Source of the DNA: Anaerolineales bacterium UBA832
GTDB lineage: Bacteria > Chloroflexota > Anaerolineae > Anaerolineales > UBA11657
Direction of reading: 5' to 3'
Assembly: GCA_002296125.1 (NCBI GenBank)
Contig: DBHI01000108.1
Location: 1 to 52,889, forward strand
Length of the DNA stretch: 52,889 nucleotides
The notes under the pieces were generated by a model. That model did no database searches and was not told the origin of the DNA. It saw only the letters and a program-made list of their open reading frames with translations. The position numbers were made by a program, and so were the translations under genes. Positions 1 through 52,889 of this stretch are shown here, one piece after another (the stretch's first letter is position 1; the number at the start of each line of letters is the position of its first letter).

Positions 1-1
1 T

Positions 2-1387
2 TTAAAGGTTAAAACTTATAATCCTGTTGAAAAATATAAATTAGGCGATGTATTGACATTTCCTGGTTCTAGACATTTTGATGGTGAAATTCAAAAAATT
101 AGACAAGGATACAATCCTAACTTTAGTGATTTTGAGGTTGTCGAAATTATTTGTTCGGACAATGTGACCCGTAGTTTTGTACATGGTATGCAAGAAGACT
201 TTTTTGTTGATTTGCAAATTAATGTTGATGAAAATTTGGAGAAATTAGCAAAACAAATTGTAGAAGAGTCTGGAATTGATATAGCCGATAAGATTGTTTC
301 TGGATTAGCAGAAGTTAGGGATCTTGTTTGTTTGTCAGATTTTTGGTTTTCATTGGATTTGTTACTGGAAATTGATGATGGTTATTTGAATTTGGTAGAG
401 GCAGTACTGGATATTGCTGATGGACAACCATTGTCTACTATAGAAATATTAGAAAGGATCGATTTTTCTGATAATAGTGATCAAGAGCTGCTTGTTTTTT
501 CCTTGAATTATGCACTAAATAATGACAATAGATTTGAAGACGTAGGTCTATCTGGTAAAGTATTGTGGTTTTTGACAAGAATGAAACCACCAGAACTTGC
601 TGAAGTGGACAATTATCTGTTATGTCAAAAAATAGATGTGTCAAATGAAAAATTGTCAAACAGTATGCAATCACTGGTTAATGTGTTGTCTGATGAATTT
701 AGTTTAACATCTAAACCACTAGATGAATTTGATAAAACTGCTTCTATTATTCTAATCTATCCTCATTTGAGAGCTGGTACATTACCATTGAATCAATCAA
801 CATCAATGATTTTTCCTTCTGCTTTAGTTTCTCCTCGTGTCAAAATGACTCTCATTGATAAACATACAGGTGCGAGCTATCCTGGATGGGTTATTCAAAA
901 AGATCGTTTTGTCTGGGGGTTAGAGCAGTTGTATCAGAAGTATGGTGTGGTTGCAGGTACTCGTATTTCTATAGAGGTTGGCAACAATTTAGATGAAGTC
1001 ACAATCAATATTAATAGACGTAAACCTGTGAAGGAGTGGGTGAAGACTTTAATTATTGATGATATGAAAATACAATTTGAAATGAAGAACAGAGAAATTG
1101 GAGTTGATTGTTTAGATGAGTCGCTCATATGTGTAGATGATATTAGTTTATTAGACAAATTTTGTCGTAGGATTTTGCAGGGTGAGTTTGCGCTAGAGGA
1201 TTTGGTGGATAAATGTTTTAGAGCTTTAAAAGTTTTGATGCCTCAGGGTAATGTACATGCTGTAACATTATATTGTGCGATCAATACTATTGTTCGTGTT
1301 GTACCGGAGACAGTGTTTACAATTTTAGAAAACAATTCGAATTATATTCACGTGGGTGATGCTTATTGGAGATATGAGGTTAATTAG
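2..1387 (+). CDS. hypothetical protein, 5'-truncated at window edge
   Basis: Frame 2 is open from nt 2, with no stop before the TTG at 53 that the ORF track uses, so the gene probably starts left of the window. Long ORF with coding-like composition. No family recognised. The segment EAVLDIADGQPLSTIEILERI looks winged-helix/HARE-HTH-like by eye only. Confidence 0.6.
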   Translation, partial: LKVKTYNPVEKYKLGDVLTFPGSRHFDGEIQKIRQGYNPNFSDFEVVEIICSDNVTRSFVHGMQEDFFVDLQINVDENLEKLAKQIVEESGIDIADKIVSGLAEVRDLVCLSDFWFSLDLLLEIDDGYLNLVEAVLDIADGQPLSTIEILERIDFSDNSDQELLVFSLNYALNNDNRFEDVGLSGKVLWFLTRMKPPELAEVDNYLLCQKIDVSNEKLSNSMQSLVNVLSDEFSLTSKPLDEFDKTASIILIYPHLRAGTLPLNQSTSMIFPSALVSPRVKMTLIDKHTGASYPGWVIQKDRFVWGLEQLYQKYGVVAGTRISIEVGNNLDEVTININRRKPVKEWVKTLIIDDMKIQFEMKNREIGVDCLDESLICVDDISLLDKFCRRILQGEFALEDLVDKCFRALKVLMPQGNVHAVTLYCAINTIVRVVPETVFTILENNSNYIHVGDAYWRYEVN

Positions 1388-1450
1388 ATATACTGAGGTT
1401 AGCGATATTATTGGTTCTAATTAAAAAGATTTTTTATACAAAAAGTTATT

Positions 1451-1858
1451 ATGAATACTGTTTACGAGATAAATTTTGATTGGTGGAGTACACGTATAGA
1501 TGAGTATGAAAATTATGTGTGGGATTTTTTGTGTGATCAACATAGACAAGAATTAGTTAATTTTGAAAGTTGTCGAGATACTGTTTTTGATTTAATTGAT
1601 GTTAATACCGGATTAGTATCTTCTGTAGGTGCAGTGGAATATTATATTAGGATGCATTGTTTCGATAGTAATTGTTCTATAAAAACTGGAATGACAATGA
1701 TAGACTCGATGTTTTTAGTGTTGTTTGCTAATGGCAATACTCCTATGACTGTTAAGCAGTTAGCTGCTCAAATTGGCCGTGACACTCAATCCAAAACTAT
1801 TTCTCGTATGTTTAGTGGTGGTAAAATACATAAAGGTATTACTTCGAGATCAAAGTGA
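1451..1858 (+). CDS. hypothetical protein (135 aa), possible C-terminal winged-helix
   Basis: ATG ORF whose TGA stop overlaps the GTG start of the next gene (GTGA at 1855-1858). The C-terminal segment NGNTPMTVKQLAAQIGRDTQSKTISRM is HTH-like. No family recognised. Confidence 0.55.
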   Translation: MNTVYEINFDWWSTRIDEYENYVWDFLCDQHRQELVNFESCRDTVFDLIDVNTGLVSSVGAVEYYIRMHCFDSNCSIKTGMTMIDSMFLVLFANGNTPMTVKQLAAQIGRDTQSKTISRMFSGGKIHKGITSRSK

Positions 1859-2106
1859 GTATTAATATAACAATCAAATTGTTTGCAATATTTCGTGATT
1901 TTCATCCTGGTCCTGATAAATCTCAGCCAATTATTATGACAGTAGAATACGGGACAAAGGTTAGCGATTTAGTTGATTTGTTGTGTTTGCCAAAAGATGT
2001 TTTGAGAAGTTGTTTTATTAACAATGAGTCTGTTGAGTTTGATGCAGTGTTGCAAGATTTAGATGTAGTGAGTTTGTTTCCTCCAGTTAGTGGTGGTGAT
2101 ATATAA
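1855..2106 (+). CDS. MoaD/ThiS-family ubiquitin-like sulfur-carrier protein with a 2-residue extension after the C-terminal GG
   Basis: 83 aa. N-terminus I-T-I-K-L-F-A-I-F-R. The C-terminus ...DVVSLFPPVSGGDI* carries the classic MoaD-type PPVSGG tail plus DI. GTG start is coupled to the upstream stop. Confidence 0.7.
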   Translation: MSINITIKLFAIFRDFHPGPDKSQPIIMTVEYGTKVSDLVDLLCLPKDVLRSCFINNESVEFDAVLQDLDVVSLFPPVSGGDI

Positions 2107-2170
2107 CATAGGATAGCTTTATGTATTTGGCATATTGATTGCACCACTTCACATATGGAGGTTGTAAATT

Positions 2171-2347
2171 ATGGCAGACTATCTTGATTTTCCAGATATA
2201 TTTTCTAGGTTTCCTAATTGGTCATTCATCTTAGTATTGATCGGAGTATTTGGAATAGTAATTAAGTTATTTCTAAAATCCGTTAAGGCGGTTATTACTC
2301 TTGCTTTTTGTTTGTTGATGGTATATCTATTAGTGAATTTGTTTTGA
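2171..2347 (+). CDS. small membrane protein (58 aa), below the ORF-track cutoff
   Basis: GGAGG at 2157-2161 lies 9 nt before ATG 2171. The translation MADYLDFPDIFSRFPNWSFILVLIGVFGIVIKLFLKSVKAVITLAFCLLMVYLLVNLF has two hydrophobic helices. Stop TGA at 2345-2347. Confidence 0.45.
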   Translation: MADYLDFPDIFSRFPNWSFILVLIGVFGIVIKLFLKSVKAVITLAFCLLMVYLLVNLF

Positions 2348-2373
2348 TTCTATATATATATCATATTGTAGGG

Positions 2374-4395
2374 TTATTGATTTAAAGCTTCTTCACTAAA
2401 CACAAACTGGTTGCCATTTGTTTCTTCTATCATATACCAAGAATTTTTGGCTTGTAGTACATATGGTTTATCATTAGTATATTCGAATTCTCGAGCACAG
2501 TTATGAAATAGACTGCCATCTAGAATCTTTTCAGGATCTAGCTTTTCAAGCTCAACAAGAATTTGCATAGCAGCAGCACCGGTTTTGTCTATGCCGCCTT
2601 GATAGATATTAGTACCTTCTTCTCTGGAGGCATTAACAGCGTTGCGTAGGATTCTATTGATTGGATCAAAAGCTCCAGTGAGTTCCGCTACTACATGTTT
2701 AGCGAAATAGTCTGCTCCTCCTTCGACCAGCCAGGGAGTATTAGTTTCTTCACGACCCAAGCTTTCTTCGAGTTGCCTACAGGATTCGTCCATTAGATCT
2801 TGTTGTAACCCATGATAAAGCTCATGTATGAAAAAGTCTTGTAAATTTATTGGGTACGTGGGATTATTAGTGTCTCTCATGTCAGGTGGTAGGCCCATCA
2901 GGATTAGTCTAGATGCTGGACATATAGTAATTTGAGTTGATGCGTCAGCACCTCTGCTAAGCCAATCACGGTACATTTCTATTTCTTCATAATATCGTAC
3001 TGGGTCATCCACAATACAGGATTGATCACTAAGCCATGTTTCTATTTCATTCATGAGATAATCAATTTCATCGGGTGTAATTACTACTTTCATTGTCGCG
3101 AATGGGTGAGAGAAACCTCCTTCTTTTATAAATTCTCCGACTGGCCATAATACCATCAGGATGTCTGCTCTCCTATTAGCCATTTTAGCCTCTGAATATG
3201 AAGCCCATTCTTTCATTAAGTCAGTACTAAATTCACTGATATTTACTATTTCTATTGCACTAGGACCATAATTTGTGATTGGCGTAGGACTGTATTCTTG
3301 TTTTTGTGACTGGTATTCGTTTGAATCGACTTCTGGTAGGTTTACTGAATTGAGTATATTTTGAAGTTGTTTCAAATGCGCTTCGAAGTCACCTTCTGGT
3401 CCTGAAGTAGCTTCAAAAATTATTATGCCTGTTTGTTCATTACCAATGATTACACGCGCTTGTTGGGATTCATCTCTAAGATTACCTATACTTATATATC
3501 CTGACAGCTCATTTAATGGGTCGCGAGATTCTTCCTTGTATTCATCAGGTTCAGTGAAAAAGTCTTGTATGAAGGACTCTAGTTCTCGTATGGGTATGTC
3601 TGTAGTCGCAATCATTAGATCACCCATTGGTCCTCGGAGTTCTGTGTCGTGTTTGTGTTGGACTTTATTCCAATTGGATGGATAATTAAAAGACAAACCT
3701 GTTTTAGGGTCTGTATAAATAGTAGTATCACTGTTCTCAGGTATTGTTTTTGTCAGAATGCTTTCAGAATCTTTTTTGTTGGGATCATTGGAACCATCAA
3801 ATAATGAGGTATTTTTCAGGTTTAGAGAATCAATAATGATCTGAAAGTGTTTCAAATGTTTTTCGAAATTATCTTCTGGGCCTGTGGTTGCTTCTAAGAG
3901 TATGAGGCCAGCTTTTTCGTTTCCAACAATTACTCGCGCATGTTTAGCTCCATCACGGAGACTACCTATACTCATGTATCCTGATGGATCTTGTATAGTT
4001 CTACGAGACTCTTCTTGGTAGTTAGACTCTGAGAAATATTGATTAGCGAATTGATCTAGTTCATGAAAGTTTTCGTATAAAACTTCGAAAATTACATCGC
4101 CTACTGGTCCACGTAATTCTACATAATTTTCACGTGTCAATTCTTGCCAATTTTCAGGATACATAATTGATATTTTCGATTTGTAATCCGTATAAATCGC
4201 ATATTTGATTTCATCATTATCTGTTTTAATATCTTCAGTTTCTACAACAGTATCAATTGATTTAGTATGCTCTATTGATTTAGTTTCTTTTTCAACTGAT
4301 TCATTTGTTGTTACTGAATCTTCACTATTACATGATGACAATAGTAGACTGAAAATGAATAGACAAATTAAATAATTTTCCTTCAAATATTTCAT
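2374..4395 (-). CDS. secreted lipoprotein: two tandem ~130-aa domains plus a C-terminal MA-clan (HExxH) metallopeptidase-like domain
   Basis: The likely start is the internal ATG at 4395 (MKYLKENYLICLFIFSLLLSSC), which gives a signal peptide with lipobox LLSSC. Two homologous domains lie at 3811-4203 and 3331-3726. HELYH is encoded at 2812-2826, followed by WLVEGGADYF (Peptidase_MA_2-like pattern). Confidence 0.75.
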   Translation of the reverse strand: MKYLKENYLICLFIFSLLLSSCNSEDSVTTNESVEKETKSIEHTKSIDTVVETEDIKTDNDEIKYAIYTDYKSKISIMYPENWQELTRENYVELRGPVGDVIFEVLYENFHELDQFANQYFSESNYQEESRRTIQDPSGYMSIGSLRDGAKHARVIVGNEKAGLILLEATTGPEDNFEKHLKHFQIIIDSLNLKNTSLFDGSNDPNKKDSESILTKTIPENSDTTIYTDPKTGLSFNYPSNWNKVQHKHDTELRGPMGDLMIATTDIPIRELESFIQDFFTEPDEYKEESRDPLNELSGYISIGNLRDESQQARVIIGNEQTGIIIFEATSGPEGDFEAHLKQLQNILNSVNLPEVDSNEYQSQKQEYSPTPITNYGPSAIEIVNISEFSTDLMKEWASYSEAKMANRRADILMVLWPVGEFIKEGGFSHPFATMKVVITPDEIDYLMNEIETWLSDQSCIVDDPVRYYEEIEMYRDWLSRGADASTQITICPASRLILMGLPPDMRDTNNPTYPINLQDFFIHELYHGLQQDLMDESCRQLEESLGREETNTPWLVEGGADYFAKHVVAELTGAFDPINRILRNAVNASREEGTNIYQGGIDKTGAAAMQILVELEKLDPEKILDGSLFHNCAREFEYTNDKPYVLQAKNSWYMIEETNGNQFVFSEEALNQ

Positions 4396-4755
4396 ATTAA
4401 AATTAGTACTTGTACTTGATCTTCTTATTCTTATATTATTGTACACAAACTTAATATTCATACTTTCATAAATATTAAGAATCTTTAACATATGTTTAAT
4501 GTTGATTTATTCGTAGTTGCTGTATACTTTTTGCATGTTTACTAAACAATTATCTAATATTTTGATCTCCTTCATTATCACTGATGTTGATAAACAGTCA
4601 GTAGATAGTGATAGAGTATTGGGAATTCATGTTCCCAACTTTTCCTCGTTGGTATCCTCGTTTTTGTTGAAATTGTTAATTGTTGTTGTAGGTCTTAGTA
4701 TAGTTATGTAACTATAAACTATAAATCAAAAAAACATACTTTAGGAGGGTATGGC

Positions 4756-4779
4756 ATCCGCTATAAGGCGGATTTTTTT
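4756..4779 (+). terminator. rho-independent-type terminator hairpin (atccgc-tataag-gcggat followed by T7)
   Basis: A 6-bp GC-rich stem (4756-4761 / 4768-4773) is followed directly by a 7-T run (4773-4779) on the + strand only. The minus-strand reading has no adjacent T-tract. Confidence 0.5.
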
Positions 4780-4932
4780 GTTAATATATTTTCATTACTA
4801 ATATACGTATTGTGTCAATATTATGTGCTTTTATAATACGATGGTAATCCTGATTGATAAGACTGTTTTTTATTTTATAGAGTACAATAATTCAAGGCGG
4901 TAGGAAATCATATTGATTTGTTAGGAGGATTT

Positions 4933-5085
4933 ATGATAGATAAGGACAAAAAAAAGTTGCTTGATGAGAGTTTAGATATTGATAATGAAGATCAGGATTG
5001 GGAAGAAGCGGAGCTTGATGAACATACAGAGAGTTATTCAGAAGATGAACAACATCAATACAGAAGGGCTTTAGATGATAGTTAA
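4933..5085 (+). CDS. small highly acidic protein (50 aa), below the ORF-track cutoff
   Basis: AGGAGG at 4923-4928 lies 4 nt before ATG 4933. Translation is MIDKDKKKLLDESLDIDNEDQDWEEAELDEHTESYSEDEQHQYRRALDDS. The same short SD spacing occurs at the gene starting 41755. Confidence 0.45.
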   Translation: MIDKDKKKLLDESLDIDNEDQDWEEAELDEHTESYSEDEQHQYRRALDDS

Positions 5086-5124
5086 TGGGTGATTATTTGC
5101 TTGTATCTATTAAGATTTTGCAAT

Positions 5125-5153
5125 GTTACAAAAAATGTGTAAATTGATATACT
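5125..5153 (+). promoter_or_regulatory. candidate sigma70-type promoter (GTTACA-17 nt-TATACT with TG extension)
   Basis: -35-like GTTACA at 5125-5130, TG at 5145-5146, -10 TATACT at 5148-5153, upstream of the aminotransferase gene. AT-rich background makes chance matches likely. Confidence 0.35.
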
Positions 5154-5188
5154 AAATCTTTAGATTGTCTATCAATATTGGTGTAATT

Positions 5189-6499
5189 ATGAGCCTTTTT
5201 TCTGAAAATATTTTGTCTCTTGGTACTGAGAATGCTTTTAAAATGGGTCAGCATATTCTTAAAGCAGAAGATAAATTGGGGTCAGTTACTAAGTTGAATT
5301 TGGGAGAACCTGATTTTCCTTTGCCTATCCATATTAAGGATGAGATTAAACGACAGCTAGAAGCAAACAATACTCATTATTGTGATCCAAAAGGTTTGTT
5401 AACGTTAAGAGAGGCTGTCGCGGAAAATGTTTCTCAAACACGAAAATTGGATGTTGATCCTGAGAGAGTTGTAGTTTTTCCAGGAGCTAAACCATCGATT
5501 GGTTTTGTACAGCAAGCATATTGTTCTAAGGGTGATGAAGTTATTTATCCTAGTCCTGGTTTTCCAATATATGAATCGTTTATTAAGTATGTAGGTGCTA
5601 CACCAGTACCTATGCATTTGCATGAAAGTAACGGTTTTGTTTGGTGTCCAGAAAAATTCGCATCACTAATCACTCCAAATACTAAGATTATATATTTGAA
5701 TTCTCCCTCCAACCCTACTGGTACAGTATTGTCATACGAACAAATAGAAGAAATTGCTGAAATAATTTGTAGACTTTGTTCGAAAGAGGTTAGAGTATAT
5801 TCTGATGAAATTTACGAGAAAATTTTATTTGATGATAATGAACATGTGTCTATTGCATCAATGCCAGGATTAGAGGATAGAACAATTATTTCAAGTGGAT
5901 TTTCAAAAACTTATGCCTGGACTGGTGGTAGGATTGGTTATGCTGTATTTCCTACGACAAAAGAAGCTGAGGTATTTAAAAATTTGAATATCAATTATTT
6001 TTCATGTGTTAGTCCTTATAATCAAGAGGCAGCTAGAGTTGCTATCAATAGTCATTTGTCAGAAAAATATGTGTCTGAAATGGTATCTATATTCCAAAAA
6101 AGGAGGGATATTATTTGGGATATTTTTGCTGGATTAAATGGTGTTTCCTGCAATAAACCAGGTGGTGCATTTTATCTTTTTCCAAATATTGGTGACGTTT
6201 GTGAGGATTTAGGCATTCTTGATTATTATGAACATATGTTTAAAGTTGATAGATCTTGTATGTCACCATCTGGATTATTTCAAAATTTTGCACTTTATCA
6301 TCATGGTGTAGCAGTTTTGGACAGATCTTCATTTGGTCAATTAGGTTCTGATAATGAGCATTTTATACGGGTGTCGATTGCAGCTGATTTACAGGTTTTG
6401 GAAGAAGGTATAGATAAACTGTCGAATGCTATGGTGGACAAGAACGGCATGAATATTTTTTTAGATGAGCGTCCTGATTGTAATTTGTTTCCAGAGTAA
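5189..6499 (+). CDS. pyridoxal-phosphate-dependent aminotransferase, class I/II (AspC family)
   Basis: LNLGEPDFP near the N-terminus and the PLP-lysine motif SGFSKTYAWTGGRIGY. I took the start as ATG 5189 (MSLFSENIL...) rather than TTG 5165. Confidence 0.85.
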   Translation: MSLFSENILSLGTENAFKMGQHILKAEDKLGSVTKLNLGEPDFPLPIHIKDEIKRQLEANNTHYCDPKGLLTLREAVAENVSQTRKLDVDPERVVVFPGAKPSIGFVQQAYCSKGDEVIYPSPGFPIYESFIKYVGATPVPMHLHESNGFVWCPEKFASLITPNTKIIYLNSPSNPTGTVLSYEQIEEIAEIICRLCSKEVRVYSDEIYEKILFDDNEHVSIASMPGLEDRTIISSGFSKTYAWTGGRIGYAVFPTTKEAEVFKNLNINYFSCVSPYNQEAARVAINSHLSEKYVSEMVSIFQKRRDIIWDIFAGLNGVSCNKPGGAFYLFPNIGDVCEDLGILDYYEHMFKVDRSCMSPSGLFQNFALYHHGVAVLDRSSFGQLGSDNEHFIRVSIAADLQVLEEGIDKLSNAMVDKNGMNIFLDERPDCNLFPE

Positions 6500-6634
6500 T
6501 CTGTAGGGCAGAATACTTTGGAATAGTGGAAGTATTGTTGGTGTAATGTTTGTTTATATTTGCAAATGAATAAATTTATTTTTGGTGTAGAATAGTATAG
6601 TGAGTAGAGTATAATTATTGAAGTGTGTAAAGTG

Positions 6635-7948
6635 ATGTCAGAACAAAATTTTGGCTTTGATACGAGGCAAGTACATGCGGGCGCCCGTCCTGATCCGTAT
6701 ACTGGTGCTCGGGCTGTACCTATTTTCCAGACAACAAGTTATGTGTTTGAGGATGCAGAGTCTGCTGCTTCTTATTTTGATTTGAAAGAATATGGAAATA
6801 CATATTCTCGTATCATGAATCCTACTGTGGCTGCTTTTGAGGAGAGAATTGCTAGTTTGGAAGGAGGTTGTGGTGCAGTAGCTTTTGCTAGTGGTATTGC
6901 GGCACAATCAGCTGCTTTGTTTACTACGTTAGAGCCTGGTGATCATATTGTGTCATCATCAGTCATTTATGGGGGTACTGTCAATCAGTTTAATAACCAA
7001 CTGGGTAAAATGTCTGTTGAGGTGAGCTGGGTTGATCCTGATGATTTAGATGCTTGGAAAGAAGCAATTCAAGATAATACTAAATTGTTTTATGGTGAAA
7101 CTATCGGCAATCCGGCAGGAAGTATTTTGGACATTGAGACAATTGCTAGTATTGCGCATGATGCTGACATACCGTTGATGGTTGACAATACGTTTGCCAC
7201 GCCTTATTTGTGTAGACCAATTGAGTGGGGTGCTGATATTGTTGTTCATTCTGCCACTAAGTTTATTGGTGGTCATGGTACTAGTATTGGGGGTGTGGTA
7301 ATTGAATCTGGGAAATTTAACTGGTCTAATGGTAAATTTCCAATTATTTCAGAGCCATCTAGAGCTTATCATGGTCTCAAATTTCATGATACGTTTGGCA
7401 TGTATGGTTATTTAATGAAGTTACGTGCAGAAACATTGCGTGATTTAGGTGCATCTATGAGTCCAATGAATGCGTTTTTGTTTTTGCAAGGCTTAGAAAC
7501 TTTATCGCTTCGAATGGATCGACATGTTCATAATGCTCAAACAATTGCTAAATATTTAAACAATTGTGATGTAGTAAGAGATGTTAGATACCCTGGAACT
7601 GAAGGTAGCAAATATAAACCTTTAGTGGAAAAGTATTTACCTAAAGGTGCTGGAGCAATATTTTCATTTGATCTAAAGGGAGGCCGTAATGCTGGAAAGG
7701 AGTTTATCAGTCAATTAACTCTTTTGTCACATTTGGCTAATGTAGGAGATACAAAGAGTTTGATTATTCATCCTGCTAGTACTACTCATCGACAATTAAG
7801 TGATGAAGAACTTGCAGCTTCAGGAATAGATCAAGGTACAATTAGATTATCAGTTGGTATTGAAAATGTTGAAGACCTTATTTGGGATTTAAAGAAAGGT
7901 ATTACTAGAGTGACAGATATGAATAATGACGGCAATTATGAATCTTAA
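6635..7948 (+). CDS. metY: O-acetylhomoserine aminocarboxypropyltransferase / sulfhydrylase
   Basis: N-terminus FGFDTRQVHAGARPDPYTGARAVPIFQTTSYVF, NPT motif, SATKFIGGHG PLP-lysine motif, C-terminal IRLSVGIE. These are typical of MetY/Cys-Met metabolism PLP enzymes. ATG 6635 is preferred, but GTG 6623 is possible. Confidence 0.9.
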   Translation: MSEQNFGFDTRQVHAGARPDPYTGARAVPIFQTTSYVFEDAESAASYFDLKEYGNTYSRIMNPTVAAFEERIASLEGGCGAVAFASGIAAQSAALFTTLEPGDHIVSSSVIYGGTVNQFNNQLGKMSVEVSWVDPDDLDAWKEAIQDNTKLFYGETIGNPAGSILDIETIASIAHDADIPLMVDNTFATPYLCRPIEWGADIVVHSATKFIGGHGTSIGGVVIESGKFNWSNGKFPIISEPSRAYHGLKFHDTFGMYGYLMKLRAETLRDLGASMSPMNAFLFLQGLETLSLRMDRHVHNAQTIAKYLNNCDVVRDVRYPGTEGSKYKPLVEKYLPKGAGAIFSFDLKGGRNAGKEFISQLTLLSHLANVGDTKSLIIHPASTTHRQLSDEELAASGIDQGTIRLSVGIENVEDLIWDLKKGITRVTDMNNDGNYES

Positions 7949-8429
7949 ATTTGATGTATCAAAATATCAGGATAAATGTATTATTCAAAAAGTTCTTCAT
8001 CACGCTAAAATCATAGCTGTTGTAGGTCTTTCGAGTAATGTTTTAAGAGCAAGTTATTTTGTTGCTGCATATCTTCAGAAGAATGGTTACAGAATTATTC
8101 CAGTCAATCCTCGTGAAACGGAAATATTAGGTGAGAAGTGTTATGCATCTTTGGTTGATGTTCCAATAGCTATCGATGTAGTCAATGTTTTTCGGGCTCC
8201 AGATTTCTTGCCTGATATAGCTGCGGATTCTGTAAAAATTGGTGCAAAAAATTTGTGGTGTCAATATACTGTTGTCAATAAATTAGGTGGTCAGATTGCA
8301 GAAAAAGCAGGTTTGTCAGTTGTAATGGATTTGTGTATGAAAGTTGAACATGCACGCTATATGGGAAGGATGCATTGGTTAGGATTTAATACTAATCGTA
8401 TTACTTCATTACGTGGTCCAGTGAAATAA
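7926..8429 (+). CDS. CoA-binding domain protein (YccU/YneT-like)
   Basis: IAVVGLSSN..RASYFVAAYLQKNGYRIIPVNP...VNVFR is the CoA-binding Rossmann-like pattern. It overlaps the metY 3' end by 23 nt. Confidence 0.8.
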   Translation: MTAIMNLKFDVSKYQDKCIIQKVLHHAKIIAVVGLSSNVLRASYFVAAYLQKNGYRIIPVNPRETEILGEKCYASLVDVPIAIDVVNVFRAPDFLPDIAADSVKIGAKNLWCQYTVVNKLGGQIAEKAGLSVVMDLCMKVEHARYMGRMHWLGFNTNRITSLRGPVK

Positions 8430-8513
8430 AATTTTTTGCCCATGTATTTGTTACTAATTGTTGGTTGATTAATTGTATTTACTTAGAAATGTTAGACAAA
8501 GTATATATTTAAT

Positions 8514-9581
8514 ATGCCAATAGTCGCCCATAGTTCACTTCCTGTATTTGATAAATTACGAGATGATGGTCAAACAGTATTAACGTTGAATATTGCTAAT
8601 CAACAGAATATACGTGAATTACATATAGGTTTGTTGAATTTAATGCCTGATGCAGCATTACGTGTAACTGAAGAACAATTTGTTAGGTTAGTGGGAAGCT
8701 GCAATCAGATTGCGCAACTTTTTGTCCATCCATTTTCTGTTAGTGGTTTGCCAAGAAGTAAAGAATCTCAGGATTACATAGATAGATACTATATGGATTT
8801 TCAAGAAATTAGACGTTGCGGATTGGATGCTTTAATTATTACTGGTGCTAATGTTTCCAATCCTGTATTGATAGATCAGGAGTTTTGGAAACCATTAGAG
8901 CAGGTTTTTAGTTGGGCATTAGAAAATGTAACGTCAGTATTGTGTTCATGCTTAGCAACGCATGCATTATTGAAAATGCTGTATGATATTGATCGTTACA
9001 AACTGCCAAAGAAGTGTTGGGGTGTTTTTGACCATGTTATAACAAATCCTAAGCATCCTATATTAAAGGATATTAATACTCGATTTGATGTTCCGCACTC
9101 GCGCTACAACGCGGTTAATCGTGACAGTTTAGAGTCAGCCGATTTGAGCGTTTTAGTAGAGACTGTTAATGGTGACGTACATATGGCGGTAAGTCCAGAT
9201 CAGTTTAGGGTCATATATTTTCAGGGTCATCCTGAATACTATACTATGAGTTTGTTGAAAGAATATAAGCGAGAAATTGATCGTTACTATAATGATGAAT
9301 TGAATAAATATCCAGTGGTTCCATCAAATTATTTTAGTGAAGATGCTGTTGGTATTATTGAGCAGTATAAAGACAGTGTTATGAGTGCTAAATCTACTGA
9401 CAAATTGTTGCCACAATTTCCAGAATCTGAATTACAGATGCATATACATAATACTTGGAGAGAAGCTGGAAAATCTATTTTTAACAATTGGTTAGGACTT
9501 ATCTATCAGTTGACAGATTTGGATCGCAAAGTACCTTTTTTAAACGATGTGGATCCAAATAATCCTTTGGGTATCTTATAG
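8514..9581 (+). CDS. metA: homoserine O-acyltransferase, MetA family
   Basis: The MPI... N-terminus, LHIGLLNLMPD, ITGA, the HSRYN motif and FQGHPEY are MetA (HTS/HTA) hallmarks. Confidence 0.85.
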   Translation: MPIVAHSSLPVFDKLRDDGQTVLTLNIANQQNIRELHIGLLNLMPDAALRVTEEQFVRLVGSCNQIAQLFVHPFSVSGLPRSKESQDYIDRYYMDFQEIRRCGLDALIITGANVSNPVLIDQEFWKPLEQVFSWALENVTSVLCSCLATHALLKMLYDIDRYKLPKKCWGVFDHVITNPKHPILKDINTRFDVPHSRYNAVNRDSLESADLSVLVETVNGDVHMAVSPDQFRVIYFQGHPEYYTMSLLKEYKREIDRYYNDELNKYPVVPSNYFSEDAVGIIEQYKDSVMSAKSTDKLLPQFPESELQMHIHNTWREAGKSIFNNWLGLIYQLTDLDRKVPFLNDVDPNNPLGIL

Positions 9582-9617
9582 TATGGGTTTAGATGTCTGG
9601 TGTGGTTTATGCACTAG

Positions 9618-9626
9618 TGGTACAAT
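9618..9626 (+). promoter_or_regulatory. candidate extended -10 element (TGgTACAAT) upstream of tRNA-Arg
   Basis: TG at 9618-9619 and TACAAT at 9621-9626, 17 nt before the mature tRNA 5' end. No convincing -35. Confidence 0.3.
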
Positions 9627-9642
9627 TTTATATTCTATTCCT

Positions 9643-9716
9643 GCCCCTGTAGCTCAATTGGATAGAGCAGCGGACTTCTAATCCGCAGGTTAGAGGTTCG
9701 AGTCCTCTCGGGGGTA
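9643..9716 (+). tRNA. tRNA-Arg (anticodon TCT)
   Basis: Manual cloverleaf fold. Acceptor stem is GCCCCTG/CGGGGGT with two G-U pairs. D stem is GCTC/GAGC. Anticodon stem GCGGA/TCCGC carries loop CTTCTAA, giving anticodon TCT. T arm is AGAGG-TTCGAGT-CCTCT. Discriminator is A. 74 nt, and CCA is not encoded. Confidence 0.9.
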
Positions 9717-9762
9717 CTGTAATTTTGTCTATTGTCTGATTATTGTATAGGTTATATTGTAA

Positions 9763-11394
9763 ATGCCTAAAATAGTTACTAGAGAACAAATGTATATTAT
9801 AGAGTTAGAGGCTTCTGAGCTAGGACTATCATATACAGATATGATGGAAAATGCTGGTATAGCAGTCTGTGAAACTATTACCTCCAGATTTGAAGATATT
9901 ACAGATGTTAATGTAATTTTAGCGATTGGTCCTGGAAACAATGGGGGAGATGGTTTAGTAAGTGCAAGATTACTTGCTGCTTTTGGTGCACATGTTAATG
10001 TTGTTACTGTGATTGATTCAAATAATAACGTTGAAAATTTTGAAAAAGCGATTAACGCTGGTGTTGAGGTTGTCCAAATAGATTTAGATGATAATTTGAA
10101 TGTTTTGAAAGATAAAATTGCAGAAGCAGACGTTTTTGTTGATGCTGTTTTTGGTATTGGAGCGCGAGTTCCTTTGGATGACCACGTTGTCAAATTTTTT
10201 TCAACAGTATCTGATATTTTGGATCATCATGATATTCTTTGTGTGGCTGTTGATTGTCCTTCCGGTATGGATTGTAACACAGGTGAGGTTGATGATAATG
10301 TTCTAGAAGCTGATATTACTGTAACATTTGGAGCAGCAAAAATAGGGCATTTTTTGTTCCCAGGAGCAGATGTTGTTGGTGAGTTAGTTTTAGCTGATAT
10401 AGGATTGCCTATCAACTTGCCAGCATTGGAAGCGATTGATTTAGATTTAGCTGTTGATGATGAGATTTTAGACTTATTGCCTGACAGACAATCTAATTCT
10501 CACAAGGGCACATATGGAACTACCTTAGTAGTTGCTGGTTCTACAAACTACTCTGGAGCTGCATATTTAGCAGCAGCTGGTGCTTACAAGATGGGTTCAG
10601 GTTTAGTTACAGTTGCTATTCCACATGAAATTTATCCAATAGTTGCATCACTATTACCAGAAGCTACTTCTGTGATTTTACCAAGTTATATGGGTGTAAT
10701 TGCGGAATCGGGAGCAAAAATTGTTCACGAATTGTTAGATAAGGTAGGTACATTGTTATTGGGGCCAGGTTTAGGAACAGAGAGCAGCACATTAGGTTTT
10801 TGTAATAATTTGTTTGCATCAGATAAAAGCAATAATTACTTGGGTGGTTTGGGGTTTAATGTTTCAAATAATAGTGATGATTCTGGTGGCATTGATTTAG
10901 ATGAATGGCCATTTGTAGTTGTTGATGCTGATGGATTAAAGTTATTGAATGAGATTGATAAGTGGTACTTACTATTGCCTAAAAATAGTGTTCTTACTCC
11001 ACATCCAGGTGAAATGTCTGTTCTTACTGGTTTGACAATAGATGAAATACAGTCAGATAGAGTGTCTATAGCTAGAGAATATTCTATGAAATGGAATCAT
11101 GTGGTAGTTTTAAAGGGTGCCTACACTGTAGTAGCTAATCCCAATGGACATGTTATGTTACATCCTTTTGCTACGTCTGCATTAGCTTCCGCAGGTACTG
11201 GAGATGTTTTAGCAGGTATGATTTCAGGTTTGCTTTCACAAGGCATGGAACCATACCAAGCTTCGGTTCTTGGTGTATTCTTACATGGATTATCTGCAGA
11301 ATTGTGTATGATGCTATATGGAGATTCACATAGCATCATGGCTAGTGATATTCTAGCCATGATACCTGAAGCTATTACTAGTCTAAAGCAATAA
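9763..11394 (+). CDS. nnr: bifunctional NAD(P)H-hydrate repair enzyme (epimerase / ADP-dependent dehydratase)
   Basis: The N-terminal YjeF_N pattern is GPGNNGGDG. The C-terminal carbohydrate-kinase-like domain shows HKGTYG, LTPHPGE and GTGDVLAG. Confidence 0.9.
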   Translation: MPKIVTREQMYIIELEASELGLSYTDMMENAGIAVCETITSRFEDITDVNVILAIGPGNNGGDGLVSARLLAAFGAHVNVVTVIDSNNNVENFEKAINAGVEVVQIDLDDNLNVLKDKIAEADVFVDAVFGIGARVPLDDHVVKFFSTVSDILDHHDILCVAVDCPSGMDCNTGEVDDNVLEADITVTFGAAKIGHFLFPGADVVGELVLADIGLPINLPALEAIDLDLAVDDEILDLLPDRQSNSHKGTYGTTLVVAGSTNYSGAAYLAAAGAYKMGSGLVTVAIPHEIYPIVASLLPEATSVILPSYMGVIAESGAKIVHELLDKVGTLLLGPGLGTESSTLGFCNNLFASDKSNNYLGGLGFNVSNNSDDSGGIDLDEWPFVVVDADGLKLLNEIDKWYLLLPKNSVLTPHPGEMSVLTGLTIDEIQSDRVSIAREYSMKWNHVVVLKGAYTVVANPNGHVMLHPFATSALASAGTGDVLAGMISGLLSQGMEPYQASVLGVFLHGLSAELCMMLYGDSHSIMASDILAMIPEAITSLKQ

Positions 11395-11402
11395 AGTTTT
11401 TG

Positions 11403-11744
11403 TTAATCTACGGGGTCTTTACTTTTTTTTGATACACTTCGTTTAGCCTTTTTAGTTGCAGTCTTTGCAGCTTCACGTACTATTTCTTCCGCTTTATTGC
11501 GCATTTCGGAAGCTATTACATTGGCTTTGTTTTTACTATCTTCTGCCGCATTTTGTGCTATTTCTTTGGCATTATACCAAGTATTACTACCTTGTTCTTT
11601 TATGTCGAGACCTTTTTGTCGGATCTGATTACGTGTTTCTTCACCGCTTTGTGGTGCTAGTACTAATGCTGTTAGAGCTCCTATTAATCCACCAACAACT
11701 AAACCTGAAAAAAAAGCTCCAAACCCATTTTTATTTTCTGACAT
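11403..11744 (-). CDS. YtxH domain-containing protein
   Basis: FFSGLVVGGLIGALTALVLAPQSGEETRNQIRQKG is the canonical YtxH N-terminal helix plus the APQSGxETR motif. The tail is charged and helical. Confidence 0.75.
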   Translation of the reverse strand: MSENKNGFGAFFSGLVVGGLIGALTALVLAPQSGEETRNQIRQKGLDIKEQGSNTWYNAKEIAQNAAEDSKNKANVIASEMRNKAEEIVREAAKTATKKAKRSVSKKSKDPVD

Positions 11745-11771
11745 TATATACTCCTTTGTACTTGTGCATGA

Positions 11772-12179
11772 TTACTTTTTCTTTGGTATGAATATGCTCA
11801 ATAGACTTGTAAATTTTTTGTAATTGCCGAATACTTTGGCTAAAGGTTTTATAGCATTGGACTGTATTAAATGAACAGTTTCTTGAATAGTGGTTATTGT
11901 TTCACTTGTTTGTTCCATGATTGGTCTTATGTCTTCTTGAATTAGGCGGATATATTTAGTTATTTGTATAATAGCAATAATAATGGTTATACCTATTATT
12001 ATTGCTTCTATTGTTAGAATAATGATCATAAAGTCACGAATTAGTCTTGTGGTTTGTGGGTTTCTAAATAAAACAATTCCTAATACCGTTAAGATTGCTA
12101 ATATCAATGCAAACACAATACTAATTATTAATATTAGTTTACAACCACCGTTATTTTTTGAGTTTTTGTGTGGATTCAT
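11772..12179 (-). CDS. membrane protein, DUF948/YtxG-like (tentative)
   Basis: Two N-terminal TM helices are followed by a helical segment, IQEDIRPIMEQTSETITTIQETVHLIQ. It sits directly upstream of a YtxH gene, as in the Bacillus ytxG-ytxH arrangement. Confidence 0.55.
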   Translation of the reverse strand: MNPHKNSKNNGGCKLILIISIVFALILAILTVLGIVLFRNPQTTRLIRDFMIIILTIEAIIIGITIIIAIIQITKYIRLIQEDIRPIMEQTSETITTIQETVHLIQSNAIKPLAKVFGNYKKFTSLLSIFIPKKK

Positions 12180-12186
12180 TGGAATG

Positions 12187-12195
12187 ATTATAACA
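12187..12195 (-). promoter_or_regulatory. candidate extended -10 (TGTTATAAT) 7 nt upstream of the ATG at 12179
   Basis: Plus-strand attataaca at 12187-12195 reads TGTTATAAT on the minus strand. The spacing would put the transcription start at or next to the start codon. Confidence 0.35.
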
Positions 12196-12246
12196 TAGAA
12201 AGAAATAGAGTACTCTGTGTTGCAGGTTACTCTATTTCTTTCTATG
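12194..12246. repeat. perfect 19-bp inverted repeat with a 15-nt loop (intergenic hairpin)
   Basis: catagaaagaaatagagta (12194-12212) and its exact reverse complement tactctatttctttctatg (12228-12246). It lies between two minus-strand genes, and no adjacent U-tract follows. Confidence 0.8.
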
Positions 12247-12268
12247 TATATGTTTTCTATCTTATCTC

Positions 12269-12547
12269 TTAGATATCTGTGTTATTAGAGTTGTTGTTTT
12301 GTACCAACCAGTGTGAGAATACTAGCGCTAATATTGATCCGATGGTAGCCATTCCTGCATTTAATGGTCCAATTGCATAAAGTGATGTTTCTGTTGATGA
12401 GCTAATATTATGTCCTATAGCAAATCCCATCCAGCTAGCGATTAAATACAATATGAGTTTGTTGGATGTACCACCCATATATAAATGAAATGCACTACCA
12501 TATAATGTAGACAATATTATGCTAATAAGATATGCTGGTGTAGTCAT
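12269..12547 (-). CDS. small membrane protein (about 92 aa), hypothetical
   Basis: Three predicted TM helices. ATG at 12547 overlaps the mnmA stop as ATGA (12544-12547). The ORF-track start at 12574 would lie inside mnmA. Confidence 0.5.
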   Translation of the reverse strand: MTTPAYLISIILSTLYGSAFHLYMGGTSNKLILYLIASWMGFAIGHNISSSTETSLYAIGPLNAGMATIGSILALVFSHWLVQNNNSNNTDI

Positions 12548-13614
12548 GTTATGATAATACCTCCACCTAGGCATGAATCATTTTGATAAAATACTGCAGC
12601 TTGTCCAGGGGTAATATCGTTTATTGGTTTATCAAGCTTTATATTAAGTTCCTTATCATTCTTTGGTAATATCCAAGCAGATATAGCCCTAGCAGTATAT
12701 CTCAATTGTACCTTAGCTCGGAAGTTTTTATGTATAGGATCTCCACTGATCCAGTTGACTTTATTAACAGATAAATGATTTTTACCTAATTTGCTATGTT
12801 TATCAACAATGAGTGTGTTGGTCGACATGTTTTTTTCTAATACATATAATGGTTCTTTTGCTGAAATACCTATTCCTTTTCGTTGTCCAATGGTATACAG
12901 AGGTAGTCCTTTATGGTCTCCAATCTTTTCACCTTTACTATTAGTTATTGGTCCTGGTTTCATCGATTTTGGAGCGTATTGATGCATGAATCTTCGATAA
13001 TTTCTATCTGCTAGAAAACATAAATCCTGACTTTCTTGTCGTTCTGCTACAGGAAGATCAAATTGTTTTGCTAAGTCTCTAATTTTATTTTTCGTGTATT
13101 TGCCTATTGGAAAAAGAGTGTGTTTGAGTTCTTTTTGACCTATCATACTAAGTGCATATGATTGATCTTTATTTTGGTCAGATCCTCGTAACAAGAACCA
13201 TTTGTCACCTCGTTTGTCTACTCTGGCATAATGACCAGTAGCTAAATGAGATGCACCCATTGCAAGTGATTTTTCTAACAAATGTCCCCACCGTATGTTT
13301 TTATTACATTCTAAACACGGATTAGGAGTAACACCTGAGCTATATTTGTCAATAAAAAAGCTGACCACTGATTCATGAAAGACATTTTTGGCATCCAGTA
13401 CGTAAAATGGTATATCAAGCATGGCAGCTACTTGCCTAGCTCGTGTTATTGATTCTGGACTACAACATCTATTTTGTCCATTTGTCGATTGTCCAGGTTC
13501 ACTCCATAGCCTTAGCATTATTCCAAAAACATCATATCCTTGGTTTTTTAATAGAGCAGCTGCTACAGAACTATCTACTCCTCCGCTCATGCCCACTGCA
13601 ATTTTTTTTGTCAT
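12544..13614 (-). CDS. mnmA: tRNA 2-thiouridine(34) synthase
   Basis: PP-loop IAVGMSGGVDSSVAA, NPCLECN, and typical MnmA length and C-terminal barrel region. Confidence 0.9.
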   Translation of the reverse strand: MTKKIAVGMSGGVDSSVAAALLKNQGYDVFGIMLRLWSEPGQSTNGQNRCCSPESITRARQVAAMLDIPFYVLDAKNVFHESVVSFFIDKYSSGVTPNPCLECNKNIRWGHLLEKSLAMGASHLATGHYARVDKRGDKWFLLRGSDQNKDQSYALSMIGQKELKHTLFPIGKYTKNKIRDLAKQFDLPVAERQESQDLCFLADRNYRRFMHQYAPKSMKPGPITNSKGEKIGDHKGLPLYTIGQRKGIGISAKEPLYVLEKNMSTNTLIVDKHSKLGKNHLSVNKVNWISGDPIHKNFRAKVQLRYTARAISAWILPKNDKELNIKLDKPINDITPGQAAVFYQNDSCLGGGIIIT

Positions 13615-13616
13615 GA

Positions 13617-14774
13617 CTAAGGAGTTCCTCTCATTTTTGAAATAATTTTAGGAAGCATTGTGATAACGTAGTTTACCTGATCTTGATTAGTATTTCGTCC
13701 TATACTAAGTCTTAGTGATCCCAGTGATAAATTAGATGATAATCCAATGGCTTGTAATACTATAGAAGGTTCAGGATTACCTATTTTACATGCTGATCCT
13801 GAACTGGCAGCTATATCATATATGTCTAGATTCATGATTAGTTCATTGCCATCAATATTATCAAAAACAAAACTTGCATTATTAGGTAGTCTCTGTTTTT
13901 TGTGACCAGTAATATAACAATCTGGTATTTCTTGTAAAATAGTATCAATAAGTAAATTACGTAGTTGTGTCATCTTGATAGTATCATCCTTATATCTAGA
14001 CATACTGATTTCAAGTGCTTTTGCCATTCCTGCAATTAATGGTACATTTTCAGTACCAGCTCTGAGTCCATTTTCTTGTGAACCACCTGTTTGGGTTGAT
14101 CGAAATGGTATGTTACGCTTAATGTAGAGGGCGCCTATTCCTTTAGGACCATAGAATTTGTGCCCACTGATTGACATTAGGTCGACTCCTAAACTCTTTA
14201 CATCTAATATTAATTGTCCTGCAGCTTGAACAGCATCTGTATGGAATAATATATTAGATGCTTTTGTTATTTCACTTAGTTTGGATATAGGTTGAATAAC
14301 ACCAATTTCATTGTTGGCATACATGATTGACACTAAAATAGTATTTTCTTTTATTGCATTTGCTAGATCGTGAGGTTCAACAAGACCGTATTGATTTACA
14401 GGAAGAATTGTAAGTTCAAACCCATATTTTGTTTTTAAGTCATGAGCAGTATTCATTATTGCGGGATGTTCTATTGAAGATATTATCATATGATTATTTT
14501 TATTTCGGTGATAAGCTTCTAGAGCTATACCGCGAAGGGCAAGATTGTCGCTTTCTGTACCACTAGATGTAAAGATAATTTCATCAGTTTCACAATTTAA
14601 TGATTTCGAGATTGTTTCTCGGGAAGAATGAAGGATGTATTCACTTCTTTGTCCCCAATGATGAATTGAAGATGGATTACCATATTCAGTTGTAAACAGA
14701 GGAATCATAACTTCTAATACTTCAGGATCTACTGGCGTAGTAGCAGCATGATCCATATATATACGTTTATTCAT
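13617..14774 (-). CDS. cysteine desulfurase (NifS/IscS class V aminotransferase)
   Basis: MDHAATTP N-terminus, PLP-lysine motif SGHKFYGPKGIGALY, active-site loop SSGSAC. Confidence 0.9.
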   Translation of the reverse strand: MNKRIYMDHAATTPVDPEVLEVMIPLFTTEYGNPSSIHHWGQRSEYILHSSRETISKSLNCETDEIIFTSSGTESDNLALRGIALEAYHRNKNNHMIISSIEHPAIMNTAHDLKTKYGFELTILPVNQYGLVEPHDLANAIKENTILVSIMYANNEIGVIQPISKLSEITKASNILFHTDAVQAAGQLILDVKSLGVDLMSISGHKFYGPKGIGALYIKRNIPFRSTQTGGSQENGLRAGTENVPLIAGMAKALEISMSRYKDDTIKMTQLRNLLIDTILQEIPDCYITGHKKQRLPNNASFVFDNIDGNELIMNLDIYDIAASSGSACKIGNPEPSIVLQAIGLSSNLSLGSLRLSIGRNTNQDQVNYVITMLPKIISKMRGTP

Positions 14775-14794
14775 TTAGTGTTTCACCTAGTGTT

Positions 14795-15094
14795 CTATAG
14801 CTGGAATCCTTGTTGTGCTGGTATTACCTTGTGCTCTAAATCATCTACAAAATCTAGCAATCGTGATTCAAGATTATGCCAATCATCACTTTCTAGGATT
14901 TGTTGAATTTTTTCTTTGGTGTCAATAGTACCTGCTGTAAGAATTTGTGAACAATTACCATACAATGTATACCACGCGTCTGTGGGTTTGATACCCATTT
15001 TGGTAATGCTTGGTACAAATTCTCTTACAATAAAGTCGAAATATTCTTGTTCAAGATTAGGTTTAATATTCCAAGTCAGGATGATTTTTACCAT
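14795..15094 (-). CDS. hypothetical protein (99 aa)
   Basis: ORF in an operon position between the MBL hydrolase and the cysteine desulfurase. No motif recognised. Confidence 0.5.
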   Translation of the reverse strand: MVKIILTWNIKPNLEQEYFDFIVREFVPSITKMGIKPTDAWYTLYGNCSQILTAGTIDTKEKIQQILESDDWHNLESRLLDFVDDLEHKVIPAQQGFQL

Positions 15095-15140
15095 TTTTCG
15101 GTGTTACTCAATATTATGATGTGACAAATGAACATATGAA

Positions 15141-15779
15141 TTAGCTTTTGGGTTCAAGAATTACAACTTGTGTTTCATCAGGTAGACTCGATTTTGTAAC
15201 TTTAATGCTAGTTTCAGCAGTTGGTCTACTGAGTCCCATTTCCTTCAAGAAACGACTTAAGGGATCTAACTTTGGTTTGAGTTTTGGGACTTTATAGTGC
15301 ATTGGTACTACTATTGCCGGTTCAATTATGCTGATTATTTCTGCTGCTTGAGCTGCATTCAGGCCTTGTCCACCACCTACAGGAACTAGAAGTACATCTA
15401 CAGTACCTAATGCTTCGATGTGTGTTTGTGATGGTATATTGTTTATATCACCTAAATGACATACATTTGCCGATTCATATGCAATCAAATAAGCAGTATT
15501 AGACTGTATCTGATCTACCTTATCTTTATTGTTGGAGGTGTTGACACCAGTAATAAATGCACCACCAATTTCATATTCTCCTGGTCCAGTAATAATGCGT
15601 GCACCTTTGATTATCTTAGTGTTACTATGTCCAGGTGCCTCATGGCTTACAGTGACAACTTCCGCTTTTATCTTTGGTTCAGTTAATCCTATTTTTTTGT
15701 TATAAGGATCTGTAACTACTGATGCTGAATTACGTTCAGTAATTCTAAAGCATGAATATCCGTACCATGTAATTTCCAT
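15141..15779 (-). CDS. metal-dependent hydrolase, MBL fold (UPF0173-like)
   Basis: The N-terminus MEITWYGYSCFRI...VVTDPY and the later VSHEAPGH and HLGD motifs are typical of this family. Confidence 0.8.
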   Translation of the reverse strand: MEITWYGYSCFRITERNSASVVTDPYNKKIGLTEPKIKAEVVTVSHEAPGHSNTKIIKGARIITGPGEYEIGGAFITGVNTSNNKDKVDQIQSNTAYLIAYESANVCHLGDINNIPSQTHIEALGTVDVLLVPVGGGQGLNAAQAAEIISIIEPAIVVPMHYKVPKLKPKLDPLSRFLKEMGLSRPTAETSIKVTKSSLPDETQVVILEPKS

Positions 15780-15800
15780 TGTTATTTACTCCTAATCATG

Positions 15801-15809
15801 ATTATACCA
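15801..15809 (-). promoter_or_regulatory. candidate extended -10 (TGGTATAAT) for the MBL-hydrolase/desulfurase/mnmA operon
   Basis: Plus-strand attatacca at 15801-15809 reads TGGTATAAT on the minus strand. An AGGAG SD (plus ctcct, 15789-15793) follows, then ATG at 15779. Confidence 0.4.
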
Positions 15810-15889
15810 TTTCGATGTTTTCTATAGTTGTGTAAGTTGTATAATTCTGTAAAACAAACATTGCCTTCAAAATATATCTGGAGTAACGT

Positions 15890-17593
15890 GTGATGAAATT
15901 AGTTTACAATGTTATTGTTTTTAGCATTTCTATTATATTTGCTGTGTCTTGCAATGGTAGTAGTCAAGTTGTTTCTGATCCTCTACCAACTTTTGTGCCA
16001 CCAGGCATTAGATTGAACCCATCAGTTGATAAAGACACAAAAGTTGCATTGAAGGTAGAGAAAAATTTGGGTGTAATTGCTAATTACAATTTTGATGTCT
16101 CATTAGATTATGTAGGACATCGTATACAAGTTACACAACTTATTGAGGTATTGAATCCAGGCCCAGATGTTTGGAATGAATTGGTTTTTTATTTACCGAA
16201 AGACTTGCAATCAGATAGATTTGTACTGAGCACTGTTGGTATACAGGATGGGATTGAATCATCTGCTACTCAGATGCAAGTAACAAAAGATGGTTTTCTT
16301 GTATTTCAATTATCTAAATATATTGAACCTAATCAATCTCGTATAGTTACGATTACATATGGTTTAGAAGCGCTGCAAGTTGATTTACAATCTTTAAGTC
16401 CAATTGGTGATGTTGGTTATAGTGAAAACGTTCTTCAATTTGTGCATTGGTATCCCATTTTAGTGCCATACAAACCTGGTGTGGGTTGGATTAGATGGTC
16501 TAATATAAATTCTATTTGGTCAATTTTGACGGAAATTAGTGACTATAATTTGTTGGTAAGATCTCCTGAAGGGGTGCTTGTAGCTAGTGGTGGTCCTTCG
16601 GAGCGTAGGGGGAACGAGTGGTATTTTGTGATGCAAAATGTACGACATATTGCATTTAGTGCTAGTCCCAACTATGAATTGAAAACACGCACGACTGCTG
16701 GTGTAACTATATATCTTTTTCATTTAATAGGTGATGGTTTTGCCGGTGATGCTGTCCTCAATGCAGTTAGTAGATCATTAGTGATGTTTAATGACAGATA
16801 TGGATATTATCCCTATACTAGTCTTGTAGTTGCACAAAACCATTATCGTTCAAGTATGGCTTCGGGCGGAATATTACTACATTCAGGATCTGGTTTTGAT
16901 ACTTATAGTGGTCAACCTGATTCTTTATTAACAGTTCTTGTACCATTAACTCTTTCTGAGATTTGGTGGGGTCAACTAGTAGGATATGATCGTATTGTTG
17001 AACCATGGATTGGTGCATCTTTGGCAATGTATTCTGAATATATGTACTATGAAGAATATTTTCCAGAATTAACAGAATGGTTTTGGACAGATCGGATAGA
17101 TTACTGGAATCCACAAGGTAGTTTAAATAGTACTGTTTATGAAATTAATAATAAACAGAGTTTAATGCAGAATACTTATCGTATAGGAGCTCGTTTTTTA
17201 CATGAAGTGAACAACAATATAGGAAGTAGTGCTTTTCGTAGTTTTACGAGGGATTTATATAGAAATAACGCGTTTAGGATGTTGGATACTCAGACATTTT
17301 TTGATATGTTGGCTAAATATCTTGGGTCTGATACAAACAGTATAAAAATGCGTTATTTTGATGAAAATATTGTTATACCTACATTGTCACCTCCTTTAAC
17401 ACCTATTTTTGATCTTAGTCAATCACCTACTGCTACGCCTGTTCAAAGGATTCATGAGGTAATTTCTGGTGATACTTTGGTAAGTATTTCAATCCAATAT
17501 GAGGTACCTATGCAAATGATAATTGATAGAAATCGGATAAGTGATGCATCACAAATTGTTGTTGGTAGTAGATTAATTATTCCTTACCCTTAA
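15890..17593 (+). CDS. secreted lipoprotein, M1-aminopeptidase-like domain with degenerate catalytic motifs plus a C-terminal LysM domain
   Basis: Signal peptide with lipobox FAVSC. TLSEIWWGQLVG...EPWIGASLAMYSE aligns by eye to the M1 pattern HExxHxWFGN...WLNEGFAxY but lacks the His/Glu ligands. The C-terminal HEVISGDTLVSISIQYEVPMQMIIDRNRI....VGSRLIIP is LysM. Confidence 0.65.
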   Translation: MMKLVYNVIVFSISIIFAVSCNGSSQVVSDPLPTFVPPGIRLNPSVDKDTKVALKVEKNLGVIANYNFDVSLDYVGHRIQVTQLIEVLNPGPDVWNELVFYLPKDLQSDRFVLSTVGIQDGIESSATQMQVTKDGFLVFQLSKYIEPNQSRIVTITYGLEALQVDLQSLSPIGDVGYSENVLQFVHWYPILVPYKPGVGWIRWSNINSIWSILTEISDYNLLVRSPEGVLVASGGPSERRGNEWYFVMQNVRHIAFSASPNYELKTRTTAGVTIYLFHLIGDGFAGDAVLNAVSRSLVMFNDRYGYYPYTSLVVAQNHYRSSMASGGILLHSGSGFDTYSGQPDSLLTVLVPLTLSEIWWGQLVGYDRIVEPWIGASLAMYSEYMYYEEYFPELTEWFWTDRIDYWNPQGSLNSTVYEINNKQSLMQNTYRIGARFLHEVNNNIGSSAFRSFTRDLYRNNAFRMLDTQTFFDMLAKYLGSDTNSIKMRYFDENIVIPTLSPPLTPIFDLSQSPTATPVQRIHEVISGDTLVSISIQYEVPMQMIIDRNRISDASQIVVGSRLIIPYP

Positions 17594-17613
17594 AACTAAC
17601 AATTACTAACGAT

Positions 17614-18432
17614 TTATTTGTCTTTTTGAAGAAGAGGTGATATTTCATCCCAGATCTGGGGACTCGATGTAGCTAGAGTAGGTATAGCAGTGTTCATATA
17701 ATCAATATTGTTTCTAGTGGGGAATAGAGGTTGATCTTTTATTGCATCAATTTTTCCTCCTGCTTCTTTGATTATCAAGTATGCACCTGCTATATCCCAT
17801 ATTTTTGGTTTTGGTAAAATGCTAAATATAGCATTACCATTTGCAACCAAATATAGTTCATATATTGTGGATCCAAATGTGCGTCGTTTAGCTCCTAAAC
17901 TATTTTTAATATTATAGTGGCGTTCAGTTCCTGAAGTACATGTAAATATTGAAGAACGGTTTATTGTAAGGAATTGTTTAGTTGAAATTGGTCTGTCATT
18001 GACAAATGCACCTTGACCAATAGATGCATAGCATAATATATCTAATATAGGGAAGTTTAATACTGAAATAGAAGGGATTCCATTGATTAATTTTGAGATT
18101 GATACTCCCCATATTGGTAATCCTTGGCTGTAGTTGGTGCTTCCATCAAGCGGATCGACTATCCATAAATTGTTTACATGTGATTTGAAGTCACGTGTTG
18201 ATTCCTCACTGAGAATATTATCTGTTGGATAATTGTAATGGATTTGCTCGTAGATAAATTCGTCAGTTTCTTTGTCAGCTCTAGTGAAAGTTGTACCATC
18301 TATTTTTGTGCTTATATAGTCATTGTGTGATAATTCAGTGATTAGTCGTCCTGCTTTTAATGCTAATGCTTTAGCAAAAGTTAGGTTTTCTTCAAGTTTT
18401 TGTTTGTGATCAGTTTGCATGATATGTCTCAC
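17614..18432 (-). CDS. inositol monophosphatase family protein
   Basis: WIVDPLDGSTNY and WDIAGAYLIIKEAGG are IMPase/SuhB family signatures. Confidence 0.85.
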   Translation of the reverse strand: MRHIMQTDHKQKLEENLTFAKALALKAGRLITELSHNDYISTKIDGTTFTRADKETDEFIYEQIHYNYPTDNILSEESTRDFKSHVNNLWIVDPLDGSTNYSQGLPIWGVSISKLINGIPSISVLNFPILDILCYASIGQGAFVNDRPISTKQFLTINRSSIFTCTSGTERHYNIKNSLGAKRRTFGSTIYELYLVANGNAIFSILPKPKIWDIAGAYLIIKEAGGKIDAIKDQPLFPTRNNIDYMNTAIPTLATSSPQIWDEISPLLQKDK

Positions 18433-18471
18433 ATTTTTATATAGTACTACTAAGTTGATTATCTTTTCCTA

Positions 18472-19617
18472 TCAATGTGACATTACTACACCAACTGGAT
18501 ACAGAGTATCAGTGACTTGAATTGTAGGTTTATGATACTCTAAAACGTCTTCTAGACGTCTATAACAATGAGGAGACTCATCAGGACTTCCACCTTCTAG
18601 GTGAATGTTTTTATCTTTCATCCATTTATGCATCATATTGTATGAAATTGTACCTCCTATTCTTTTACCGCTTCTATACTTTCCTGCAGCTTTTGTACGA
18701 GATATAACTCTTCCTGCTCCGTGAATAGTACTATGTAGAGCTTTTTTGCTTTCTAAAGAATCTAATCCTTTTACAATTACTGATATGTCACCCATGCTAC
18801 CTCCTATAAAACATTTTTGTTGGGGGTGAGCAGGAGTGGCTCCTTTGCGTACAATCCATAGGTGTTTATGATTATGTTTTTCATACCACGCATAGTTATG
18901 ATGATTGTGGATTTCTTCTAAGATATTTGCTCCTAACATAGAAGTTATTTTGTTGCATACCCAGTTACGTCCGGCATAAGCATATTTACCTGCAAGTTTC
19001 ATGGCAGCAAGATAATCTTGGGCGAGATTATCATTTACGTCTAATACTACTGGATAAATATCGTTGGGTTTTCCGCCGGCTGCTTTAATGTAATGAGTAG
19101 CAATTTGGTATCCTAATCCTCGAGAACCAAAATGTACACCTAGCCATATTCTATTCTTGTTGTCTACGAAAAGATCAACGTAATGGTTTCCTCCACCTAT
19201 AGTACCTAGTTGATTAGCAGCCAATTTTTTCCATTTTAGTAGAGGTTTGATTTTCCATGTATTATCATGAAATAAGTCATGCTCTGGTGCATTTTTGTTA
19301 GTCCCACCAACACCAAAAGAGATGTTTTTTGTTATATCTTTTAGAATTTTTGAAATATTATTGCGGATTTCTTCTGCTGATATATCAAGACGTACTGCTT
19401 TGTTTCCACATGCGATGTCATATCCTACTCCTGTTGGTGAAATTGCATCTTCATACGCTATGATACCGCCTATTGGCTGTATATATCCAAGATGATGGTC
19501 AGCCATTAAGGCACCGGAAACTGCTCTTTCATGTTCTAAGCAATTTTTGAGTTGTGCAACAGCATTAGTGTTTGGGATACCCCAAACGGGTATAGATTCA
19601 TGTAAAACAAAGGTCAT
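18472..19617 (-). CDS. rtcB: RtcB-family RNA 3'-phosphate ligase
   Basis: ADHHLGY, DIACGN, GGGNHY, HFGSRGLG and HNHHNYA are the RtcB metal/GTP-binding motif series. This is a short form (381 aa). Confidence 0.85.
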   Translation of the reverse strand: MTFVLHESIPVWGIPNTNAVAQLKNCLEHERAVSGALMADHHLGYIQPIGGIIAYEDAISPTGVGYDIACGNKAVRLDISAEEIRNNISKILKDITKNISFGVGGTNKNAPEHDLFHDNTWKIKPLLKWKKLAANQLGTIGGGNHYVDLFVDNKNRIWLGVHFGSRGLGYQIATHYIKAAGGKPNDIYPVVLDVNDNLAQDYLAAMKLAGKYAYAGRNWVCNKITSMLGANILEEIHNHHNYAWYEKHNHKHLWIVRKGATPAHPQQKCFIGGSMGDISVIVKGLDSLESKKALHSTIHGAGRVISRTKAAGKYRSGKRIGGTISYNMMHKWMKDKNIHLEGGSPDESPHCYRRLEDVLEYHKPTIQVTDTLYPVGVVMSH

Positions 19618-19652
19618 GATGTGAGAATTTTATCTTAATTGAATTACTTCAA

Positions 19653-20984
19653 TTATGGAGTATCCCTATTAATCATTCGAGGATAAGGGCTAGTTTCTCG
19701 TATATGATCAACACCACATATCCATGAAACAGTACGTTCTATTCCCATTCCAAATCCCGCATGTGGAATGCTGCCAAATTTTCTTAAGTCTAAATACCAG
19801 TTGTAGTTTTCAATAGGTAGGTTATGATCCTTAATTCTGTTTACAAGAGTATCGTAATCATGTATACGTTCTGAACCACCTATAATTTCTCCATATCCTT
19901 CAGGTGCTAGAAGATCAGCTGAATAACATACTTCAGGTCTGTTTTCAACCTCTGGCATGTAGAATGCTTTCACTTCGGTAGGGTAGTGCGTGACAAAAAT
20001 GGGTTTGTCGTATAATTTTGTTAGTGCAGTTTCGTGTGGTGCGCCAAAGTCATCACCCCACTCAATATCGATGAGTGTTTTTTCATCTGTATCATCTTTT
20101 TCAGTTTTGATTTGGATAAGTTTTTGAATGGCGTCATCATAGGTTATCCTGGGAAAAGGAGGAACGACACGTTTTAGTTTATTAATATCTCTTTTAAGTA
20201 TTTCTAGTTCATTTGTACATTGATTTATACATGATTGTACTATGTGACTAACAAACTGTTCTTCTATTTCTAATAATTGCACTAGATCACAATAAGCAAT
20301 TTCAGGTTCTACCATCCAGAATTCTGTAACATGTTTACGAGTTTTAGATTTTTCCGCTCTGAAAGTTGGTCCAAATGCATATACCTTTCCAAATGACATA
20401 ATATTAGCTTCATTGTATAGTTGACCTGTTTGAGATAAATATGATGTCTTACCAAAATAGTCCAGTTCAAATAGTGTGGATGTACCTTCCGCTGCAGCAG
20501 GTGTAATTATTGGTGTTGAAATTTCTAAAAAGCCGTTTTGGTCTAACCATTCTCGTGCTGAGCGCATTACACATGCTCTTATTCGGAGTATTGCCCATTG
20601 ACGGGGTGCTCTTATCCATAAATGTCTTCGGTCCAAAAGGAAATCAACACCATGATTTTTTGGGGTAATAGGGTATTCATTAACAGATTGTAATATTTGA
20701 ATGTTAGTGACTCCTATTTCGAATCCCCCAGGTATTCCAGGAGCTCTTTCATCTTTGCGAACAACTCCTGTAATTAGGACAGAAGACTCTTGAGTGAGTT
20801 GTTGTGCAAAATCAAAAACCTTGTTACTTACATCATTTTGAAAAACTACGCATTGCACAATCCCTGTGCCATCTCGCAATTGGATAAAATTTATTTTTCC
20901 TTTACCAGTTTTGTTGTGAATCCATCCTTGTACTATTATTTCTTTGTCAATATATGCAGAAATATCGTTGATTTGAATGATCAT
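19653..20984 (-). CDS. asnS: asparagine--tRNA ligase
   Basis: Class IIb N-terminal OB domain (FIQLRDGTG). The C-terminus GGSERIHDYD...NWYLDLRKFGSIPHAGFGMGIERTV...PYPR is the AsnRS-type WYLDLR motif. Confidence 0.85.
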   Translation of the reverse strand: MIIQINDISAYIDKEIIVQGWIHNKTGKGKINFIQLRDGTGIVQCVVFQNDVSNKVFDFAQQLTQESSVLITGVVRKDERAPGIPGGFEIGVTNIQILQSVNEYPITPKNHGVDFLLDRRHLWIRAPRQWAILRIRACVMRSAREWLDQNGFLEISTPIITPAAAEGTSTLFELDYFGKTSYLSQTGQLYNEANIMSFGKVYAFGPTFRAEKSKTRKHVTEFWMVEPEIAYCDLVQLLEIEEQFVSHIVQSCINQCTNELEILKRDINKLKRVVPPFPRITYDDAIQKLIQIKTEKDDTDEKTLIDIEWGDDFGAPHETALTKLYDKPIFVTHYPTEVKAFYMPEVENRPEVCYSADLLAPEGYGEIIGGSERIHDYDTLVNRIKDHNLPIENYNWYLDLRKFGSIPHAGFGMGIERTVSWICGVDHIRETSPYPRMINRDTP

Positions 20985-21023
20985 TTTATTTTCTCTGAAC
21001 TTATATATATAATTATAATCATA

Positions 21024-24000
21024 TTATTTATTGTTAATCAATTTTAGTCTATCTTTTATTGATTTTGGCAGTAAATCAAGCATCAGACGTTTTTCATGTT
21101 GATTGAATACATCAACATATAATACTATGGAAAGATACGAGAATATACCTATTATAATACTTAACAAAATGCTTATTCTTGATAACGTAATGATTACAGT
21201 AACCAATAATGTTGCTGCCATGAGTATTCGTCCAAACAATTTACTAAATGGTGTAGGACTTAGTTGTTTGTAAACTGTGGATTGAAATAATATTCCAAGT
21301 AGTAGTTCTGATAAAATTGTTGAAATAGCAGCAGCATAGAAACCATATATAGGTATGAAAATTATATTGACTACAATATTAAATATTGTGGCTATAAGGA
21401 ATGCGTTAGTCAACTTTCGTACTTGATTGATTGCAACTAATAGATAATTTGTAACGCTATTGATCCATCCGAAAGGAATTGACCAGACCATGATTTGTAG
21501 AGCTATTGCTCCTGTTGGAAGGAATTCTTCGCCTCCTAGAATGGTTATAAGAAACGGTGCTAGTGTGCTAGTTATTATGGCAATAGGAATTGCTATTACG
21601 AAAAGTAACTTGATCGCAAAATGATAGGTATTTATTAGCGACTTTTTATCTGTGTTAGCTTGTTGACTCATTAGTGGAAATATTGCAAAAGTAAAAAACG
21701 ATGGAACAATATTAAATGCTTCAATAAATTTATATGCAGTACTATAGCGACCTACTTCTGATTGTCCACGCATAGTTCTAATCATTGGAATATCTACTTT
21801 AAAGAATAAGGTAGCTAACAAATGATTTATCATAAGAGGGAAAGATTCACTAACCATTTGTTTTTGAAGATCCAGGTTAAATTCTGTTTGTGGTTTGAAA
21901 AATAGTTTTCTAATAATAACTATAAGAGCTGTTAAGGTTAATATATTTACAATGATGCTGGCACCAGCAAGCCCAACAAATCCATATCCTAATATGAGAG
22001 CGATTAATCCCAGTATGACTTTTAAGATAGTGCTAAAACTACTAATTGCAGCTGGATATTCAGCTTTTTCAAATGCGTAGAATACAGCTGTGATTCCAGT
22101 AGATATGGTTGAAAATAACATACCAATACTCAGGAGTACAATTGCTAAAATGGTATTTTGACCTAGTAGTCCTGAATTAATTTCATAAAGATAAATTACT
22201 CCTAGAAAGATTGGCATCGTTATTAATAACAAACCAATTCTCAAAATAGTACTATTTGCAAAAAATTGGTTGATATTGGCGAGATTTTTTGATGCTTCGC
22301 GTGTTAGCCAGGTGTTGAGACCAAAGTTTGCCCAAATTTCAAGCCAACCAACTAGTACTATTGCTGTTGCATAATTGCCTGCTTCAGCTGGACCTAGCAT
22401 TCTTAGGTAAAACATGGCAAATATGAAATCTACACTGCGATTGAGTAAGTTAAATCCCATAGGGGCTATGCTATTTTTTGCTATAGTATTGAGTCGAGAT
22501 AATCTTTTGTTCTTATAAGATATATGCCAAATCCATATAAAAAACAAAATTATCAGTGAAATAATAGAGATTGCTGAAATTACACTTCCTATTCTAAAAG
22601 ATAATGGGCTATATATTAATCTGATTGTATGTGATCCTTTTTCGAGAGGAATTGCTCTAAAATTACCGTGTGCTCTCAGTATTATTGATTTTGTTTCTGA
22701 TATTTGCTGAGTATTTTGGACATATGCTTGCCATCCATTATCAAAAGAATCTGTAATTACTACGTAACCGGGTTGAGACATTTCAGTGTATATTTCAAGT
22801 TTGTTAGACTTAGTAGAGGTAATTTTTGCTTTACCTATATTACAATCTGTTCGATTTGATGTGTTAGAGGAATTGCTATTGCTAATATTGTCTGCAGATT
22901 CTAGGACTAGAAAATGGTGTGGATCGTATTCTGTCAAATCAAGATCATTATTATGATTGAATACAATACAACTTTCTGGTAGTGTGTATACCCTTGGTAA
23001 GACTTTGTTGTTTTCATAGATAAACAATTCGTTTTCATATATTAGTGTGAATTTTTCCGAGTTGTCAATGTTTTGATTTGTAACAATATATTTCACATTT
23101 AACAAATCGAGTAGTGGCGAGTGCAGACCTTTCCAAGTGGTGATTGGTGATATTCTATTATATTGAAGAAGGTTTTGTGGTTCTATTAAGTTCATATAAT
23201 CAACATATTGTTTTGGTATGATAGAGTCATATCCTCGTATGTCTTTCATTCTAAAAAGCCAAGCTGAATTCGCATTAAGTATTTTGTCTCCATTTGGATC
23301 ATATGTGGTAAATCTCCAGTGACTTTTGTCTTTTTCCAAGAACTCTATGATGTCTGGTTTGTAATTTAGAATGTCCGGATTGCTGTTTGAATTAAAACCA
23401 TAACCAGCAAATATCAGATCAGTTACCAAAATTAACCATGCTATAAATTTCCATTTGGAGTGTGTAGCTGTATTAATCTTTTGTACAATCCATCCACTAA
23501 GTACTAATAGTATTGCACATTGTAGTATCCATCTGGCTTCATAGGAGAAAAACATTTGTGTTCCGGAAAATATAGTACTAGCACCAGATAATTCAGATAA
23601 GAGTGTTGATAGGATAGGATCAATTTCATTGAAAAATATGTAACTTACAAATAGACTTGCCAATAAAATAATACCGGAAAATATACTAATTTTAGATATA
23701 GTGTTAGCTGTTTTATGTAAATATCTTTGATTAAAATTTACAAAAGATTGGATGGTTGATGCTGATAGTAGAGATATACACAAACTTAATGGCCAAGACC
23801 AACGAAAAGGAGAATGTAATTGATCTAACGATGGTAAGTAGTATATTAATGCATACAGTGGAGTACCGAATATAAATCCCAAACATAAGATAGTCATTAT
23901 TAACCAAAATCCTACGTCAGACAATTGTTTTGTGGGAGATGTTTTTCTAGAAATATAGTTTATCAAAGCAATTATCGTTAGTAATATTGGTAGAATTCCT

Positions 24001-25097
24001 AGATAAATTCCTCCTTCTACATAGTTTTTTATTCCCCAATCTATAGTATTTGTATTTTCTCCATGACTGTTTTTGGTAACATTTTTCCAGTCCCAGGAGA
24101 ACATGTCCAAATATTGATGGTGTGTAGGGTTTCCGAAGAAATTGGGAACTAACATAGTTATTATTCGTCTGTAAGGATAGCCCCATTGTTGTACTTCCGA
24201 TAGGCTCGCTGATTCTTCACGAAAATTGTTGCTAGCTGCTTCAATCAGTGGAAATAGCTGTATAGCACTTAAGAGGAGTCCAAAACTAACAATTAAACAT
24301 ATAAGCAATAACATATTGATTAACATTTTGAAATCTATTATTTTCTTTAATAGTAATTTCAGTAAATGCCAGGATGAATAACTCGCTACAATGAGTAGAG
24401 AATAAGCAACAACTTCTGGATGACCAGCTAGTATTTGTAAACCAATTGCTATAGCACCTATACATATCCAAGGTATATGGGATGTCTTACCTAATATGGT
24501 GCGTTTATATATTAATCCGTCTATTGACAATAGTATTGTTGGGAGCCAGGCGGCACCTGCGACTATCATTGGAAAGACTGCACTAACTATCATGAATAAG
24601 CTTATTTGATATATTGTTGATGCAGTTAAGCAACTCCACTTGTCAAATTTCAGTGATCTACAGAATAAATACATGCTTATTCCTGCAATAATATATTGTG
24701 ATAGGATGAACCATCCATATGCTTTAGAAATTGGCAAAATATGAAACAATATACTAAATGGATATAACATGGAATGTTGTGCATTTGCTAAGAATGGGGT
24801 TCCACCAAATAAATAAGGGTTCCATAGAGGAATCTCTTTTGCATTTAATGATTCGCTAATAAAGTTTTGCCATACATAATTTTGTAAAACTAAATCGGAA
24901 AGCAAAGCATTGTGAGGGGGTTGATCAGATTGTAATATATCAATATCAGACGAAGATTTCCAGGGCTCAAATTCAATAAGGTTTTCAGTGGGTACAAGTG
25001 TGTTTTTTCCAATAGTGACATTTGCAAATATCAAAATTGGTGGCAGTATGAGTGCCAAAGGTACAAATAGTTTTTGTACAACTTTTAGTAGATTCAC
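21024..25097 (-). CDS. fusion protein: N-terminal YfhO-type GT-C glycosyltransferase-like membrane domain plus C-terminal MOP-superfamily (Wzx-like) polysaccharide flippase domain
   Basis: 1357 aa. Residues ~1-862 (22512-25097) are polytopic with LWNPYLFGGTPFLANAQHSMLYPF and a large extracytoplasmic segment before a final TM, which is YfhO-like. Residues ~866-1357 (21027-22500) have 12 or more TMs beginning NRSVDFIFAMFYLRMLGPAEAGNYA, the Wzx/polysaccharide-biosynthesis-protein pattern. Confidence 0.75.
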   Translation of the reverse strand: MNLLKVVQKLFVPLALILPPILIFANVTIGKNTLVPTENLIEFEPWKSSSDIDILQSDQPPHNALLSDLVLQNYVWQNFISESLNAKEIPLWNPYLFGGTPFLANAQHSMLYPFSILFHILPISKAYGWFILSQYIIAGISMYLFCRSLKFDKWSCLTASTIYQISLFMIVSAVFPMIVAGAAWLPTILLSIDGLIYKRTILGKTSHIPWICIGAIAIGLQILAGHPEVVAYSLLIVASYSSWHLLKLLLKKIIDFKMLINMLLLICLIVSFGLLLSAIQLFPLIEAASNNFREESASLSEVQQWGYPYRRIITMLVPNFFGNPTHHQYLDMFSWDWKNVTKNSHGENTNTIDWGIKNYVEGGIYLGILPILLTIIALINYISRKTSPTKQLSDVGFWLIMTILCLGFIFGTPLYALIYYLPSLDQLHSPFRWSWPLSLCISLLSASTIQSFVNFNQRYLHKTANTISKISIFSGIILLASLFVSYIFFNEIDPILSTLLSELSGASTIFSGTQMFFSYEARWILQCAILLVLSGWIVQKINTATHSKWKFIAWLILVTDLIFAGYGFNSNSNPDILNYKPDIIEFLEKDKSHWRFTTYDPNGDKILNANSAWLFRMKDIRGYDSIIPKQYVDYMNLIEPQNLLQYNRISPITTWKGLHSPLLDLLNVKYIVTNQNIDNSEKFTLIYENELFIYENNKVLPRVYTLPESCIVFNHNNDLDLTEYDPHHFLVLESADNISNSNSSNTSNRTDCNIGKAKITSTKSNKLEIYTEMSQPGYVVITDSFDNGWQAYVQNTQQISETKSIILRAHGNFRAIPLEKGSHTIRLIYSPLSFRIGSVISAISIISLIILFFIWIWHISYKNKRLSRLNTIAKNSIAPMGFNLLNRSVDFIFAMFYLRMLGPAEAGNYATAIVLVGWLEIWANFGLNTWLTREASKNLANINQFFANSTILRIGLLLITMPIFLGVIYLYEINSGLLGQNTILAIVLLSIGMLFSTISTGITAVFYAFEKAEYPAAISSFSTILKVILGLIALILGYGFVGLAGASIIVNILTLTALIVIIRKLFFKPQTEFNLDLQKQMVSESFPLMINHLLATLFFKVDIPMIRTMRGQSEVGRYSTAYKFIEAFNIVPSFFTFAIFPLMSQQANTDKKSLINTYHFAIKLLFVIAIPIAIITSTLAPFLITILGGEEFLPTGAIALQIMVWSIPFGWINSVTNYLLVAINQVRKLTNAFLIATIFNIVVNIIFIPIYGFYAAAISTILSELLLGILFQSTVYKQLSPTPFSKLFGRILMAATLLVTVIITLSRISILLSIIIGIFSYLSIVLYVDVFNQHEKRLMLDLLPKSIKDRLKLINNK

Positions 25098-25834
25098 GAA
25101 TAACGGTCAGTATGTGTAAGTTTGCGATGTCGTTGCCCTACTTGTATAGTACGCCATACTGCTTCGAGCTTGATTTTTTGTGACATCTTAGAACGTCCTA
25201 TACGTCTATCTTCAAAATATATGGGTGTCTCATGTACTTTGTATTCTAGTTTTTCGGTAAGATATGCCATTTCAACTTGAAACACATATCCATTTGAACG
25301 TACTCTAGGCAATCCAATTCCAATCAAAGTATTTCGACGCCAAATTTTAAATCCTGCAGTTACATCTTTGACTTGTAATCCTAGAAGTATTTTAGCATAT
25401 ATGCTGTTAGCAAAAATACTGAGCAATTTGCGTCCCAATCCCCAATGTTCATCTAATCTTCCTCCTTTCACATATCTTGATCCTACTACTACATCATTAC
25501 TAGATAATAGATCTAACATTTTAGGCAGATATCTGGGTGAGTGTGAAAAATCACAGTCCATTTGGACTATTGCTTCTACGTTTGTTTGCAAAACATGAGT
25601 AAAGCCTGTGATATACGCACTGCCTAATCCTCGTTCGCCTATCCTATGCATCACTTCAATTTGTTGTGGATATTCTTTAGCAAGTTCGTCAGCAATTTGA
25701 CCTGTCCCATCTGGAGAGTTGTCATCAACAATCAATAATTTTATTTGAGGAATATTGAGCGACAGCAATGCCATAACCATCTTTTCTATGTTTTCAGATT
25801 CGTTATATGTAGGCAGTACGACGGCTATATTCAT
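25094..25834 (-). CDS. GT2 polyprenol-phosphate sugar (mannose/glucose) synthase, Ppm1/DPM1-like
   Basis: VVLPTYNESENI, IVDDNSPDGT, VVQMDCDFSH and the C-terminal YFEDRRIGRSKM are typical of dolichol/polyprenol-P mannosyltransferases. The stop overlaps the next gene's start by 4 nt. Confidence 0.85.
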   Translation of the reverse strand: MNIAVVLPTYNESENIEKMVMALLSLNIPQIKLLIVDDNSPDGTGQIADELAKEYPQQIEVMHRIGERGLGSAYITGFTHVLQTNVEAIVQMDCDFSHSPRYLPKMLDLLSSNDVVVGSRYVKGGRLDEHWGLGRKLLSIFANSIYAKILLGLQVKDVTAGFKIWRRNTLIGIGLPRVRSNGYVFQVEMAYLTEKLEYKVHETPIYFEDRRIGRSKMSQKIKLEAVWRTIQVGQRHRKLTHTDRYS

Positions 25835-25879
25835 GGTTTTATAGGTGCAATTTAGTTAACCATATTGTGTTTTGTATTT

Positions 25880-26557
25880 TTATTTCTCAGTAATGTTAAT
25901 TTTATTCATGACAATACCATCATCTTGGGAATTCTGTGGATTTCTCTCTGGTATAGCAAATACTGTTTCCATTCCCTCAATTACCTCACCGAAAATTGTA
26001 TGGTTATTGTTTAAATGAGGAGTAGGTACATGAGTAATAAAAAATTGACTGCCATTTGTATTAGGACCTGCATTCGCCATCGCTAAAAGTCCGGGCTTAT
26101 CAAAAGTTAATCCATTATTTACTTCGTCTTCAAACATATATCCAGGTCCTCCTGAACCTGAACCAGTTGGATCTCCACCCTGTACCATGAAATTATGAAT
26201 GACGCGGTGGAATGTTACTCCATCATAGTATCCTTGTTTTGCCAAAAAGACAAAATTATTTACTGTGACAGGAGATTCACTACTAAATAGGCGTAATGTT
26301 ATATTGCCGAGTTCAGTTTCAATTACAGCAGTATATTGTTTTTGTAGATTTATAGTCATTTCTGGTGGTTTGGACCATTGTTGTTGTGACATATCTGATT
26401 CCTTTGATTCTATAGGTTGATTATTTTGAGAACGAAATAATACTAGTAACAAAAAAGTTAATACTAATGCTGCAATAATAGTGATAGACCATCGTGTTAC
26501 TGGACGATTAGTTTTTGGGGTTCTATCTTTCTTATTGGCTTGGTCACTTTGTGTCAT
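25880..26557 (-). CDS. peptidyl-prolyl cis-trans isomerase, cyclophilin type, N-terminally membrane-anchored
   Basis: One N-terminal TM helix ([19 protein letters not shown]), then the cyclophilin core [15 protein letters not shown]...NGSQFFIT. Confidence 0.9.
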
Positions 26558-26585
26558 TATTTAGTCTCCTTTAGTTACTATTTGA

Positions 26586-26594
26586 ATTCTAACA
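26586..26594 (-). promoter_or_regulatory. candidate extended -10 (TGTTAGAAT) upstream of the cyclophilin gene
   Basis: Plus-strand attctaaca at 26586-26594 reads TGTTAGAAT on the minus strand. An AAGGAG SD follows, 5 nt before ATG 26557. Confidence 0.35.
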
Positions 26595-26625
26595 GATAAT
26601 AGATTTTATGAAATGTTATTTATTG

Positions 26626-29403
26626 TTATTGTGGTATTTTGATGCTACTGATTTTGATATGATTTTCACCTTCTGATAGTAATAATCTTTCTCCTGTATC
26701 TGGAATATACAATCCTATTTCAAGATCATATTTTCCGCTTTCAAGTGTTAGTGTATGTGTGTCAATCACATATTCATCCGATATCCATAAGCTAGTTGGA
26801 TAAGTATTTTGTATTGGTTGACTGTCATTTTGAGTTATCAAGGTTCCATCTTCATTATAAGCATGTATGAAAATTTTATAATTGCTATTTGTTTCTCTAA
26901 TGCATTTCCAGTGTAGTTCTATATCGATTTGTGGTGTTTCGTCATAATTTATGTTATATCCTACCATTTGTAACATATTTCCAAAAGTAAAATTTGTTTT
27001 CTGCTCTGCAAAAGGGGTTGTCCATATTCGGTTGGTTGATACTATGTTTATAGTACTAATTGTAGTATGGGAATTTTTGTTGTTGTCAGTGGTGGAGTTA
27101 ATCTTTAAGTTGTACTCACCAGATTTCATGTTTTTAGGGATCTTTATTGATCTATGGTCTATTATATTTTCGTTTACTGACCATAAACTTGTACTATAAG
27201 TTCCTTGTACAGGTTCAGTAGAGTCAATATTATGGTTATTTATACTTACATTAATTATTTTGTTGTGATCGATTTTATTTTTTGCTCTCCAATAGAGTGA
27301 TAGGGGTATAGATTCACCTGCTATAAATGATGTTTTAGGTAAATCAAATCCGAACAAATATAAATTGCCAAAATTGTGAGAAATGATTTGGGATGGTACT
27401 GGTACTATGTTATTCTTAGAAGTTCCTTGTATGAAAATTGGTCCTATCTGTGCAGTATTTGTAACATTTCCATTTTTATCAGTAGCACCAATTGTTTTAT
27501 TTGTGTCAGGACTATAAATATTTGTAGATAATACATAGTTTCCTGGTGGCATGCCGTTTGGAAGATCGAATGTTAAGCGCACTATGATAATATCGTTTGT
27601 TGTCCATTGTGAAGATTTATAACTATCATTAAATGCTTGATTCCAATAGTGTTCAGATTTATCAACTAAATCTGCTACAAACCTTAGATTTTCTTCTGAA
27701 TTGTCTAGAATTCTTATTTTTAAATCAATGTTTATTTCATCTGATGATGATTCAGCGAATCTAAAACCAATGATTTCAGCTATTTGTCCAAATCTTGAAT
27801 AAAAGTTTTGAAAGTTAAGTTGAGTTATTTCTGTTGATGTATCAAATTCGAAAATGTTTATCTTGTCATTAGGATCATTTGACTTAATATCCCATTGGTT
27901 TATCCATTCTCTCGGTGGCTCTGCTGATTGCGGAAATATATATAATGTTGACCCTTTGTCAGGTATTGCTAATGTGTTTCCGTCTCTTAGCCACTTGATT
28001 TTTTCATAATCTTTAGCTAGATAAGCTACAGTTGGGTGTTGATAATGAAGTGAACTGACATAAATGTTGTCAAAGTTTTCGGATTTTTTGTTAAGAGTGT
28101 TTGCTACTTGTACCATATCTCCATGATTTGACATAAATTGTGTGCTTTGTTGAGCCCATATAAAATAATAATCTTTTGTAGTGATGGTAAATGTATAAAT
28201 GCCTAAAAGTGTAACTGCCAAAATATTTGTCCATTTTGCAGGATATTTGTATCTTAGTTTAGATGTTAATATATTTGTTAGACTTAAATAACCCATGGCA
28301 GGAAATACCAACAAGAATGGAAACAAACCAAATGCTCTTACATTTGATGGAAATACTTCATTGATTGCTAGAGCTGTTGGCAGTAGAAAGACAGGTAACC
28401 AAATAACAAGTAATAATTCAGCTGATTTGTGTAAGGATATCTTGTCATTATAGTATTGTTTTGCGTTGATGATATTCCGTATTGTTAATGTTAATCCTAT
28501 GACAAACATTGAACCATTTAAAGGGTCTAACAGTGGTTTGTAGGGTATGTTGAAACGATCATATGGTTCACCTGATATAAACAACATTTTCAAAGAACCA
28601 GTTAGACCTTCTAAAAGTAAATGGTATTTTCCATATGTTGGACCAACTTGTTGTATACGGATTAACAAGTCTTGAGGGAATTGAACAAAGTGATATATTA
28701 GTGGTGTTATCATTATGCTAAATCCAGCAATCAAGTAGACAATGTTTTTTAGGTTTAGTATTCTATTGACAGAATGTTTGTTTTGTTTGTATGATTTAAT
28801 ATAAGTTGTTAGAAAGGGTATAGAACCAATAATTAGTACTATTGGCATTGCTCGAGAGGCTAAATATGTATGAAAAGTGAGTCCAGCAAAAATTCCAGCA
28901 AAGCAAAATAGTTTTGGTTGTCCCAATCGCAGTGCTTTAAATAGCATTCCGATAAAAAGTGCTTGTATAGCAGGTTGAGTAATTGCTCTGAGACCAAACC
29001 GAGACCAGACAAGGTGACTAAACGAGAAAGCTAATAACATGGAAGTGGTGATTGCGATTAGTTTGACGTTTGTTTTATGATGTAAAATTTGTTTTGTTGC
29101 AAAAAATGTTATTGGTACTGTAATTATTCCCCAAAATGTTGCGGTAATTTTTAAGGAGAAAATTGATGATCCTATGAGCTGATAAATTAATGCTGCCGAA
29201 TAGAAAAACAATACTTCTTTACCAGTGTATGATCGAATAAATGAGGGTCTGTAATTTTCAAATGCTATTTCTTCTATCAATATTGCATTAGCTGCAATAT
29301 CATAGTGAAGTCCAGGAGGTACTGTATTTATTGCAAAGATGCGTAATACAGCAGCTGCTAATGTAATGAGTGTAAGAAATTGAATAGATCTTTTGTAATC
29401 CAT
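26626..29403 (-). CDS. GT-C glycosyltransferase (ArnT/PMT family 39/83-like) with a large C-terminal extracytoplasmic region of three tandem repeats
   Basis: The N-terminal ~410 aa is polytopic with a first-loop PPGLHYDIAANA and ArnT/PMT_2-like organisation. The C-terminal half holds three ~115-aa repeats (about 27424-27795, 27034-27372 and 26629-26985) sharing FGN..-GF/GY...W......Y.TSLW....I.D......P....G.Y.L. Confidence 0.75.
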   Translation of the reverse strand: MDYKRSIQFLTLITLAAAVLRIFAINTVPPGLHYDIAANAILIEEIAFENYRPSFIRSYTGKEVLFFYSAALIYQLIGSSIFSLKITATFWGIITVPITFFATKQILHHKTNVKLIAITTSMLLAFSFSHLVWSRFGLRAITQPAIQALFIGMLFKALRLGQPKLFCFAGIFAGLTFHTYLASRAMPIVLIIGSIPFLTTYIKSYKQNKHSVNRILNLKNIVYLIAGFSIMITPLIYHFVQFPQDLLIRIQQVGPTYGKYHLLLEGLTGSLKMLFISGEPYDRFNIPYKPLLDPLNGSMFVIGLTLTIRNIINAKQYYNDKISLHKSAELLLVIWLPVFLLPTALAINEVFPSNVRAFGLFPFLLVFPAMGYLSLTNILTSKLRYKYPAKWTNILAVTLLGIYTFTITTKDYYFIWAQQSTQFMSNHGDMVQVANTLNKKSENFDNIYVSSLHYQHPTVAYLAKDYEKIKWLRDGNTLAIPDKGSTLYIFPQSAEPPREWINQWDIKSNDPNDKINIFEFDTSTEITQLNFQNFYSRFGQIAEIIGFRFAESSSDEINIDLKIRILDNSEENLRFVADLVDKSEHYWNQAFNDSYKSSQWTTNDIIIVRLTFDLPNGMPPGNYVLSTNIYSPDTNKTIGATDKNGNVTNTAQIGPIFIQGTSKNNIVPVPSQIISHNFGNLYLFGFDLPKTSFIAGESIPLSLYWRAKNKIDHNKIINVSINNHNIDSTEPVQGTYSTSLWSVNENIIDHRSIKIPKNMKSGEYNLKINSTTDNNKNSHTTISTINIVSTNRIWTTPFAEQKTNFTFGNMLQMVGYNINYDETPQIDIELHWKCIRETNSNYKIFIHAYNEDGTLITQNDSQPIQNTYPTSLWISDEYVIDTHTLTLESGKYDLEIGLYIPDTGERLLLSEGENHIKISSIKIPQ

Positions 29404-29512
29404 TAGTATATTTTATACTGCGTGGTTAGTATTTGCCATGAATTGTGTATACTATAATTATAGGCTAATGAATTAATGATATTTTATGTAACAATTGAAT
29501 CTAAATTGAACT

Positions 29513-31300
29513 ATGAAAAGCGAATTTAAAATAAAAGGAAAACTGAAAACCAACAAAAATTCTGCTATTAAATGGTTAATTTCTCATGCTCAGTATCACT
29601 CTTGGGCACTTATTGGTATGATTGTGCCTGCGTTTGCCAATGCTGCTTTAGCTGCTTTGGTCCCATTATTAATTGGTAATGCATTTGAAATGTTAGTTCA
29701 GAGTATGCCGAAACCAGACTATAAATATTTGTTGTGGGCTGCAACTATGATAGTTGTTTCTCAGGTTGGTCGTGCTATTGGAATTTTGATTCGCAATATT
29801 TCTGCTGAGTTGATTGGGCAGCGCATGGAACGAAATACTCGTGATGAGTTGTATGTTAGTTTGATTGGAAAAAATATGTCTTTTCATGATACTTATACAG
29901 TTGGTGATGTAATGGCGCGTGCCACTAATGATGTGAGAGAAATTAATTTGATGTTTAATCCTGGACTTAATTTAGTGATTGGTTCCGGTAGTTTTCTTAT
30001 TATGCCTATAATTTTTTCTTGGCAGATTAACCCTGTTTTGATCTTATCACCATTAGTATTTTTGTTTCTTTATGTGATTGCATTGTGGCAATATTTGGGT
30101 GAATTACGACCTGTATCTGAGGTTGCTAGAAGATCATTTGGAGAATTAAATGATCTTCTAGCACAAGTTATTGATGGGATTGAGACAGTTAAGGGTGCTG
30201 CGAGGGAAACATATGAAACAAACAGGTTTTTATCAAAAGCAAGAGAATATCGTGATGCATTTGTAAAGCAAGGATGGATTGAAGCTAGATTTCTCCCATT
30301 GTTGCTTATGGGTTTGGTAAATGCCTTTGGTTTTTGGCATGCAGTCAGTTTGTTTGAGTCAGGTTTAGTGAATGTGGGTGATGTGATTGCTTATATGGGT
30401 TTATTATCTTTATTTGGTTTTCCAGTTTTCGTTTCATTATTTTCTTATTCTCAAGTAGCATTGGGTATTGCTGGAGCGCGTCGTATGCTTGAATTAATTC
30501 GTGGCGAGAATATTCTTGATGAAAATATCGATGGATATACAAATAATATGCTTGGTCAAGTTAGATTTGAGAATGTTTCGTTTGGATATACTAATGGTTC
30601 TCAAGTAGTGGAGAATTTATCGTTTGATGTAAAACCTGGACAGATTGTTGCTTTAGTTGGGCAAACTGGTTCTGGAAAATCTACGATTTTGAAATTAATC
30701 AACAGAACTTATGATGTGACATCTGGGAAAATATTGGTAGATAACATTGATGTTTGTGATTGGAGTTTAGCATCATTAAGAAAGCAAATTTCCATTATTG
30801 AACAGGATTTGTTTTTGTTTTCTAGGTCTATAGCTGAAAATATATCGTTTGGCATTCCAGAATCTGATCAATTGCTTATTGAAAAAGCTGCTAGAGCAGC
30901 TCAGGCACACGATTTTATCATGGAATTTAAGGATGGTTATAATACTATTATTGGTGAACGGGGAGCAACATTATCGGGTGGTCAACGTCAGCGTCTTGCT
31001 TTGGCCCGAGCATTTCTTACTGATCCCAGAATATTGATATTAGATGATTCTACTAGTGCTATTGATAGTGAAACTGAAGATCAGATACAGAGAGCGATTC
31101 GCGCGGCATCTCAGGGTCGTACTACTTTTATTATTACACATCGTCTGTCTCAGATACGTTGGGCTGACATGATTTTAGTATTAAAAAATGGTGAAATAGT
31201 GGATAGTGGCAATCACGAGAAGTTAATAAATTCTTCGGATATTTACAAAAGAATTTTTTCTAATCATTTAGATAAAAATGAGAAGGGTGACAAGGTTTAA
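29513..31300 (+). CDS. ABC exporter, fused permease/ATPase subunit (degenerate-site partner, Walker B DD)
   Basis: Six-TM exporter domain, then Walker A GQTGSGKST, signature LSGGQRQR, and Walker B ILILDDS (Asp in place of the catalytic Glu). Confidence 0.9.
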   Translation: MKSEFKIKGKLKTNKNSAIKWLISHAQYHSWALIGMIVPAFANAALAALVPLLIGNAFEMLVQSMPKPDYKYLLWAATMIVVSQVGRAIGILIRNISAELIGQRMERNTRDELYVSLIGKNMSFHDTYTVGDVMARATNDVREINLMFNPGLNLVIGSGSFLIMPIIFSWQINPVLILSPLVFLFLYVIALWQYLGELRPVSEVARRSFGELNDLLAQVIDGIETVKGAARETYETNRFLSKAREYRDAFVKQGWIEARFLPLLLMGLVNAFGFWHAVSLFESGLVNVGDVIAYMGLLSLFGFPVFVSLFSYSQVALGIAGARRMLELIRGENILDENIDGYTNNMLGQVRFENVSFGYTNGSQVVENLSFDVKPGQIVALVGQTGSGKSTILKLINRTYDVTSGKILVDNIDVCDWSLASLRKQISIIEQDLFLFSRSIAENISFGIPESDQLLIEKAARAAQAHDFIMEFKDGYNTIIGERGATLSGGQRQRLALARAFLTDPRILILDDSTSAIDSETEDQIQRAIRAASQGRTTFIITHRLSQIRWADMILVLKNGEIVDSGNHEKLINSSDIYKRIFSNHLDKNEKGDKV

Positions 31301-33107
31301 TGATATGACTTCAGTTTTTGGTGGACTCTCTACTGATAAATATGATAGGTATTATACTGACAAAGTTTTGGTACAACGAATTTGGCATTATGTGAGGCCA
31401 TTTAGATCTCAATTATTTATTGTTTTCACTTGTCTGTTGTTGGTGGCTGCTTTATATGCATCTTTTCCTGTATTAGTTTCTGAGGGTGTAGATGAGATTG
31501 CATTAAGTGGTGATCAGAAAGTGCTAGTTCGTTTAATGGTGTTCATTGCTGTTGCTGGTGTATCTATATGGTTGTTGAGTTATGTTCGTTTTGGGATGTT
31601 TAACAAGCTGATTGGGGATGTTGTTTTGGAAATGCGTAACGATGCATTTAAGGCATCTGTATTTCATGATTTAGGTTTTTATGATGAGCATATATCTGGC
31701 AAAATTATAAGTAGGGTTACTTCTGATACACACGAATTTGGTCAGACAATGCGTCTAATTGGTGATATTTTAAATCAAATGGCAGTTGTTGTTGTTTTAA
31801 TTGTTGTCCTTTTTAGGATAGAGTGGCGTTTGGCTTGCTTGCAGCTAGTATTGTCTCCCGTTCTGTTTTTATTAGTGAAAGGATGGAGAAAGATTGCGAG
31901 ACGTGTAACACGACAGGGAGCTAGAGCGATGGCTAATGTTAATTCTGCTATTCAAGAAGCAATAACTGGAATTACTATTGCAAAGAATTTTCGTCAAGAA
32001 GGTTATATTTATGGAGAGTTTGATGAAGTTAATCAAGAATCTTATAGAATTAATTTTCGTAGAGGATTAGTTCTATCTACTGTATTTCCAGTTTTGCATG
32101 GACTTGTAGGAGTTGGTGTAGCAATAATGTTATATGCTGGAGGAAGAGTGGCTGGTATAGGCTTGATTTCTGCGGGAGCTTGGTACTTGTTTGTTTCAAC
32201 TGTGGATAGGTTTTGGTTTCCAATCATGCAATTGGCAGCATTCTGGAGTCAGTTCCAAGCAGGATTAGCAGCTGCGGAACGTGTTTTTGCATTAATAGAT
32301 ACAGAATCAGCGGTACATCAAAAGGGAAATGACTATGACGAATTATTGTCAGCTGAAATAGTTTTTCAAAATGTTCGTTTTGCATATGAAGAAAATCAAG
32401 ATGTACTTGATGACTTTAATTTACGTATAGATACAGGACAAAGTGTAGCTCTTGTTGGACATACAGGAGCTGGTAAGTCTTCACTTCTTAAGTTGTTGTC
32501 TAGGTTTTATGAATTTCAGGATGGTTCTATATTAGTTGATGGAAGAGATATTCGTTCATTAAACCTCCAGGCATATAGGCGACAAATAGGCATCGTTTCT
32601 CAGTCTCCATTCTTGTTTTCAGGTACTTTAGCCGACAATATTCGTTATGCATCTCCAGATTCTAATGACAATGATATATTATATGTTGCTCATACTATTG
32701 GTTCTGGAGAGTGGCTTAGTGATTTACCACATGGTATTTATACTGATGTAGGTGAAAGAGGATCAAAACTTTCATTAGGACAACGCCAGTTAGTAGCTCT
32801 AAGTAGAGTCTTGCTACAAGATCCATTGTTGTTTTTGTTGGATGAAGCTACTGCTAGTATTGATCCATTTACTGAGTCTCAAATCCAGGAAGCCCTTGAT
32901 CTAATAATGGATAATCGTACTAGCATATTGATAGCTCATAGGCTGTCTACAGTTCAATCTTCGGATTTGATAATTGTAATGAACAAAGGAAGAATAATAG
33001 AAAGTGGTAGCCATAATGATTTGATGGTTTTATCAGGTCATTATTCTGATTTATATAATACTTACTTTAGACACCAGTCCTTTGAATATATTGAAGACTT
33101 AAACTAG
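31278..33107 (+). CDS. ABC exporter, fused permease/ATPase subunit (consensus Walker B, degenerate signature)
   Basis: Walker A GHTGAGKSS, signature LSLGQRQ (non-canonical), Walker B LFLLDEATASID. The start is ATG 31278, which overlaps the upstream gene, or ATG 31305. Confidence 0.9.
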   Translation: MRRVTRFNDMTSVFGGLSTDKYDRYYTDKVLVQRIWHYVRPFRSQLFIVFTCLLLVAALYASFPVLVSEGVDEIALSGDQKVLVRLMVFIAVAGVSIWLLSYVRFGMFNKLIGDVVLEMRNDAFKASVFHDLGFYDEHISGKIISRVTSDTHEFGQTMRLIGDILNQMAVVVVLIVVLFRIEWRLACLQLVLSPVLFLLVKGWRKIARRVTRQGARAMANVNSAIQEAITGITIAKNFRQEGYIYGEFDEVNQESYRINFRRGLVLSTVFPVLHGLVGVGVAIMLYAGGRVAGIGLISAGAWYLFVSTVDRFWFPIMQLAAFWSQFQAGLAAAERVFALIDTESAVHQKGNDYDELLSAEIVFQNVRFAYEENQDVLDDFNLRIDTGQSVALVGHTGAGKSSLLKLLSRFYEFQDGSILVDGRDIRSLNLQAYRRQIGIVSQSPFLFSGTLADNIRYASPDSNDNDILYVAHTIGSGEWLSDLPHGIYTDVGERGSKLSLGQRQLVALSRVLLQDPLLFLLDEATASIDPFTESQIQEALDLIMDNRTSILIAHRLSTVQSSDLIIVMNKGRIIESGSHNDLMVLSGHYSDLYNTYFRHQSFEYIEDLN

Positions 33108-33138
33108 AACTCTACAAATTTTTACATATACTAGTTGT

Positions 33139-34830
33139 TTAACCAAATAAGTCTGTTTTAGCTTGTTCTGCTTTATGTTTTGCTGTCTGGCTACTTGATG
33201 TTTGTTGGTTAATTTCCGCATATAGCTTTGGTCCATATTCACGTGTGCGAATGACAACTGGCATTGGAACTGCATGACCCATTATAAGTGCTTGCTGTTG
33301 CGTATCTAGTCTAGCTAAGACTTCTCGCAGCGCTCCAGCACCACTGACACCTGAAAATACTGCTCGGATATCGGATTCGTTGTCTAGTAGACAAGTTACT
33401 CGTGTTCCAATTTGGCTCATTACTTCGTCATCAATGCCACTAGGTCTTTGATCTACTACAAGAAGGGTAACATTATATTTTCTTAATTCTCGTGCAATTA
33501 TGCCAAAAATAGTATGTTGGGACAATTCAGGGGTTAAGAATTTGTGAGCTTCTTCAATAACTATCATGAGTGGATTTGGATCTTCACCTCTCTTCCCAAA
33601 AGCTTTGTTTTTTGCAGAGACATATCTTTCATGGATTCTTCTTGTCAAATAATTTGCTACAAACATATATGCGGCCAGACTATTGTCATATGTGCCAAAT
33701 TCTAAGACAATGCTTGTACCAGAGTTTAATTTTTGAAACAGAATTTCAATGAAATCATCACTTACATGTTCTTTTAGGAATTTCATGTTGCGAAAGAGTT
33801 CAAATTTTCTTTGTATTGCTCCTAGTGAGCTTTTGATAAGATCACCTTGTTCTATGAATTCATCAAGCTCATTTTGATCCTGTTCTTGATCTGACAGCAA
33901 CTTTTTAAACCAATTTTTTCCTAAGCGTCTTCGTAAGAAATATAGAGCATTTACTTGTACATCACTGAGTGCTAGTACACCTGCTAACATTGCGATATCT
34001 TCAGGTTCTATTGCATCATATGAAATGTATAACTCTCCGTCAGCTCTGTCACCTCTTGCTAGTGAAGTTTTCTTATCAAGTGTAATTACATTGATATGAT
34101 TGGAATCAAATAATTGTTGTAGTCCTTTGTATGTTTGTCCATGTTCGTTTTGAATACCCCAACCATAATCATTGTGCATATCAAAGATTAAGCAAGACGC
34201 TTTTCTGCTTTTTACTATTCCAGATAGTAATGTTCTGGTTATAAAAGATTTTCCAGTGCCACTTTTACCGAATACTCCAGAGGATCTTTCAATAAATCTG
34301 TCCAAATTTACATTGATTGGTACTTGATCCATTTCTAAAGGGTTGCCTAGGTAAAAATGATTTTCATCAGCTTTTCCAAAGATTTGTGTTACATCTTCTT
34401 CATTTGCTTGGCTGACTATTGAGAAGTGTGTAGGTATTGTTTTAACAGGTTTAGGTTTTTTATCATTTTTTTCCAATACAAGCATTGGGGCAATATTAAC
34501 TATACCGTATGATAAAGTGCTTCTGTATATTTCTATAGAATATTTATCATTAGTGTCTGGTGGATTAGTTTCTATATAAGGATTGTTATGGGCAAGTGCA
34601 ACATCAGTTACTATACAAAAGAATCGTGTATTGGTTAATCCTTGTACCACTACGTATCGTCCAACAGCTATTTGTTCTATCATACTACCAGGCACTTCAC
34701 CAGAGTCCAGTTTGACAGTAAGTCCCTTAGATAAAGACCCATCAATGATGGTACCAATACGCGTGTTTAATAGCGTTTCATCAGTATTTGATTCATCAGA
34801 AAACTTTTCTAAATCAGATGTTTTGTTCAT
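33139..34830 (-). CDS. HerA-like hexameric ATPase (HAS-barrel plus DUF87/FtsK-like P-loop)
   Basis: N-terminal barrel-like segment IGTIIDGSLSKGLTVKL...GRYVVV. Walker A GVFGKSGTGKSF, Walker B PLMIVIEEAHKF, and the HerA-typical LLVVDQRPSGID. Confidence 0.8.
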   Translation of the reverse strand: MNKTSDLEKFSDESNTDETLLNTRIGTIIDGSLSKGLTVKLDSGEVPGSMIEQIAVGRYVVVQGLTNTRFFCIVTDVALAHNNPYIETNPPDTNDKYSIEIYRSTLSYGIVNIAPMLVLEKNDKKPKPVKTIPTHFSIVSQANEEDVTQIFGKADENHFYLGNPLEMDQVPINVNLDRFIERSSGVFGKSGTGKSFITRTLLSGIVKSRKASCLIFDMHNDYGWGIQNEHGQTYKGLQQLFDSNHINVITLDKKTSLARGDRADGELYISYDAIEPEDIAMLAGVLALSDVQVNALYFLRRRLGKNWFKKLLSDQEQDQNELDEFIEQGDLIKSSLGAIQRKFELFRNMKFLKEHVSDDFIEILFQKLNSGTSIVLEFGTYDNSLAAYMFVANYLTRRIHERYVSAKNKAFGKRGEDPNPLMIVIEEAHKFLTPELSQHTIFGIIARELRKYNVTLLVVDQRPSGIDDEVMSQIGTRVTCLLDNESDIRAVFSGVSGAGALREVLARLDTQQQALIMGHAVPMPVVIRTREYGPKLYAEINQQTSSSQTAKHKAEQAKTDLFG

Positions 34831-35449
34831 AGTTTACCTTTAAGCGACGCAAAATTGAGTCAAGTTTGTATGGGTCATGAGATAATAAGCGTGCTAGTTT
34901 TTTACCACATTCAAACAAAAATAATCCTTGCTCTTCAATAGACCTTGCTTCTGCAGCTCTTCTCAATGTTGTAATAATAAGCTCGTCGATTGAAGGCTCG
35001 TTAGAGTTTAGTATTAGAGTGAGGTAATCTGTACTTTTTGTAAATTGAACAATATCATTTTTAGCACAAGTATTTATATAGTCCAGTGTTACAGGTGGTT
35101 GAGGAGGTAGACTATAAATAATAGTGTCATTATAAACATATCCAATAGATAGAACACTGACTTCAATTGGAACTTGCCTATTATTTCGTTGATCTTGTAT
35201 ATATGTTTCTGGAAGTTGAGGTACAGTTATAAGTTGTTTGACAAGTAGATCGTCTTCAATGAATATGTTATATATAACTCCTATTATGTCAATTTTTCCT
35301 TGTTGGGCTGGGGCTTTAACAAAATCACCAAACAGAGGTACATCGGGTTCAGGTAAATTGCATCCAAATGTGAATCCAGTGGTGTCACTCCTTAGCATTC
35401 TTCCAATAGGTATTGAAGATGAATTGTTGTTCATATTTTTGTCACTCAT
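34814..35449 (-). CDS. hypothetical protein (211 aa) between the NurA-like and HerA-like genes
   Basis: The start overlaps the upstream stop (ATGA at 35446-35449), and the 3' end overlaps the HerA start by 17 nt. The N-terminus IGRMLRSDTTGFTFGC...GDFVKAP...IIGVIYNI looks like a small beta-barrel and the C-terminus is helical. No family recognised. Confidence 0.6.
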   Translation of the reverse strand: MSDKNMNNNSSSIPIGRMLRSDTTGFTFGCNLPEPDVPLFGDFVKAPAQQGKIDIIGVIYNIFIEDDLLVKQLITVPQLPETYIQDQRNNRQVPIEVSVLSIGYVYNDTIIYSLPPQPPVTLDYINTCAKNDIVQFTKSTDYLTLILNSNEPSIDELIITTLRRAAEARSIEEQGLFLFECGKKLARLLSHDPYKLDSILRRLKVNYEQNI

Positions 35450-36633
35450 CTTCTATGTCTCCTTTTTGCACTGTTAGTTAATGTTTTACCAAAGGCCTTT
35501 TTAGATATTTCAGTATATATTTGATTTTTGTGCATGCTATTACTGATCATTTGGTCAAGGTATTGTTTTTCTTCCCATGTTACTACTGCTAGTTCATGTG
35601 ATCTCATTAGTACATATGGATATCCGTTTCCAAAACTTGATTGTTCAACAATACTAGAATGTATAATCGACAGTTTGTCAGGTTGTTGTGTTACCCATTC
35701 AGGCACTTCTACTCTGAGAATAACAGGTTCATTGATTGTACCAGTATTTACATAAAAGAACATTATTTTTTGTCCAGCTGGCATGTAACTCTTCAAGTTT
35801 TGTGGTGAAGCATTAACAAATATAGCACTTCTTTCACCAGGTCTAAGGAAATTAAAAAGCATACGATCTGTGAGTTGGTTGTATGGATATAAACTACGTA
35901 TTTCGTCCTCATTAAATGAAGTGTCTTTTATATCATGAAGTTTAAGAAGTCGTAATACATTAGCAGCTCTTGGTCTGCTTATTACACCTGCAATGCAGGC
36001 GCCTGTAGATTCGATCTTGATCAATGTGTCTAAATATTCTTGCAACATTTCAGCAGATTGAGAATTTTCTCGAGTTTGTAGACCCAGATATAGTAGCAGA
36101 CCATTATCTAGCATTAACACAGTAGGATTGTTTTGATCTTCTCTAGTTGCAAGTTTAGATAATTCTTGTAATTCTATAATGTCTCGTTTAGCATTTATTA
36201 TGGCATTCGAGATCAGAGATCCATTAGGATATATATCATGGTCTTGATAGAATAAATGTGGTTGAGAACTACAATAAGGTGCTTCATTTGATCCATGACT
36301 AAACACTATACTTCCAGTGTTAATCAAAAAATACATTGCTTTCCCATGTCTATCGGGATAAATTTGTGATCCATCTGTCGCAATAATATTGGCTATTTGT
36401 GGCTGTGCTGGGCATTCAAATGAGGAGTTAATAGGTTCTTTTGTAGGTATTGCTCCGGTCCAATTTAATGATATTGCTTTTGTAATTTTCTGTTGTAAAA
36501 GATCATCATTGACAAATTGTTCTAATGTATTTTTCGCTGTTTTATGTTTATCTTGTATTTCTATATGTTTAGATGCCAATGTGGTGCTCATTGCTTTTAC
36601 ATCTGATGTTACTTTGTTTAATTCAAGTCCCAT
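35446..36633 (-). CDS. NurA-domain nuclease-like protein
   Basis: Motif series seen by eye: IIATDGSQIY, AKRDIIELQEL, VLMLDNGLL, GVISRPRA, ILRVEVPEWV, GYPYVLMRSHELAVV. This matches the NurA (RNase H-like fold) D-E-D-H pattern. Confidence 0.65.
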   Translation of the reverse strand: MGLELNKVTSDVKAMSTTLASKHIEIQDKHKTAKNTLEQFVNDDLLQQKITKAISLNWTGAIPTKEPINSSFECPAQPQIANIIATDGSQIYPDRHGKAMYFLINTGSIVFSHGSNEAPYCSSQPHLFYQDHDIYPNGSLISNAIINAKRDIIELQELSKLATREDQNNPTVLMLDNGLLLYLGLQTRENSQSAEMLQEYLDTLIKIESTGACIAGVISRPRAANVLRLLKLHDIKDTSFNEDEIRSLYPYNQLTDRMLFNFLRPGERSAIFVNASPQNLKSYMPAGQKIMFFYVNTGTINEPVILRVEVPEWVTQQPDKLSIIHSSIVEQSSFGNGYPYVLMRSHELAVVTWEEKQYLDQMISNSMHKNQIYTEISKKAFGKTLTNSAKRRHRR

Positions 36634-36714
36634 GTGATTGTTTTTTATTATTTGGTTTGAATAAAAGTTAAGGTGTTATAAATAAATTAGTTTTAGTTTT
36701 TCTTGATTGAAGAG

Positions 36715-36723
36715 ATTATAGCA
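36715..36723 (-). promoter_or_regulatory. candidate extended -10 (TGCTATAAT) upstream of the NurA-like gene
   Basis: Plus-strand attatagca at 36715-36723 reads TGCTATAAT on the minus strand. It overlaps an 8-bp inverted repeat, tatagcat (36717-36724) / atgctata (36735-42), in the 132-nt gap after livF. Confidence 0.35.
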
Positions 36724-36765
36724 TGCACATCAGAATGCTATATTATGTTTTTGATGCAGGCACAA

Positions 36766-37503
36766 TTAGGTTTCTCCTAAATATGCTTGACGCATCATGC
36801 TGTTGTTTTGTAAACGATGAGCTGTGTCTTTGAGAACTACTGCTCCTGTTTGCAATACATATCCATAATCAGCAATTGATAGTGCCATATTGGCATTTTG
36901 TTCTACCATAAATATAGTGGTACCTTGTTGATTAATTTCTTCAATTATTTTGAAAACTTGTTGTACAAATAAAGGTGATAAACCCATGGATGGTTCATCC
37001 ATCAAAAGCAAAGTTGGTCTTGACATCAATGCTCGGGCCATAGCAAGCATTTGTTGTTCTCCCCCAGACATTGTCCCTCCAAGTTGTTTCAATCGTTCTT
37101 TGAGTCTAGGGAAAAGATCTAACATTTTTTCCATGTCATTTCTTATGTTTTGCTTGTCTTGTCGCAGGAATGCACCCATTTCCAAATTTTCTTTTACTGT
37201 CATTCTGCTAAATATACGTCTGTTTTCAGGTACCATTGATATTCCACGTTCTACCATTTTAGTTGTAGACATTCCAGTTATATCTTCACCTTGGTATATT
37301 ATTCTTCCATGCTTAGGGATTAGCATTCCACTAATAGTTCGTAAAGTAGTTGATTTTCCGCTTGCATTACCACCTAATAGGCATGTGATTTGACCTTCAT
37401 TTATAGTCATGCTTACTTCACGGAGAACTTGAATTTGTCCATAAAATGCATTTATATTTTCAAGTTTTAAAATTGGTTGACTATTATTCATCATCTTTTC
37501 CAA
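36766..37503 (-). CDS. livF: branched-chain amino acid ABC transporter ATP-binding protein
   Basis: Walker A GGNASGKST, signature MSGGEQQMLAMARAL, Walker B LLLMDEPSMGL, C-terminal AYLG. This is the LivF pattern. Confidence 0.9.
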   Translation of the reverse strand: MEKMMNNSQPILKLENINAFYGQIQVLREVSMTINEGQITCLLGGNASGKSTTLRTISGMLIPKHGRIIYQGEDITGMSTTKMVERGISMVPENRRIFSRMTVKENLEMGAFLRQDKQNIRNDMEKMLDLFPRLKERLKQLGGTMSGGEQQMLAMARALMSRPTLLLMDEPSMGLSPLFVQQVFKIIEEINQQGTTIFMVEQNANMALSIADYGYVLQTGAVVLKDTAHRLQNNSMMRQAYLGET

Positions 37504-37516
37504 TTAATTATGATCT

Positions 37517-38296
37517 TTAATTGTCTGATCTACCTAAATATGCTTCTATTACTCGATCATCATTGGCAACAGTATAATAATCTCCTTCAGCAATTTTGCC
37601 ACCATAGTCCATAGCAATTACATGGTCTGATACATCCTTTACGACTTGCATGTCATGTTCAATTACCAGAATGCTAAAACCTCTTTCGTCTCTGAGACGT
37701 CCTATAAGATTGGCAATTTCAATAGTTTCTTTGGGATTCATCCCAGCTGCTGGTTCATCCAATAGTAACAATTGTGCTTCTGTACTCATCGCTCTAGCAA
37801 TTTCAAGTCTTCTGCGGTTAGCATATGAAAGTACTGAGGCTGGTTGATTCATTCGGTATCCAGATAATCTAGAACCAAAAAATTCTAATTGATTTTTGGC
37901 ATACTGTTTGATATGTTCTTCTTCTTTTATATGATCAGATGATTGTAAGATTGCTCCAATTACACCACTGTTAGTACGGCAATGTTGTCCTATCATGGCA
38001 TTTTCTAAGATAGTCATATCTGTGAATAGTCGTACGGCTTGGAAAGTACGTGCTATACCTAATTCAGTTATTTGATATGGGGAAAGTCCAACAATATTGT
38101 GTCCATTAAATGTGATTTCACCACTAGTAACTGGGTAAAGTCCTGTAATCAAATTAAAAAAAGTTGTTTTACCTGCACCATTTGGTCCAATGATGCTAAC
38201 TATTTCACCCTGCTTCATATGGAAGTTGAATTGATTTACGGCTGTCAATCCTCCGAAATCTTTGCTTAAGTTTTTACATTCAAAGAAGTGTTTCAA
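37517..38296 (-). CDS. livG: branched-chain amino acid ABC transporter ATP-binding protein
   Basis: Walker A GPNGAGKTT, GIARTFQ, Walker B LLLLDEPAAGMNP, C-terminal VIEAYLG. This is the LivG pattern. Confidence 0.9.
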   Translation of the reverse strand: MKHFFECKNLSKDFGGLTAVNQFNFHMKQGEIVSIIGPNGAGKTTFFNLITGLYPVTSGEITFNGHNIVGLSPYQITELGIARTFQAVRLFTDMTILENAMIGQHCRTNSGVIGAILQSSDHIKEEEHIKQYAKNQLEFFGSRLSGYRMNQPASVLSYANRRRLEIARAMSTEAQLLLLDEPAAGMNPKETIEIANLIGRLRDERGFSILVIEHDMQVVKDVSDHVIAMDYGGKIAEGDYYTVANDDRVIEAYLGRSDN

Positions 38297-38302
38297 ATTA
38301 AT

Positions 38303-40426
38303 TTACCTTTTTACGTGTGAATAGATTGTACTATTTTCTACCCATGCATCTTGTATCAAATCTTGATCTTTAATCATTGTATTGGTATTAGATTTTGGTA
38401 CTAATCCTTCAGGACGTAACAACATCATTACAATTAACAGTGTTCCATATATTAATAGTCTGAATTCTGAGAATTCACGCAATAATTCTGGTAATCCTAC
38501 CAGGACTAGTGCTCCTATAATTACTCCGGTAAGATTTCCTATTCCACCTACAATTATTAAACTTAACGCAGTAATTGATACAAGTACATTAAAACTGTGT
38601 GGGAATATAGTACCTAGCTTAGTTGCAAATATAGCTCCACTTATACTGGCTATCATTGCTCCCATACCAAAAGCAAGTAATTTGTAGTACACAGTATTGA
38701 TACCCATTGTTTCTGCTACCTTTTCATCTGCTTTCATAGCCATCCACGCTCTTCCCACTCTGGAATCTTTTATTCTTACAGAAATAAATAGGGCAATTAG
38801 TGCAAATAATATAATTAAGTAATATATCCTGTGGGGTCCAATGAATTCAATGCTCCCGATACTTATTGGTGGTATTTTTATAATTCCTTGTGCTCCTCCT
38901 AGCCATGGTTTGAACCAATCAGATAGAAATAGGAATCTAGCAATTTCACCAAATCCAAGAGTAACAATTGCAAGATAATCTCCACGCATTCTTAACACAG
39001 GTGTTGCTACTAATATCCCTGTTAATCCTGTGATTACAATAACGATAGGTAGTGCAGCCCAGAATGACAATCCCAATTCTAGAGAGGCTCTAGGTGATGT
39101 TAAGAGTGCTGTAGTATATGCACCAACAGCGAAAAATGCTACATGTCCTAGATCTAATAGTCCAGCATTTCCTACTACTATATTTAAACCAAATCCCATT
39201 AGCATATAAATTCCTATATTGACTAGCACTTCACTTGGAAATACACCTAGCAACATTGGAAGTGACAATAGTAGTGCAGATCCCATAACAATAGAAAAAT
39301 TTCGTTTTGTTTTTATGATTAGGGTTTGATGTTCTAGTTCAGACAAATTGTTTGTATTATATGATTTTGTTTTTCTGAGAGATTTCCACAATATTGATAT
39401 TATGCTGTAGGATATAGATCCGACTAAGATTAGTTCAGAAATCGTAATGATTAAATTGATAATAGATGTACTATTTGCAAACAAGTTTGTTACATTATTG
39501 AATTGATTGTATACAACTATTGCACATTGACCAAGTGTTGCATTAGTTGTTATGTATCCTTCTCTACACAAAGGTAACATGGGTAGATTCTTATCACTGA
39601 TTGCTATAAACCAATATATTCTCAAAAGCAATGTTATAGCTAACATTATGTACATACTTATTCTTAGATTTATAGAATGATAGATAGCTACTAATCGCAT
39701 TGTGTTTTCATATGCTGTTGGTAAATAAGGATAAATACTTGTAGTTATAACTATTAGTATGAAAATTACGATGCTAGCAGTAACAGAAACACCATTTTTA
39801 TCAATAAGAAAATTTAGTAGTATTTTGGGCCAACCATCTTTAGATAATATTATTGTAATAATATCTTGGAACATGCCCAGGATGATGACAGAGGATATTC
39901 CAGCTATTAGTAATAGCCTTAATTTACCAGGTAAGTTGAGAAAAAGTGTTCCAATAAATCCTAATACAACTCCTAATACTAACAAATTCATGGTTGCAGT
40001 ATAGATATCTTTGTCAAATGTTAATATGGTTAATAGTGTTGGTGATGCATTAATAAATATCGGTCGAATGTCTATTTCATTAATGAATACAACAAATATT
40101 GCTAATATTGAACTTATAATTAAACCAGTGAATATGCCAACAAGTAGTTCCCAGAGATAGTTTATGCCATTTGAAGAATGCTTGTATTCAAGTGAGATTT
40201 GTCGAAATTGTTGGATGGTTAGGATTGTGCCACTGAGTGTAATAATTACTAACAAAGTGTGACCCATTGATATTACTTCACTAATAATATCACGTGAATT
40301 AAATTTTTCTACCATGCCAATTAGAGCGACAAAGATACAAATTATTCCTGCATAAACTCCAATTCTGATACATTTGAGTAGATCTTGTTGTATATTATTT
40401 ATTGTTTTATGTTCAGAAGTGTTCAT
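38303..40426 (-). CDS. livM: branched-chain amino acid ABC transporter permease (LivM-type) with a ~370-aa N-terminal polytopic extension
   Basis: The C-terminal ~330 aa carries the LivM core (GLNIVVGNAGLLDLGHVAFFAVGAYT). Residues 1-~373 (39308-40426) add about 8 more hydrophobic helices with no recognisable family. Confidence 0.85.
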   Translation of the reverse strand: MNTSEHKTINNIQQDLLKCIRIGVYAGIICIFVALIGMVEKFNSRDIISEVISMGHTLLVIITLSGTILTIQQFRQISLEYKHSSNGINYLWELLVGIFTGLIISSILAIFVVFINEIDIRPIFINASPTLLTILTFDKDIYTATMNLLVLGVVLGFIGTLFLNLPGKLRLLLIAGISSVIILGMFQDIITIILSKDGWPKILLNFLIDKNGVSVTASIVIFILIVITTSIYPYLPTAYENTMRLVAIYHSINLRISMYIMLAITLLLRIYWFIAISDKNLPMLPLCREGYITTNATLGQCAIVVYNQFNNVTNLFANSTSIINLIITISELILVGSISYSIISILWKSLRKTKSYNTNNLSELEHQTLIIKTKRNFSIVMGSALLLSLPMLLGVFPSEVLVNIGIYMLMGFGLNIVVGNAGLLDLGHVAFFAVGAYTTALLTSPRASLELGLSFWAALPIVIVITGLTGILVATPVLRMRGDYLAIVTLGFGEIARFLFLSDWFKPWLGGAQGIIKIPPISIGSIEFIGPHRIYYLIILFALIALFISVRIKDSRVGRAWMAMKADEKVAETMGINTVYYKLLAFGMGAMIASISGAIFATKLGTIFPHSFNVLVSITALSLIIVGGIGNLTGVIIGALVLVGLPELLREFSEFRLLIYGTLLIVMMLLRPEGLVPKSNTNTMIKDQDLIQDAWVENSTIYSHVKR

Positions 40427-40430
40427 ATGA

Positions 40431-41489
40431 TTATGCTTTTTCTTCAGATAATTTTTCTCCCAGTATGCCTTGTGGTCTAAAAATTAGTACTAATACTAGC
40501 ATGACTATTGCAATAGCATCTTTTAGCTGATTAGCACCAACTATTCCTAGTCCCTGTAACACAAGATTAGGTCCTAATGATTCAAAAATTCCCAGAAAAA
40601 GTCCACCTAACATTGCTCCGGGAATATTTCCAATTCCACCCAATACAGCAGCAGAAAATGCTTTCAGACCCGGTAAGAATCCCATGCTATAGCCAATGCC
40701 TTGTGGTTGATATATTCCCCTAAAGACACCCGCAGCACCTGCTAACATGCCACCTAACATAAATGTAATCACAATAATTTTTTTAACATTTATTCCCATT
40801 AATGCGGCTATTTCTCTATCTTCAGAAACTGCTCTCATTGATTTTCCTACTTTAGTTTTTTCTACAAACCAATAGAGTATTAACATAATCAAAAGTGCTG
40901 CTACAGCTACAACGATTTGCACTACTTGTATAGTAGTAGTACCAATTGTCCATTTCCCCCAAATTGTTCCAAAGTCCGGATAAGTTTTGAATCCTGTACC
41001 AAAAAAACCACGAAAAGAATACTGCAAGAAAAAAGATGCTCCAATAGCGGTGATTAATGCAACTATACGTGGTGCATTATGTAGTTTTCTATATGCAATT
41101 TTTTCTAGTAATAAGGCTACTAAAGTAGAGGTAAGCATTGCAGTAATTAACAAAATAACTATAGTAATGATTGGTTGTCTAATTAAGAATCCAGATTTTT
41201 CTAGAGCATTTGCAACAAAGTAAGATACAAATGCCCCTGCCATATACACTTCACCATGGGCAAAATTTATCATTAACATTATTCCATATACAAGTGAGTA
41301 TCCAAGTGCAATTAGAGCATAAATACTTCCTTGAGCCAATCCAGCTACAATTAAACTTATCCAGTTATTAGCAGAATATTTACCAGAAATAATTGTATTA
41401 GCAACTCCCCAGAGTATTAGTATAATAACTAATATTCTAATACCCCAGAGTATGATATTAACCCATGAAATTTTGTTGGTGTTTGGCAT
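40431..41489 (-). CDS. livH: branched-chain amino acid ABC transporter permease
   Basis: GSIYALIALGYSLVYGIMLMINFAHGEVYM is the LivH signature. About 9 TMs. Confidence 0.9.
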   Translation of the reverse strand: MPNTNKISWVNIILWGIRILVIILILWGVANTIISGKYSANNWISLIVAGLAQGSIYALIALGYSLVYGIMLMINFAHGEVYMAGAFVSYFVANALEKSGFLIRQPIITIVILLITAMLTSTLVALLLEKIAYRKLHNAPRIVALITAIGASFFLQYSFRGFFGTGFKTYPDFGTIWGKWTIGTTTIQVVQIVVAVAALLIMLILYWFVEKTKVGKSMRAVSEDREIAALMGINVKKIIVITFMLGGMLAGAAGVFRGIYQPQGIGYSMGFLPGLKAFSAAVLGGIGNIPGAMLGGLFLGIFESLGPNLVLQGLGIVGANQLKDAIAIVMLVLVLIFRPQGILGEKLSEEKA

Positions 41490-41727
41490 ACTACATGTTG
41501 TTAGTTGTTAGAAAAAGGCATTATAAATATGCTTTGTATTGTCATTGGTTCCCTGCTGTTGTGAATTTGATGGAACACAAAATTGAACACGTTGTTCCTT
41601 TCGTAACTTACAAGTATAAAATATGCTAAAGTATATGAGTATTTTTGAAGTGTATCATCAATTGTTGTGTCTAGTCAAATAGAATCTATCAGATTTATTT
41701 GCAAGCAATTATGTGATGTCATTTGAA

Positions 41728-41736
41728 TGTTAGAAT
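41728..41736 (+). promoter_or_regulatory. candidate extended -10 (TGTTAGAAT)
   Basis: TG at 41728-41729 and TAGAAT at 41731-41736, followed by AGGAGG (41746-41751) and ATG 41755. Confidence 0.4.
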
Positions 41737-41754
41737 ATATTTGTTAGGAGGAAA

Positions 41755-42687
41755 ATGAAAGAATTAATCAATACAAATATTGCCAATGAACCAGTGTTAA
41801 AAACACATATTTTGCACACTTCTCATTTAAATGAGGTTACCAATTGTGAAGTTTATCTTGTGAGTGAATTGTGTCAGGTTACTGGATCGTTTAAATTTAG
41901 AGCAGCATGGAACGTTGTAAGCAAAGTTGATAATATAGGTTTTTTGGCTGCTTCCTCTGGGAATTTTGGTCAAGCTCTAGCTTGTGCATCTCAAATGCAA
42001 GGTCGAAAATGTACAGTTGTGATGCCAGATAATTCAGCACGCGTGAAAATTAATGCAGTTAAATCATATGGTGCAAATGTAGATCTAATTGATGTTAATC
42101 AAATTTCTCGATCTGATAGAGTATTAGAACTGGCTAGACTAATGCCAGATTATTATGTATGCAGTGCTTATGATGACCAATATGTTGTTGAAGGTAATGC
42201 TACTTTAGGAGCAGAGCTGTCATTAATGCTTCCCGATCTTGATGCTATTATTGTTCCTATAGGAGGAGGTGGTTTGGCTTCAGGCATAATCTATGCTTTG
42301 AGTGATGCAGGTCTTGAAATGGAAGTATGGGGTGCTGAACCTTTAGAAGCAAATGATGCTGCTAAATCATTTCGAACTGGTAAGTTGATGGTTAATGAGG
42401 TTGAACCTAATACTTTGGCTGATGGTGCTCGAACATTAAGTTTAGGCAACTTAAATTTTGATATATTGAGGACGGGATTGAAGGGTATTATAGAAGTTAC
42501 AGAGGATTTAATTCCATTATCTATGAAGCATGCTTATAAATGTGGTTTGCGTCTTGAACCAACAGGTGCTTTATCAATTGCAGCACTGTTAAGTGCAAAG
42601 CATCAATTTAGAAATAAAAAAGTAGGATGTGTGTTAAGTGGAGGAAATGTAGATGATGAGTTGTATTTTGAGCTATTAGGACTATAG
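41755..42687 (+). CDS. PLP-dependent threonine/serine dehydratase or serine-racemase-like enzyme (tryptophan synthase beta superfamily)
   Basis: PLP-lysine motif TGSFKFRAA, ASSGNFGQALA, and glycine loop PIGGGGLASG. Confidence 0.8.
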   Translation: MKELINTNIANEPVLKTHILHTSHLNEVTNCEVYLVSELCQVTGSFKFRAAWNVVSKVDNIGFLAASSGNFGQALACASQMQGRKCTVVMPDNSARVKINAVKSYGANVDLIDVNQISRSDRVLELARLMPDYYVCSAYDDQYVVEGNATLGAELSLMLPDLDAIIVPIGGGGLASGIIYALSDAGLEMEVWGAEPLEANDAAKSFRTGKLMVNEVEPNTLADGARTLSLGNLNFDILRTGLKGIIEVTEDLIPLSMKHAYKCGLRLEPTGALSIAALLSAKHQFRNKKVGCVLSGGNVDDELYFELLGL

Positions 42688-42726
42688 TTATTATATGTAT
42701 TTCAGTATTGTTGTTGGAATAATTTT

Positions 42727-43104
42727 ATGAAAACACTTCTTATTCGTTGGAGCGTGAATGTAGTATCCATATGGGTAGTGCAACATATTGTAGCAGAAGG
42801 ATTTAATAATATAGGTATGACTGTAAATGCATTTATTATTAATGGGTTAATCTTGACAATAGTAGATTCAATTGTGCGTCCAATCGTTAGACTTGTCACA
42901 TGTCCAATAATTATGGCTACTTTAGGTTTAGGAGGTTTTTTGGTAAATGTTTGTATGTTGCTTTTATCTGGATGGATAGGTTTGCAATTTGGTTATGGGT
43001 TTCAAATTGTGGGATTATTAAATGTTATTTATGCTTCATTAATTTTAATTGTGACGAGGTTTGGTATGAACTTGATACTAAGATTTATAATAAGATCTAA
43101 GTAA
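42727..43104 (+). CDS. DUF360 / phage-holin-4-2 family membrane protein
   Basis: About 125 aa with four TM helices. LILTIVDSIVRPIVRLVTCPIIMATLGLGGFLVN matches the DUF360 core pattern. Confidence 0.7.
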   Translation: MKTLLIRWSVNVVSIWVVQHIVAEGFNNIGMTVNAFIINGLILTIVDSIVRPIVRLVTCPIIMATLGLGGFLVNVCMLLLSGWIGLQFGYGFQIVGLLNVIYASLILIVTRFGMNLILRFIIRSK

Positions 43105-43214
43105 CATATATTGTTATTTTTGTTAATCACAAATTACGTGTAATAGTTGCAAAAAATTTACATTTTTCTTGTATCTGAAGAATACATCAAACACAAGAGT
43201 TTTAGATTTATTAT

Positions 43215-44279
43215 TTATTCAGTAAGTTTGTAGTAAAAATATTTACCTAATATTGACGCAGTTGCCATTAATGGTACTATCAGTAAACCTGCTAGAATAC
43301 CTCCTATTGCAAGTGCTGCTATTACACCTACAAAAATTAAACCAGGATGTAAGCTAAGGCGCGTACTCATGATTTGTGGACGCAACCATATATTTTCTAT
43401 TTGTTGTACTAAAAAGTATAGAGCCGCGACAATAAGCCCAAACCATGGGTTAGGTATGTCCATATATGTAGAGCCTAGTATAAGTCCTACTATTACAGCA
43501 ATCAGACCAGATGCTGTAGGCCCAAGAGATGGTACTATGTCTAATAGTCCAGCTAATACCCCCAATATTACTGCACCAGGTAGTCCTATTGCAATTCCAC
43601 CTAAACCCGCAAGTACACCAACAATTAGCATTAGTAGTAATTGACCTCTTAAGAATGCTCCCCATACATTGTCAATATCTTCCATTAATTGTTCCCATTC
43701 TAACTTAAGTTTGGGAGGTGCAAGATTTAGTAAGTTGTATTTGAGTTTTTTACCATCTTTGAGCAGATAAAATAGTGTTACTAGTGTGATTAGGACCCAT
43801 AGCATATTGTTTGTGAAGGCAGCAATGAAATCTAACGCATTGCCTGCAATATCGTCAATATCTTCTGTATCTATAGATTCTGCAATAAATTGATCTATGT
43901 TTGTAATCCAATTGCTTGGACTCAATGTTATGTCTCCAATAGAAAAAGACCATGATAATGGTATTCCAGGACTATTAAGAAAGCCTATAACAGTTTCTGA
44001 AAAACCGGCTAGTTGACGAATCAAATATGGAGCTGCAATTACGGGGATTGCAATTAAGATTATCGTTAGTAAAGAGTATACAAGTATTACAGCAAGAGTG
44101 TGACTCATACGTGATTTATCACATAGCCAACTTATCATGGGATTTAATGTGAATGCCAGCAGTGCAGCAATGATGATGGGACTAATAAGTGATCGTCCCA
44201 TCCATACTATCCATATAATAATTAAACTAAGGATAATAATTACTGTATATTTAGTGGATGAATTCCATTTATTATTCAT
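43215..44279 (-). CDS. AI-2E family transporter (PerM/UPF0118)
   Basis: About 8 TMs and the conserved C-terminal core IPNPWFGLIVAALYFLVQQIENIWLRPQIM. Confidence 0.85.
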   Translation of the reverse strand: MNNKWNSSTKYTVIIILSLIIIWIVWMGRSLISPIIIAALLAFTLNPMISWLCDKSRMSHTLAVILVYSLLTIILIAIPVIAAPYLIRQLAGFSETVIGFLNSPGIPLSWSFSIGDITLSPSNWITNIDQFIAESIDTEDIDDIAGNALDFIAAFTNNMLWVLITLVTLFYLLKDGKKLKYNLLNLAPPKLKLEWEQLMEDIDNVWGAFLRGQLLLMLIVGVLAGLGGIAIGLPGAVILGVLAGLLDIVPSLGPTASGLIAVIVGLILGSTYMDIPNPWFGLIVAALYFLVQQIENIWLRPQIMSTRLSLHPGLIFVGVIAALAIGGILAGLLIVPLMATASILGKYFYYKLTE

Positions 44280-44308
44280 AGTCTAATTTGGCTATAAAAT
44301 ACTATATT

Positions 44309-44662
44309 CTATTCTGGTTTTCTCATACCATAAATATTGTTTACAGGTACAGTAAATAAAAATCCAGTATCCGGAGTTGATAGTCCTCCTGTAATTTCTT
44401 CTGCCGCTTCAATGAGATTGTCTAGCAATGTTTCATCATCTACGACTGTAAAAAATGTACAATGGTGATTTGTTTGAGATTTCAGTATATCTGCAAGACC
44501 CAAATAGAACGGTAAATCAGACATTTGTGCTGCATTACTTATATTGCCAATGCCTGTTGTATTGATGCAAGTAATTCCTCTTGCTCCTGCTGAGTCCCAT
44601 GCTTCTAGTAAGTCAGCTGATTTATCTATATCATTCAATATAAAAACGATAAGTTGTTTCAT
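44309..44662 (-). CDS. P-II-like small signalling-fold protein (tentative)
   Basis: 117 aa. It aligns by eye with the beta-alpha-beta-beta-alpha-beta layout of P-II (MKQLIVFI...GARGITCINTTGIG...TFFTVVDDETLLDNLIEAAEEI...GFLFTVPVNNIYG). It lies 24 nt downstream of the antiporter gene. Confidence 0.45.
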   Translation of the reverse strand: MKQLIVFILNDIDKSADLLEAWDSAGARGITCINTTGIGNISNAAQMSDLPFYLGLADILKSQTNHHCTFFTVVDDETLLDNLIEAAEEITGGLSTPDTGFLFTVPVNNIYGMRKPE

Positions 44663-44686
44663 TTTTATTATCCTATTTTGATTACA

Positions 44687-45898
44687 TTATGTTGTGACTG
44701 AATCTTTAGTTGTTGTTTCTTTTGACAATCGATACATTATTAAGGGTGTTACCAGAGTCACAACTATTACTGTAACAACAGTAATAGAGAAAATTTCTTG
44801 ATTGATTATTTTATGGCTTAATCCGAGTGATGCTACTATAAGTCCGACTTCACCACGTGAAATCATACCGGCGCCAACTTGCAAAGAATCTTGAGTATTC
44901 ATGCCGCCCATCCTTGCACCCAGACTACATCCAATTAATTTGCTAAGTATTGCAACTATTATGATTGCTGCAGTGATCCATATTAAGTTACCAGATATGT
45001 CTCTAGCATTGCTTTGTAAACCTATATTTGCAAAGAAAATAGGTACAAACATACCATAAGCGATTGTTGACATTCCTTGTATTATGCGTTCATGTTGTTT
45101 AGTTTTACCAAGAAAAAGTCCTACGAGAAATGCACCTGTAATAGCAGCTACACCACCAATTACTTCTGCTGTCCAGGCATAAATTAATGTTATTACTAAT
45201 GTAAATAGATAAATACCTTGATAAATAGGCAATTTATCAATCCAATTAGTGATTCGAGGTATTAATAGCATTCCTATTGCTACACTAATTATGAAATAGC
45301 CTATCATTTGAAGCACAATAGTAGCTATTTGCGCAAAGCTAATTGCATTCGTGCTGGTAGCTAATGCGGTAAATATAGATAGACCTAATAAAACTAATAT
45401 GTCATCTATGACAGCTGCTCCCATCATAGTAATACCTACTTTACTACGCAACATTCCCATTTCCATTAATGTCTGAGCAGATATACTCACGCTAGTTGCT
45501 GCCATTATTAAACCAACAAATATTGCGGCATAAGTTGGCATGTTGAAAAGAATACATACTCCCCATACCATCAATAATGGTGTTATGACACCAAGAGTAC
45601 CTGCTAAGCTGGCTATTTTGCTTGATTCAATTAAATCGTCTATATGAAGATGCATCCCTGCAAGTAGCATTAGCAGAATGACTCCGAATTCTCCTAAATG
45701 GTTTACAAATTCTGGTAAATGGTGATCAGTAAATATTGACCAATGCATAACATCTAATAAAGTAGGTCCTAGTGCAATGCCTGCTAATAGTTCTCCTACT
45801 ACAGCTGGTTGCTTTAACTTTATAGACAGATAACCACCTGTTTTAGTGGAGATAATTATGATTGTTACTACTAATATAAATTGAAGAAAGTTGCTCAT
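44687..45898 (-). CDS. cation:proton antiporter (CPA2-type Na+/H+ or K+/H+ exchanger)
   Basis: About 12 TMs. N-terminus QPAVVGELLAGIALGP and the later ISRGEVGLIVA motif are typical of the Na_H_Exchanger family. Confidence 0.85.
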   Translation of the reverse strand: MSNFLQFILVVTIIIISTKTGGYLSIKLKQPAVVGELLAGIALGPTLLDVMHWSIFTDHHLPEFVNHLGEFGVILLMLLAGMHLHIDDLIESSKIASLAGTLGVITPLLMVWGVCILFNMPTYAAIFVGLIMAATSVSISAQTLMEMGMLRSKVGITMMGAAVIDDILVLLGLSIFTALATSTNAISFAQIATIVLQMIGYFIISVAIGMLLIPRITNWIDKLPIYQGIYLFTLVITLIYAWTAEVIGGVAAITGAFLVGLFLGKTKQHERIIQGMSTIAYGMFVPIFFANIGLQSNARDISGNLIWITAAIIIVAILSKLIGCSLGARMGGMNTQDSLQVGAGMISRGEVGLIVASLGLSHKIINQEIFSITVVTVIVVTLVTPLIMYRLSKETTTKDSVTT

Positions 45899-45967
45899 TG
45901 CCTTATTATGTTGTTTGTACTTATAATAATATTATACAAAGGTTCTAGTAAATGGATTTGGTTTTTT

Positions 45968-47389
45968 ATGAAGAAAATATTTCGAGGTGGAAGTATAGTC
46001 ACTGCAAATGGAATTCAAACTGCAGATTTGCTGATCATAGAAGACAAGATTGATTCTATAGGTACTGATTTGTATGATGATGAAGCTGAAATTATTGATT
46101 GTATAGGAATGATCATTATGCCTGGTGGTGTTGAACCCCATGCTCATTTTTCTCTTCCAATGTTTGATACTATTAGTTCAGATAACCACTATACTGGGCA
46201 TAGAGCTGCAGCATTTGGAGGTTCTACTACAGTATTGGATTTTACATCACAGTTGCCTGGCCAATCTTTGCAGGCATCTATTGCTAATTCCATTGATCAG
46301 GCTTCTAAAAGTGCTGCAGTAGATTATTCTTTTCATATAAATGTTACAGATTTTAATGCCGATATAGAAAAGGAGATAAGAACTCTGTCGTTACAAGGTT
46401 TTACAAGTCTTAAGGTTTTTACAGCCTATAATGATACTTTACGCCTTTTGGATGAAGAAATAATGAGCATTTTAGAAGTTGCTAGAGATCATGGTTTGGT
46501 AGTTATGATACACGCTGAAGATGGGGATGAAATTGAAAATTTGGTATCCAAAGCCTTGTCTGATCGGCATCATGAACCAATATGGCACGCTAGGACACGA
46601 CCTTCTCATGGCGAAGTTAATGCTGGAAAGCGAGTTATTGATATGGTAGAAGAGAGCGATGCAATCTTATATATTGTTCATATTTCTACAAGTGGACTGC
46701 TTAAACAATTAGTTTCTGGTAGAAGGAGAGGTGTGCGTGTAATGGGAGAAACGTGCCCACAATATCTTTTCTTTACTGAAGAAAATTTATTGCAGTCTGA
46801 TGGTGGTAAATACGTTTGCTCACCTCCTCTACGTAGCTTACAAGATAATACAGATTTATGGGAAGGATTATCTGATGGGAGTTTACAAACTGTTGGTACT
46901 GATCATTGTCCATTTTTTGCTAATGGCAAATTGCCAATTGAATATGATGGAGATCAGGTATCTATTCCCGGTAAAGAATTAGGAGACGATGATTTTACAA
47001 AGATACCTAATGGTTTACCTGTAATAGAACATAGGATGGCACTATTGTGGACATTTGGAGTGTCGACAGGAAAATTGTCTGTTGAACGATTTGTTGAATT
47101 AGTATCTACTAATCCTGCAAAAATATTTGGGTTATATCCTCGTAAAGGTGCTTTAATGCCAGGTTCAGATGCAGATATTGTATTATGGGATCCAAACAAA
47201 AAACATACTATATCTGTTAGAAGTTCCCACATGAGAACTGACCATGATTTGTGGGAAGGTGTTGAAGTGGAAGGCATGCCAAAACAAGTATATTTAAGAG
47301 GACGTTTGTTAGTCAAAAATAATAATTGGTTTGGACAACCCGGTTATGGACAGCTCTTGAAGAGAGACGGTGATTTTCAGTTTGTTTGA
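45968..47389 (+). CDS. dihydropyrimidinase / D-hydantoinase (cyclic amidohydrolase)
   Basis: PGGVEPHAHF metal motif, SLKVFTAY (carbamylated-Lys region), VMIHAED, GTDHCPF, and GSDADIVLWDP. The start is taken at ATG 45968 (MKKIFRGGSIV). Confidence 0.85.
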   Translation: MKKIFRGGSIVTANGIQTADLLIIEDKIDSIGTDLYDDEAEIIDCIGMIIMPGGVEPHAHFSLPMFDTISSDNHYTGHRAAAFGGSTTVLDFTSQLPGQSLQASIANSIDQASKSAAVDYSFHINVTDFNADIEKEIRTLSLQGFTSLKVFTAYNDTLRLLDEEIMSILEVARDHGLVVMIHAEDGDEIENLVSKALSDRHHEPIWHARTRPSHGEVNAGKRVIDMVEESDAILYIVHISTSGLLKQLVSGRRRGVRVMGETCPQYLFFTEENLLQSDGGKYVCSPPLRSLQDNTDLWEGLSDGSLQTVGTDHCPFFANGKLPIEYDGDQVSIPGKELGDDDFTKIPNGLPVIEHRMALLWTFGVSTGKLSVERFVELVSTNPAKIFGLYPRKGALMPGSDADIVLWDPNKKHTISVRSSHMRTDHDLWEGVEVEGMPKQVYLRGRLLVKNNNWFGQPGYGQLLKRDGDFQFV

Positions 47390-47427
47390 TGTTTTGTCTG
47401 TAATGTTAGGCGCATAATTATTAATTT

Positions 47428-47450
47428 GTTTGTGTCAAATTGACACAAAC
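47428..47450 (+). terminator. 10-bp perfect hairpin downstream of the dihydropyrimidinase gene (possible terminator)
   Basis: gtttgtgtca-aat-tgacacaaac at 47428-47450, followed by a T-rich but interrupted tract (ttatgttatcttaatttt). Confidence 0.35.
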
Positions 47451-47477
47451 TTATGTTATCTTAATTTTGTGTTTTTA

Positions 47478-47506
47478 TTGACGGCTTTTTCTTGCTATGG
47501 TATTAT
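47478..47506 (+). promoter_or_regulatory. candidate sigma70 promoter for infC-rpmI-rplT (TTGACG-17 nt-TATTAT)
   Basis: -35 TTGACG at 47478-47483, an exact 17-nt spacer, and -10 TATTAT at 47501-47506. Confidence 0.5.
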
Positions 47507-47570
47507 CGCAATCTACTTGGATAAGGTTTTTTCCGATTGTTATCTAAAGTAAAACATAAATTGAGTAAAT

Positions 47571-48155
47571 GTGTGTCTAAGGGAGATTACTATAACAAGA
47601 GTTACAAGCAGAAAAATAAATACTCGTTTTCGTAAACGCTCCGATCTTTTCAGAATTAATGAGAAAATTAAAGCACCTAATGTGCAATTAATAGGTCCTG
47701 ATGGAAACAATTATGGGGATATAGCATTAGATAAGGCCCTTGCAATTGCTAGGGAAGCCGATTTAGATTTAGTCGAGGTTTCACCTAATACTAAACCTCC
47801 GGTTTGTAGGGTGTTGGATTATGGTAAGTTTCTCTATGAGCGTTCCAAGAAGGAAAAAGAGGCGCGTAAATCTCAGAAACAAATTGAGATTAAAGAGATA
47901 AGACTACGGCCAAAGACAACTGCGCATCATAGGTCATTTAAGGTACGCGATGCACGTAGATGGCTTGAAAAAGGTATGAAAGTTAGAGTTAGGATCAGAT
48001 TTAGAGGTCGTGAAATTACTTTACCTGATATTGCTAGGGAGGATATGAGCGAGATTTATGAGGAACTTTCTGATATAGCTCATATGGAGTCTCCTCCAAG
48101 TATTGAGGGCAGAACTATGTTGATGGTTTTAGCTCCTGGAGCAGAAAAAAAATAA
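47571..48155 (+). CDS. infC: translation initiation factor IF-3
   Basis: RINEKIKAPNVQLIGPDG...LDLVEVSPNTKPPVCRVLDYGKFLYE...IRFRGREI is the IF-3 N and C domain sequence. Coordinates follow the GTG of the ORF track, but a non-canonical ATA at 47592 is better placed behind the AAGGGAG SD (see findings). Confidence 0.9.
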   Translation: MCLREITITRVTSRKINTRFRKRSDLFRINEKIKAPNVQLIGPDGNNYGDIALDKALAIAREADLDLVEVSPNTKPPVCRVLDYGKFLYERSKKEKEARKSQKQIEIKEIRLRPKTTAHHRSFKVRDARRWLEKGMKVRVRIRFRGREITLPDIAREDMSEIYEELSDIAHMESPPSIEGRTMLMVLAPGAEKK

Positions 48156-48208
48156 TTAATCACATCAAAATAGGATTTAGATTATAATAAGTTGTAGGTA
48201 CAAATATT

Positions 48209-48460
48209 ATGCCTAGAAAGAAAAAAGCAACAAAATATAAATTAAAAACACATAGAGCTACTGCAAAGAGGTTCAAATTAACAGGTTCAGGTAAGTTAGT
48301 GCGTACTAAGATTGGTAAAGGTCATTTGCGTCGTAATACTTCCAAGAGAACTAAACGAGTATTTAGCAAAATGATAGAAGTCGAATCTAAGGGTATTGGT
48401 AAGAGAGTTAGGAGATTGGCTCCTTACTTGCGGCGTCATAAATACAATCCACCATCTTGA
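48209..48460 (+). CDS. rpmI: 50S ribosomal protein L35
   Basis: The KLKTHRATAKRFKLTGSGKLVR motif and its position between infC and rplT. At 83 aa it is longer than the usual ~65 aa because of N- and C-terminal basic extensions. Confidence 0.9.
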   Translation: MPRKKKATKYKLKTHRATAKRFKLTGSGKLVRTKIGKGHLRRNTSKRTKRVFSKMIEVESKGIGKRVRRLAPYLRRHKYNPPS

Positions 48461-48483
48461 CATTAGATAAAAGAGGTTTTTAA

Positions 48484-48834
48484 ATGACTAGAGTAAAAAC
48501 AGGTCCTTATAGGCGACGTCGTCATCAGAAATTAATAAAAAGCATGCAGGGACAATTTGGTTCTCGTCATAGGTTGTGGCGTAGGGCGAATGAGTCAATG
48601 CTCAAAAGTAACTGGTATGCTTATCGTGATCGTAGAGTTCGCAGGAGAGAACTTAGAAAGCTATGGATTATAAGAATAAATGCTGCAGTACGTCGCCATG
48701 GTATAAAATATAGTGTATTTATGCACAAATTAGATAAGGCTAATATTCAGCTTAATAGAAAAACTCTTGCAGATTTAGCAGTAAGGGATCCTGAAGTATT
48801 TTCGGCTGTTGCAGATCTAGCTATTGAACAATAA
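48484..48834 (+). CDS. rplT: 50S ribosomal protein L20
   Basis: MTRVKTGPYRRRRHQKLIK...YAYRDRRVRRRELRKLWIIRINAA is the canonical L20 sequence. Confidence 0.92.
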   Translation: MTRVKTGPYRRRRHQKLIKSMQGQFGSRHRLWRRANESMLKSNWYAYRDRRVRRRELRKLWIIRINAAVRRHGIKYSVFMHKLDKANIQLNRKTLADLAVRDPEVFSAVADLAIEQ

Positions 48835-49018
48835 TCTAACAAATTTGAAAGACACTTAGATTAATAATTTATATGTAGGAATGTAGGTTGGTATTGTTTG
48901 AAAAAATTGTAACAAATATATCGCACGTTGGTGGACCTATTTGACCGTGCCTTTGATAATGAAAGGTCCCAAATGGGAATGAAGCTGACGGAAGTAAAAC
49001 GGAAAGGAGATATCCCCA

Positions 49019-50041
49019 ATGTCAAAAGTTTCTATTAAAAAATTACTTGAAACAGGTGTTCATTTTGGTCATCGTACTGGTAGATGGCATCCTAAAATGA
49101 AACCTTATATATTTACTGAACGTAATGGTATCCATGTAATTGATTTACAACAAACGATTGAACTAATAGAAGAATCATATAATTTGATTCGTGATAAAGT
49201 GGCGTCTGGAGGTGAGGTTTTATTTGTTGGTACAAAAAAGCAAGCCCAAGAAGCGGTGCAGAAAGAAGCTGAACGATGTGATATGCCTTATGTGAATAGA
49301 CGTTGGCTTGGAGGAATGATAACTAATTGGCGTACTATGAAAGAGAGAATCAATGAATTGGAACGACTAGAATCTGAAGAGGCATCCGGTGAATGGGATT
49401 CATTGAAGAAGAAAGAGAAATTAATGTTGAATCGTAAAATTGATAAGTTATTGTATAGACTTGGTGGCATAAGGTCAATGAAGGGTTTGCCTAGTTTGCT
49501 TTTTGTAGTTGACATTGGTAGGGAGATAGCTGCTATTAGAGAAGCTAAAATATTAGGAATTCCTGTTATTGCAATGGTAGATACTAATTGTGATCCTTCA
49601 TCAGTTGAATATGTGTTACCGGCTAATGATGATGCTATTCGTGCTATAAGGCTTGTAATATCGTATATGGCGGATGCCGTTATTGAGGGTATAAGTCTTA
49701 GGGCAGAAGATTTAGAAGCTGCAGGATATGAAATGGGATCATCTGATCAAACTGATAATCTCTCGGAATCTGATGAAGATTTGTTAGGTGCTTCTACTTT
49801 AGCAAAATTGAGCAGTGGAGAATTAGAATTTGCAGATTCTGATAATGATACTGACTCAGTACAAGGAGTACCTGCAAATGAGAATAGTAATAACAGTGAG
49901 GAAGAGATTGATGATGGAGATGGTACTAGTTCGGACGATCATGATGATGCAGGAGCTGTAGATGAAGAGGAATCTAAAGTAGAAGATGAAGTGACAGAAG
50001 TTGATAAAGTGCAATCATCTAAATCTGAATTGGAGGGATGA
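49019..50041 (+). CDS. rpsB: 30S ribosomal protein S2 with a long acidic C-terminal extension
   Basis: [28 protein letters not shown] and VDTNCDP form the S2 core (about aa 1-225). About 115 further residues are rich in D/E/S. Confidence 0.92.
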
Positions 50042-50042
50042 A

Positions 50043-50636
50043 ATGAGTGTAAGTGCAAGTCAAGTTAAAGAATTGAGAATTGCAACTGGGGCTCCGATCC
50101 TTGATTGTAAAAAGGCTTTACTAGATAGTCAAGGAGATTTTGACCAGGCTGTTGATTGGTTACGTAAAAAAGGATTGTCAACTGCAGCAAAAAAATCTGG
50201 CAGAGATGCAAGTGAAGGTGTAATCGACTCCTATATTCATCAAGGGAATCGTGTAGGAGTAATTATAGAAGTCAATTGTGAAACAGATTTTGTTGCTCGA
50301 TCAGATGATTTTCTTTCTCTGGTTCACAATGTCCTTTTGCATATAGCTATGGCTAATCCAATATGTCTGGATAAAGATGATCTTCCAGAAGAATATTTGT
50401 CCAAAGAAGAAGAACTTTATCGTGAACAAGCCATAAAGGAAGGGAAGCCTGCGGATATTGTAGATAAGGTTGTGGCTGGAAAATTAGAAAAGTATTACAA
50501 ACAAGTATGTCTATTAAGACAACCATTTATTAAAGATGAAGACCAGACCATTCAGGATCTAGTCAATAATGCTATAGCTAAATTTGGCGAAAACATTATT
50601 GTTCATAGATTTGTGCGTTATGAGCTTGGCAAATAG
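50043..50636 (+). CDS. tsf: elongation factor Ts (short form)
   Basis: MSVSASQVKELRIATGAPILDCKKAL is the EF-Ts UBA-like N-terminus, and EVNCETDFVAR follows. GGAGGG lies 5 nt before ATG 50043. The start is one nt past the rpsB stop. Confidence 0.9.
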   Translation: MSVSASQVKELRIATGAPILDCKKALLDSQGDFDQAVDWLRKKGLSTAAKKSGRDASEGVIDSYIHQGNRVGVIIEVNCETDFVARSDDFLSLVHNVLLHIAMANPICLDKDDLPEEYLSKEEELYREQAIKEGKPADIVDKVVAGKLEKYYKQVCLLRQPFIKDEDQTIQDLVNNAIAKFGENIIVHRFVRYELGK

Positions 50637-50679
50637 ATTAAAATTGTATAACAATACTTTATTATAGAATTGACGATAT

Positions 50680-51399
50680 ATGCCTAAAACTTACAAGTTT
50701 AAACGTGTTTTGTTGAAGTTGGGAGGTGAGGCTCTCGCTGGTGTTGGTGGTTCTGGTATTGATCCTAAACAAGCTGATCTAGTATCGAATATTATTGCGG
50801 ATGTGGTTAGTCAAGGTACTGAAATAGCTGTAGTAGTTGGGGCTGGAAATTTGTGGCGTGGTTCCATAGGTACTCAGAATGGGATGGAGCGTACTATTGC
50901 AGATCATATGGGCATGCTTGCTACTGTGATGAATGCTATTGCTTTGCAGGATGCGCTTGAGAGAGCTGGAATATCCACTCGTGTGCAGACTGCAATAGAA
51001 ATTAAAGAAGTTGCTGAACCATATATATGGCGTCGAGCTGTCCGACATTTGGAAAAAGAACGTGTAGTGATTCTTGGGGGTGGAACTGGTAACCCTTATT
51101 TCACGACTGATACAGCAGGAGCGTTACGAGCAGTAGAAATTGATGCTGATATTTTGATTAAGGCTACCAAAGTGGATGGAGTTTATTCTACTGATCCAGA
51201 GCATAATGATAATGCTAAGAGATATGACAAGATTAGTTACATGGAAGCCATTAGTTTGCGTTTAAAGTTTATGGATAGTACTGCATTATCATTATGTATG
51301 GATAATGACATGCCTATTGCAGTAGTCAATTTGTGGCAAAAAGATAGTCTTCTAAAGGTAGTTAGAGGTGAAAAAGTTGGTACAATAGTATCGAAGTAA
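50680..51399 (+). CDS. pyrH: UMP kinase
   Basis: [37 protein letters not shown] and VDGVYSTDP are PyrH motifs. Confidence 0.92.
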
Positions 51400-51472
51400 T
51401 AAATACCTTCATAGTTGTAAGATATTATATTTTTAGTGATTAAAAAATTAATAATTGATTTCAGAGGATATT

Positions 51473-52030
51473 ATGATAAAGGAATTAATGAATGATACAA
51501 AAGATCGAATGAAATCTTCAATTAACTCCCTTGAAAATGGTTTGGCAACTGTACGAACTGGTAGAGCTTCACCAGTACTGGTTGAGCAGTTGATGGTGAA
51601 TTATTATGATCAATTAACTCCATTAAATCAGTTGGCAACGATTGGTGTTCCGGAACCTCGTATGATTACGATTAAACCATTTGATAATAATACTATTGGC
51701 GAAATAGAAAAAAGTATAATGGCATCTGAGTTGGGTTTAACACCTACTAATGATGGAAAAATCATTAGATTGAGTATTCCACCTCTAACAGAGGATCGCA
51801 GGAAAGATTTGACTAAAGTAGTTAGCCAACGCGTCGAAGAGGCACGAGTATCTGTTCGTAATGCTCGTCGTGATGCACAGAATGACATGCGAGAGTTTCA
51901 GCGTGAAAATCTGATTTCTGAAGATGAATTAGAGCATGGACAGAAATTGCTTCAGGAATTGACTGATCAGTTTGTGAATGATATCAATGAATTAGGAGAA
52001 GATAAGAAAGAAGAAGTTATGCATGTATAA
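51473..52030 (+). CDS. frr: ribosome recycling factor
   Basis: LATVRTGRASPVLVE, PEPRMITIKPFD and IPPLTEDRRKDL. The start is taken at ATG 51473, behind AGAGGA. Confidence 0.92.
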   Translation: MIKELMNDTKDRMKSSINSLENGLATVRTGRASPVLVEQLMVNYYDQLTPLNQLATIGVPEPRMITIKPFDNNTIGEIEKSIMASELGLTPTNDGKIIRLSIPPLTEDRRKDLTKVVSQRVEEARVSVRNARRDAQNDMREFQRENLISEDELEHGQKLLQELTDQFVNDINELGEDKKEEVMHV

Positions 52031-52120
52031 TGGTTGTTATGAAAAGTTGAAGACAGCTGTGATTCGTTGATAAAAAACTTAATTTCATAGTGCAATGTTT
52101 GTAAATAATATATTTTAAAT

Positions 52121-52852
52121 ATGAATAAAAGCGAATCTACTGATTCGATTCAGATGATACCTAATCATGTTGCCATCATTATGGATGGTAATGGTCGCTG
52201 GGCGCAAAAGCGTGGCTTACCTAGATTAGCTGGTCATCGAGCAGGTACGGAAAACCTCAGAAAAATAATTGAAGAATGTATTAATTTAGATATAAAACAT
52301 CTGACTATTTATGCATTTTCAACTGAAAATTGGCACAGACCGATTGAAGAAGTTTCTGGTTTGATGGGGTTATTAGAAAATATGCTTGATAAGGAATTAG
52401 AATCTCTAGATAAAAATGGGGTGAGTATTAGACATTTGGGACATAGTTTTGGTATTCATGAAAGGCTTATGAATAAAATTGTTGATGCAGTTAACACTAC
52501 TCGTAACAATTCTACTTTGGTATTAAACGTGGCTTTTAACTATGGTGGTAGACATGAGCTTGTTCGAGCAGTGCAAAATATTATTGATGATGAATTATCT
52601 TCTCAAGAAGTTGATGAAGAGTTGATTAGTAATTATTTGGATACTTCTGGGCAACCAGATCCAGATTTAGTTATACGTACTAGCGGAGAATATCGTATTA
52701 GTAATTTTTTAGTATGGCAAAGTGCATATGCTGAATGGTACTTTACAACAAAGCTTTGGCCGGATTTTAATGAAGAGGAATTATATCGTGCACTTGTTTT
52801 TTTTAGTGGACGAGAACGTAGATTTGGCCAGATTTCTGATCAGATAAAGTGA
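52121..52852 (+). CDS. uppS: isoprenyl transferase (undecaprenyl-diphosphate synthase family)
   Basis: HVAIIMDGNGRWA, TIYAFSTENW, IRTSGEYRISNFLVWQSAYAE and RERRFG. Confidence 0.92.
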   Translation: MNKSESTDSIQMIPNHVAIIMDGNGRWAQKRGLPRLAGHRAGTENLRKIIEECINLDIKHLTIYAFSTENWHRPIEEVSGLMGLLENMLDKELESLDKNGVSIRHLGHSFGIHERLMNKIVDAVNTTRNNSTLVLNVAFNYGGRHELVRAVQNIIDDELSSQEVDEELISNYLDTSGQPDPDLVIRTSGEYRISNFLVWQSAYAEWYFTTKLWPDFNEEELYRALVFFSGRERRFGQISDQIK

Positions 52853-52889
52853 TGCTAAAAAAAAGACTTCTTACTGCAAGTGTATTGAT
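52852..52889 (+). CDS. cdsA: probable phosphatidate cytidylyltransferase, 5' fragment (runs off the window)
   Basis: ATG at 52852 overlaps the uppS stop (TGATG). MLKKRLLTASVLI resembles CdsA N-termini, and the conserved uppS-cdsA order supports the call. Only 12 codons are visible. Confidence 0.4.
   Translation, partial: MLKKRLLTASVL

What the first reader, a model, noticed from the sequence alone, without database searches (positions are those of the whole stretch)
21024..25834. Three-component extracytoplasmic glycosylation pathway compressed into two genes: GT2 synthase plus a YfhO::MOP-flippase fusion
The 1357-aa ORF joins a YfhO-type GT-C membrane glycosyltransferase-like domain (aa ~1-862, with a large outward-facing segment and a terminal TM) to a complete 12+ TM Wzx/MOP-type flippase domain (aa ~866-1357). 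Its start overlaps by 4 nt the stop of a Ppm1/CsbB-like GT2 polyprenyl-phosphate sugar synthase (25094-25834). The established three-component scheme, as in CsbB/GtcA/YfhO-type wall glycosylation, has three steps. A GT2 enzyme loads sugar on the lipid carrier, a flippase moves it outward, and a GT-C enzyme transfers it to an envelope acceptor. Here the flippase and transferase steps are physically fused, and the flippase is MOP-type rather than a small GtrA/GtcA protein. I do not recognise this domain architecture. It would act as a Rosetta-stone link between the flippase and the GT-C enzyme.
Basis: partly seen in the sequence, partly recalled or inferred. Interest (0 to 1): 0.65.

Follow-up and report, generated by a model that had tools for sequence, protein, structure and literature searches.

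The report
Glycosyltransferase fused to a lipid-sugar flippase
A marine Chloroflexota genome encodes one 1357-residue membrane protein that joins an outward-facing sugar-transferring enzyme (GT-C/YfhO type) to a Wzx/MurJ-type lipid-sugar flippase, right after the gene for the enzyme that loads sugar onto the lipid carrier. The fusion is real, is conserved in hundreds of Chloroflexota species, and I found no description of it in the searchable literature.

Summary
ORF 21024-25097(-) encodes 1357 aa, and its GTG start overlaps the TGA stop of a 246-aa GT2 gene by 4 nt.

- **N-half (aa 1-858):** a divergent YfhO-family GT-C enzyme. Pfam YfhO hits are weak but collinear. The AF2 model (pLDDT 87) matches AftD, ArnT, AftA and PglB. 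D68 in the first outside loop is invariant.
- **C-half (aa 868-1357):** a 14-TM MOP flippase. Polysacc_synt scores E 7e-27, and the model matches WzxE and MurJ.
- **GT2:** a soluble Dol-P-Man-synthase-type enzyme (5MLZ, E 9e-32).
- **Junction:** four independent metagenome assemblies show no indel there. The single ORF is kept in 74 of 75 species loci, and at least 507 species genomes encode a relative of the protein.
- **Linkage:** the GT2 lies directly upstream in 45 of 70 loci. A second, PMT_2-type GT-C is also recurrently linked.

[quoted passage not shown] The function is inferred, not shown. Wzx-type flippases in such systems are already proposed (GacK, AglR, WpsG), so only the fusion is new. 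No split orthologous gene pair was found. I rate it a new variant of a known kind, of moderate interest.

The parts
25094..25834 (-). GT2 polyprenyl-phosphate hexose synthase, DPM1/Ppm1 type. 246 aa, catalytic domain only, no TM segment.
   Evidence: Pfam Glycos_transf_2 E 4.5e-27. Best solved relative is P. furiosus Dol-P-Man synthase 5MLZ, E 9.3e-32, over its catalytic residues 23-238. NCBIfam best hits are AglJ, Dol-P-hexose transferase and PpgS, all below their cut-offs. The maximum 19-aa hydropathy is 1.56, so there is no TM segment.
21024..25097 (-). Whole fusion ORF: 1357 aa with a GTG start that overlaps the GT2 stop by 4 nt.
   Evidence: Conserved full length in more than 120 homologues and as one ORF in 74 of 75 loci.
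22524..25097 (-). N-half, aa 1-858: YfhO-family GT-C glycosyltransferase. It has 13 TM helices, a large outside domain, and a 14th TM helix that returns the chain to the cytoplasm.
   Evidence: Pfam YfhO hits are collinear. AF2 model has pLDDT 87.2 and pTM 0.89. Foldseek hits AftD, ArnT, AftA, PglB, Emb and Pmt4 at probability 1.0. The unfused relative P0204 is named 'YfhO family protein' by NCBI.
24732..25016 (-). First outside loop (aa 28-122). It carries a conserved acidic position 38 (E here, D in at least 90% of homologues), invariant D68 (codon 24894-24896), and the invariant PLWNP..F.G.PF motif (aa 90-102). This is the putative catalytic loop.
   Evidence: Invariant-column list of alignment A1. 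Loop placement from the model helices and the positive-inside count. Coordinates checked.
22599..23399 (-). Outside soluble domain (aa 567-833), mostly beta strands. It probably binds the acceptor.
   Evidence: DSSP of the AF2 model. It matches the C-terminal part of the YfhO model, positions 752-835.
22497..22598 (-). TM14 (aa 834-858) plus a 9-residue cytoplasmic linker, ISYKNKRLS (aa 859-867). This is the fusion joint.
   Evidence: The linker is K/R-rich and short, so TM14 and flippase TM1 must lie side by side in the membrane. That last step is inference.
21027..22496 (-). C-half, aa 868-1357: MOP-superfamily (Wzx/PST-type) lipid-linked sugar flippase with 14 TM helices and both ends in the cytoplasm.
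   Evidence: Pfam Polysacc_synt E 6.9e-27 and Polysacc_synt_3 E 4.3e-19. NCBIfam Wzx_EPS E 2.3e-10, far below its cut-off. AF2 pLDDT 90.9. Foldseek hits WzxE 9g9n (TM 0.84 on the target) and MurJ (TM 0.78-0.80 on the query).
25880..26557 (-). Membrane-anchored cyclophilin PPIase facing outward. It is an operon neighbour only in the closest relatives.
   Evidence: Pfam Pro_isomerase E 1.6e-47. TM anchor at aa 23-41 after a K/R-rich tail. Adjacent in L001-L005 only.
26626..29403 (-). Second GT-C enzyme, PMT_2/ArnT type, 925 aa, with Ig-like outside domains. It is recurrently linked to the fusion.
   Evidence: PMT_2 scores only 18.6 bits in the window protein, but all 17 family members match it (best E 3.5e-13) and 3 match PMT. 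D35 is invariant. It lies directly downstream of the fusion in 20 of 64 loci and upstream in the window clade.

Best explanation
[quoted passage not shown] The proposed sequence is as follows.
1. The soluble DPM1/Ppm1-type GT2 loads a hexose, most likely mannose or glucose, from a nucleotide sugar onto polyprenyl phosphate at the inner face of the membrane.
2. The C-terminal 14-TM Wzx/MurJ-like domain of the fusion flips the polyprenyl-phosphate sugar to the outer face.
3. The N-terminal YfhO-type GT-C domain takes this lipid-linked donor and transfers the sugar to an unknown envelope acceptor (polysaccharide, lipoglycan or protein). It uses the acidic residues of its first outside loop and its outside beta-rich domain.
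4. The 9-residue linker forces the two membrane domains to sit side by side, so the donor can be handed over within one protein.
5. The linked PMT_2-type GT-C probably draws on the same flipped donor.

What is shown: the gene structure, both folds, the topology, the conservation and the gene linkage. What is inferred: the substrate, the direction of hand-over, the acceptor, and any binding of the TM-less GT2 to the fusion.
For: - The fusion is real and ancient.
- Both halves are under constraint. A1 has 104 invariant columns in the N-half. The flippase half is 67% identical in near relatives against 54% for the N-half, with invariant charged residues such as R40, R74, E151, E154, D243 and K304 (flippase-domain numbering).
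- The N-half has a GT-C fold. Its best structural matches all use polyprenyl-phosphate-linked donors: AftD, ArnT, AftA, Emb, Pmt and PglB.
- The C-half matches WzxE and MurJ.
- The topology is N-in, 14+14 TM, C-in. Short inside loops hold 16 K/R in 112 residues, against 3 in 104 for outside loops. D68 and the beta domain lie outside.
- The Dol-P-Man-synthase-like GT2 lies directly upstream on the same strand in 45 of 70 species loci. The median gap is 43 nt. The gap is overlapping or at most 20 nt in 18 of 48 loci, and exactly -4 nt in 7.
- The only other recurrent glyco-gene next to the fusion is a PMT_2-type GT-C, found in different orders in different clades.
- No phosphoglycosyltransferase, Wzy or GT4 family is among the 22 most widely conserved neighbour families.
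- The window contains no GtrA-like small flippase.
- Wzx-type flippases are already proposed to act on monophosphate-linked sugars: GacK, AglR and WpsG.
Against: - There is no biochemical evidence. Canonical Wzx/PST flippases move polyprenyl-diphosphate oligosaccharides.
- The GT2 is not adjacent in 25 of 70 loci.
- Close unfused N-half relatives (P0128, P0137, P0138) sit in Wzx/Wzy-style clusters with GT4s, GT2s and Wzy_C proteins. This shows that this GT-C clade can also work in repeat-unit pathways.
- No split orthologous flippase partner was found.
- The YfhO sequence match is weak, at 33.9 bits.
- The interface between the two halves could not be modelled, because the 1200-aa limit applied and no model coordinates were returned.
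Confidence: 0.55

Rival explanations
1. Repeat-unit pathway. The Wzx domain flips a polyprenyl-diphosphate (or monophosphate) oligosaccharide. The YfhO-type GT-C domain then acts as its polymerase or ligase, transferring it en bloc, like WpsI/WpsJ or an oligosaccharyltransferase. The GT2 would only supply a side-branch sugar or a primer.
For: The Pfam and NCBIfam matches are to Wzx/PST flippases, whose usual cargo is an oligosaccharide. Unfused relatives P0128, P0137 and P0138 lie in clusters with GT4s, GT2s, a separate Polysacc_synt flippase and Wzy_C-TPR proteins. In L. lactis, a Wzx (WpsG) feeds GT-C enzymes that polymerise or ligate an oligosaccharide. PglB is among the fold matches.
Against: No initiating phosphoglycosyltransferase and no additional cytoplasmic GT family appears among the conserved neighbours of the fused gene in 80 loci. 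The neighbours are housekeeping genes (AsnRS, RtcB, RuvABC, GreA) plus the GT2 and the PMT_2 GT-C. The consistently adjacent GT2 is of the monophosphate-sugar synthase type.
Confidence: 0.17
2. Acceptor-flipping model. The flippase half exports the lipid-linked acceptor, such as a repeat unit or a glycolipid anchor. The GT-C half decorates it as it emerges. The GT2-made donor crosses the membrane by another route.
For: This is compatible with the fusion, the topology and the GT2 linkage. In B. anthracis, flipped SCWP subunits are thought to be glycosylated outside by a GT-C before polymerisation.
Against: It needs an extra, unseen donor flippase. No GtrA-like gene is in the window. No acceptor-synthesis genes are linked to the fusion.
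Confidence: 0.13
3. The flippase half no longer transports anything. It serves only as a membrane scaffold or as an anchor for the TM-less GT2.
For: The GT2 lacks a TM segment and needs a membrane partner, as GacI needs GacJ. In a subset of loci the spacing implies translational coupling.
Against: The flippase half is the more conserved half. It keeps many invariant polar and charged intramembrane residues, and it gives a confident, complete 14-TM MOP model.
Confidence: 0.08
4. Assembly or sequencing artefact: the locus really holds two separate genes.
For: One public assembly carries the gene as 667-aa and 689-aa pieces.
Against: That break lies inside the N-half, not at the junction. Four independent run assemblies show no indel across 22100-22900. 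The single ORF is kept in 74 of 75 species loci and in more than 120 homologues down to 40% identity.
Confidence: 0.01

Closest known systems
CsbB / GtcA / YfhO (B. subtilis) and GtlA / GtcA / GtlB (Listeria) lipoteichoic-acid glycosylation systems
   Same: Both have a GT2 that makes a polyprenyl-P-sugar and a YfhO-family GT-C that transfers the sugar outside the membrane. The overall logic is the same (papers found; review read).
   Different: There the flippase is a small GtrA-family protein on its own gene, and the GT2 carries its own TM helices. Here the flippase is a 14-TM MOP domain fused to the GT-C, and the GT2 is soluble. The N-half is only weakly similar to the YfhO model (33.9 bits).
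GacI / GacJ / GacK / GacL (S. pyogenes group A carbohydrate GlcNAc side chain)
   Same: Both combine a TM-less GT-A synthase, a Wzx-family flippase proposed to flip a monophosphate-linked sugar, and a GT-C transferase.
   Different: That system has four separate proteins, including the small activator GacJ. GacL is not a YfhO-type enzyme, and there is no fusion.
AglD / AglR / AglS (Haloferax volcanii, final mannose of the S-layer N-glycan)
   Same: A Dol-P-Man synthase, a Wzx-like protein proposed to flip or help flip Dol-P-Man, and an outside Dol-P-Man mannosyltransferase. The window GT2's best NCBIfam hits are archaeal Agl-type enzymes.
   Different: That system is archaeal, has separate genes, and has a protein-bound glycan as acceptor.
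WpsA/B - WpsG - WpsI/WpsJ (L. lactis polysaccharide pellicle)
   Same: A Wzx flippase hands a monophosphate-linked glycan to GT-C enzymes outside the membrane.
   Different: The cargo is an oligosaccharide built by several cytoplasmic GTs. The genes are separate and sit in a large dedicated cluster.
Actinobacterial Ppm1 / Pmt and PPM-dependent GT-C mannosyltransferases, with the GtrA-like DpmF flippase
   Same: A TM-less Ppm1-type synthase supplies several GT-C enzymes, including a PMT-type one. The window operon likewise holds a DPMS-like GT2 and a PMT_2-type GT-C. DpmF is proposed in the preprint read. The Ppm1 and Pmt facts come from my own knowledge.
   Different: The proposed flippase there is GtrA-like and separate. 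The known fusion in M. tuberculosis joins Ppm1 to Lnt (own knowledge), not a flippase to a GT-C.

Membership tests
GT-C fold glycosyltransferases | Polytopic N-terminal membrane domain (8-13 TM helices) with the GT-C fold | tested here: met
   The AF2 model has pLDDT 87.2. Foldseek hits AftD, ArnT, AftA, PglB, EmbA/B and Pmt4 at probability 1.0, with E down to 8e-6 and TM 0.52 on ArnT.
GT-C fold glycosyltransferases | Conserved acidic residue(s) in the first extracytoplasmic loop | tested here: met
   D68 is invariant, and position 38 is D or E in at least 90% of 52 sequences. The loop is placed outside by the positive-inside count. A catalytic role was not tested.
GT-C fold glycosyltransferases | Uses a polyprenyl-phosphate-linked sugar donor | not testable with these tools
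   There is only indirect support: a DPMS-type GT2 is adjacent in 45 of 70 loci.
YfhO family (Pfam PF09586) | Score above the Pfam gathering threshold, with a match along the whole model | tested here: met
   The window protein scores 33.9 bits against a cut-off of 28.5. Homologue P0112 scores 54.2 bits. The stretches are collinear (model 74-168, 338-597, 752-835). Some homologues fall below the cut-off (P0016, 22 bits), so this is a divergent branch.
YfhO family (Pfam PF09586) | Architecture of about 13 TM helices, a large outside domain and a terminal TM helix, about 830-870 aa in all | tested here: met
   Model helices and topology. Unfused relatives are 823-914 aa, and NCBI names one of them 'YfhO family protein'.
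MOP superfamily, Wzx/PST-type flippase | Sequence match to the Polysacc_synt models | tested here: met
   PF01943 E 6.9e-27 (95 bits, cut-off 28.2) and PF13440 E 4.3e-19.
MOP superfamily, Wzx/PST-type flippase | 12-14 TM MOP fold with both ends in the cytoplasm | tested here: met
   AF2 pLDDT 90.9. Foldseek hits WzxE (TM 0.84 on the target) and MurJ (TM 0.78-0.80 on the query). The topology count supports both ends being inside.
MOP superfamily, Wzx/PST-type flippase | Membership of a named Wzx equivalog | tested here: not met
   The only NCBIfam hit is Wzx_EPS at 39.8 bits against a cut-off of 800. No solved structure matches by sequence. It is a member of the superfamily, not of any characterised Wzx orthologue group.
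MOP superfamily, Wzx/PST-type flippase | Translocates a lipid-linked sugar | not testable with these tools
Polyprenyl-phosphate hexose synthases (DPM1/Ppm1/DPMS GT2) | GT-A catalytic domain closest to Dol-P-Man synthase | tested here: met
   5MLZ E 9.3e-32 over the catalytic domain. ArnC and GtrB are far weaker matches.
Polyprenyl-phosphate hexose synthases (DPM1/Ppm1/DPMS GT2) | Named equivalog or known sugar specificity | tested here: not met
   All NCBIfam hits are far below their cut-offs (best is AglJ at 58 bits against 325). The sugar is not known.
Three-/multi-component transmembrane glycosylation systems | Synthase, flippase and GT-C genes are functionally linked | tested here: met
   The flippase and GT-C are covalently joined in 74 of 75 loci. 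The GT2 is adjacent in 45 of 70 loci. A second GT-C is linked in 20 of 64 loci and in the window clade.
Three-/multi-component transmembrane glycosylation systems | Demonstrated modification of an envelope glycoconjugate | not testable with these tools
   The acceptor is unknown, and I found no glycan data for these organisms.
PMT_2 / ArnT-type GT-C (for the 925-aa neighbour) | Match to the PMT_2 model and an acidic residue in the first loop | tested here: inconclusive
   The window protein scores 18.6 bits, below the cut-off of 26.1. However, 17 of 17 family members match PMT_2 at E<=0.01 (best 3.5e-13), and D35 is invariant.

The most novel reading that the evidence does not exclude
The fusion is a substrate-channelling machine. 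A MOP-type domain flips polyprenyl-phosphate mannose (or another hexose) and passes it laterally, within one polypeptide, into the donor groove of the GT-C domain. The same membrane protein also docks the TM-less synthase. Synthesis, flipping and transfer would then occur in one complex. This would give the first sequence-level proof that Wzx-type MOP transporters handle monophosphate-linked monosaccharide donors, and that GT-C enzymes can receive their donor directly from a flippase.
Probability: 0.3. Interest if true: 0.7.

Novelty: new variant of a known kind. Interest (0 to 1): 0.5.

Why it matters
Which protein flips polyprenyl-monophosphate sugars is still poorly settled. GtrA-type and Wzx-type candidates rest mostly on genetics. 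A likely decaprenyl-P-mannose flippase in corynebacteria was proposed only in a 2025-26 preprint.

A covalent GT-C::Wzx fusion, conserved across a whole class of bacteria and usually preceded by a Dol-P-Man-synthase-type gene, is independent genomic evidence that a MOP flippase works hand in hand with a GT-C enzyme. It also offers a single polypeptide in which coupling of flipping and transfer can be studied structurally and biochemically.

Finally, it marks an unstudied envelope glycosylation pathway that appears common in Anaerolineae and related Chloroflexota, including abundant marine plankton lineages.

Tried and rejected
- **Sequence search of the PDB.** The N-half and the flippase half gave no hits even at E 1-10. 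Fold comparison was needed instead.
- **First hydropathy script.** It produced overlapping segments and was discarded. Topology was redone from the model helices.
- **Split orthologous gene pair.**
  - P0121 (887 aa) looked unfused but is cut by a contig end.
  - Genuine unfused relatives exist.
  - The flippases in their clusters are only about 20% identical to the fused flippase half, and their GT2s are not DPMS-type orthologues.
  - The clean Rosetta-stone partner was therefore not found.
- **Further flippase-half search.** I ran no further search on it, because the top 120 rows would again be fused proteins.
- **RNA evidence.** One metatranscriptome yields only three or four contigs of about 160 nt on the operon. 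This is not enough to show co-transcription.
- **Literature.** Searches for YfhO with Chloroflexi, and for Wzx with GT-C and 'fused', found no description of this architecture.
- **Full-length structure.** It was not possible (1200-aa limit), and model coordinates are not returned, so the interface between the halves could not be examined.
Full report
**Observation.** The minus strand carries a 1357-aa ORF (21024-25097, GTG start) and a 246-aa ORF (25094-25834). They overlap in the tetranucleotide GTGA, which holds the start of the long ORF and the TGA stop of the short one. The window is AT-rich (33-37% G+C) throughout, with no compositional break at the locus.

**The C-half.** Pfam places aa 873-1145 in Polysacc_synt (E 6.9e-27), with supporting Polysacc_synt_3, MatE and MurJ hits. 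NCBIfam gives only a far-below-cut-off Wzx_EPS hit. An AlphaFold2 model of aa 860-1357, built on 51 homologues, has mean pLDDT 90.9. It superposes on the lipid III flippase WzxE (TM 0.84 normalised on the target) and on MurJ (TM 0.78-0.80 on the query). It is therefore a complete 14-TM MOP-superfamily flippase, but not a member of any characterised Wzx orthologue group.

**The N-half.**
- The Pfam YfhO hit is weak, at 33.9 bits against a cut-off of 28.5. However, the matched stretches in the window protein and its homologues are collinear along the whole 835-position model.
- NCBI names an unfused relative 'YfhO family protein'.
- Sequence search of the PDB finds nothing.
- The AF2 model of aa 1-881 is confident (pLDDT 87.2, pTM 0.89). 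Its top structural matches are all GT-C enzymes: AftD, ArnT, AftA, PglB, EmbA/B and Pmt4, each at probability 1.0.
- An alignment of 52 sequences has 104 invariant columns in this half. They include D68 and the PLWNP..F.G.PF motif in the first outside loop. Position 38 is acidic in at least 90% of sequences.

**Topology.** I combined the model helices with the positive-inside rule. Short loops assigned to the cytoplasm hold 16 K/R in 112 residues, and those assigned outside hold 3 in 104. The resulting layout has these features:
- The N-terminus is inside.
- Thirteen TM helices follow, with the acidic loop outside.
- A 267-residue beta-rich domain lies outside.
- TM14 (aa 834-858) returns the chain to the cytoplasm.
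- A 9-residue K/R-rich linker (ISYKNKRLS) leads straight into flippase TM1.
- Both flippase ends are inside.

Both halves are thus correctly oriented. Because the linker is so short, they must be packed side by side; that last step is inference.

**Is the fusion real?** Yes.
- Per-run assemblies of four marine metagenome runs cover 22100-22900 with no gap and one SNP.
- The same 1357-aa protein is found in NCBI, ENA and Tara assemblies.
- More than 120 full-length homologues of 1324-1467 aa at 40-97% identity exist.
- A scan of one genome per species found at least 507 genomes encoding a relative. The best 80 are all Chloroflexota, mostly Anaerolineales, Promineifilaceae/Ardenticatenaceae and Thermoflexales. 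One contig labelled Patescibacteria looks mis-binned.
- The two halves form one ORF in 74 of 75 informative loci.
- More distant fused members carry Dehalococcoidia and other Chloroflexota labels.
- One assembly splits the gene into 667-aa and 689-aa pieces, but that break lies inside the N-half, not at the junction.

**The GT2.** Its best solved relative is the Pyrococcus furiosus Dol-P-Man synthase catalytic domain (5MLZ, E 9.3e-32). ArnC and GtrB are far weaker matches. It has no TM segment. It is therefore of the DPM1/Ppm1 kind, which needs a membrane partner, rather than the CsbB/GtrB kind. Its sugar specificity cannot be read from sequence, because all NCBIfam hits are far below their cut-offs.

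**Gene context.**
- The window order is PMT_2-type GT-C (925 aa), membrane-anchored outward-facing cyclophilin, GT2, fusion, then AsnRS, RtcB and inositol monophosphatase.
- Across the 80 species loci, the GT2 lies directly upstream on the same strand in 45 of 70 loci that have enough sequence. The median spacing is 43 nt. The genes overlap, or are at most 20 nt apart, in 18 of 48 loci, and the 4-nt overlap recurs in 7.
- The 925-aa protein's family matches PMT_2 in 17 of 17 members, with a best E of 3.5e-13 and an invariant D35. It lies directly downstream of the fusion in 20 of 64 loci, and upstream in the window clade. Linkage that survives rearrangement argues for a shared function.
- The other conserved neighbours are Roadblock/LC7, V4R and response-regulator genes, a GH1 hydrolase, RuvA/RuvC, YebC and GreA.
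- No initiating phosphoglycosyltransferase, Wzy or GT4 family is among the 22 most widely conserved neighbour families.
- The window has no GtrA-like small membrane protein. Its only small multi-TM ORF (42727-43104) belongs to the Phage_holin_4_2 family.

**Unfused relatives.** A HMMER scan of 1.84 billion representative proteins with the N-half gave 1685 hits at E<=1e-30. The best 150 comprise 44 full fused proteins, 20 partial fused proteins, many fragments, and about 13 genuine stand-alone proteins of 763-963 aa that end just after TM14. P0121 is merely cut by a contig end.

A rough neighbour-joining tree, without support values, shows two patterns. Seven stand-alone proteins form a separate deep clade. 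Six are nested among fused proteins, which suggests later loss of the flippase half or the rise of paralogues.

Two of the nested ones (P0128, P0137) lie in large polysaccharide clusters with GT4s, GT2s, a PMT_2-type GT-C and a separate Polysacc_synt flippase. P0137's cluster also holds a Wzy_C-TPR protein, and a third nested relative (P0138) lies next to one. Those separate flippases are only about 20% identical to the fused flippase half, and the GT2s there are not DPMS-type orthologues. This GT-C clade can therefore also serve repeat-unit pathways. A clean split-gene counterpart of the fusion was not found.

1. The GT2 makes a polyprenyl-P-hexose.
2. The MOP half flips it.
3. The YfhO-type half, and probably the linked PMT_2-type enzyme, transfer the sugar to an envelope acceptor.

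I put this at about 0.55. The main rivals are as follows:
- A repeat-unit pathway in which the GT-C half polymerises or ligates a flipped oligosaccharide (0.17).
- A model in which the flippase half exports the acceptor rather than the donor (0.13).
- A flippase half that is only a scaffold (0.08).
- An artefact, which the data exclude.

**Comparison with known systems.** The logic is that of CsbB/GtcA/YfhO. The review of these systems states that Wzx-type flippases have already been suggested in place of GtrA-type ones, with GacK as the example. AglR is proposed to flip, or help flip, Dol-P-Man for AglS. WpsG feeds GT-C enzymes in L. lactis.

What I could not find anywhere is the covalent GT-C::flippase fusion. 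In the databases these proteins carry only generic names such as 'oligosaccharide flippase family protein' or 'O-antigen/teichoic acid export membrane protein'.

**Verdict.** The feature is real. It is a new variant of a known kind, of moderate interest (0.5). Expression evidence is minimal: a few small metatranscriptome contigs.

Noticed in passing
window 25880-26557 (-): A cyclophilin-type PPIase with an N-terminal TM anchor, so its catalytic domain faces outward. It sits between the PMT_2-type GT-C and the GT2. This arrangement occurs only in the window and its closest relatives (L001-L005). Together with a PMT-like enzyme and a DPMS-like GT2, it hints at glycosylation of secreted proteins, but that is speculation.
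   Followed up: partly
window 26626-29403 (-): A 925-aa PMT_2/ArnT-type GT-C with C-terminal Ig-like outside domains (weak DUF4625 and MG2 hits). It is recurrently linked to the fusion in different gene orders.
   Followed up: partly
window 33139-36633 (-): A HerA (DUF87) gene, a 211-aa ORF with no Pfam match, and a NurA gene lie in a row. This is a bacterial HerA-NurA pair with an unknown middle gene.
   Followed up: no
window 29513-33107 (+): Two half-size ABC exporter genes (ABC_membrane plus ABC_tran) lie divergent from the GT-C operon. The same arrangement is seen in L001, L003 and L004. I did not examine whether they relate to the glycosylation genes.
   Followed up: no
L009-L072, about 0.2-3 kb upstream of the fusion (e.g. 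L009 7108-9055): In most other Anaerolineae loci, a conserved trio of Roadblock/LC7, V4R-domain and response-regulator genes precedes the GT2 and the fusion. The trio is absent from the window.
   Followed up: partly
proteins P0277 (667 aa) and P0279 (689 aa), both recorded on a 218,684-bp NCBI contig: One public assembly of a close relative (same 90%-identity protein cluster as the window protein) carries the fusion gene as two pieces. The break lies inside the outside domain of the N-half. It is either a sequencing error or a pseudogene in that population.
   Followed up: no
L042 (DATLAB010000023.1): This contig is labelled 'Patescibacteria group bacterium'. It has the same gene order and nearly the same scores as L041, a Chloroflexia MAG. 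It is probably mis-binned.
   Followed up: no
L085, L087 and the contig of P0138: Unfused close relatives of the N-half lie in Wzx/Wzy-style polysaccharide clusters. Two of them are next to a divergent PMT_2-type GT-C, and two are next to a Wzy_C-TPR protein. A YfhO-like plus PMT_2-like GT-C pair therefore recurs even without the fusion.
   Followed up: partly
window 42727-43104 (+): A small 4-TM protein of the Phage_holin_4_2 family (PF04020, E 3e-16). It is the only small multi-TM ORF in the window.
   Followed up: no

Follow-up and report, generated by a model that had tools for sequence, protein, structure and literature searches.

A NurA-HerA operon of Chloroflexota with a third gene predicted to encode a free-standing HAS-like barrel protein, a probable accessory subunit

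Introduction

HerA-NurA is a proposed end-resection machine of archaea and some bacteria. In the HerA-NurA structures from other organisms, HerA is an ATP-driven hexameric ring through which double-stranded DNA is threaded, and a NurA dimer, docked on the ring that the N-terminal HAS barrels form, digests the emerging strands; the HAS barrel (Pfam PF09378, named for HerA-ATP synthase barrels) is the N-terminal domain of HerA. In the DNA considered here, a 52.9-kb stretch from an Anaerolineales genome (the window), genes for a NurA and a HerA are separated by a third gene, and the question raised by the locus is what the product of this middle gene contributes to the pair.

The role of HerA-NurA is itself disputed between resection and wholesale degradation of double-stranded DNA (PMC12977600). 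The two-protein complex of T. kodakarensis chews both strands, which raises the question of the resection role and of a missing regulator (PMC12977600). The HAS domain of HerA is the docking site of NurA (PMC9960219; PMC12977600). The middle protein is probably an accessory subunit, because it resembles a free-standing copy of the HerA barrel where NurA docks. No description of a NurA/HAS-barrel-protein/HerA triad was found in the literature consulted, and the third gene between the known pair probably specifies an undescribed subunit of this kind.

Organization of the operon

The three overlapping minus-strand ORFs (Table 1) have exactly the lengths and overlaps given in an earlier note on this DNA. 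As read from the sequence, nurA and the middle gene share 4 nt, with an ATGA stop/start at 35449-35446, and the middle gene and herA share 17 nt. Overlaps of 4 nt recur in the database gene calls of relatives, at both junctions in one locus (L003), between the NurA gene and the middle gene in a second (L055), and at the middle gene-herA junction in a third (L058). From sequence, we infer translational coupling of nurA, the middle gene, and herA. The start codon of herA is supported by the N-terminus of its product, MNKTSDLEKF, which agrees with the family consensus MxxxSELDxFF.

The operon had also been credited with an element of its own in the gap after livF. That element, TGCTATAAT, is present; its function as promoter of the nurA operon is plausible but unproven, and is suggested by the location of three of the four TGNTATAAT copies just upstream of minus-strand gene starts. 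The count of TGNTATAAT in the window is not above chance (4 observed vs 7.8 expected), and the matches from a sigma-70 scan with a generic model do not go beyond chance. A search 3' of herA for a terminator found none.

Table 1. Features of the nurA-herA operon and of the middle protein.
Feature	Position	Strand	Description
nurA	35446..36633	minus	395 aa, NurA-family nuclease; ORF start 36633, end 35446
middle gene	34814..35449	minus	211 aa, proposed accessory subunit
herA	33139..34830	minus	563 aa, hexameric DNA translocase ATPase of the HerA family; has an N-terminal barrel of its own
AAGGAG, Shine-Dalgarno-like	35459..35464	minus	within nurA 3' end, 9 nt ahead of middle-gene ATG
AAGGT, Shine-Dalgarno-like	34836..34840	minus	within middle-gene 3' end, 5 nt ahead of herA ATG
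TGCTATAAT, candidate extended -10 promoter element	36715..36723	minus	in the 132-nt livF-nurA gap
HAS-like beta-barrel	approximately residues 15-127 of middle protein		two inserted helices; AF2 model
five-helix C-terminal bundle	residues 128-211 of middle protein		AF2 model

The nuclease and the motor

The first gene product matches Pfam NurA (PF09376) with an E-value of 9.7e-22 and 78 bits (cut-off 21), over profile positions 2-254 of 254. In a 30-sequence family alignment D87/G88, R150/D151/E154, D176, R307/E309/P311/W313, and P339/Y340/R344/E347 are each conserved in 30/30; the acidic active-site residues D87, E154, D176, E309, and E347 are thus invariant in 30 orthologs, and the assignment of this gene to NurA by its motif series is confirmed. 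NurA has zero matches among PDB sequences and for that reason is taken, on its sequence, to be a divergent subfamily.

The third gene product matches the DUF87/HerA central domain (PF01935; E 1.2e-31, 111 bits vs 23), and Walker A (G188..K194), Walker B (E426-E427-A428-H429), and the D460-Q-R-P-S464 motif are each conserved in 30/30 sequences of its family alignment. Against the NCBIfam HerA equivalogs it stays well short of the cut-offs. Its PDB sequence matches are HerA chains (8wiv, 4d2i, and 9x1l); Deinococcus HerA is not retrieved among PDB sequences at E<=0.001. Because of this miss, and of the lack of any PDB sequence match for NurA, the NurA-HerA pair of the window is classed by sequence as a subfamily separate from the D. 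radiodurans system. The ATPase hallmarks that the earlier note had recognized in HerA stand; the N-terminal barrel that it had also proposed is missed by PF09378 in the window protein, which does not reach the threshold, and is recovered in homologs. Many HerA homologs at 58-62 % identity carry PF09378 plus PF01935, a Dehalococcoidia ortholog scores 28.9 bits vs the PF09378 cut-off of 25.2, and in every HerA examined the HAS-barrel domain is fused to the ATPase.

The middle protein and its family

The 211-aa middle protein has no match in Pfam, NCBIfam, PADLOC, or PDB sequences, in keeping with its earlier description as outside the recognized families, and contains no catalytic motifs. The family around it counts 321 close homologs and, at 50 % identity, 714 clusters of "hypothetical protein"; its named members so far come only from Chloroflexota and Melainabacteria-type MAGs. 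Constraint on the family is strong: its alignment has 46 invariant columns, a mean column identity of 63 %, and an invariant LPPQPP segment, and the family divides into two sequence subtypes. The middle protein is thus no orphan but belongs to a sizeable unannotated family, whose members also occur beside HerA in the absence of NurA and, in Melainabacteria, without linkage to either.

An AF2 model of the middle protein (pLDDT 83.5, pTM 0.78; pLDDT 90.7 for the C-domain) folds as a barrel followed by a helical bundle (Table 1). In a Foldseek comparison of the model with the PDB, the 50 matches listed, those of lowest E-value, are all HerA chains (E 1e-5 to 4e-4, probability 1.00), with alignments of 123-201 columns and a modest query-normalized TM of 0.33-0.44; the output does not give the aligned HerA residues. 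The lowest E-values belong to HerA chains of HerA-effector anti-phage systems, and the D. radiodurans (7f6d_A) and T. kodakarensis HerA-NurA complexes are among the matches listed. A structural search with the C-terminal helical domain gave no match.

By sequence, the window protein does not match PF09378 even at E<=10, and a profile of its family shows no sequence homology to the N-terminus of the cognate HerA (hhalign probability 1 %). Sub-threshold matches to the Pfam HAS barrel are found in 21 of 32 close homologs (best E 0.0037), and one melainabacterial family member, P0323, passes PF09378 with 29.8 bits vs a gathering score of 25.2. The P0323 branch aligns with the family of the window protein end to end (hhalign 99.8 %, E 1.3e-28, 192 columns). 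The idea of an extra HAS-like barrel followed by a helical tail, put forward earlier from the letters of the sequence, holds because a family member passes the Pfam threshold, and it agrees with the AF2 model and the listed Foldseek matches. In the model, the middle protein joins a free-standing HAS-like barrel to a helical bundle that resembles no known type. It shares its fold class with PF09378; in HerA that domain is fused to the ATPase, whereas here the barrel stands alone and, unlike PF09378 in HerA, comes with a helical insertion, the LPPQPP segment, and a C-terminal bundle without structural relative.

Conservation of the triad

Loci anchored on HerA provide an unbiased sample (n=62), and the 41 with at least 3 kb of upstream sequence were used to count triads. 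The middle gene lies directly upstream of herA in 52/62 loci (84 %). Among the 41, there are 29 with the full NurA-middle-HerA order, which bears out the triad as a conserved unit; 5 have the middle gene and herA, 7 have neither partner, and NurA never occurs without the middle gene. For approximately 17 % of the loci of this HerA subfamily, neither partner is found within 5 kb. In loci anchored on the middle protein, its gene directly follows NurA and precedes HerA in almost all of 43 GTDB species genomes. Relative to the window proteins, identity averages 0.49 for NurA, 0.55 for the middle protein, and 0.65 for HerA. The triad is kept across the class Anaerolineae at 45-80 % identity, the linkage of the middle gene to herA holds in lineages diverged to 39-45 % identity, and the HerA tree indicates repeated uncoupling rather than patchy acquisition. 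Some relatives carry inserted small toxin-antitoxin-like and PD-(D/E)XK genes that separate the middle gene from herA.

Melainabacteria-type genomes have no HerA or NurA within 6-7 kb of the family member, which lies there between an ABC-permease/lipoprotein cluster and unrelated genes. This setting, together with the HerA loci that lack the middle gene, would suit a function unrelated to HerA-NurA, in which the middle protein serves another ring ATPase or is a general small-barrel protein and is merely co-transcribed in Chloroflexota. The adjacency to herA in the unbiased sample, its persistence in the most diverged lineages with start/stop overlaps, and the restriction of the listed structural matches to HerA chains make such a function quite unlikely.

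Genomic setting

The window consists of core genes, including those for ribosomal proteins, an aminoacyl-tRNA synthetase, IF-3, and the liv transporter, with a uniform GC content; housekeeping genes also flank the triad in relatives. No integrase, transposase, mobile, or other defence gene was found in the 52.9 kb, and no CRISPR lies near the cassette. The reported absence of Mre11/Rad50 genes nearby extends to the entire window. Since this is core chromosome without mobile or defence genes, the cassette looks vertically inherited rather than part of a defence island, and neither its position nor its conservation across Anaerolineae supports the hint that it might be an island-borne anti-phage module. 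The host belongs to a low-GC marine Chloroflexota MAG lineage and is probably a mesophile, as the lineage is present in Tara Oceans data.

The same observations bear on two other functions. The first is an anti-phage module that pairs HerA with an effector, like SIR2-HerA and DUF4297-HerA; NurA would then be the effector, and the middle protein would act as a sensor or adaptor. For archaeal HerA-NurA, an antiviral role has been put forward (PMC12977600), and the genes that separate the middle gene from herA in some relatives would be compatible with this. Of the PADLOC defence models, generic HerA models match the ATPase partially (best 3.2e-38), but NurA and the middle protein are unmatched. 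HerA_antiphage is marginally the top-scoring NCBIfam HerA model; its 96 bits, however, are far under the 800 of the cut-off and comparable to the 93 bits of a repair-type HerA model. Conservation throughout the class, a tree pointing to uncoupling, the core-gene surroundings, and a search that found no structural analogue of the middle protein among viral proteins render a defence function improbable.

HerA-NurA operons of integrated elements, Thermus TdtA, and archaeal Ced have been associated with plasmid or chromosome partitioning or with DNA transfer, and an older comparative-genomics view of HerA-NurA as plasmid-partition machinery is quoted in PMC2588523. HerA has a weak NCBIfam match to CedD (63 bits), but this is one tenth of the cut-off of 600; no membrane, conjugation, replication, or integration genes are near the cassette, and in this chromosomal core setting a role in partitioning or transfer is highly improbable.

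Comparison with known systems

The closest bacterial counterpart is the D. radiodurans system (PDB 7F6D), likewise a nurA-herA operon that mre11 and rad50 do not adjoin (PMC9960219). D. radiodurans HerA consists of a HAS barrel and a RecA-like ATPase, and its NurA, an RNase-H-like nuclease, sits on the HAS ring in a 6:2 complex (PMC9960219). The D. radiodurans form has also been described without Mre11/Rad50 linkage (PMC12977600); the absence of these genes here therefore does not exclude a bacterial NurA-HerA form. That system is described as having two components, whereas the gene lying between the two in the window encodes a conserved HAS-like barrel protein of 211 aa.

Archaeal Mre11-Rad50-HerA-NurA clusters (Sulfolobus, Pyrococcus, and Thermococcus; PDB 4D2I, 9X1L/9X1M) have both enzyme families and the same motor-plus-nuclease logic, and archaeal NurA touches the HAS domain at helices and loops (PMC12977600). 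Unlike these clusters, the window lacks Mre11/Rad50, and its extra subunit is another kind of protein. Precedent for a third gene between nurA and herA comes from Pyrobaculum nurA-csm6-herA clusters by CRISPR arrays (cited in PMC12977600; PMC3396285); there the insert is a CRISPR-associated Csm6 (CARF/HEPN) in a CRISPR-linked cluster, in contrast to a HAS-like barrel protein in the core chromosome.

In HerA-effector anti-phage systems, the partner enzyme is on the barrel face of the HerA hexamer (SIR2-HerA/Nezha, 8SUB and 8J4U; DUF4297-HerA, 8ZIQ and 9C1M; TdpAB, 8WET), and their HerA chains are also sequence matches of the window HerA. In the operon described here, NurA takes the place of SIR2, DUF4297, or TdpB as the partner, PADLOC yields no matching system, and the genes are not island-borne.

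Proposed function

The reading moderately favored here is that the vertically inherited operon specifies a HerA-NurA translocase-nuclease machine with a third, non-catalytic subunit at the barrel face of HerA, where NurA docks. The middle protein would bind this face, either adding a collar between motor and nuclease or holding NurA as a look-alike of the barrel; in either case it would govern how the nuclease assembles on the motor or is coupled to it. In the cell, the machine would process or destroy DNA ends, in recombinational repair or to clear linear DNA, like other HerA-NurA pairs.

The middle protein is acidic (pI 4.9), its barrel more so (pI 4.3), and the N-domain of HerA is also acidic (pI 4.8), so binding to NurA is no worse a fit than stacking on HerA. 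In a stricter version of the look-alike option, the middle protein would be a decoy or safety catch that mimics the HAS-barrel surface and holds the NurA dimer in an inactive or soluble state until its transfer to the HerA ring, with no permanent collar. The charges agree with this, the D. radiodurans interface being negative on the HerA side and positive on the NurA side (PMC9960219), as do the ATGA overlap of nurA with the middle gene here and in relatives and the 0/41 loci in which NurA adjoins this HerA subfamily without the middle gene. The middle gene nevertheless adjoins herA without adjacent NurA (L053 and L058, the latter with a 4-nt overlap; 5/41 HerA-anchored loci), and the two sequence subtypes of the family do not follow NurA adjacency; a decoy is rather unlikely on this evidence.

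Returning to an accessory subunit at the docking face, a more specific and only tentative possibility is an unrecognized three-tier architecture, in which free-standing HAS-type barrels, as a ring or a set, would lie between the HerA motor and NurA, or gate the access of NurA to the motor, and could choose between recombinogenic 3' tails and destruction of both strands. If this is true, the family, being unlinked in Melainabacteria, would represent a portable 'barrel adaptor' for ring ATPases.

Implications

A conserved third partner resembling the docking surface of NurA is a testable candidate for a regulator of HerA-NurA, at least in Chloroflexota. If the proposed function is correct, several hundred clusters of "hypothetical protein" would gain a name and a context, and the HAS barrel would be able to exist as an independent module.

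Layout and identity of the three genes

The cassette consists of three overlapping minus-strand genes, nurA, a middle gene and herA, which use different reading frames and join as the earlier note described, with an ATGA stop/start at the nurA/middle junction and 17 nt shared at the middle/herA junction (coordinates in the table). A Shine-Dalgarno-like AAGGAG lies 9 nt before the start codon of the middle gene, and AAGGT lies 5 nt before that of herA. The assignments proposed for the outer genes hold: the first product matches Pfam NurA across the full profile (E 9.7e-22, 78 bits), and the third matches DUF87, the Pfam central domain of HerA (E 1.2e-31, 111 bits). The motifs named for each are real; in alignments of 30 orthologs, D87, E154, D176, E309 and E347 of NurA and the Walker A, Walker B and DQRPS segments of HerA are invariant. 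In one metagenomic contig (L070), NurA HMM matches cover 2.9 kb upstream of the middle gene, which points to either a tandem NurA pair or a nurA split by an insertion.

The element TGCTATAAT, claimed to precede nurA, is present in the gap after livF. Its pattern, TGNTATAAT, is not enriched in the whole window (4 found vs 7.8 expected), but three of the four copies fall within ~100 nt upstream of minus-strand gene starts. This placement makes a candidate promoter at TGCTATAAT plausible and, though the motif is rarer than chance, suggests that the organism may use extended -10 promoters. A generic promoter and terminator scan found nothing above chance.

Coordinates of the cassette, candidate promoter elements, other features of the window and features of homologous loci
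Feature	Sequence	Position	Strand	Remark
nurA	window	36633..35446	-	395 aa
Middle gene	window	35449..34814	-	211 aa
herA	window	34830..33139	-	563 aa
TGCTATAAT	window	36723..36715	-	in 132-nt gap after livF
TGNTATAAT copy	window	12187-12195	-	pattern match
TGNTATAAT copy	window	15801-15809	-	pattern match
TGNTATAAT copy	window	36715-36723	-	pattern match
ORF	window	53-1387	+	444 aa; no Pfam match
ORF	window	2374-4491	-	705 aa; short, weak PsbP-like stretch only
Long fusion	window	21024-25097	-	1357 aa; YfhO-like C-terminal segment plus Polysacc_synt/MatE/MurJ-type flippase domain
ORF	window	26626-29403	-	925 aa; between cyclophilin gene and ABC exporters; no Pfam match at E<=1e-5
ABC exporter	window	29513-31300	+	ABC_membrane plus ABC_tran
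ABC exporter	window	31278-33107	+	ABC_membrane plus ABC_tran
NurA HMM matches	L070	1011-3883
Middle/herA insert	L001	8629-9009
Middle/herA insert	L017	6670-7041
Middle/herA insert	L024	6612-7058
Middle/herA insert	L032	7598-8496
Middle/herA insert	L036	6618-7513
Middle/herA insert	L033	6607-7395
Middle/herA insert	L043	6605-7399

The family of the middle protein

The middle protein had been said to fit no recognised family, and neither Pfam, PADLOC and NCBIfam nor the PDB sequences contain a match to it; querying the PDB with a sequence profile of its family alignment also gave none. Judged by sequence comparison, it is nevertheless not an orphan. A word-indexed search returned 321 homologs with 52-70 % identity to the window protein, all labelled hypothetical (the family bears no database name but 'hypothetical protein'); those with named sources come from Chloroflexota/Anaerolineae MAGs, and the protein's own sequence cluster comprises marine, Tara-derived Chloroflexota MAGs. 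When 1.84 billion cluster representatives were searched exhaustively with the family profile, 714 clusters passed E<=0.001 (414 at E<=1e-10). The family alignment has 46 invariant columns, and its motifs include IGRLLRS, PEPxVPxFGxFVKAPAQ, DQRxNRQVPIEVSVL, LPPQPPxTLD and C-terminal LLRRIRP. Distant members include Dehalococcoidia and Melainabacteria/Obscuribacterales-type proteins, and for many of the distant members a Pfam HAS-barrel match is precomputed; the taxonomic breadth is read from MAG labels, which are not always consistent (one protein from a 'Leptolyngbya' MAG is also tagged Melainabacteria).

Two subtypes can be distinguished: A (DQRxNRQVP...LPPQPPxTLD), the window's type, and B (SPQLxKLLR[ST]EF...LPPxPxxIHxFV), found in Dehalococcoidia-like and Melainabacteria-type sequences. 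Both lie directly upstream of HerA, as a comparison of homologous loci L128, L130, L132, L053 and L058 with the window shows. The DQRxNRQ helix motif of A and LLR(T/S)E of B show no usable correlation with NurA adjacency, regular-expression sorting into the subtypes being leaky; by eye, each occurs with and without adjacent NurA. Genuine fusions joining the middle protein with NurA or HerA were also sought, and the candidates were rejected, as the longer matches (P0238, P0255, P0236, P0184) look frameshifted or mis-called; P0238 and P0255 carry NurA C-terminal motifs and so support middle-NurA adjacency, though they are not real fusions.

Predicted fold of the middle protein

Structural statements on the middle protein refer to predicted models built from shallow alignments. 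The AlphaFold2 model from the family alignment is confident (pLDDT 83.5, pTM 0.78): a beta-barrel into which two helices are inserted spans about residues 15-127, and the C-terminal part after it is helical. When this model was compared with the PDB by Foldseek, all 50 of the matches listed (lowest E-values) were HerA chains (E 1e-5 to 4e-4, probability 1.00, 123-201 aligned columns), including Sulfolobus 4D2I, SIR2-HerA, DUF4297-HerA, TdpA and the Thermococcus and Deinococcus HerA-NurA complexes; the partial alignment of the query keeps TM-scores modest, and the matched HerA residues are not reported. Family sequence evidence fills the gap that these caveats leave. A distant member, P0323, scores 29.8 bits against Pfam HAS-barrel (gathering score 25.2) over its residues 35-106, sub-threshold HAS-barrel matches occur in 21 of 32 close Anaerolineae homologs, and an alignment of the melainabacterial branch to the window's family spans 192 columns with 99.8 % probability. 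The N-terminal half is thus predicted to be a HAS-type barrel, as had been guessed.

Origin of the middle protein as a recent duplication of the neighbouring HerA barrel was rejected: profile-profile comparison (hhalign) of the family with its own HerA N-terminus gave 1 % probability, which leaves similarity at the level of fold alone. The helical tail that had been proposed is borne out in the model, the C-terminal 84 residues modelled alone forming a five-helix bundle (pLDDT 90.7). Foldseek comparison of this bundle with the PDB gave generic helical bundles only, none significant (best E 1.2), and it is not recognisable as the HerA helix-bundle domain. Against viral structures (BFVD), the whole model had nothing at E<=0.001 (lowest E-value 0.017). 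The protein is acidic (pI 4.9 overall, 4.3 for the barrel), as is the HerA N-domain (median pI 4.8), and this composition argues against a DNA-binding role.

Conservation of the triad

Searching with the middle protein gave 43 GTDB species-representative genomes, all Anaerolineae (Anaerolineales or Thermoflexales), in which almost all loci with enough sequence have NurA immediately upstream, and HerA lies downstream, directly or past a 0.1-2 kb insert. Since retrieval through the middle protein biases this sample, a second was drawn through HerA: 80 metagenomic loci with HerA at 45-77 % identity, whose six-frame ORFs were scanned with HMMs for the three proteins. For 62 loci the sequence reaches 800 bp or more upstream of herA; in 52 of them (84 %) the middle gene is found there on the same strand, at a median distance of 80 nt. 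Where at least 3 kb was available (41 loci), 29 have NurA-middle-HerA, 5 middle-HerA only and 7 neither; NurA without the middle gene was found in 0 of the 41. Loci lacking both partners are scattered among triad-bearing ones in the HerA tree, which fits an ancestral triad with repeated uncoupling. Among additional lineages, the triad of L055 contains a 4-nt overlap; L053 (Dehalococcoidia) and L058 carry middle-HerA pairs with no NurA next to them, and the two genes of the L058 pair share 4 nt.

In Melainabacteria-type genomes the middle homolog is unlinked to nurA or herA and follows an ABC-permease/lipoprotein cluster; the conserved block (L049, L051, L057) comprises, in this order, oppB/oppC-like permeases, the lipoprotein, the middle homolog, variable genes, fmt and rsmB. 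In L051 the very next gene encodes a DprA winged-helix domain. The lipoprotein, 'AF_1845' (Pfam PF27226), was rejected as a partner of these homologs because it carries a signal peptide and a lipobox and goes with the ABC permeases next to it.

Several Anaerolineae relatives carry small mobile-type genes exactly between the middle gene and herA: PD-(D/E)XK 'GxxExxY' proteins (Pfam PDDEXK_3 in L001), nucleotidyltransferase plus HEPN/DUF86-like pairs, and a 262-aa nucleotidyltransferase-like ORF. Insertions seem to recur at this junction.

Genomic setting

The window is core chromosome by its gene content: an aminoacyl-tRNA synthetase, RtcB, MnmA, an IscS-like enzyme, methionine-biosynthesis and polysaccharide synthesis genes, cyclophilin, two ABC exporters, the liv transporter, IF-3 and rpsB-tsf-pyrH-frr-uppS. 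It holds no integrase, transposase or defence gene, and, as the earlier note had it, no Mre11/Rad50. GC content is flat through the region (0.32-0.37). On one side, the triad orthologs of other genera retain the liv operon; the other side differs, and more distant loci are flanked by other housekeeping genes. The hint of a variable island or anti-phage module is not borne out by these core genes, flat GC and housekeeping flanks. PADLOC matches the HerA ATPase alone, generically, and of the NCBIfam HerA equivalogs, the anti-phage and the repair-type model each reach ~95 bits, where the cut-offs are 800. Core setting, flat GC and these scores favour a vertically inherited cellular system.

The PsbP-like stretch of the 705-aa ORF is unexpected in a non-photosynthetic-looking Chloroflexota region; the 1357-aa flippase-type fusion is unusually long, and a GT2 glycosyltransferase gene follows it with a 4-nt overlap. 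The two ABC exporter genes overlap by 23 nt, probably form a heterodimer pair and converge on herA, with 31 nt and no terminator-like hairpin between the two stop codons.

A possible role for the middle protein

In solved HerA-NurA complexes, the HerA hexamer threads dsDNA and the NurA dimer docks on the ring of HAS domains via that domain's helices and loops (PMC9960219; PMC12977600). The middle protein is conserved and acidic, appears to be a non-catalytic HAS-type barrel, and is encoded between nurA and herA, to both of which its translation would be coupled; the simplest reading is an accessory subunit acting at the HerA barrel/NurA interface. That the cassette is a HerA-NurA operon of the chromosome whose third gene works together with the other two is highly probable; that the third product is a physical accessory subunit at the barrel/NurA face is only slightly favoured. 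Two geometries may be envisaged, each less probable than that placement itself. The middle protein could form an extra collar on HerA, which is favoured by the middle-HerA pairs lacking adjacent NurA, or it could be a HAS look-alike that holds NurA, which is favoured by its HerA barrel-like charge and by NurA never adjoining this HerA subfamily without the middle gene.

The closest known system is the bacterial NurA-HerA of Deinococcus, which has two genes where the present cassette has a third; the archaeal form adds Mre11-Rad50. In Pyrobaculum, nurA-csm6-herA already shows a gene lodged between the two, yet csm6 is unrelated in kind to the middle gene. A full-text literature search turned up no account of a HAS-barrel partner that stands alone, although a passing mention may exist, for example in the founding 2004 FtsK-HerA comparative genomics. 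A 2026 study of Thermococcus observed degradation of both strands by the two-component complex and questioned its role in resection (PMC12977600). A conserved third partner resembling the surface on which NurA docks is a concrete candidate for a regulator of HerA-NurA.
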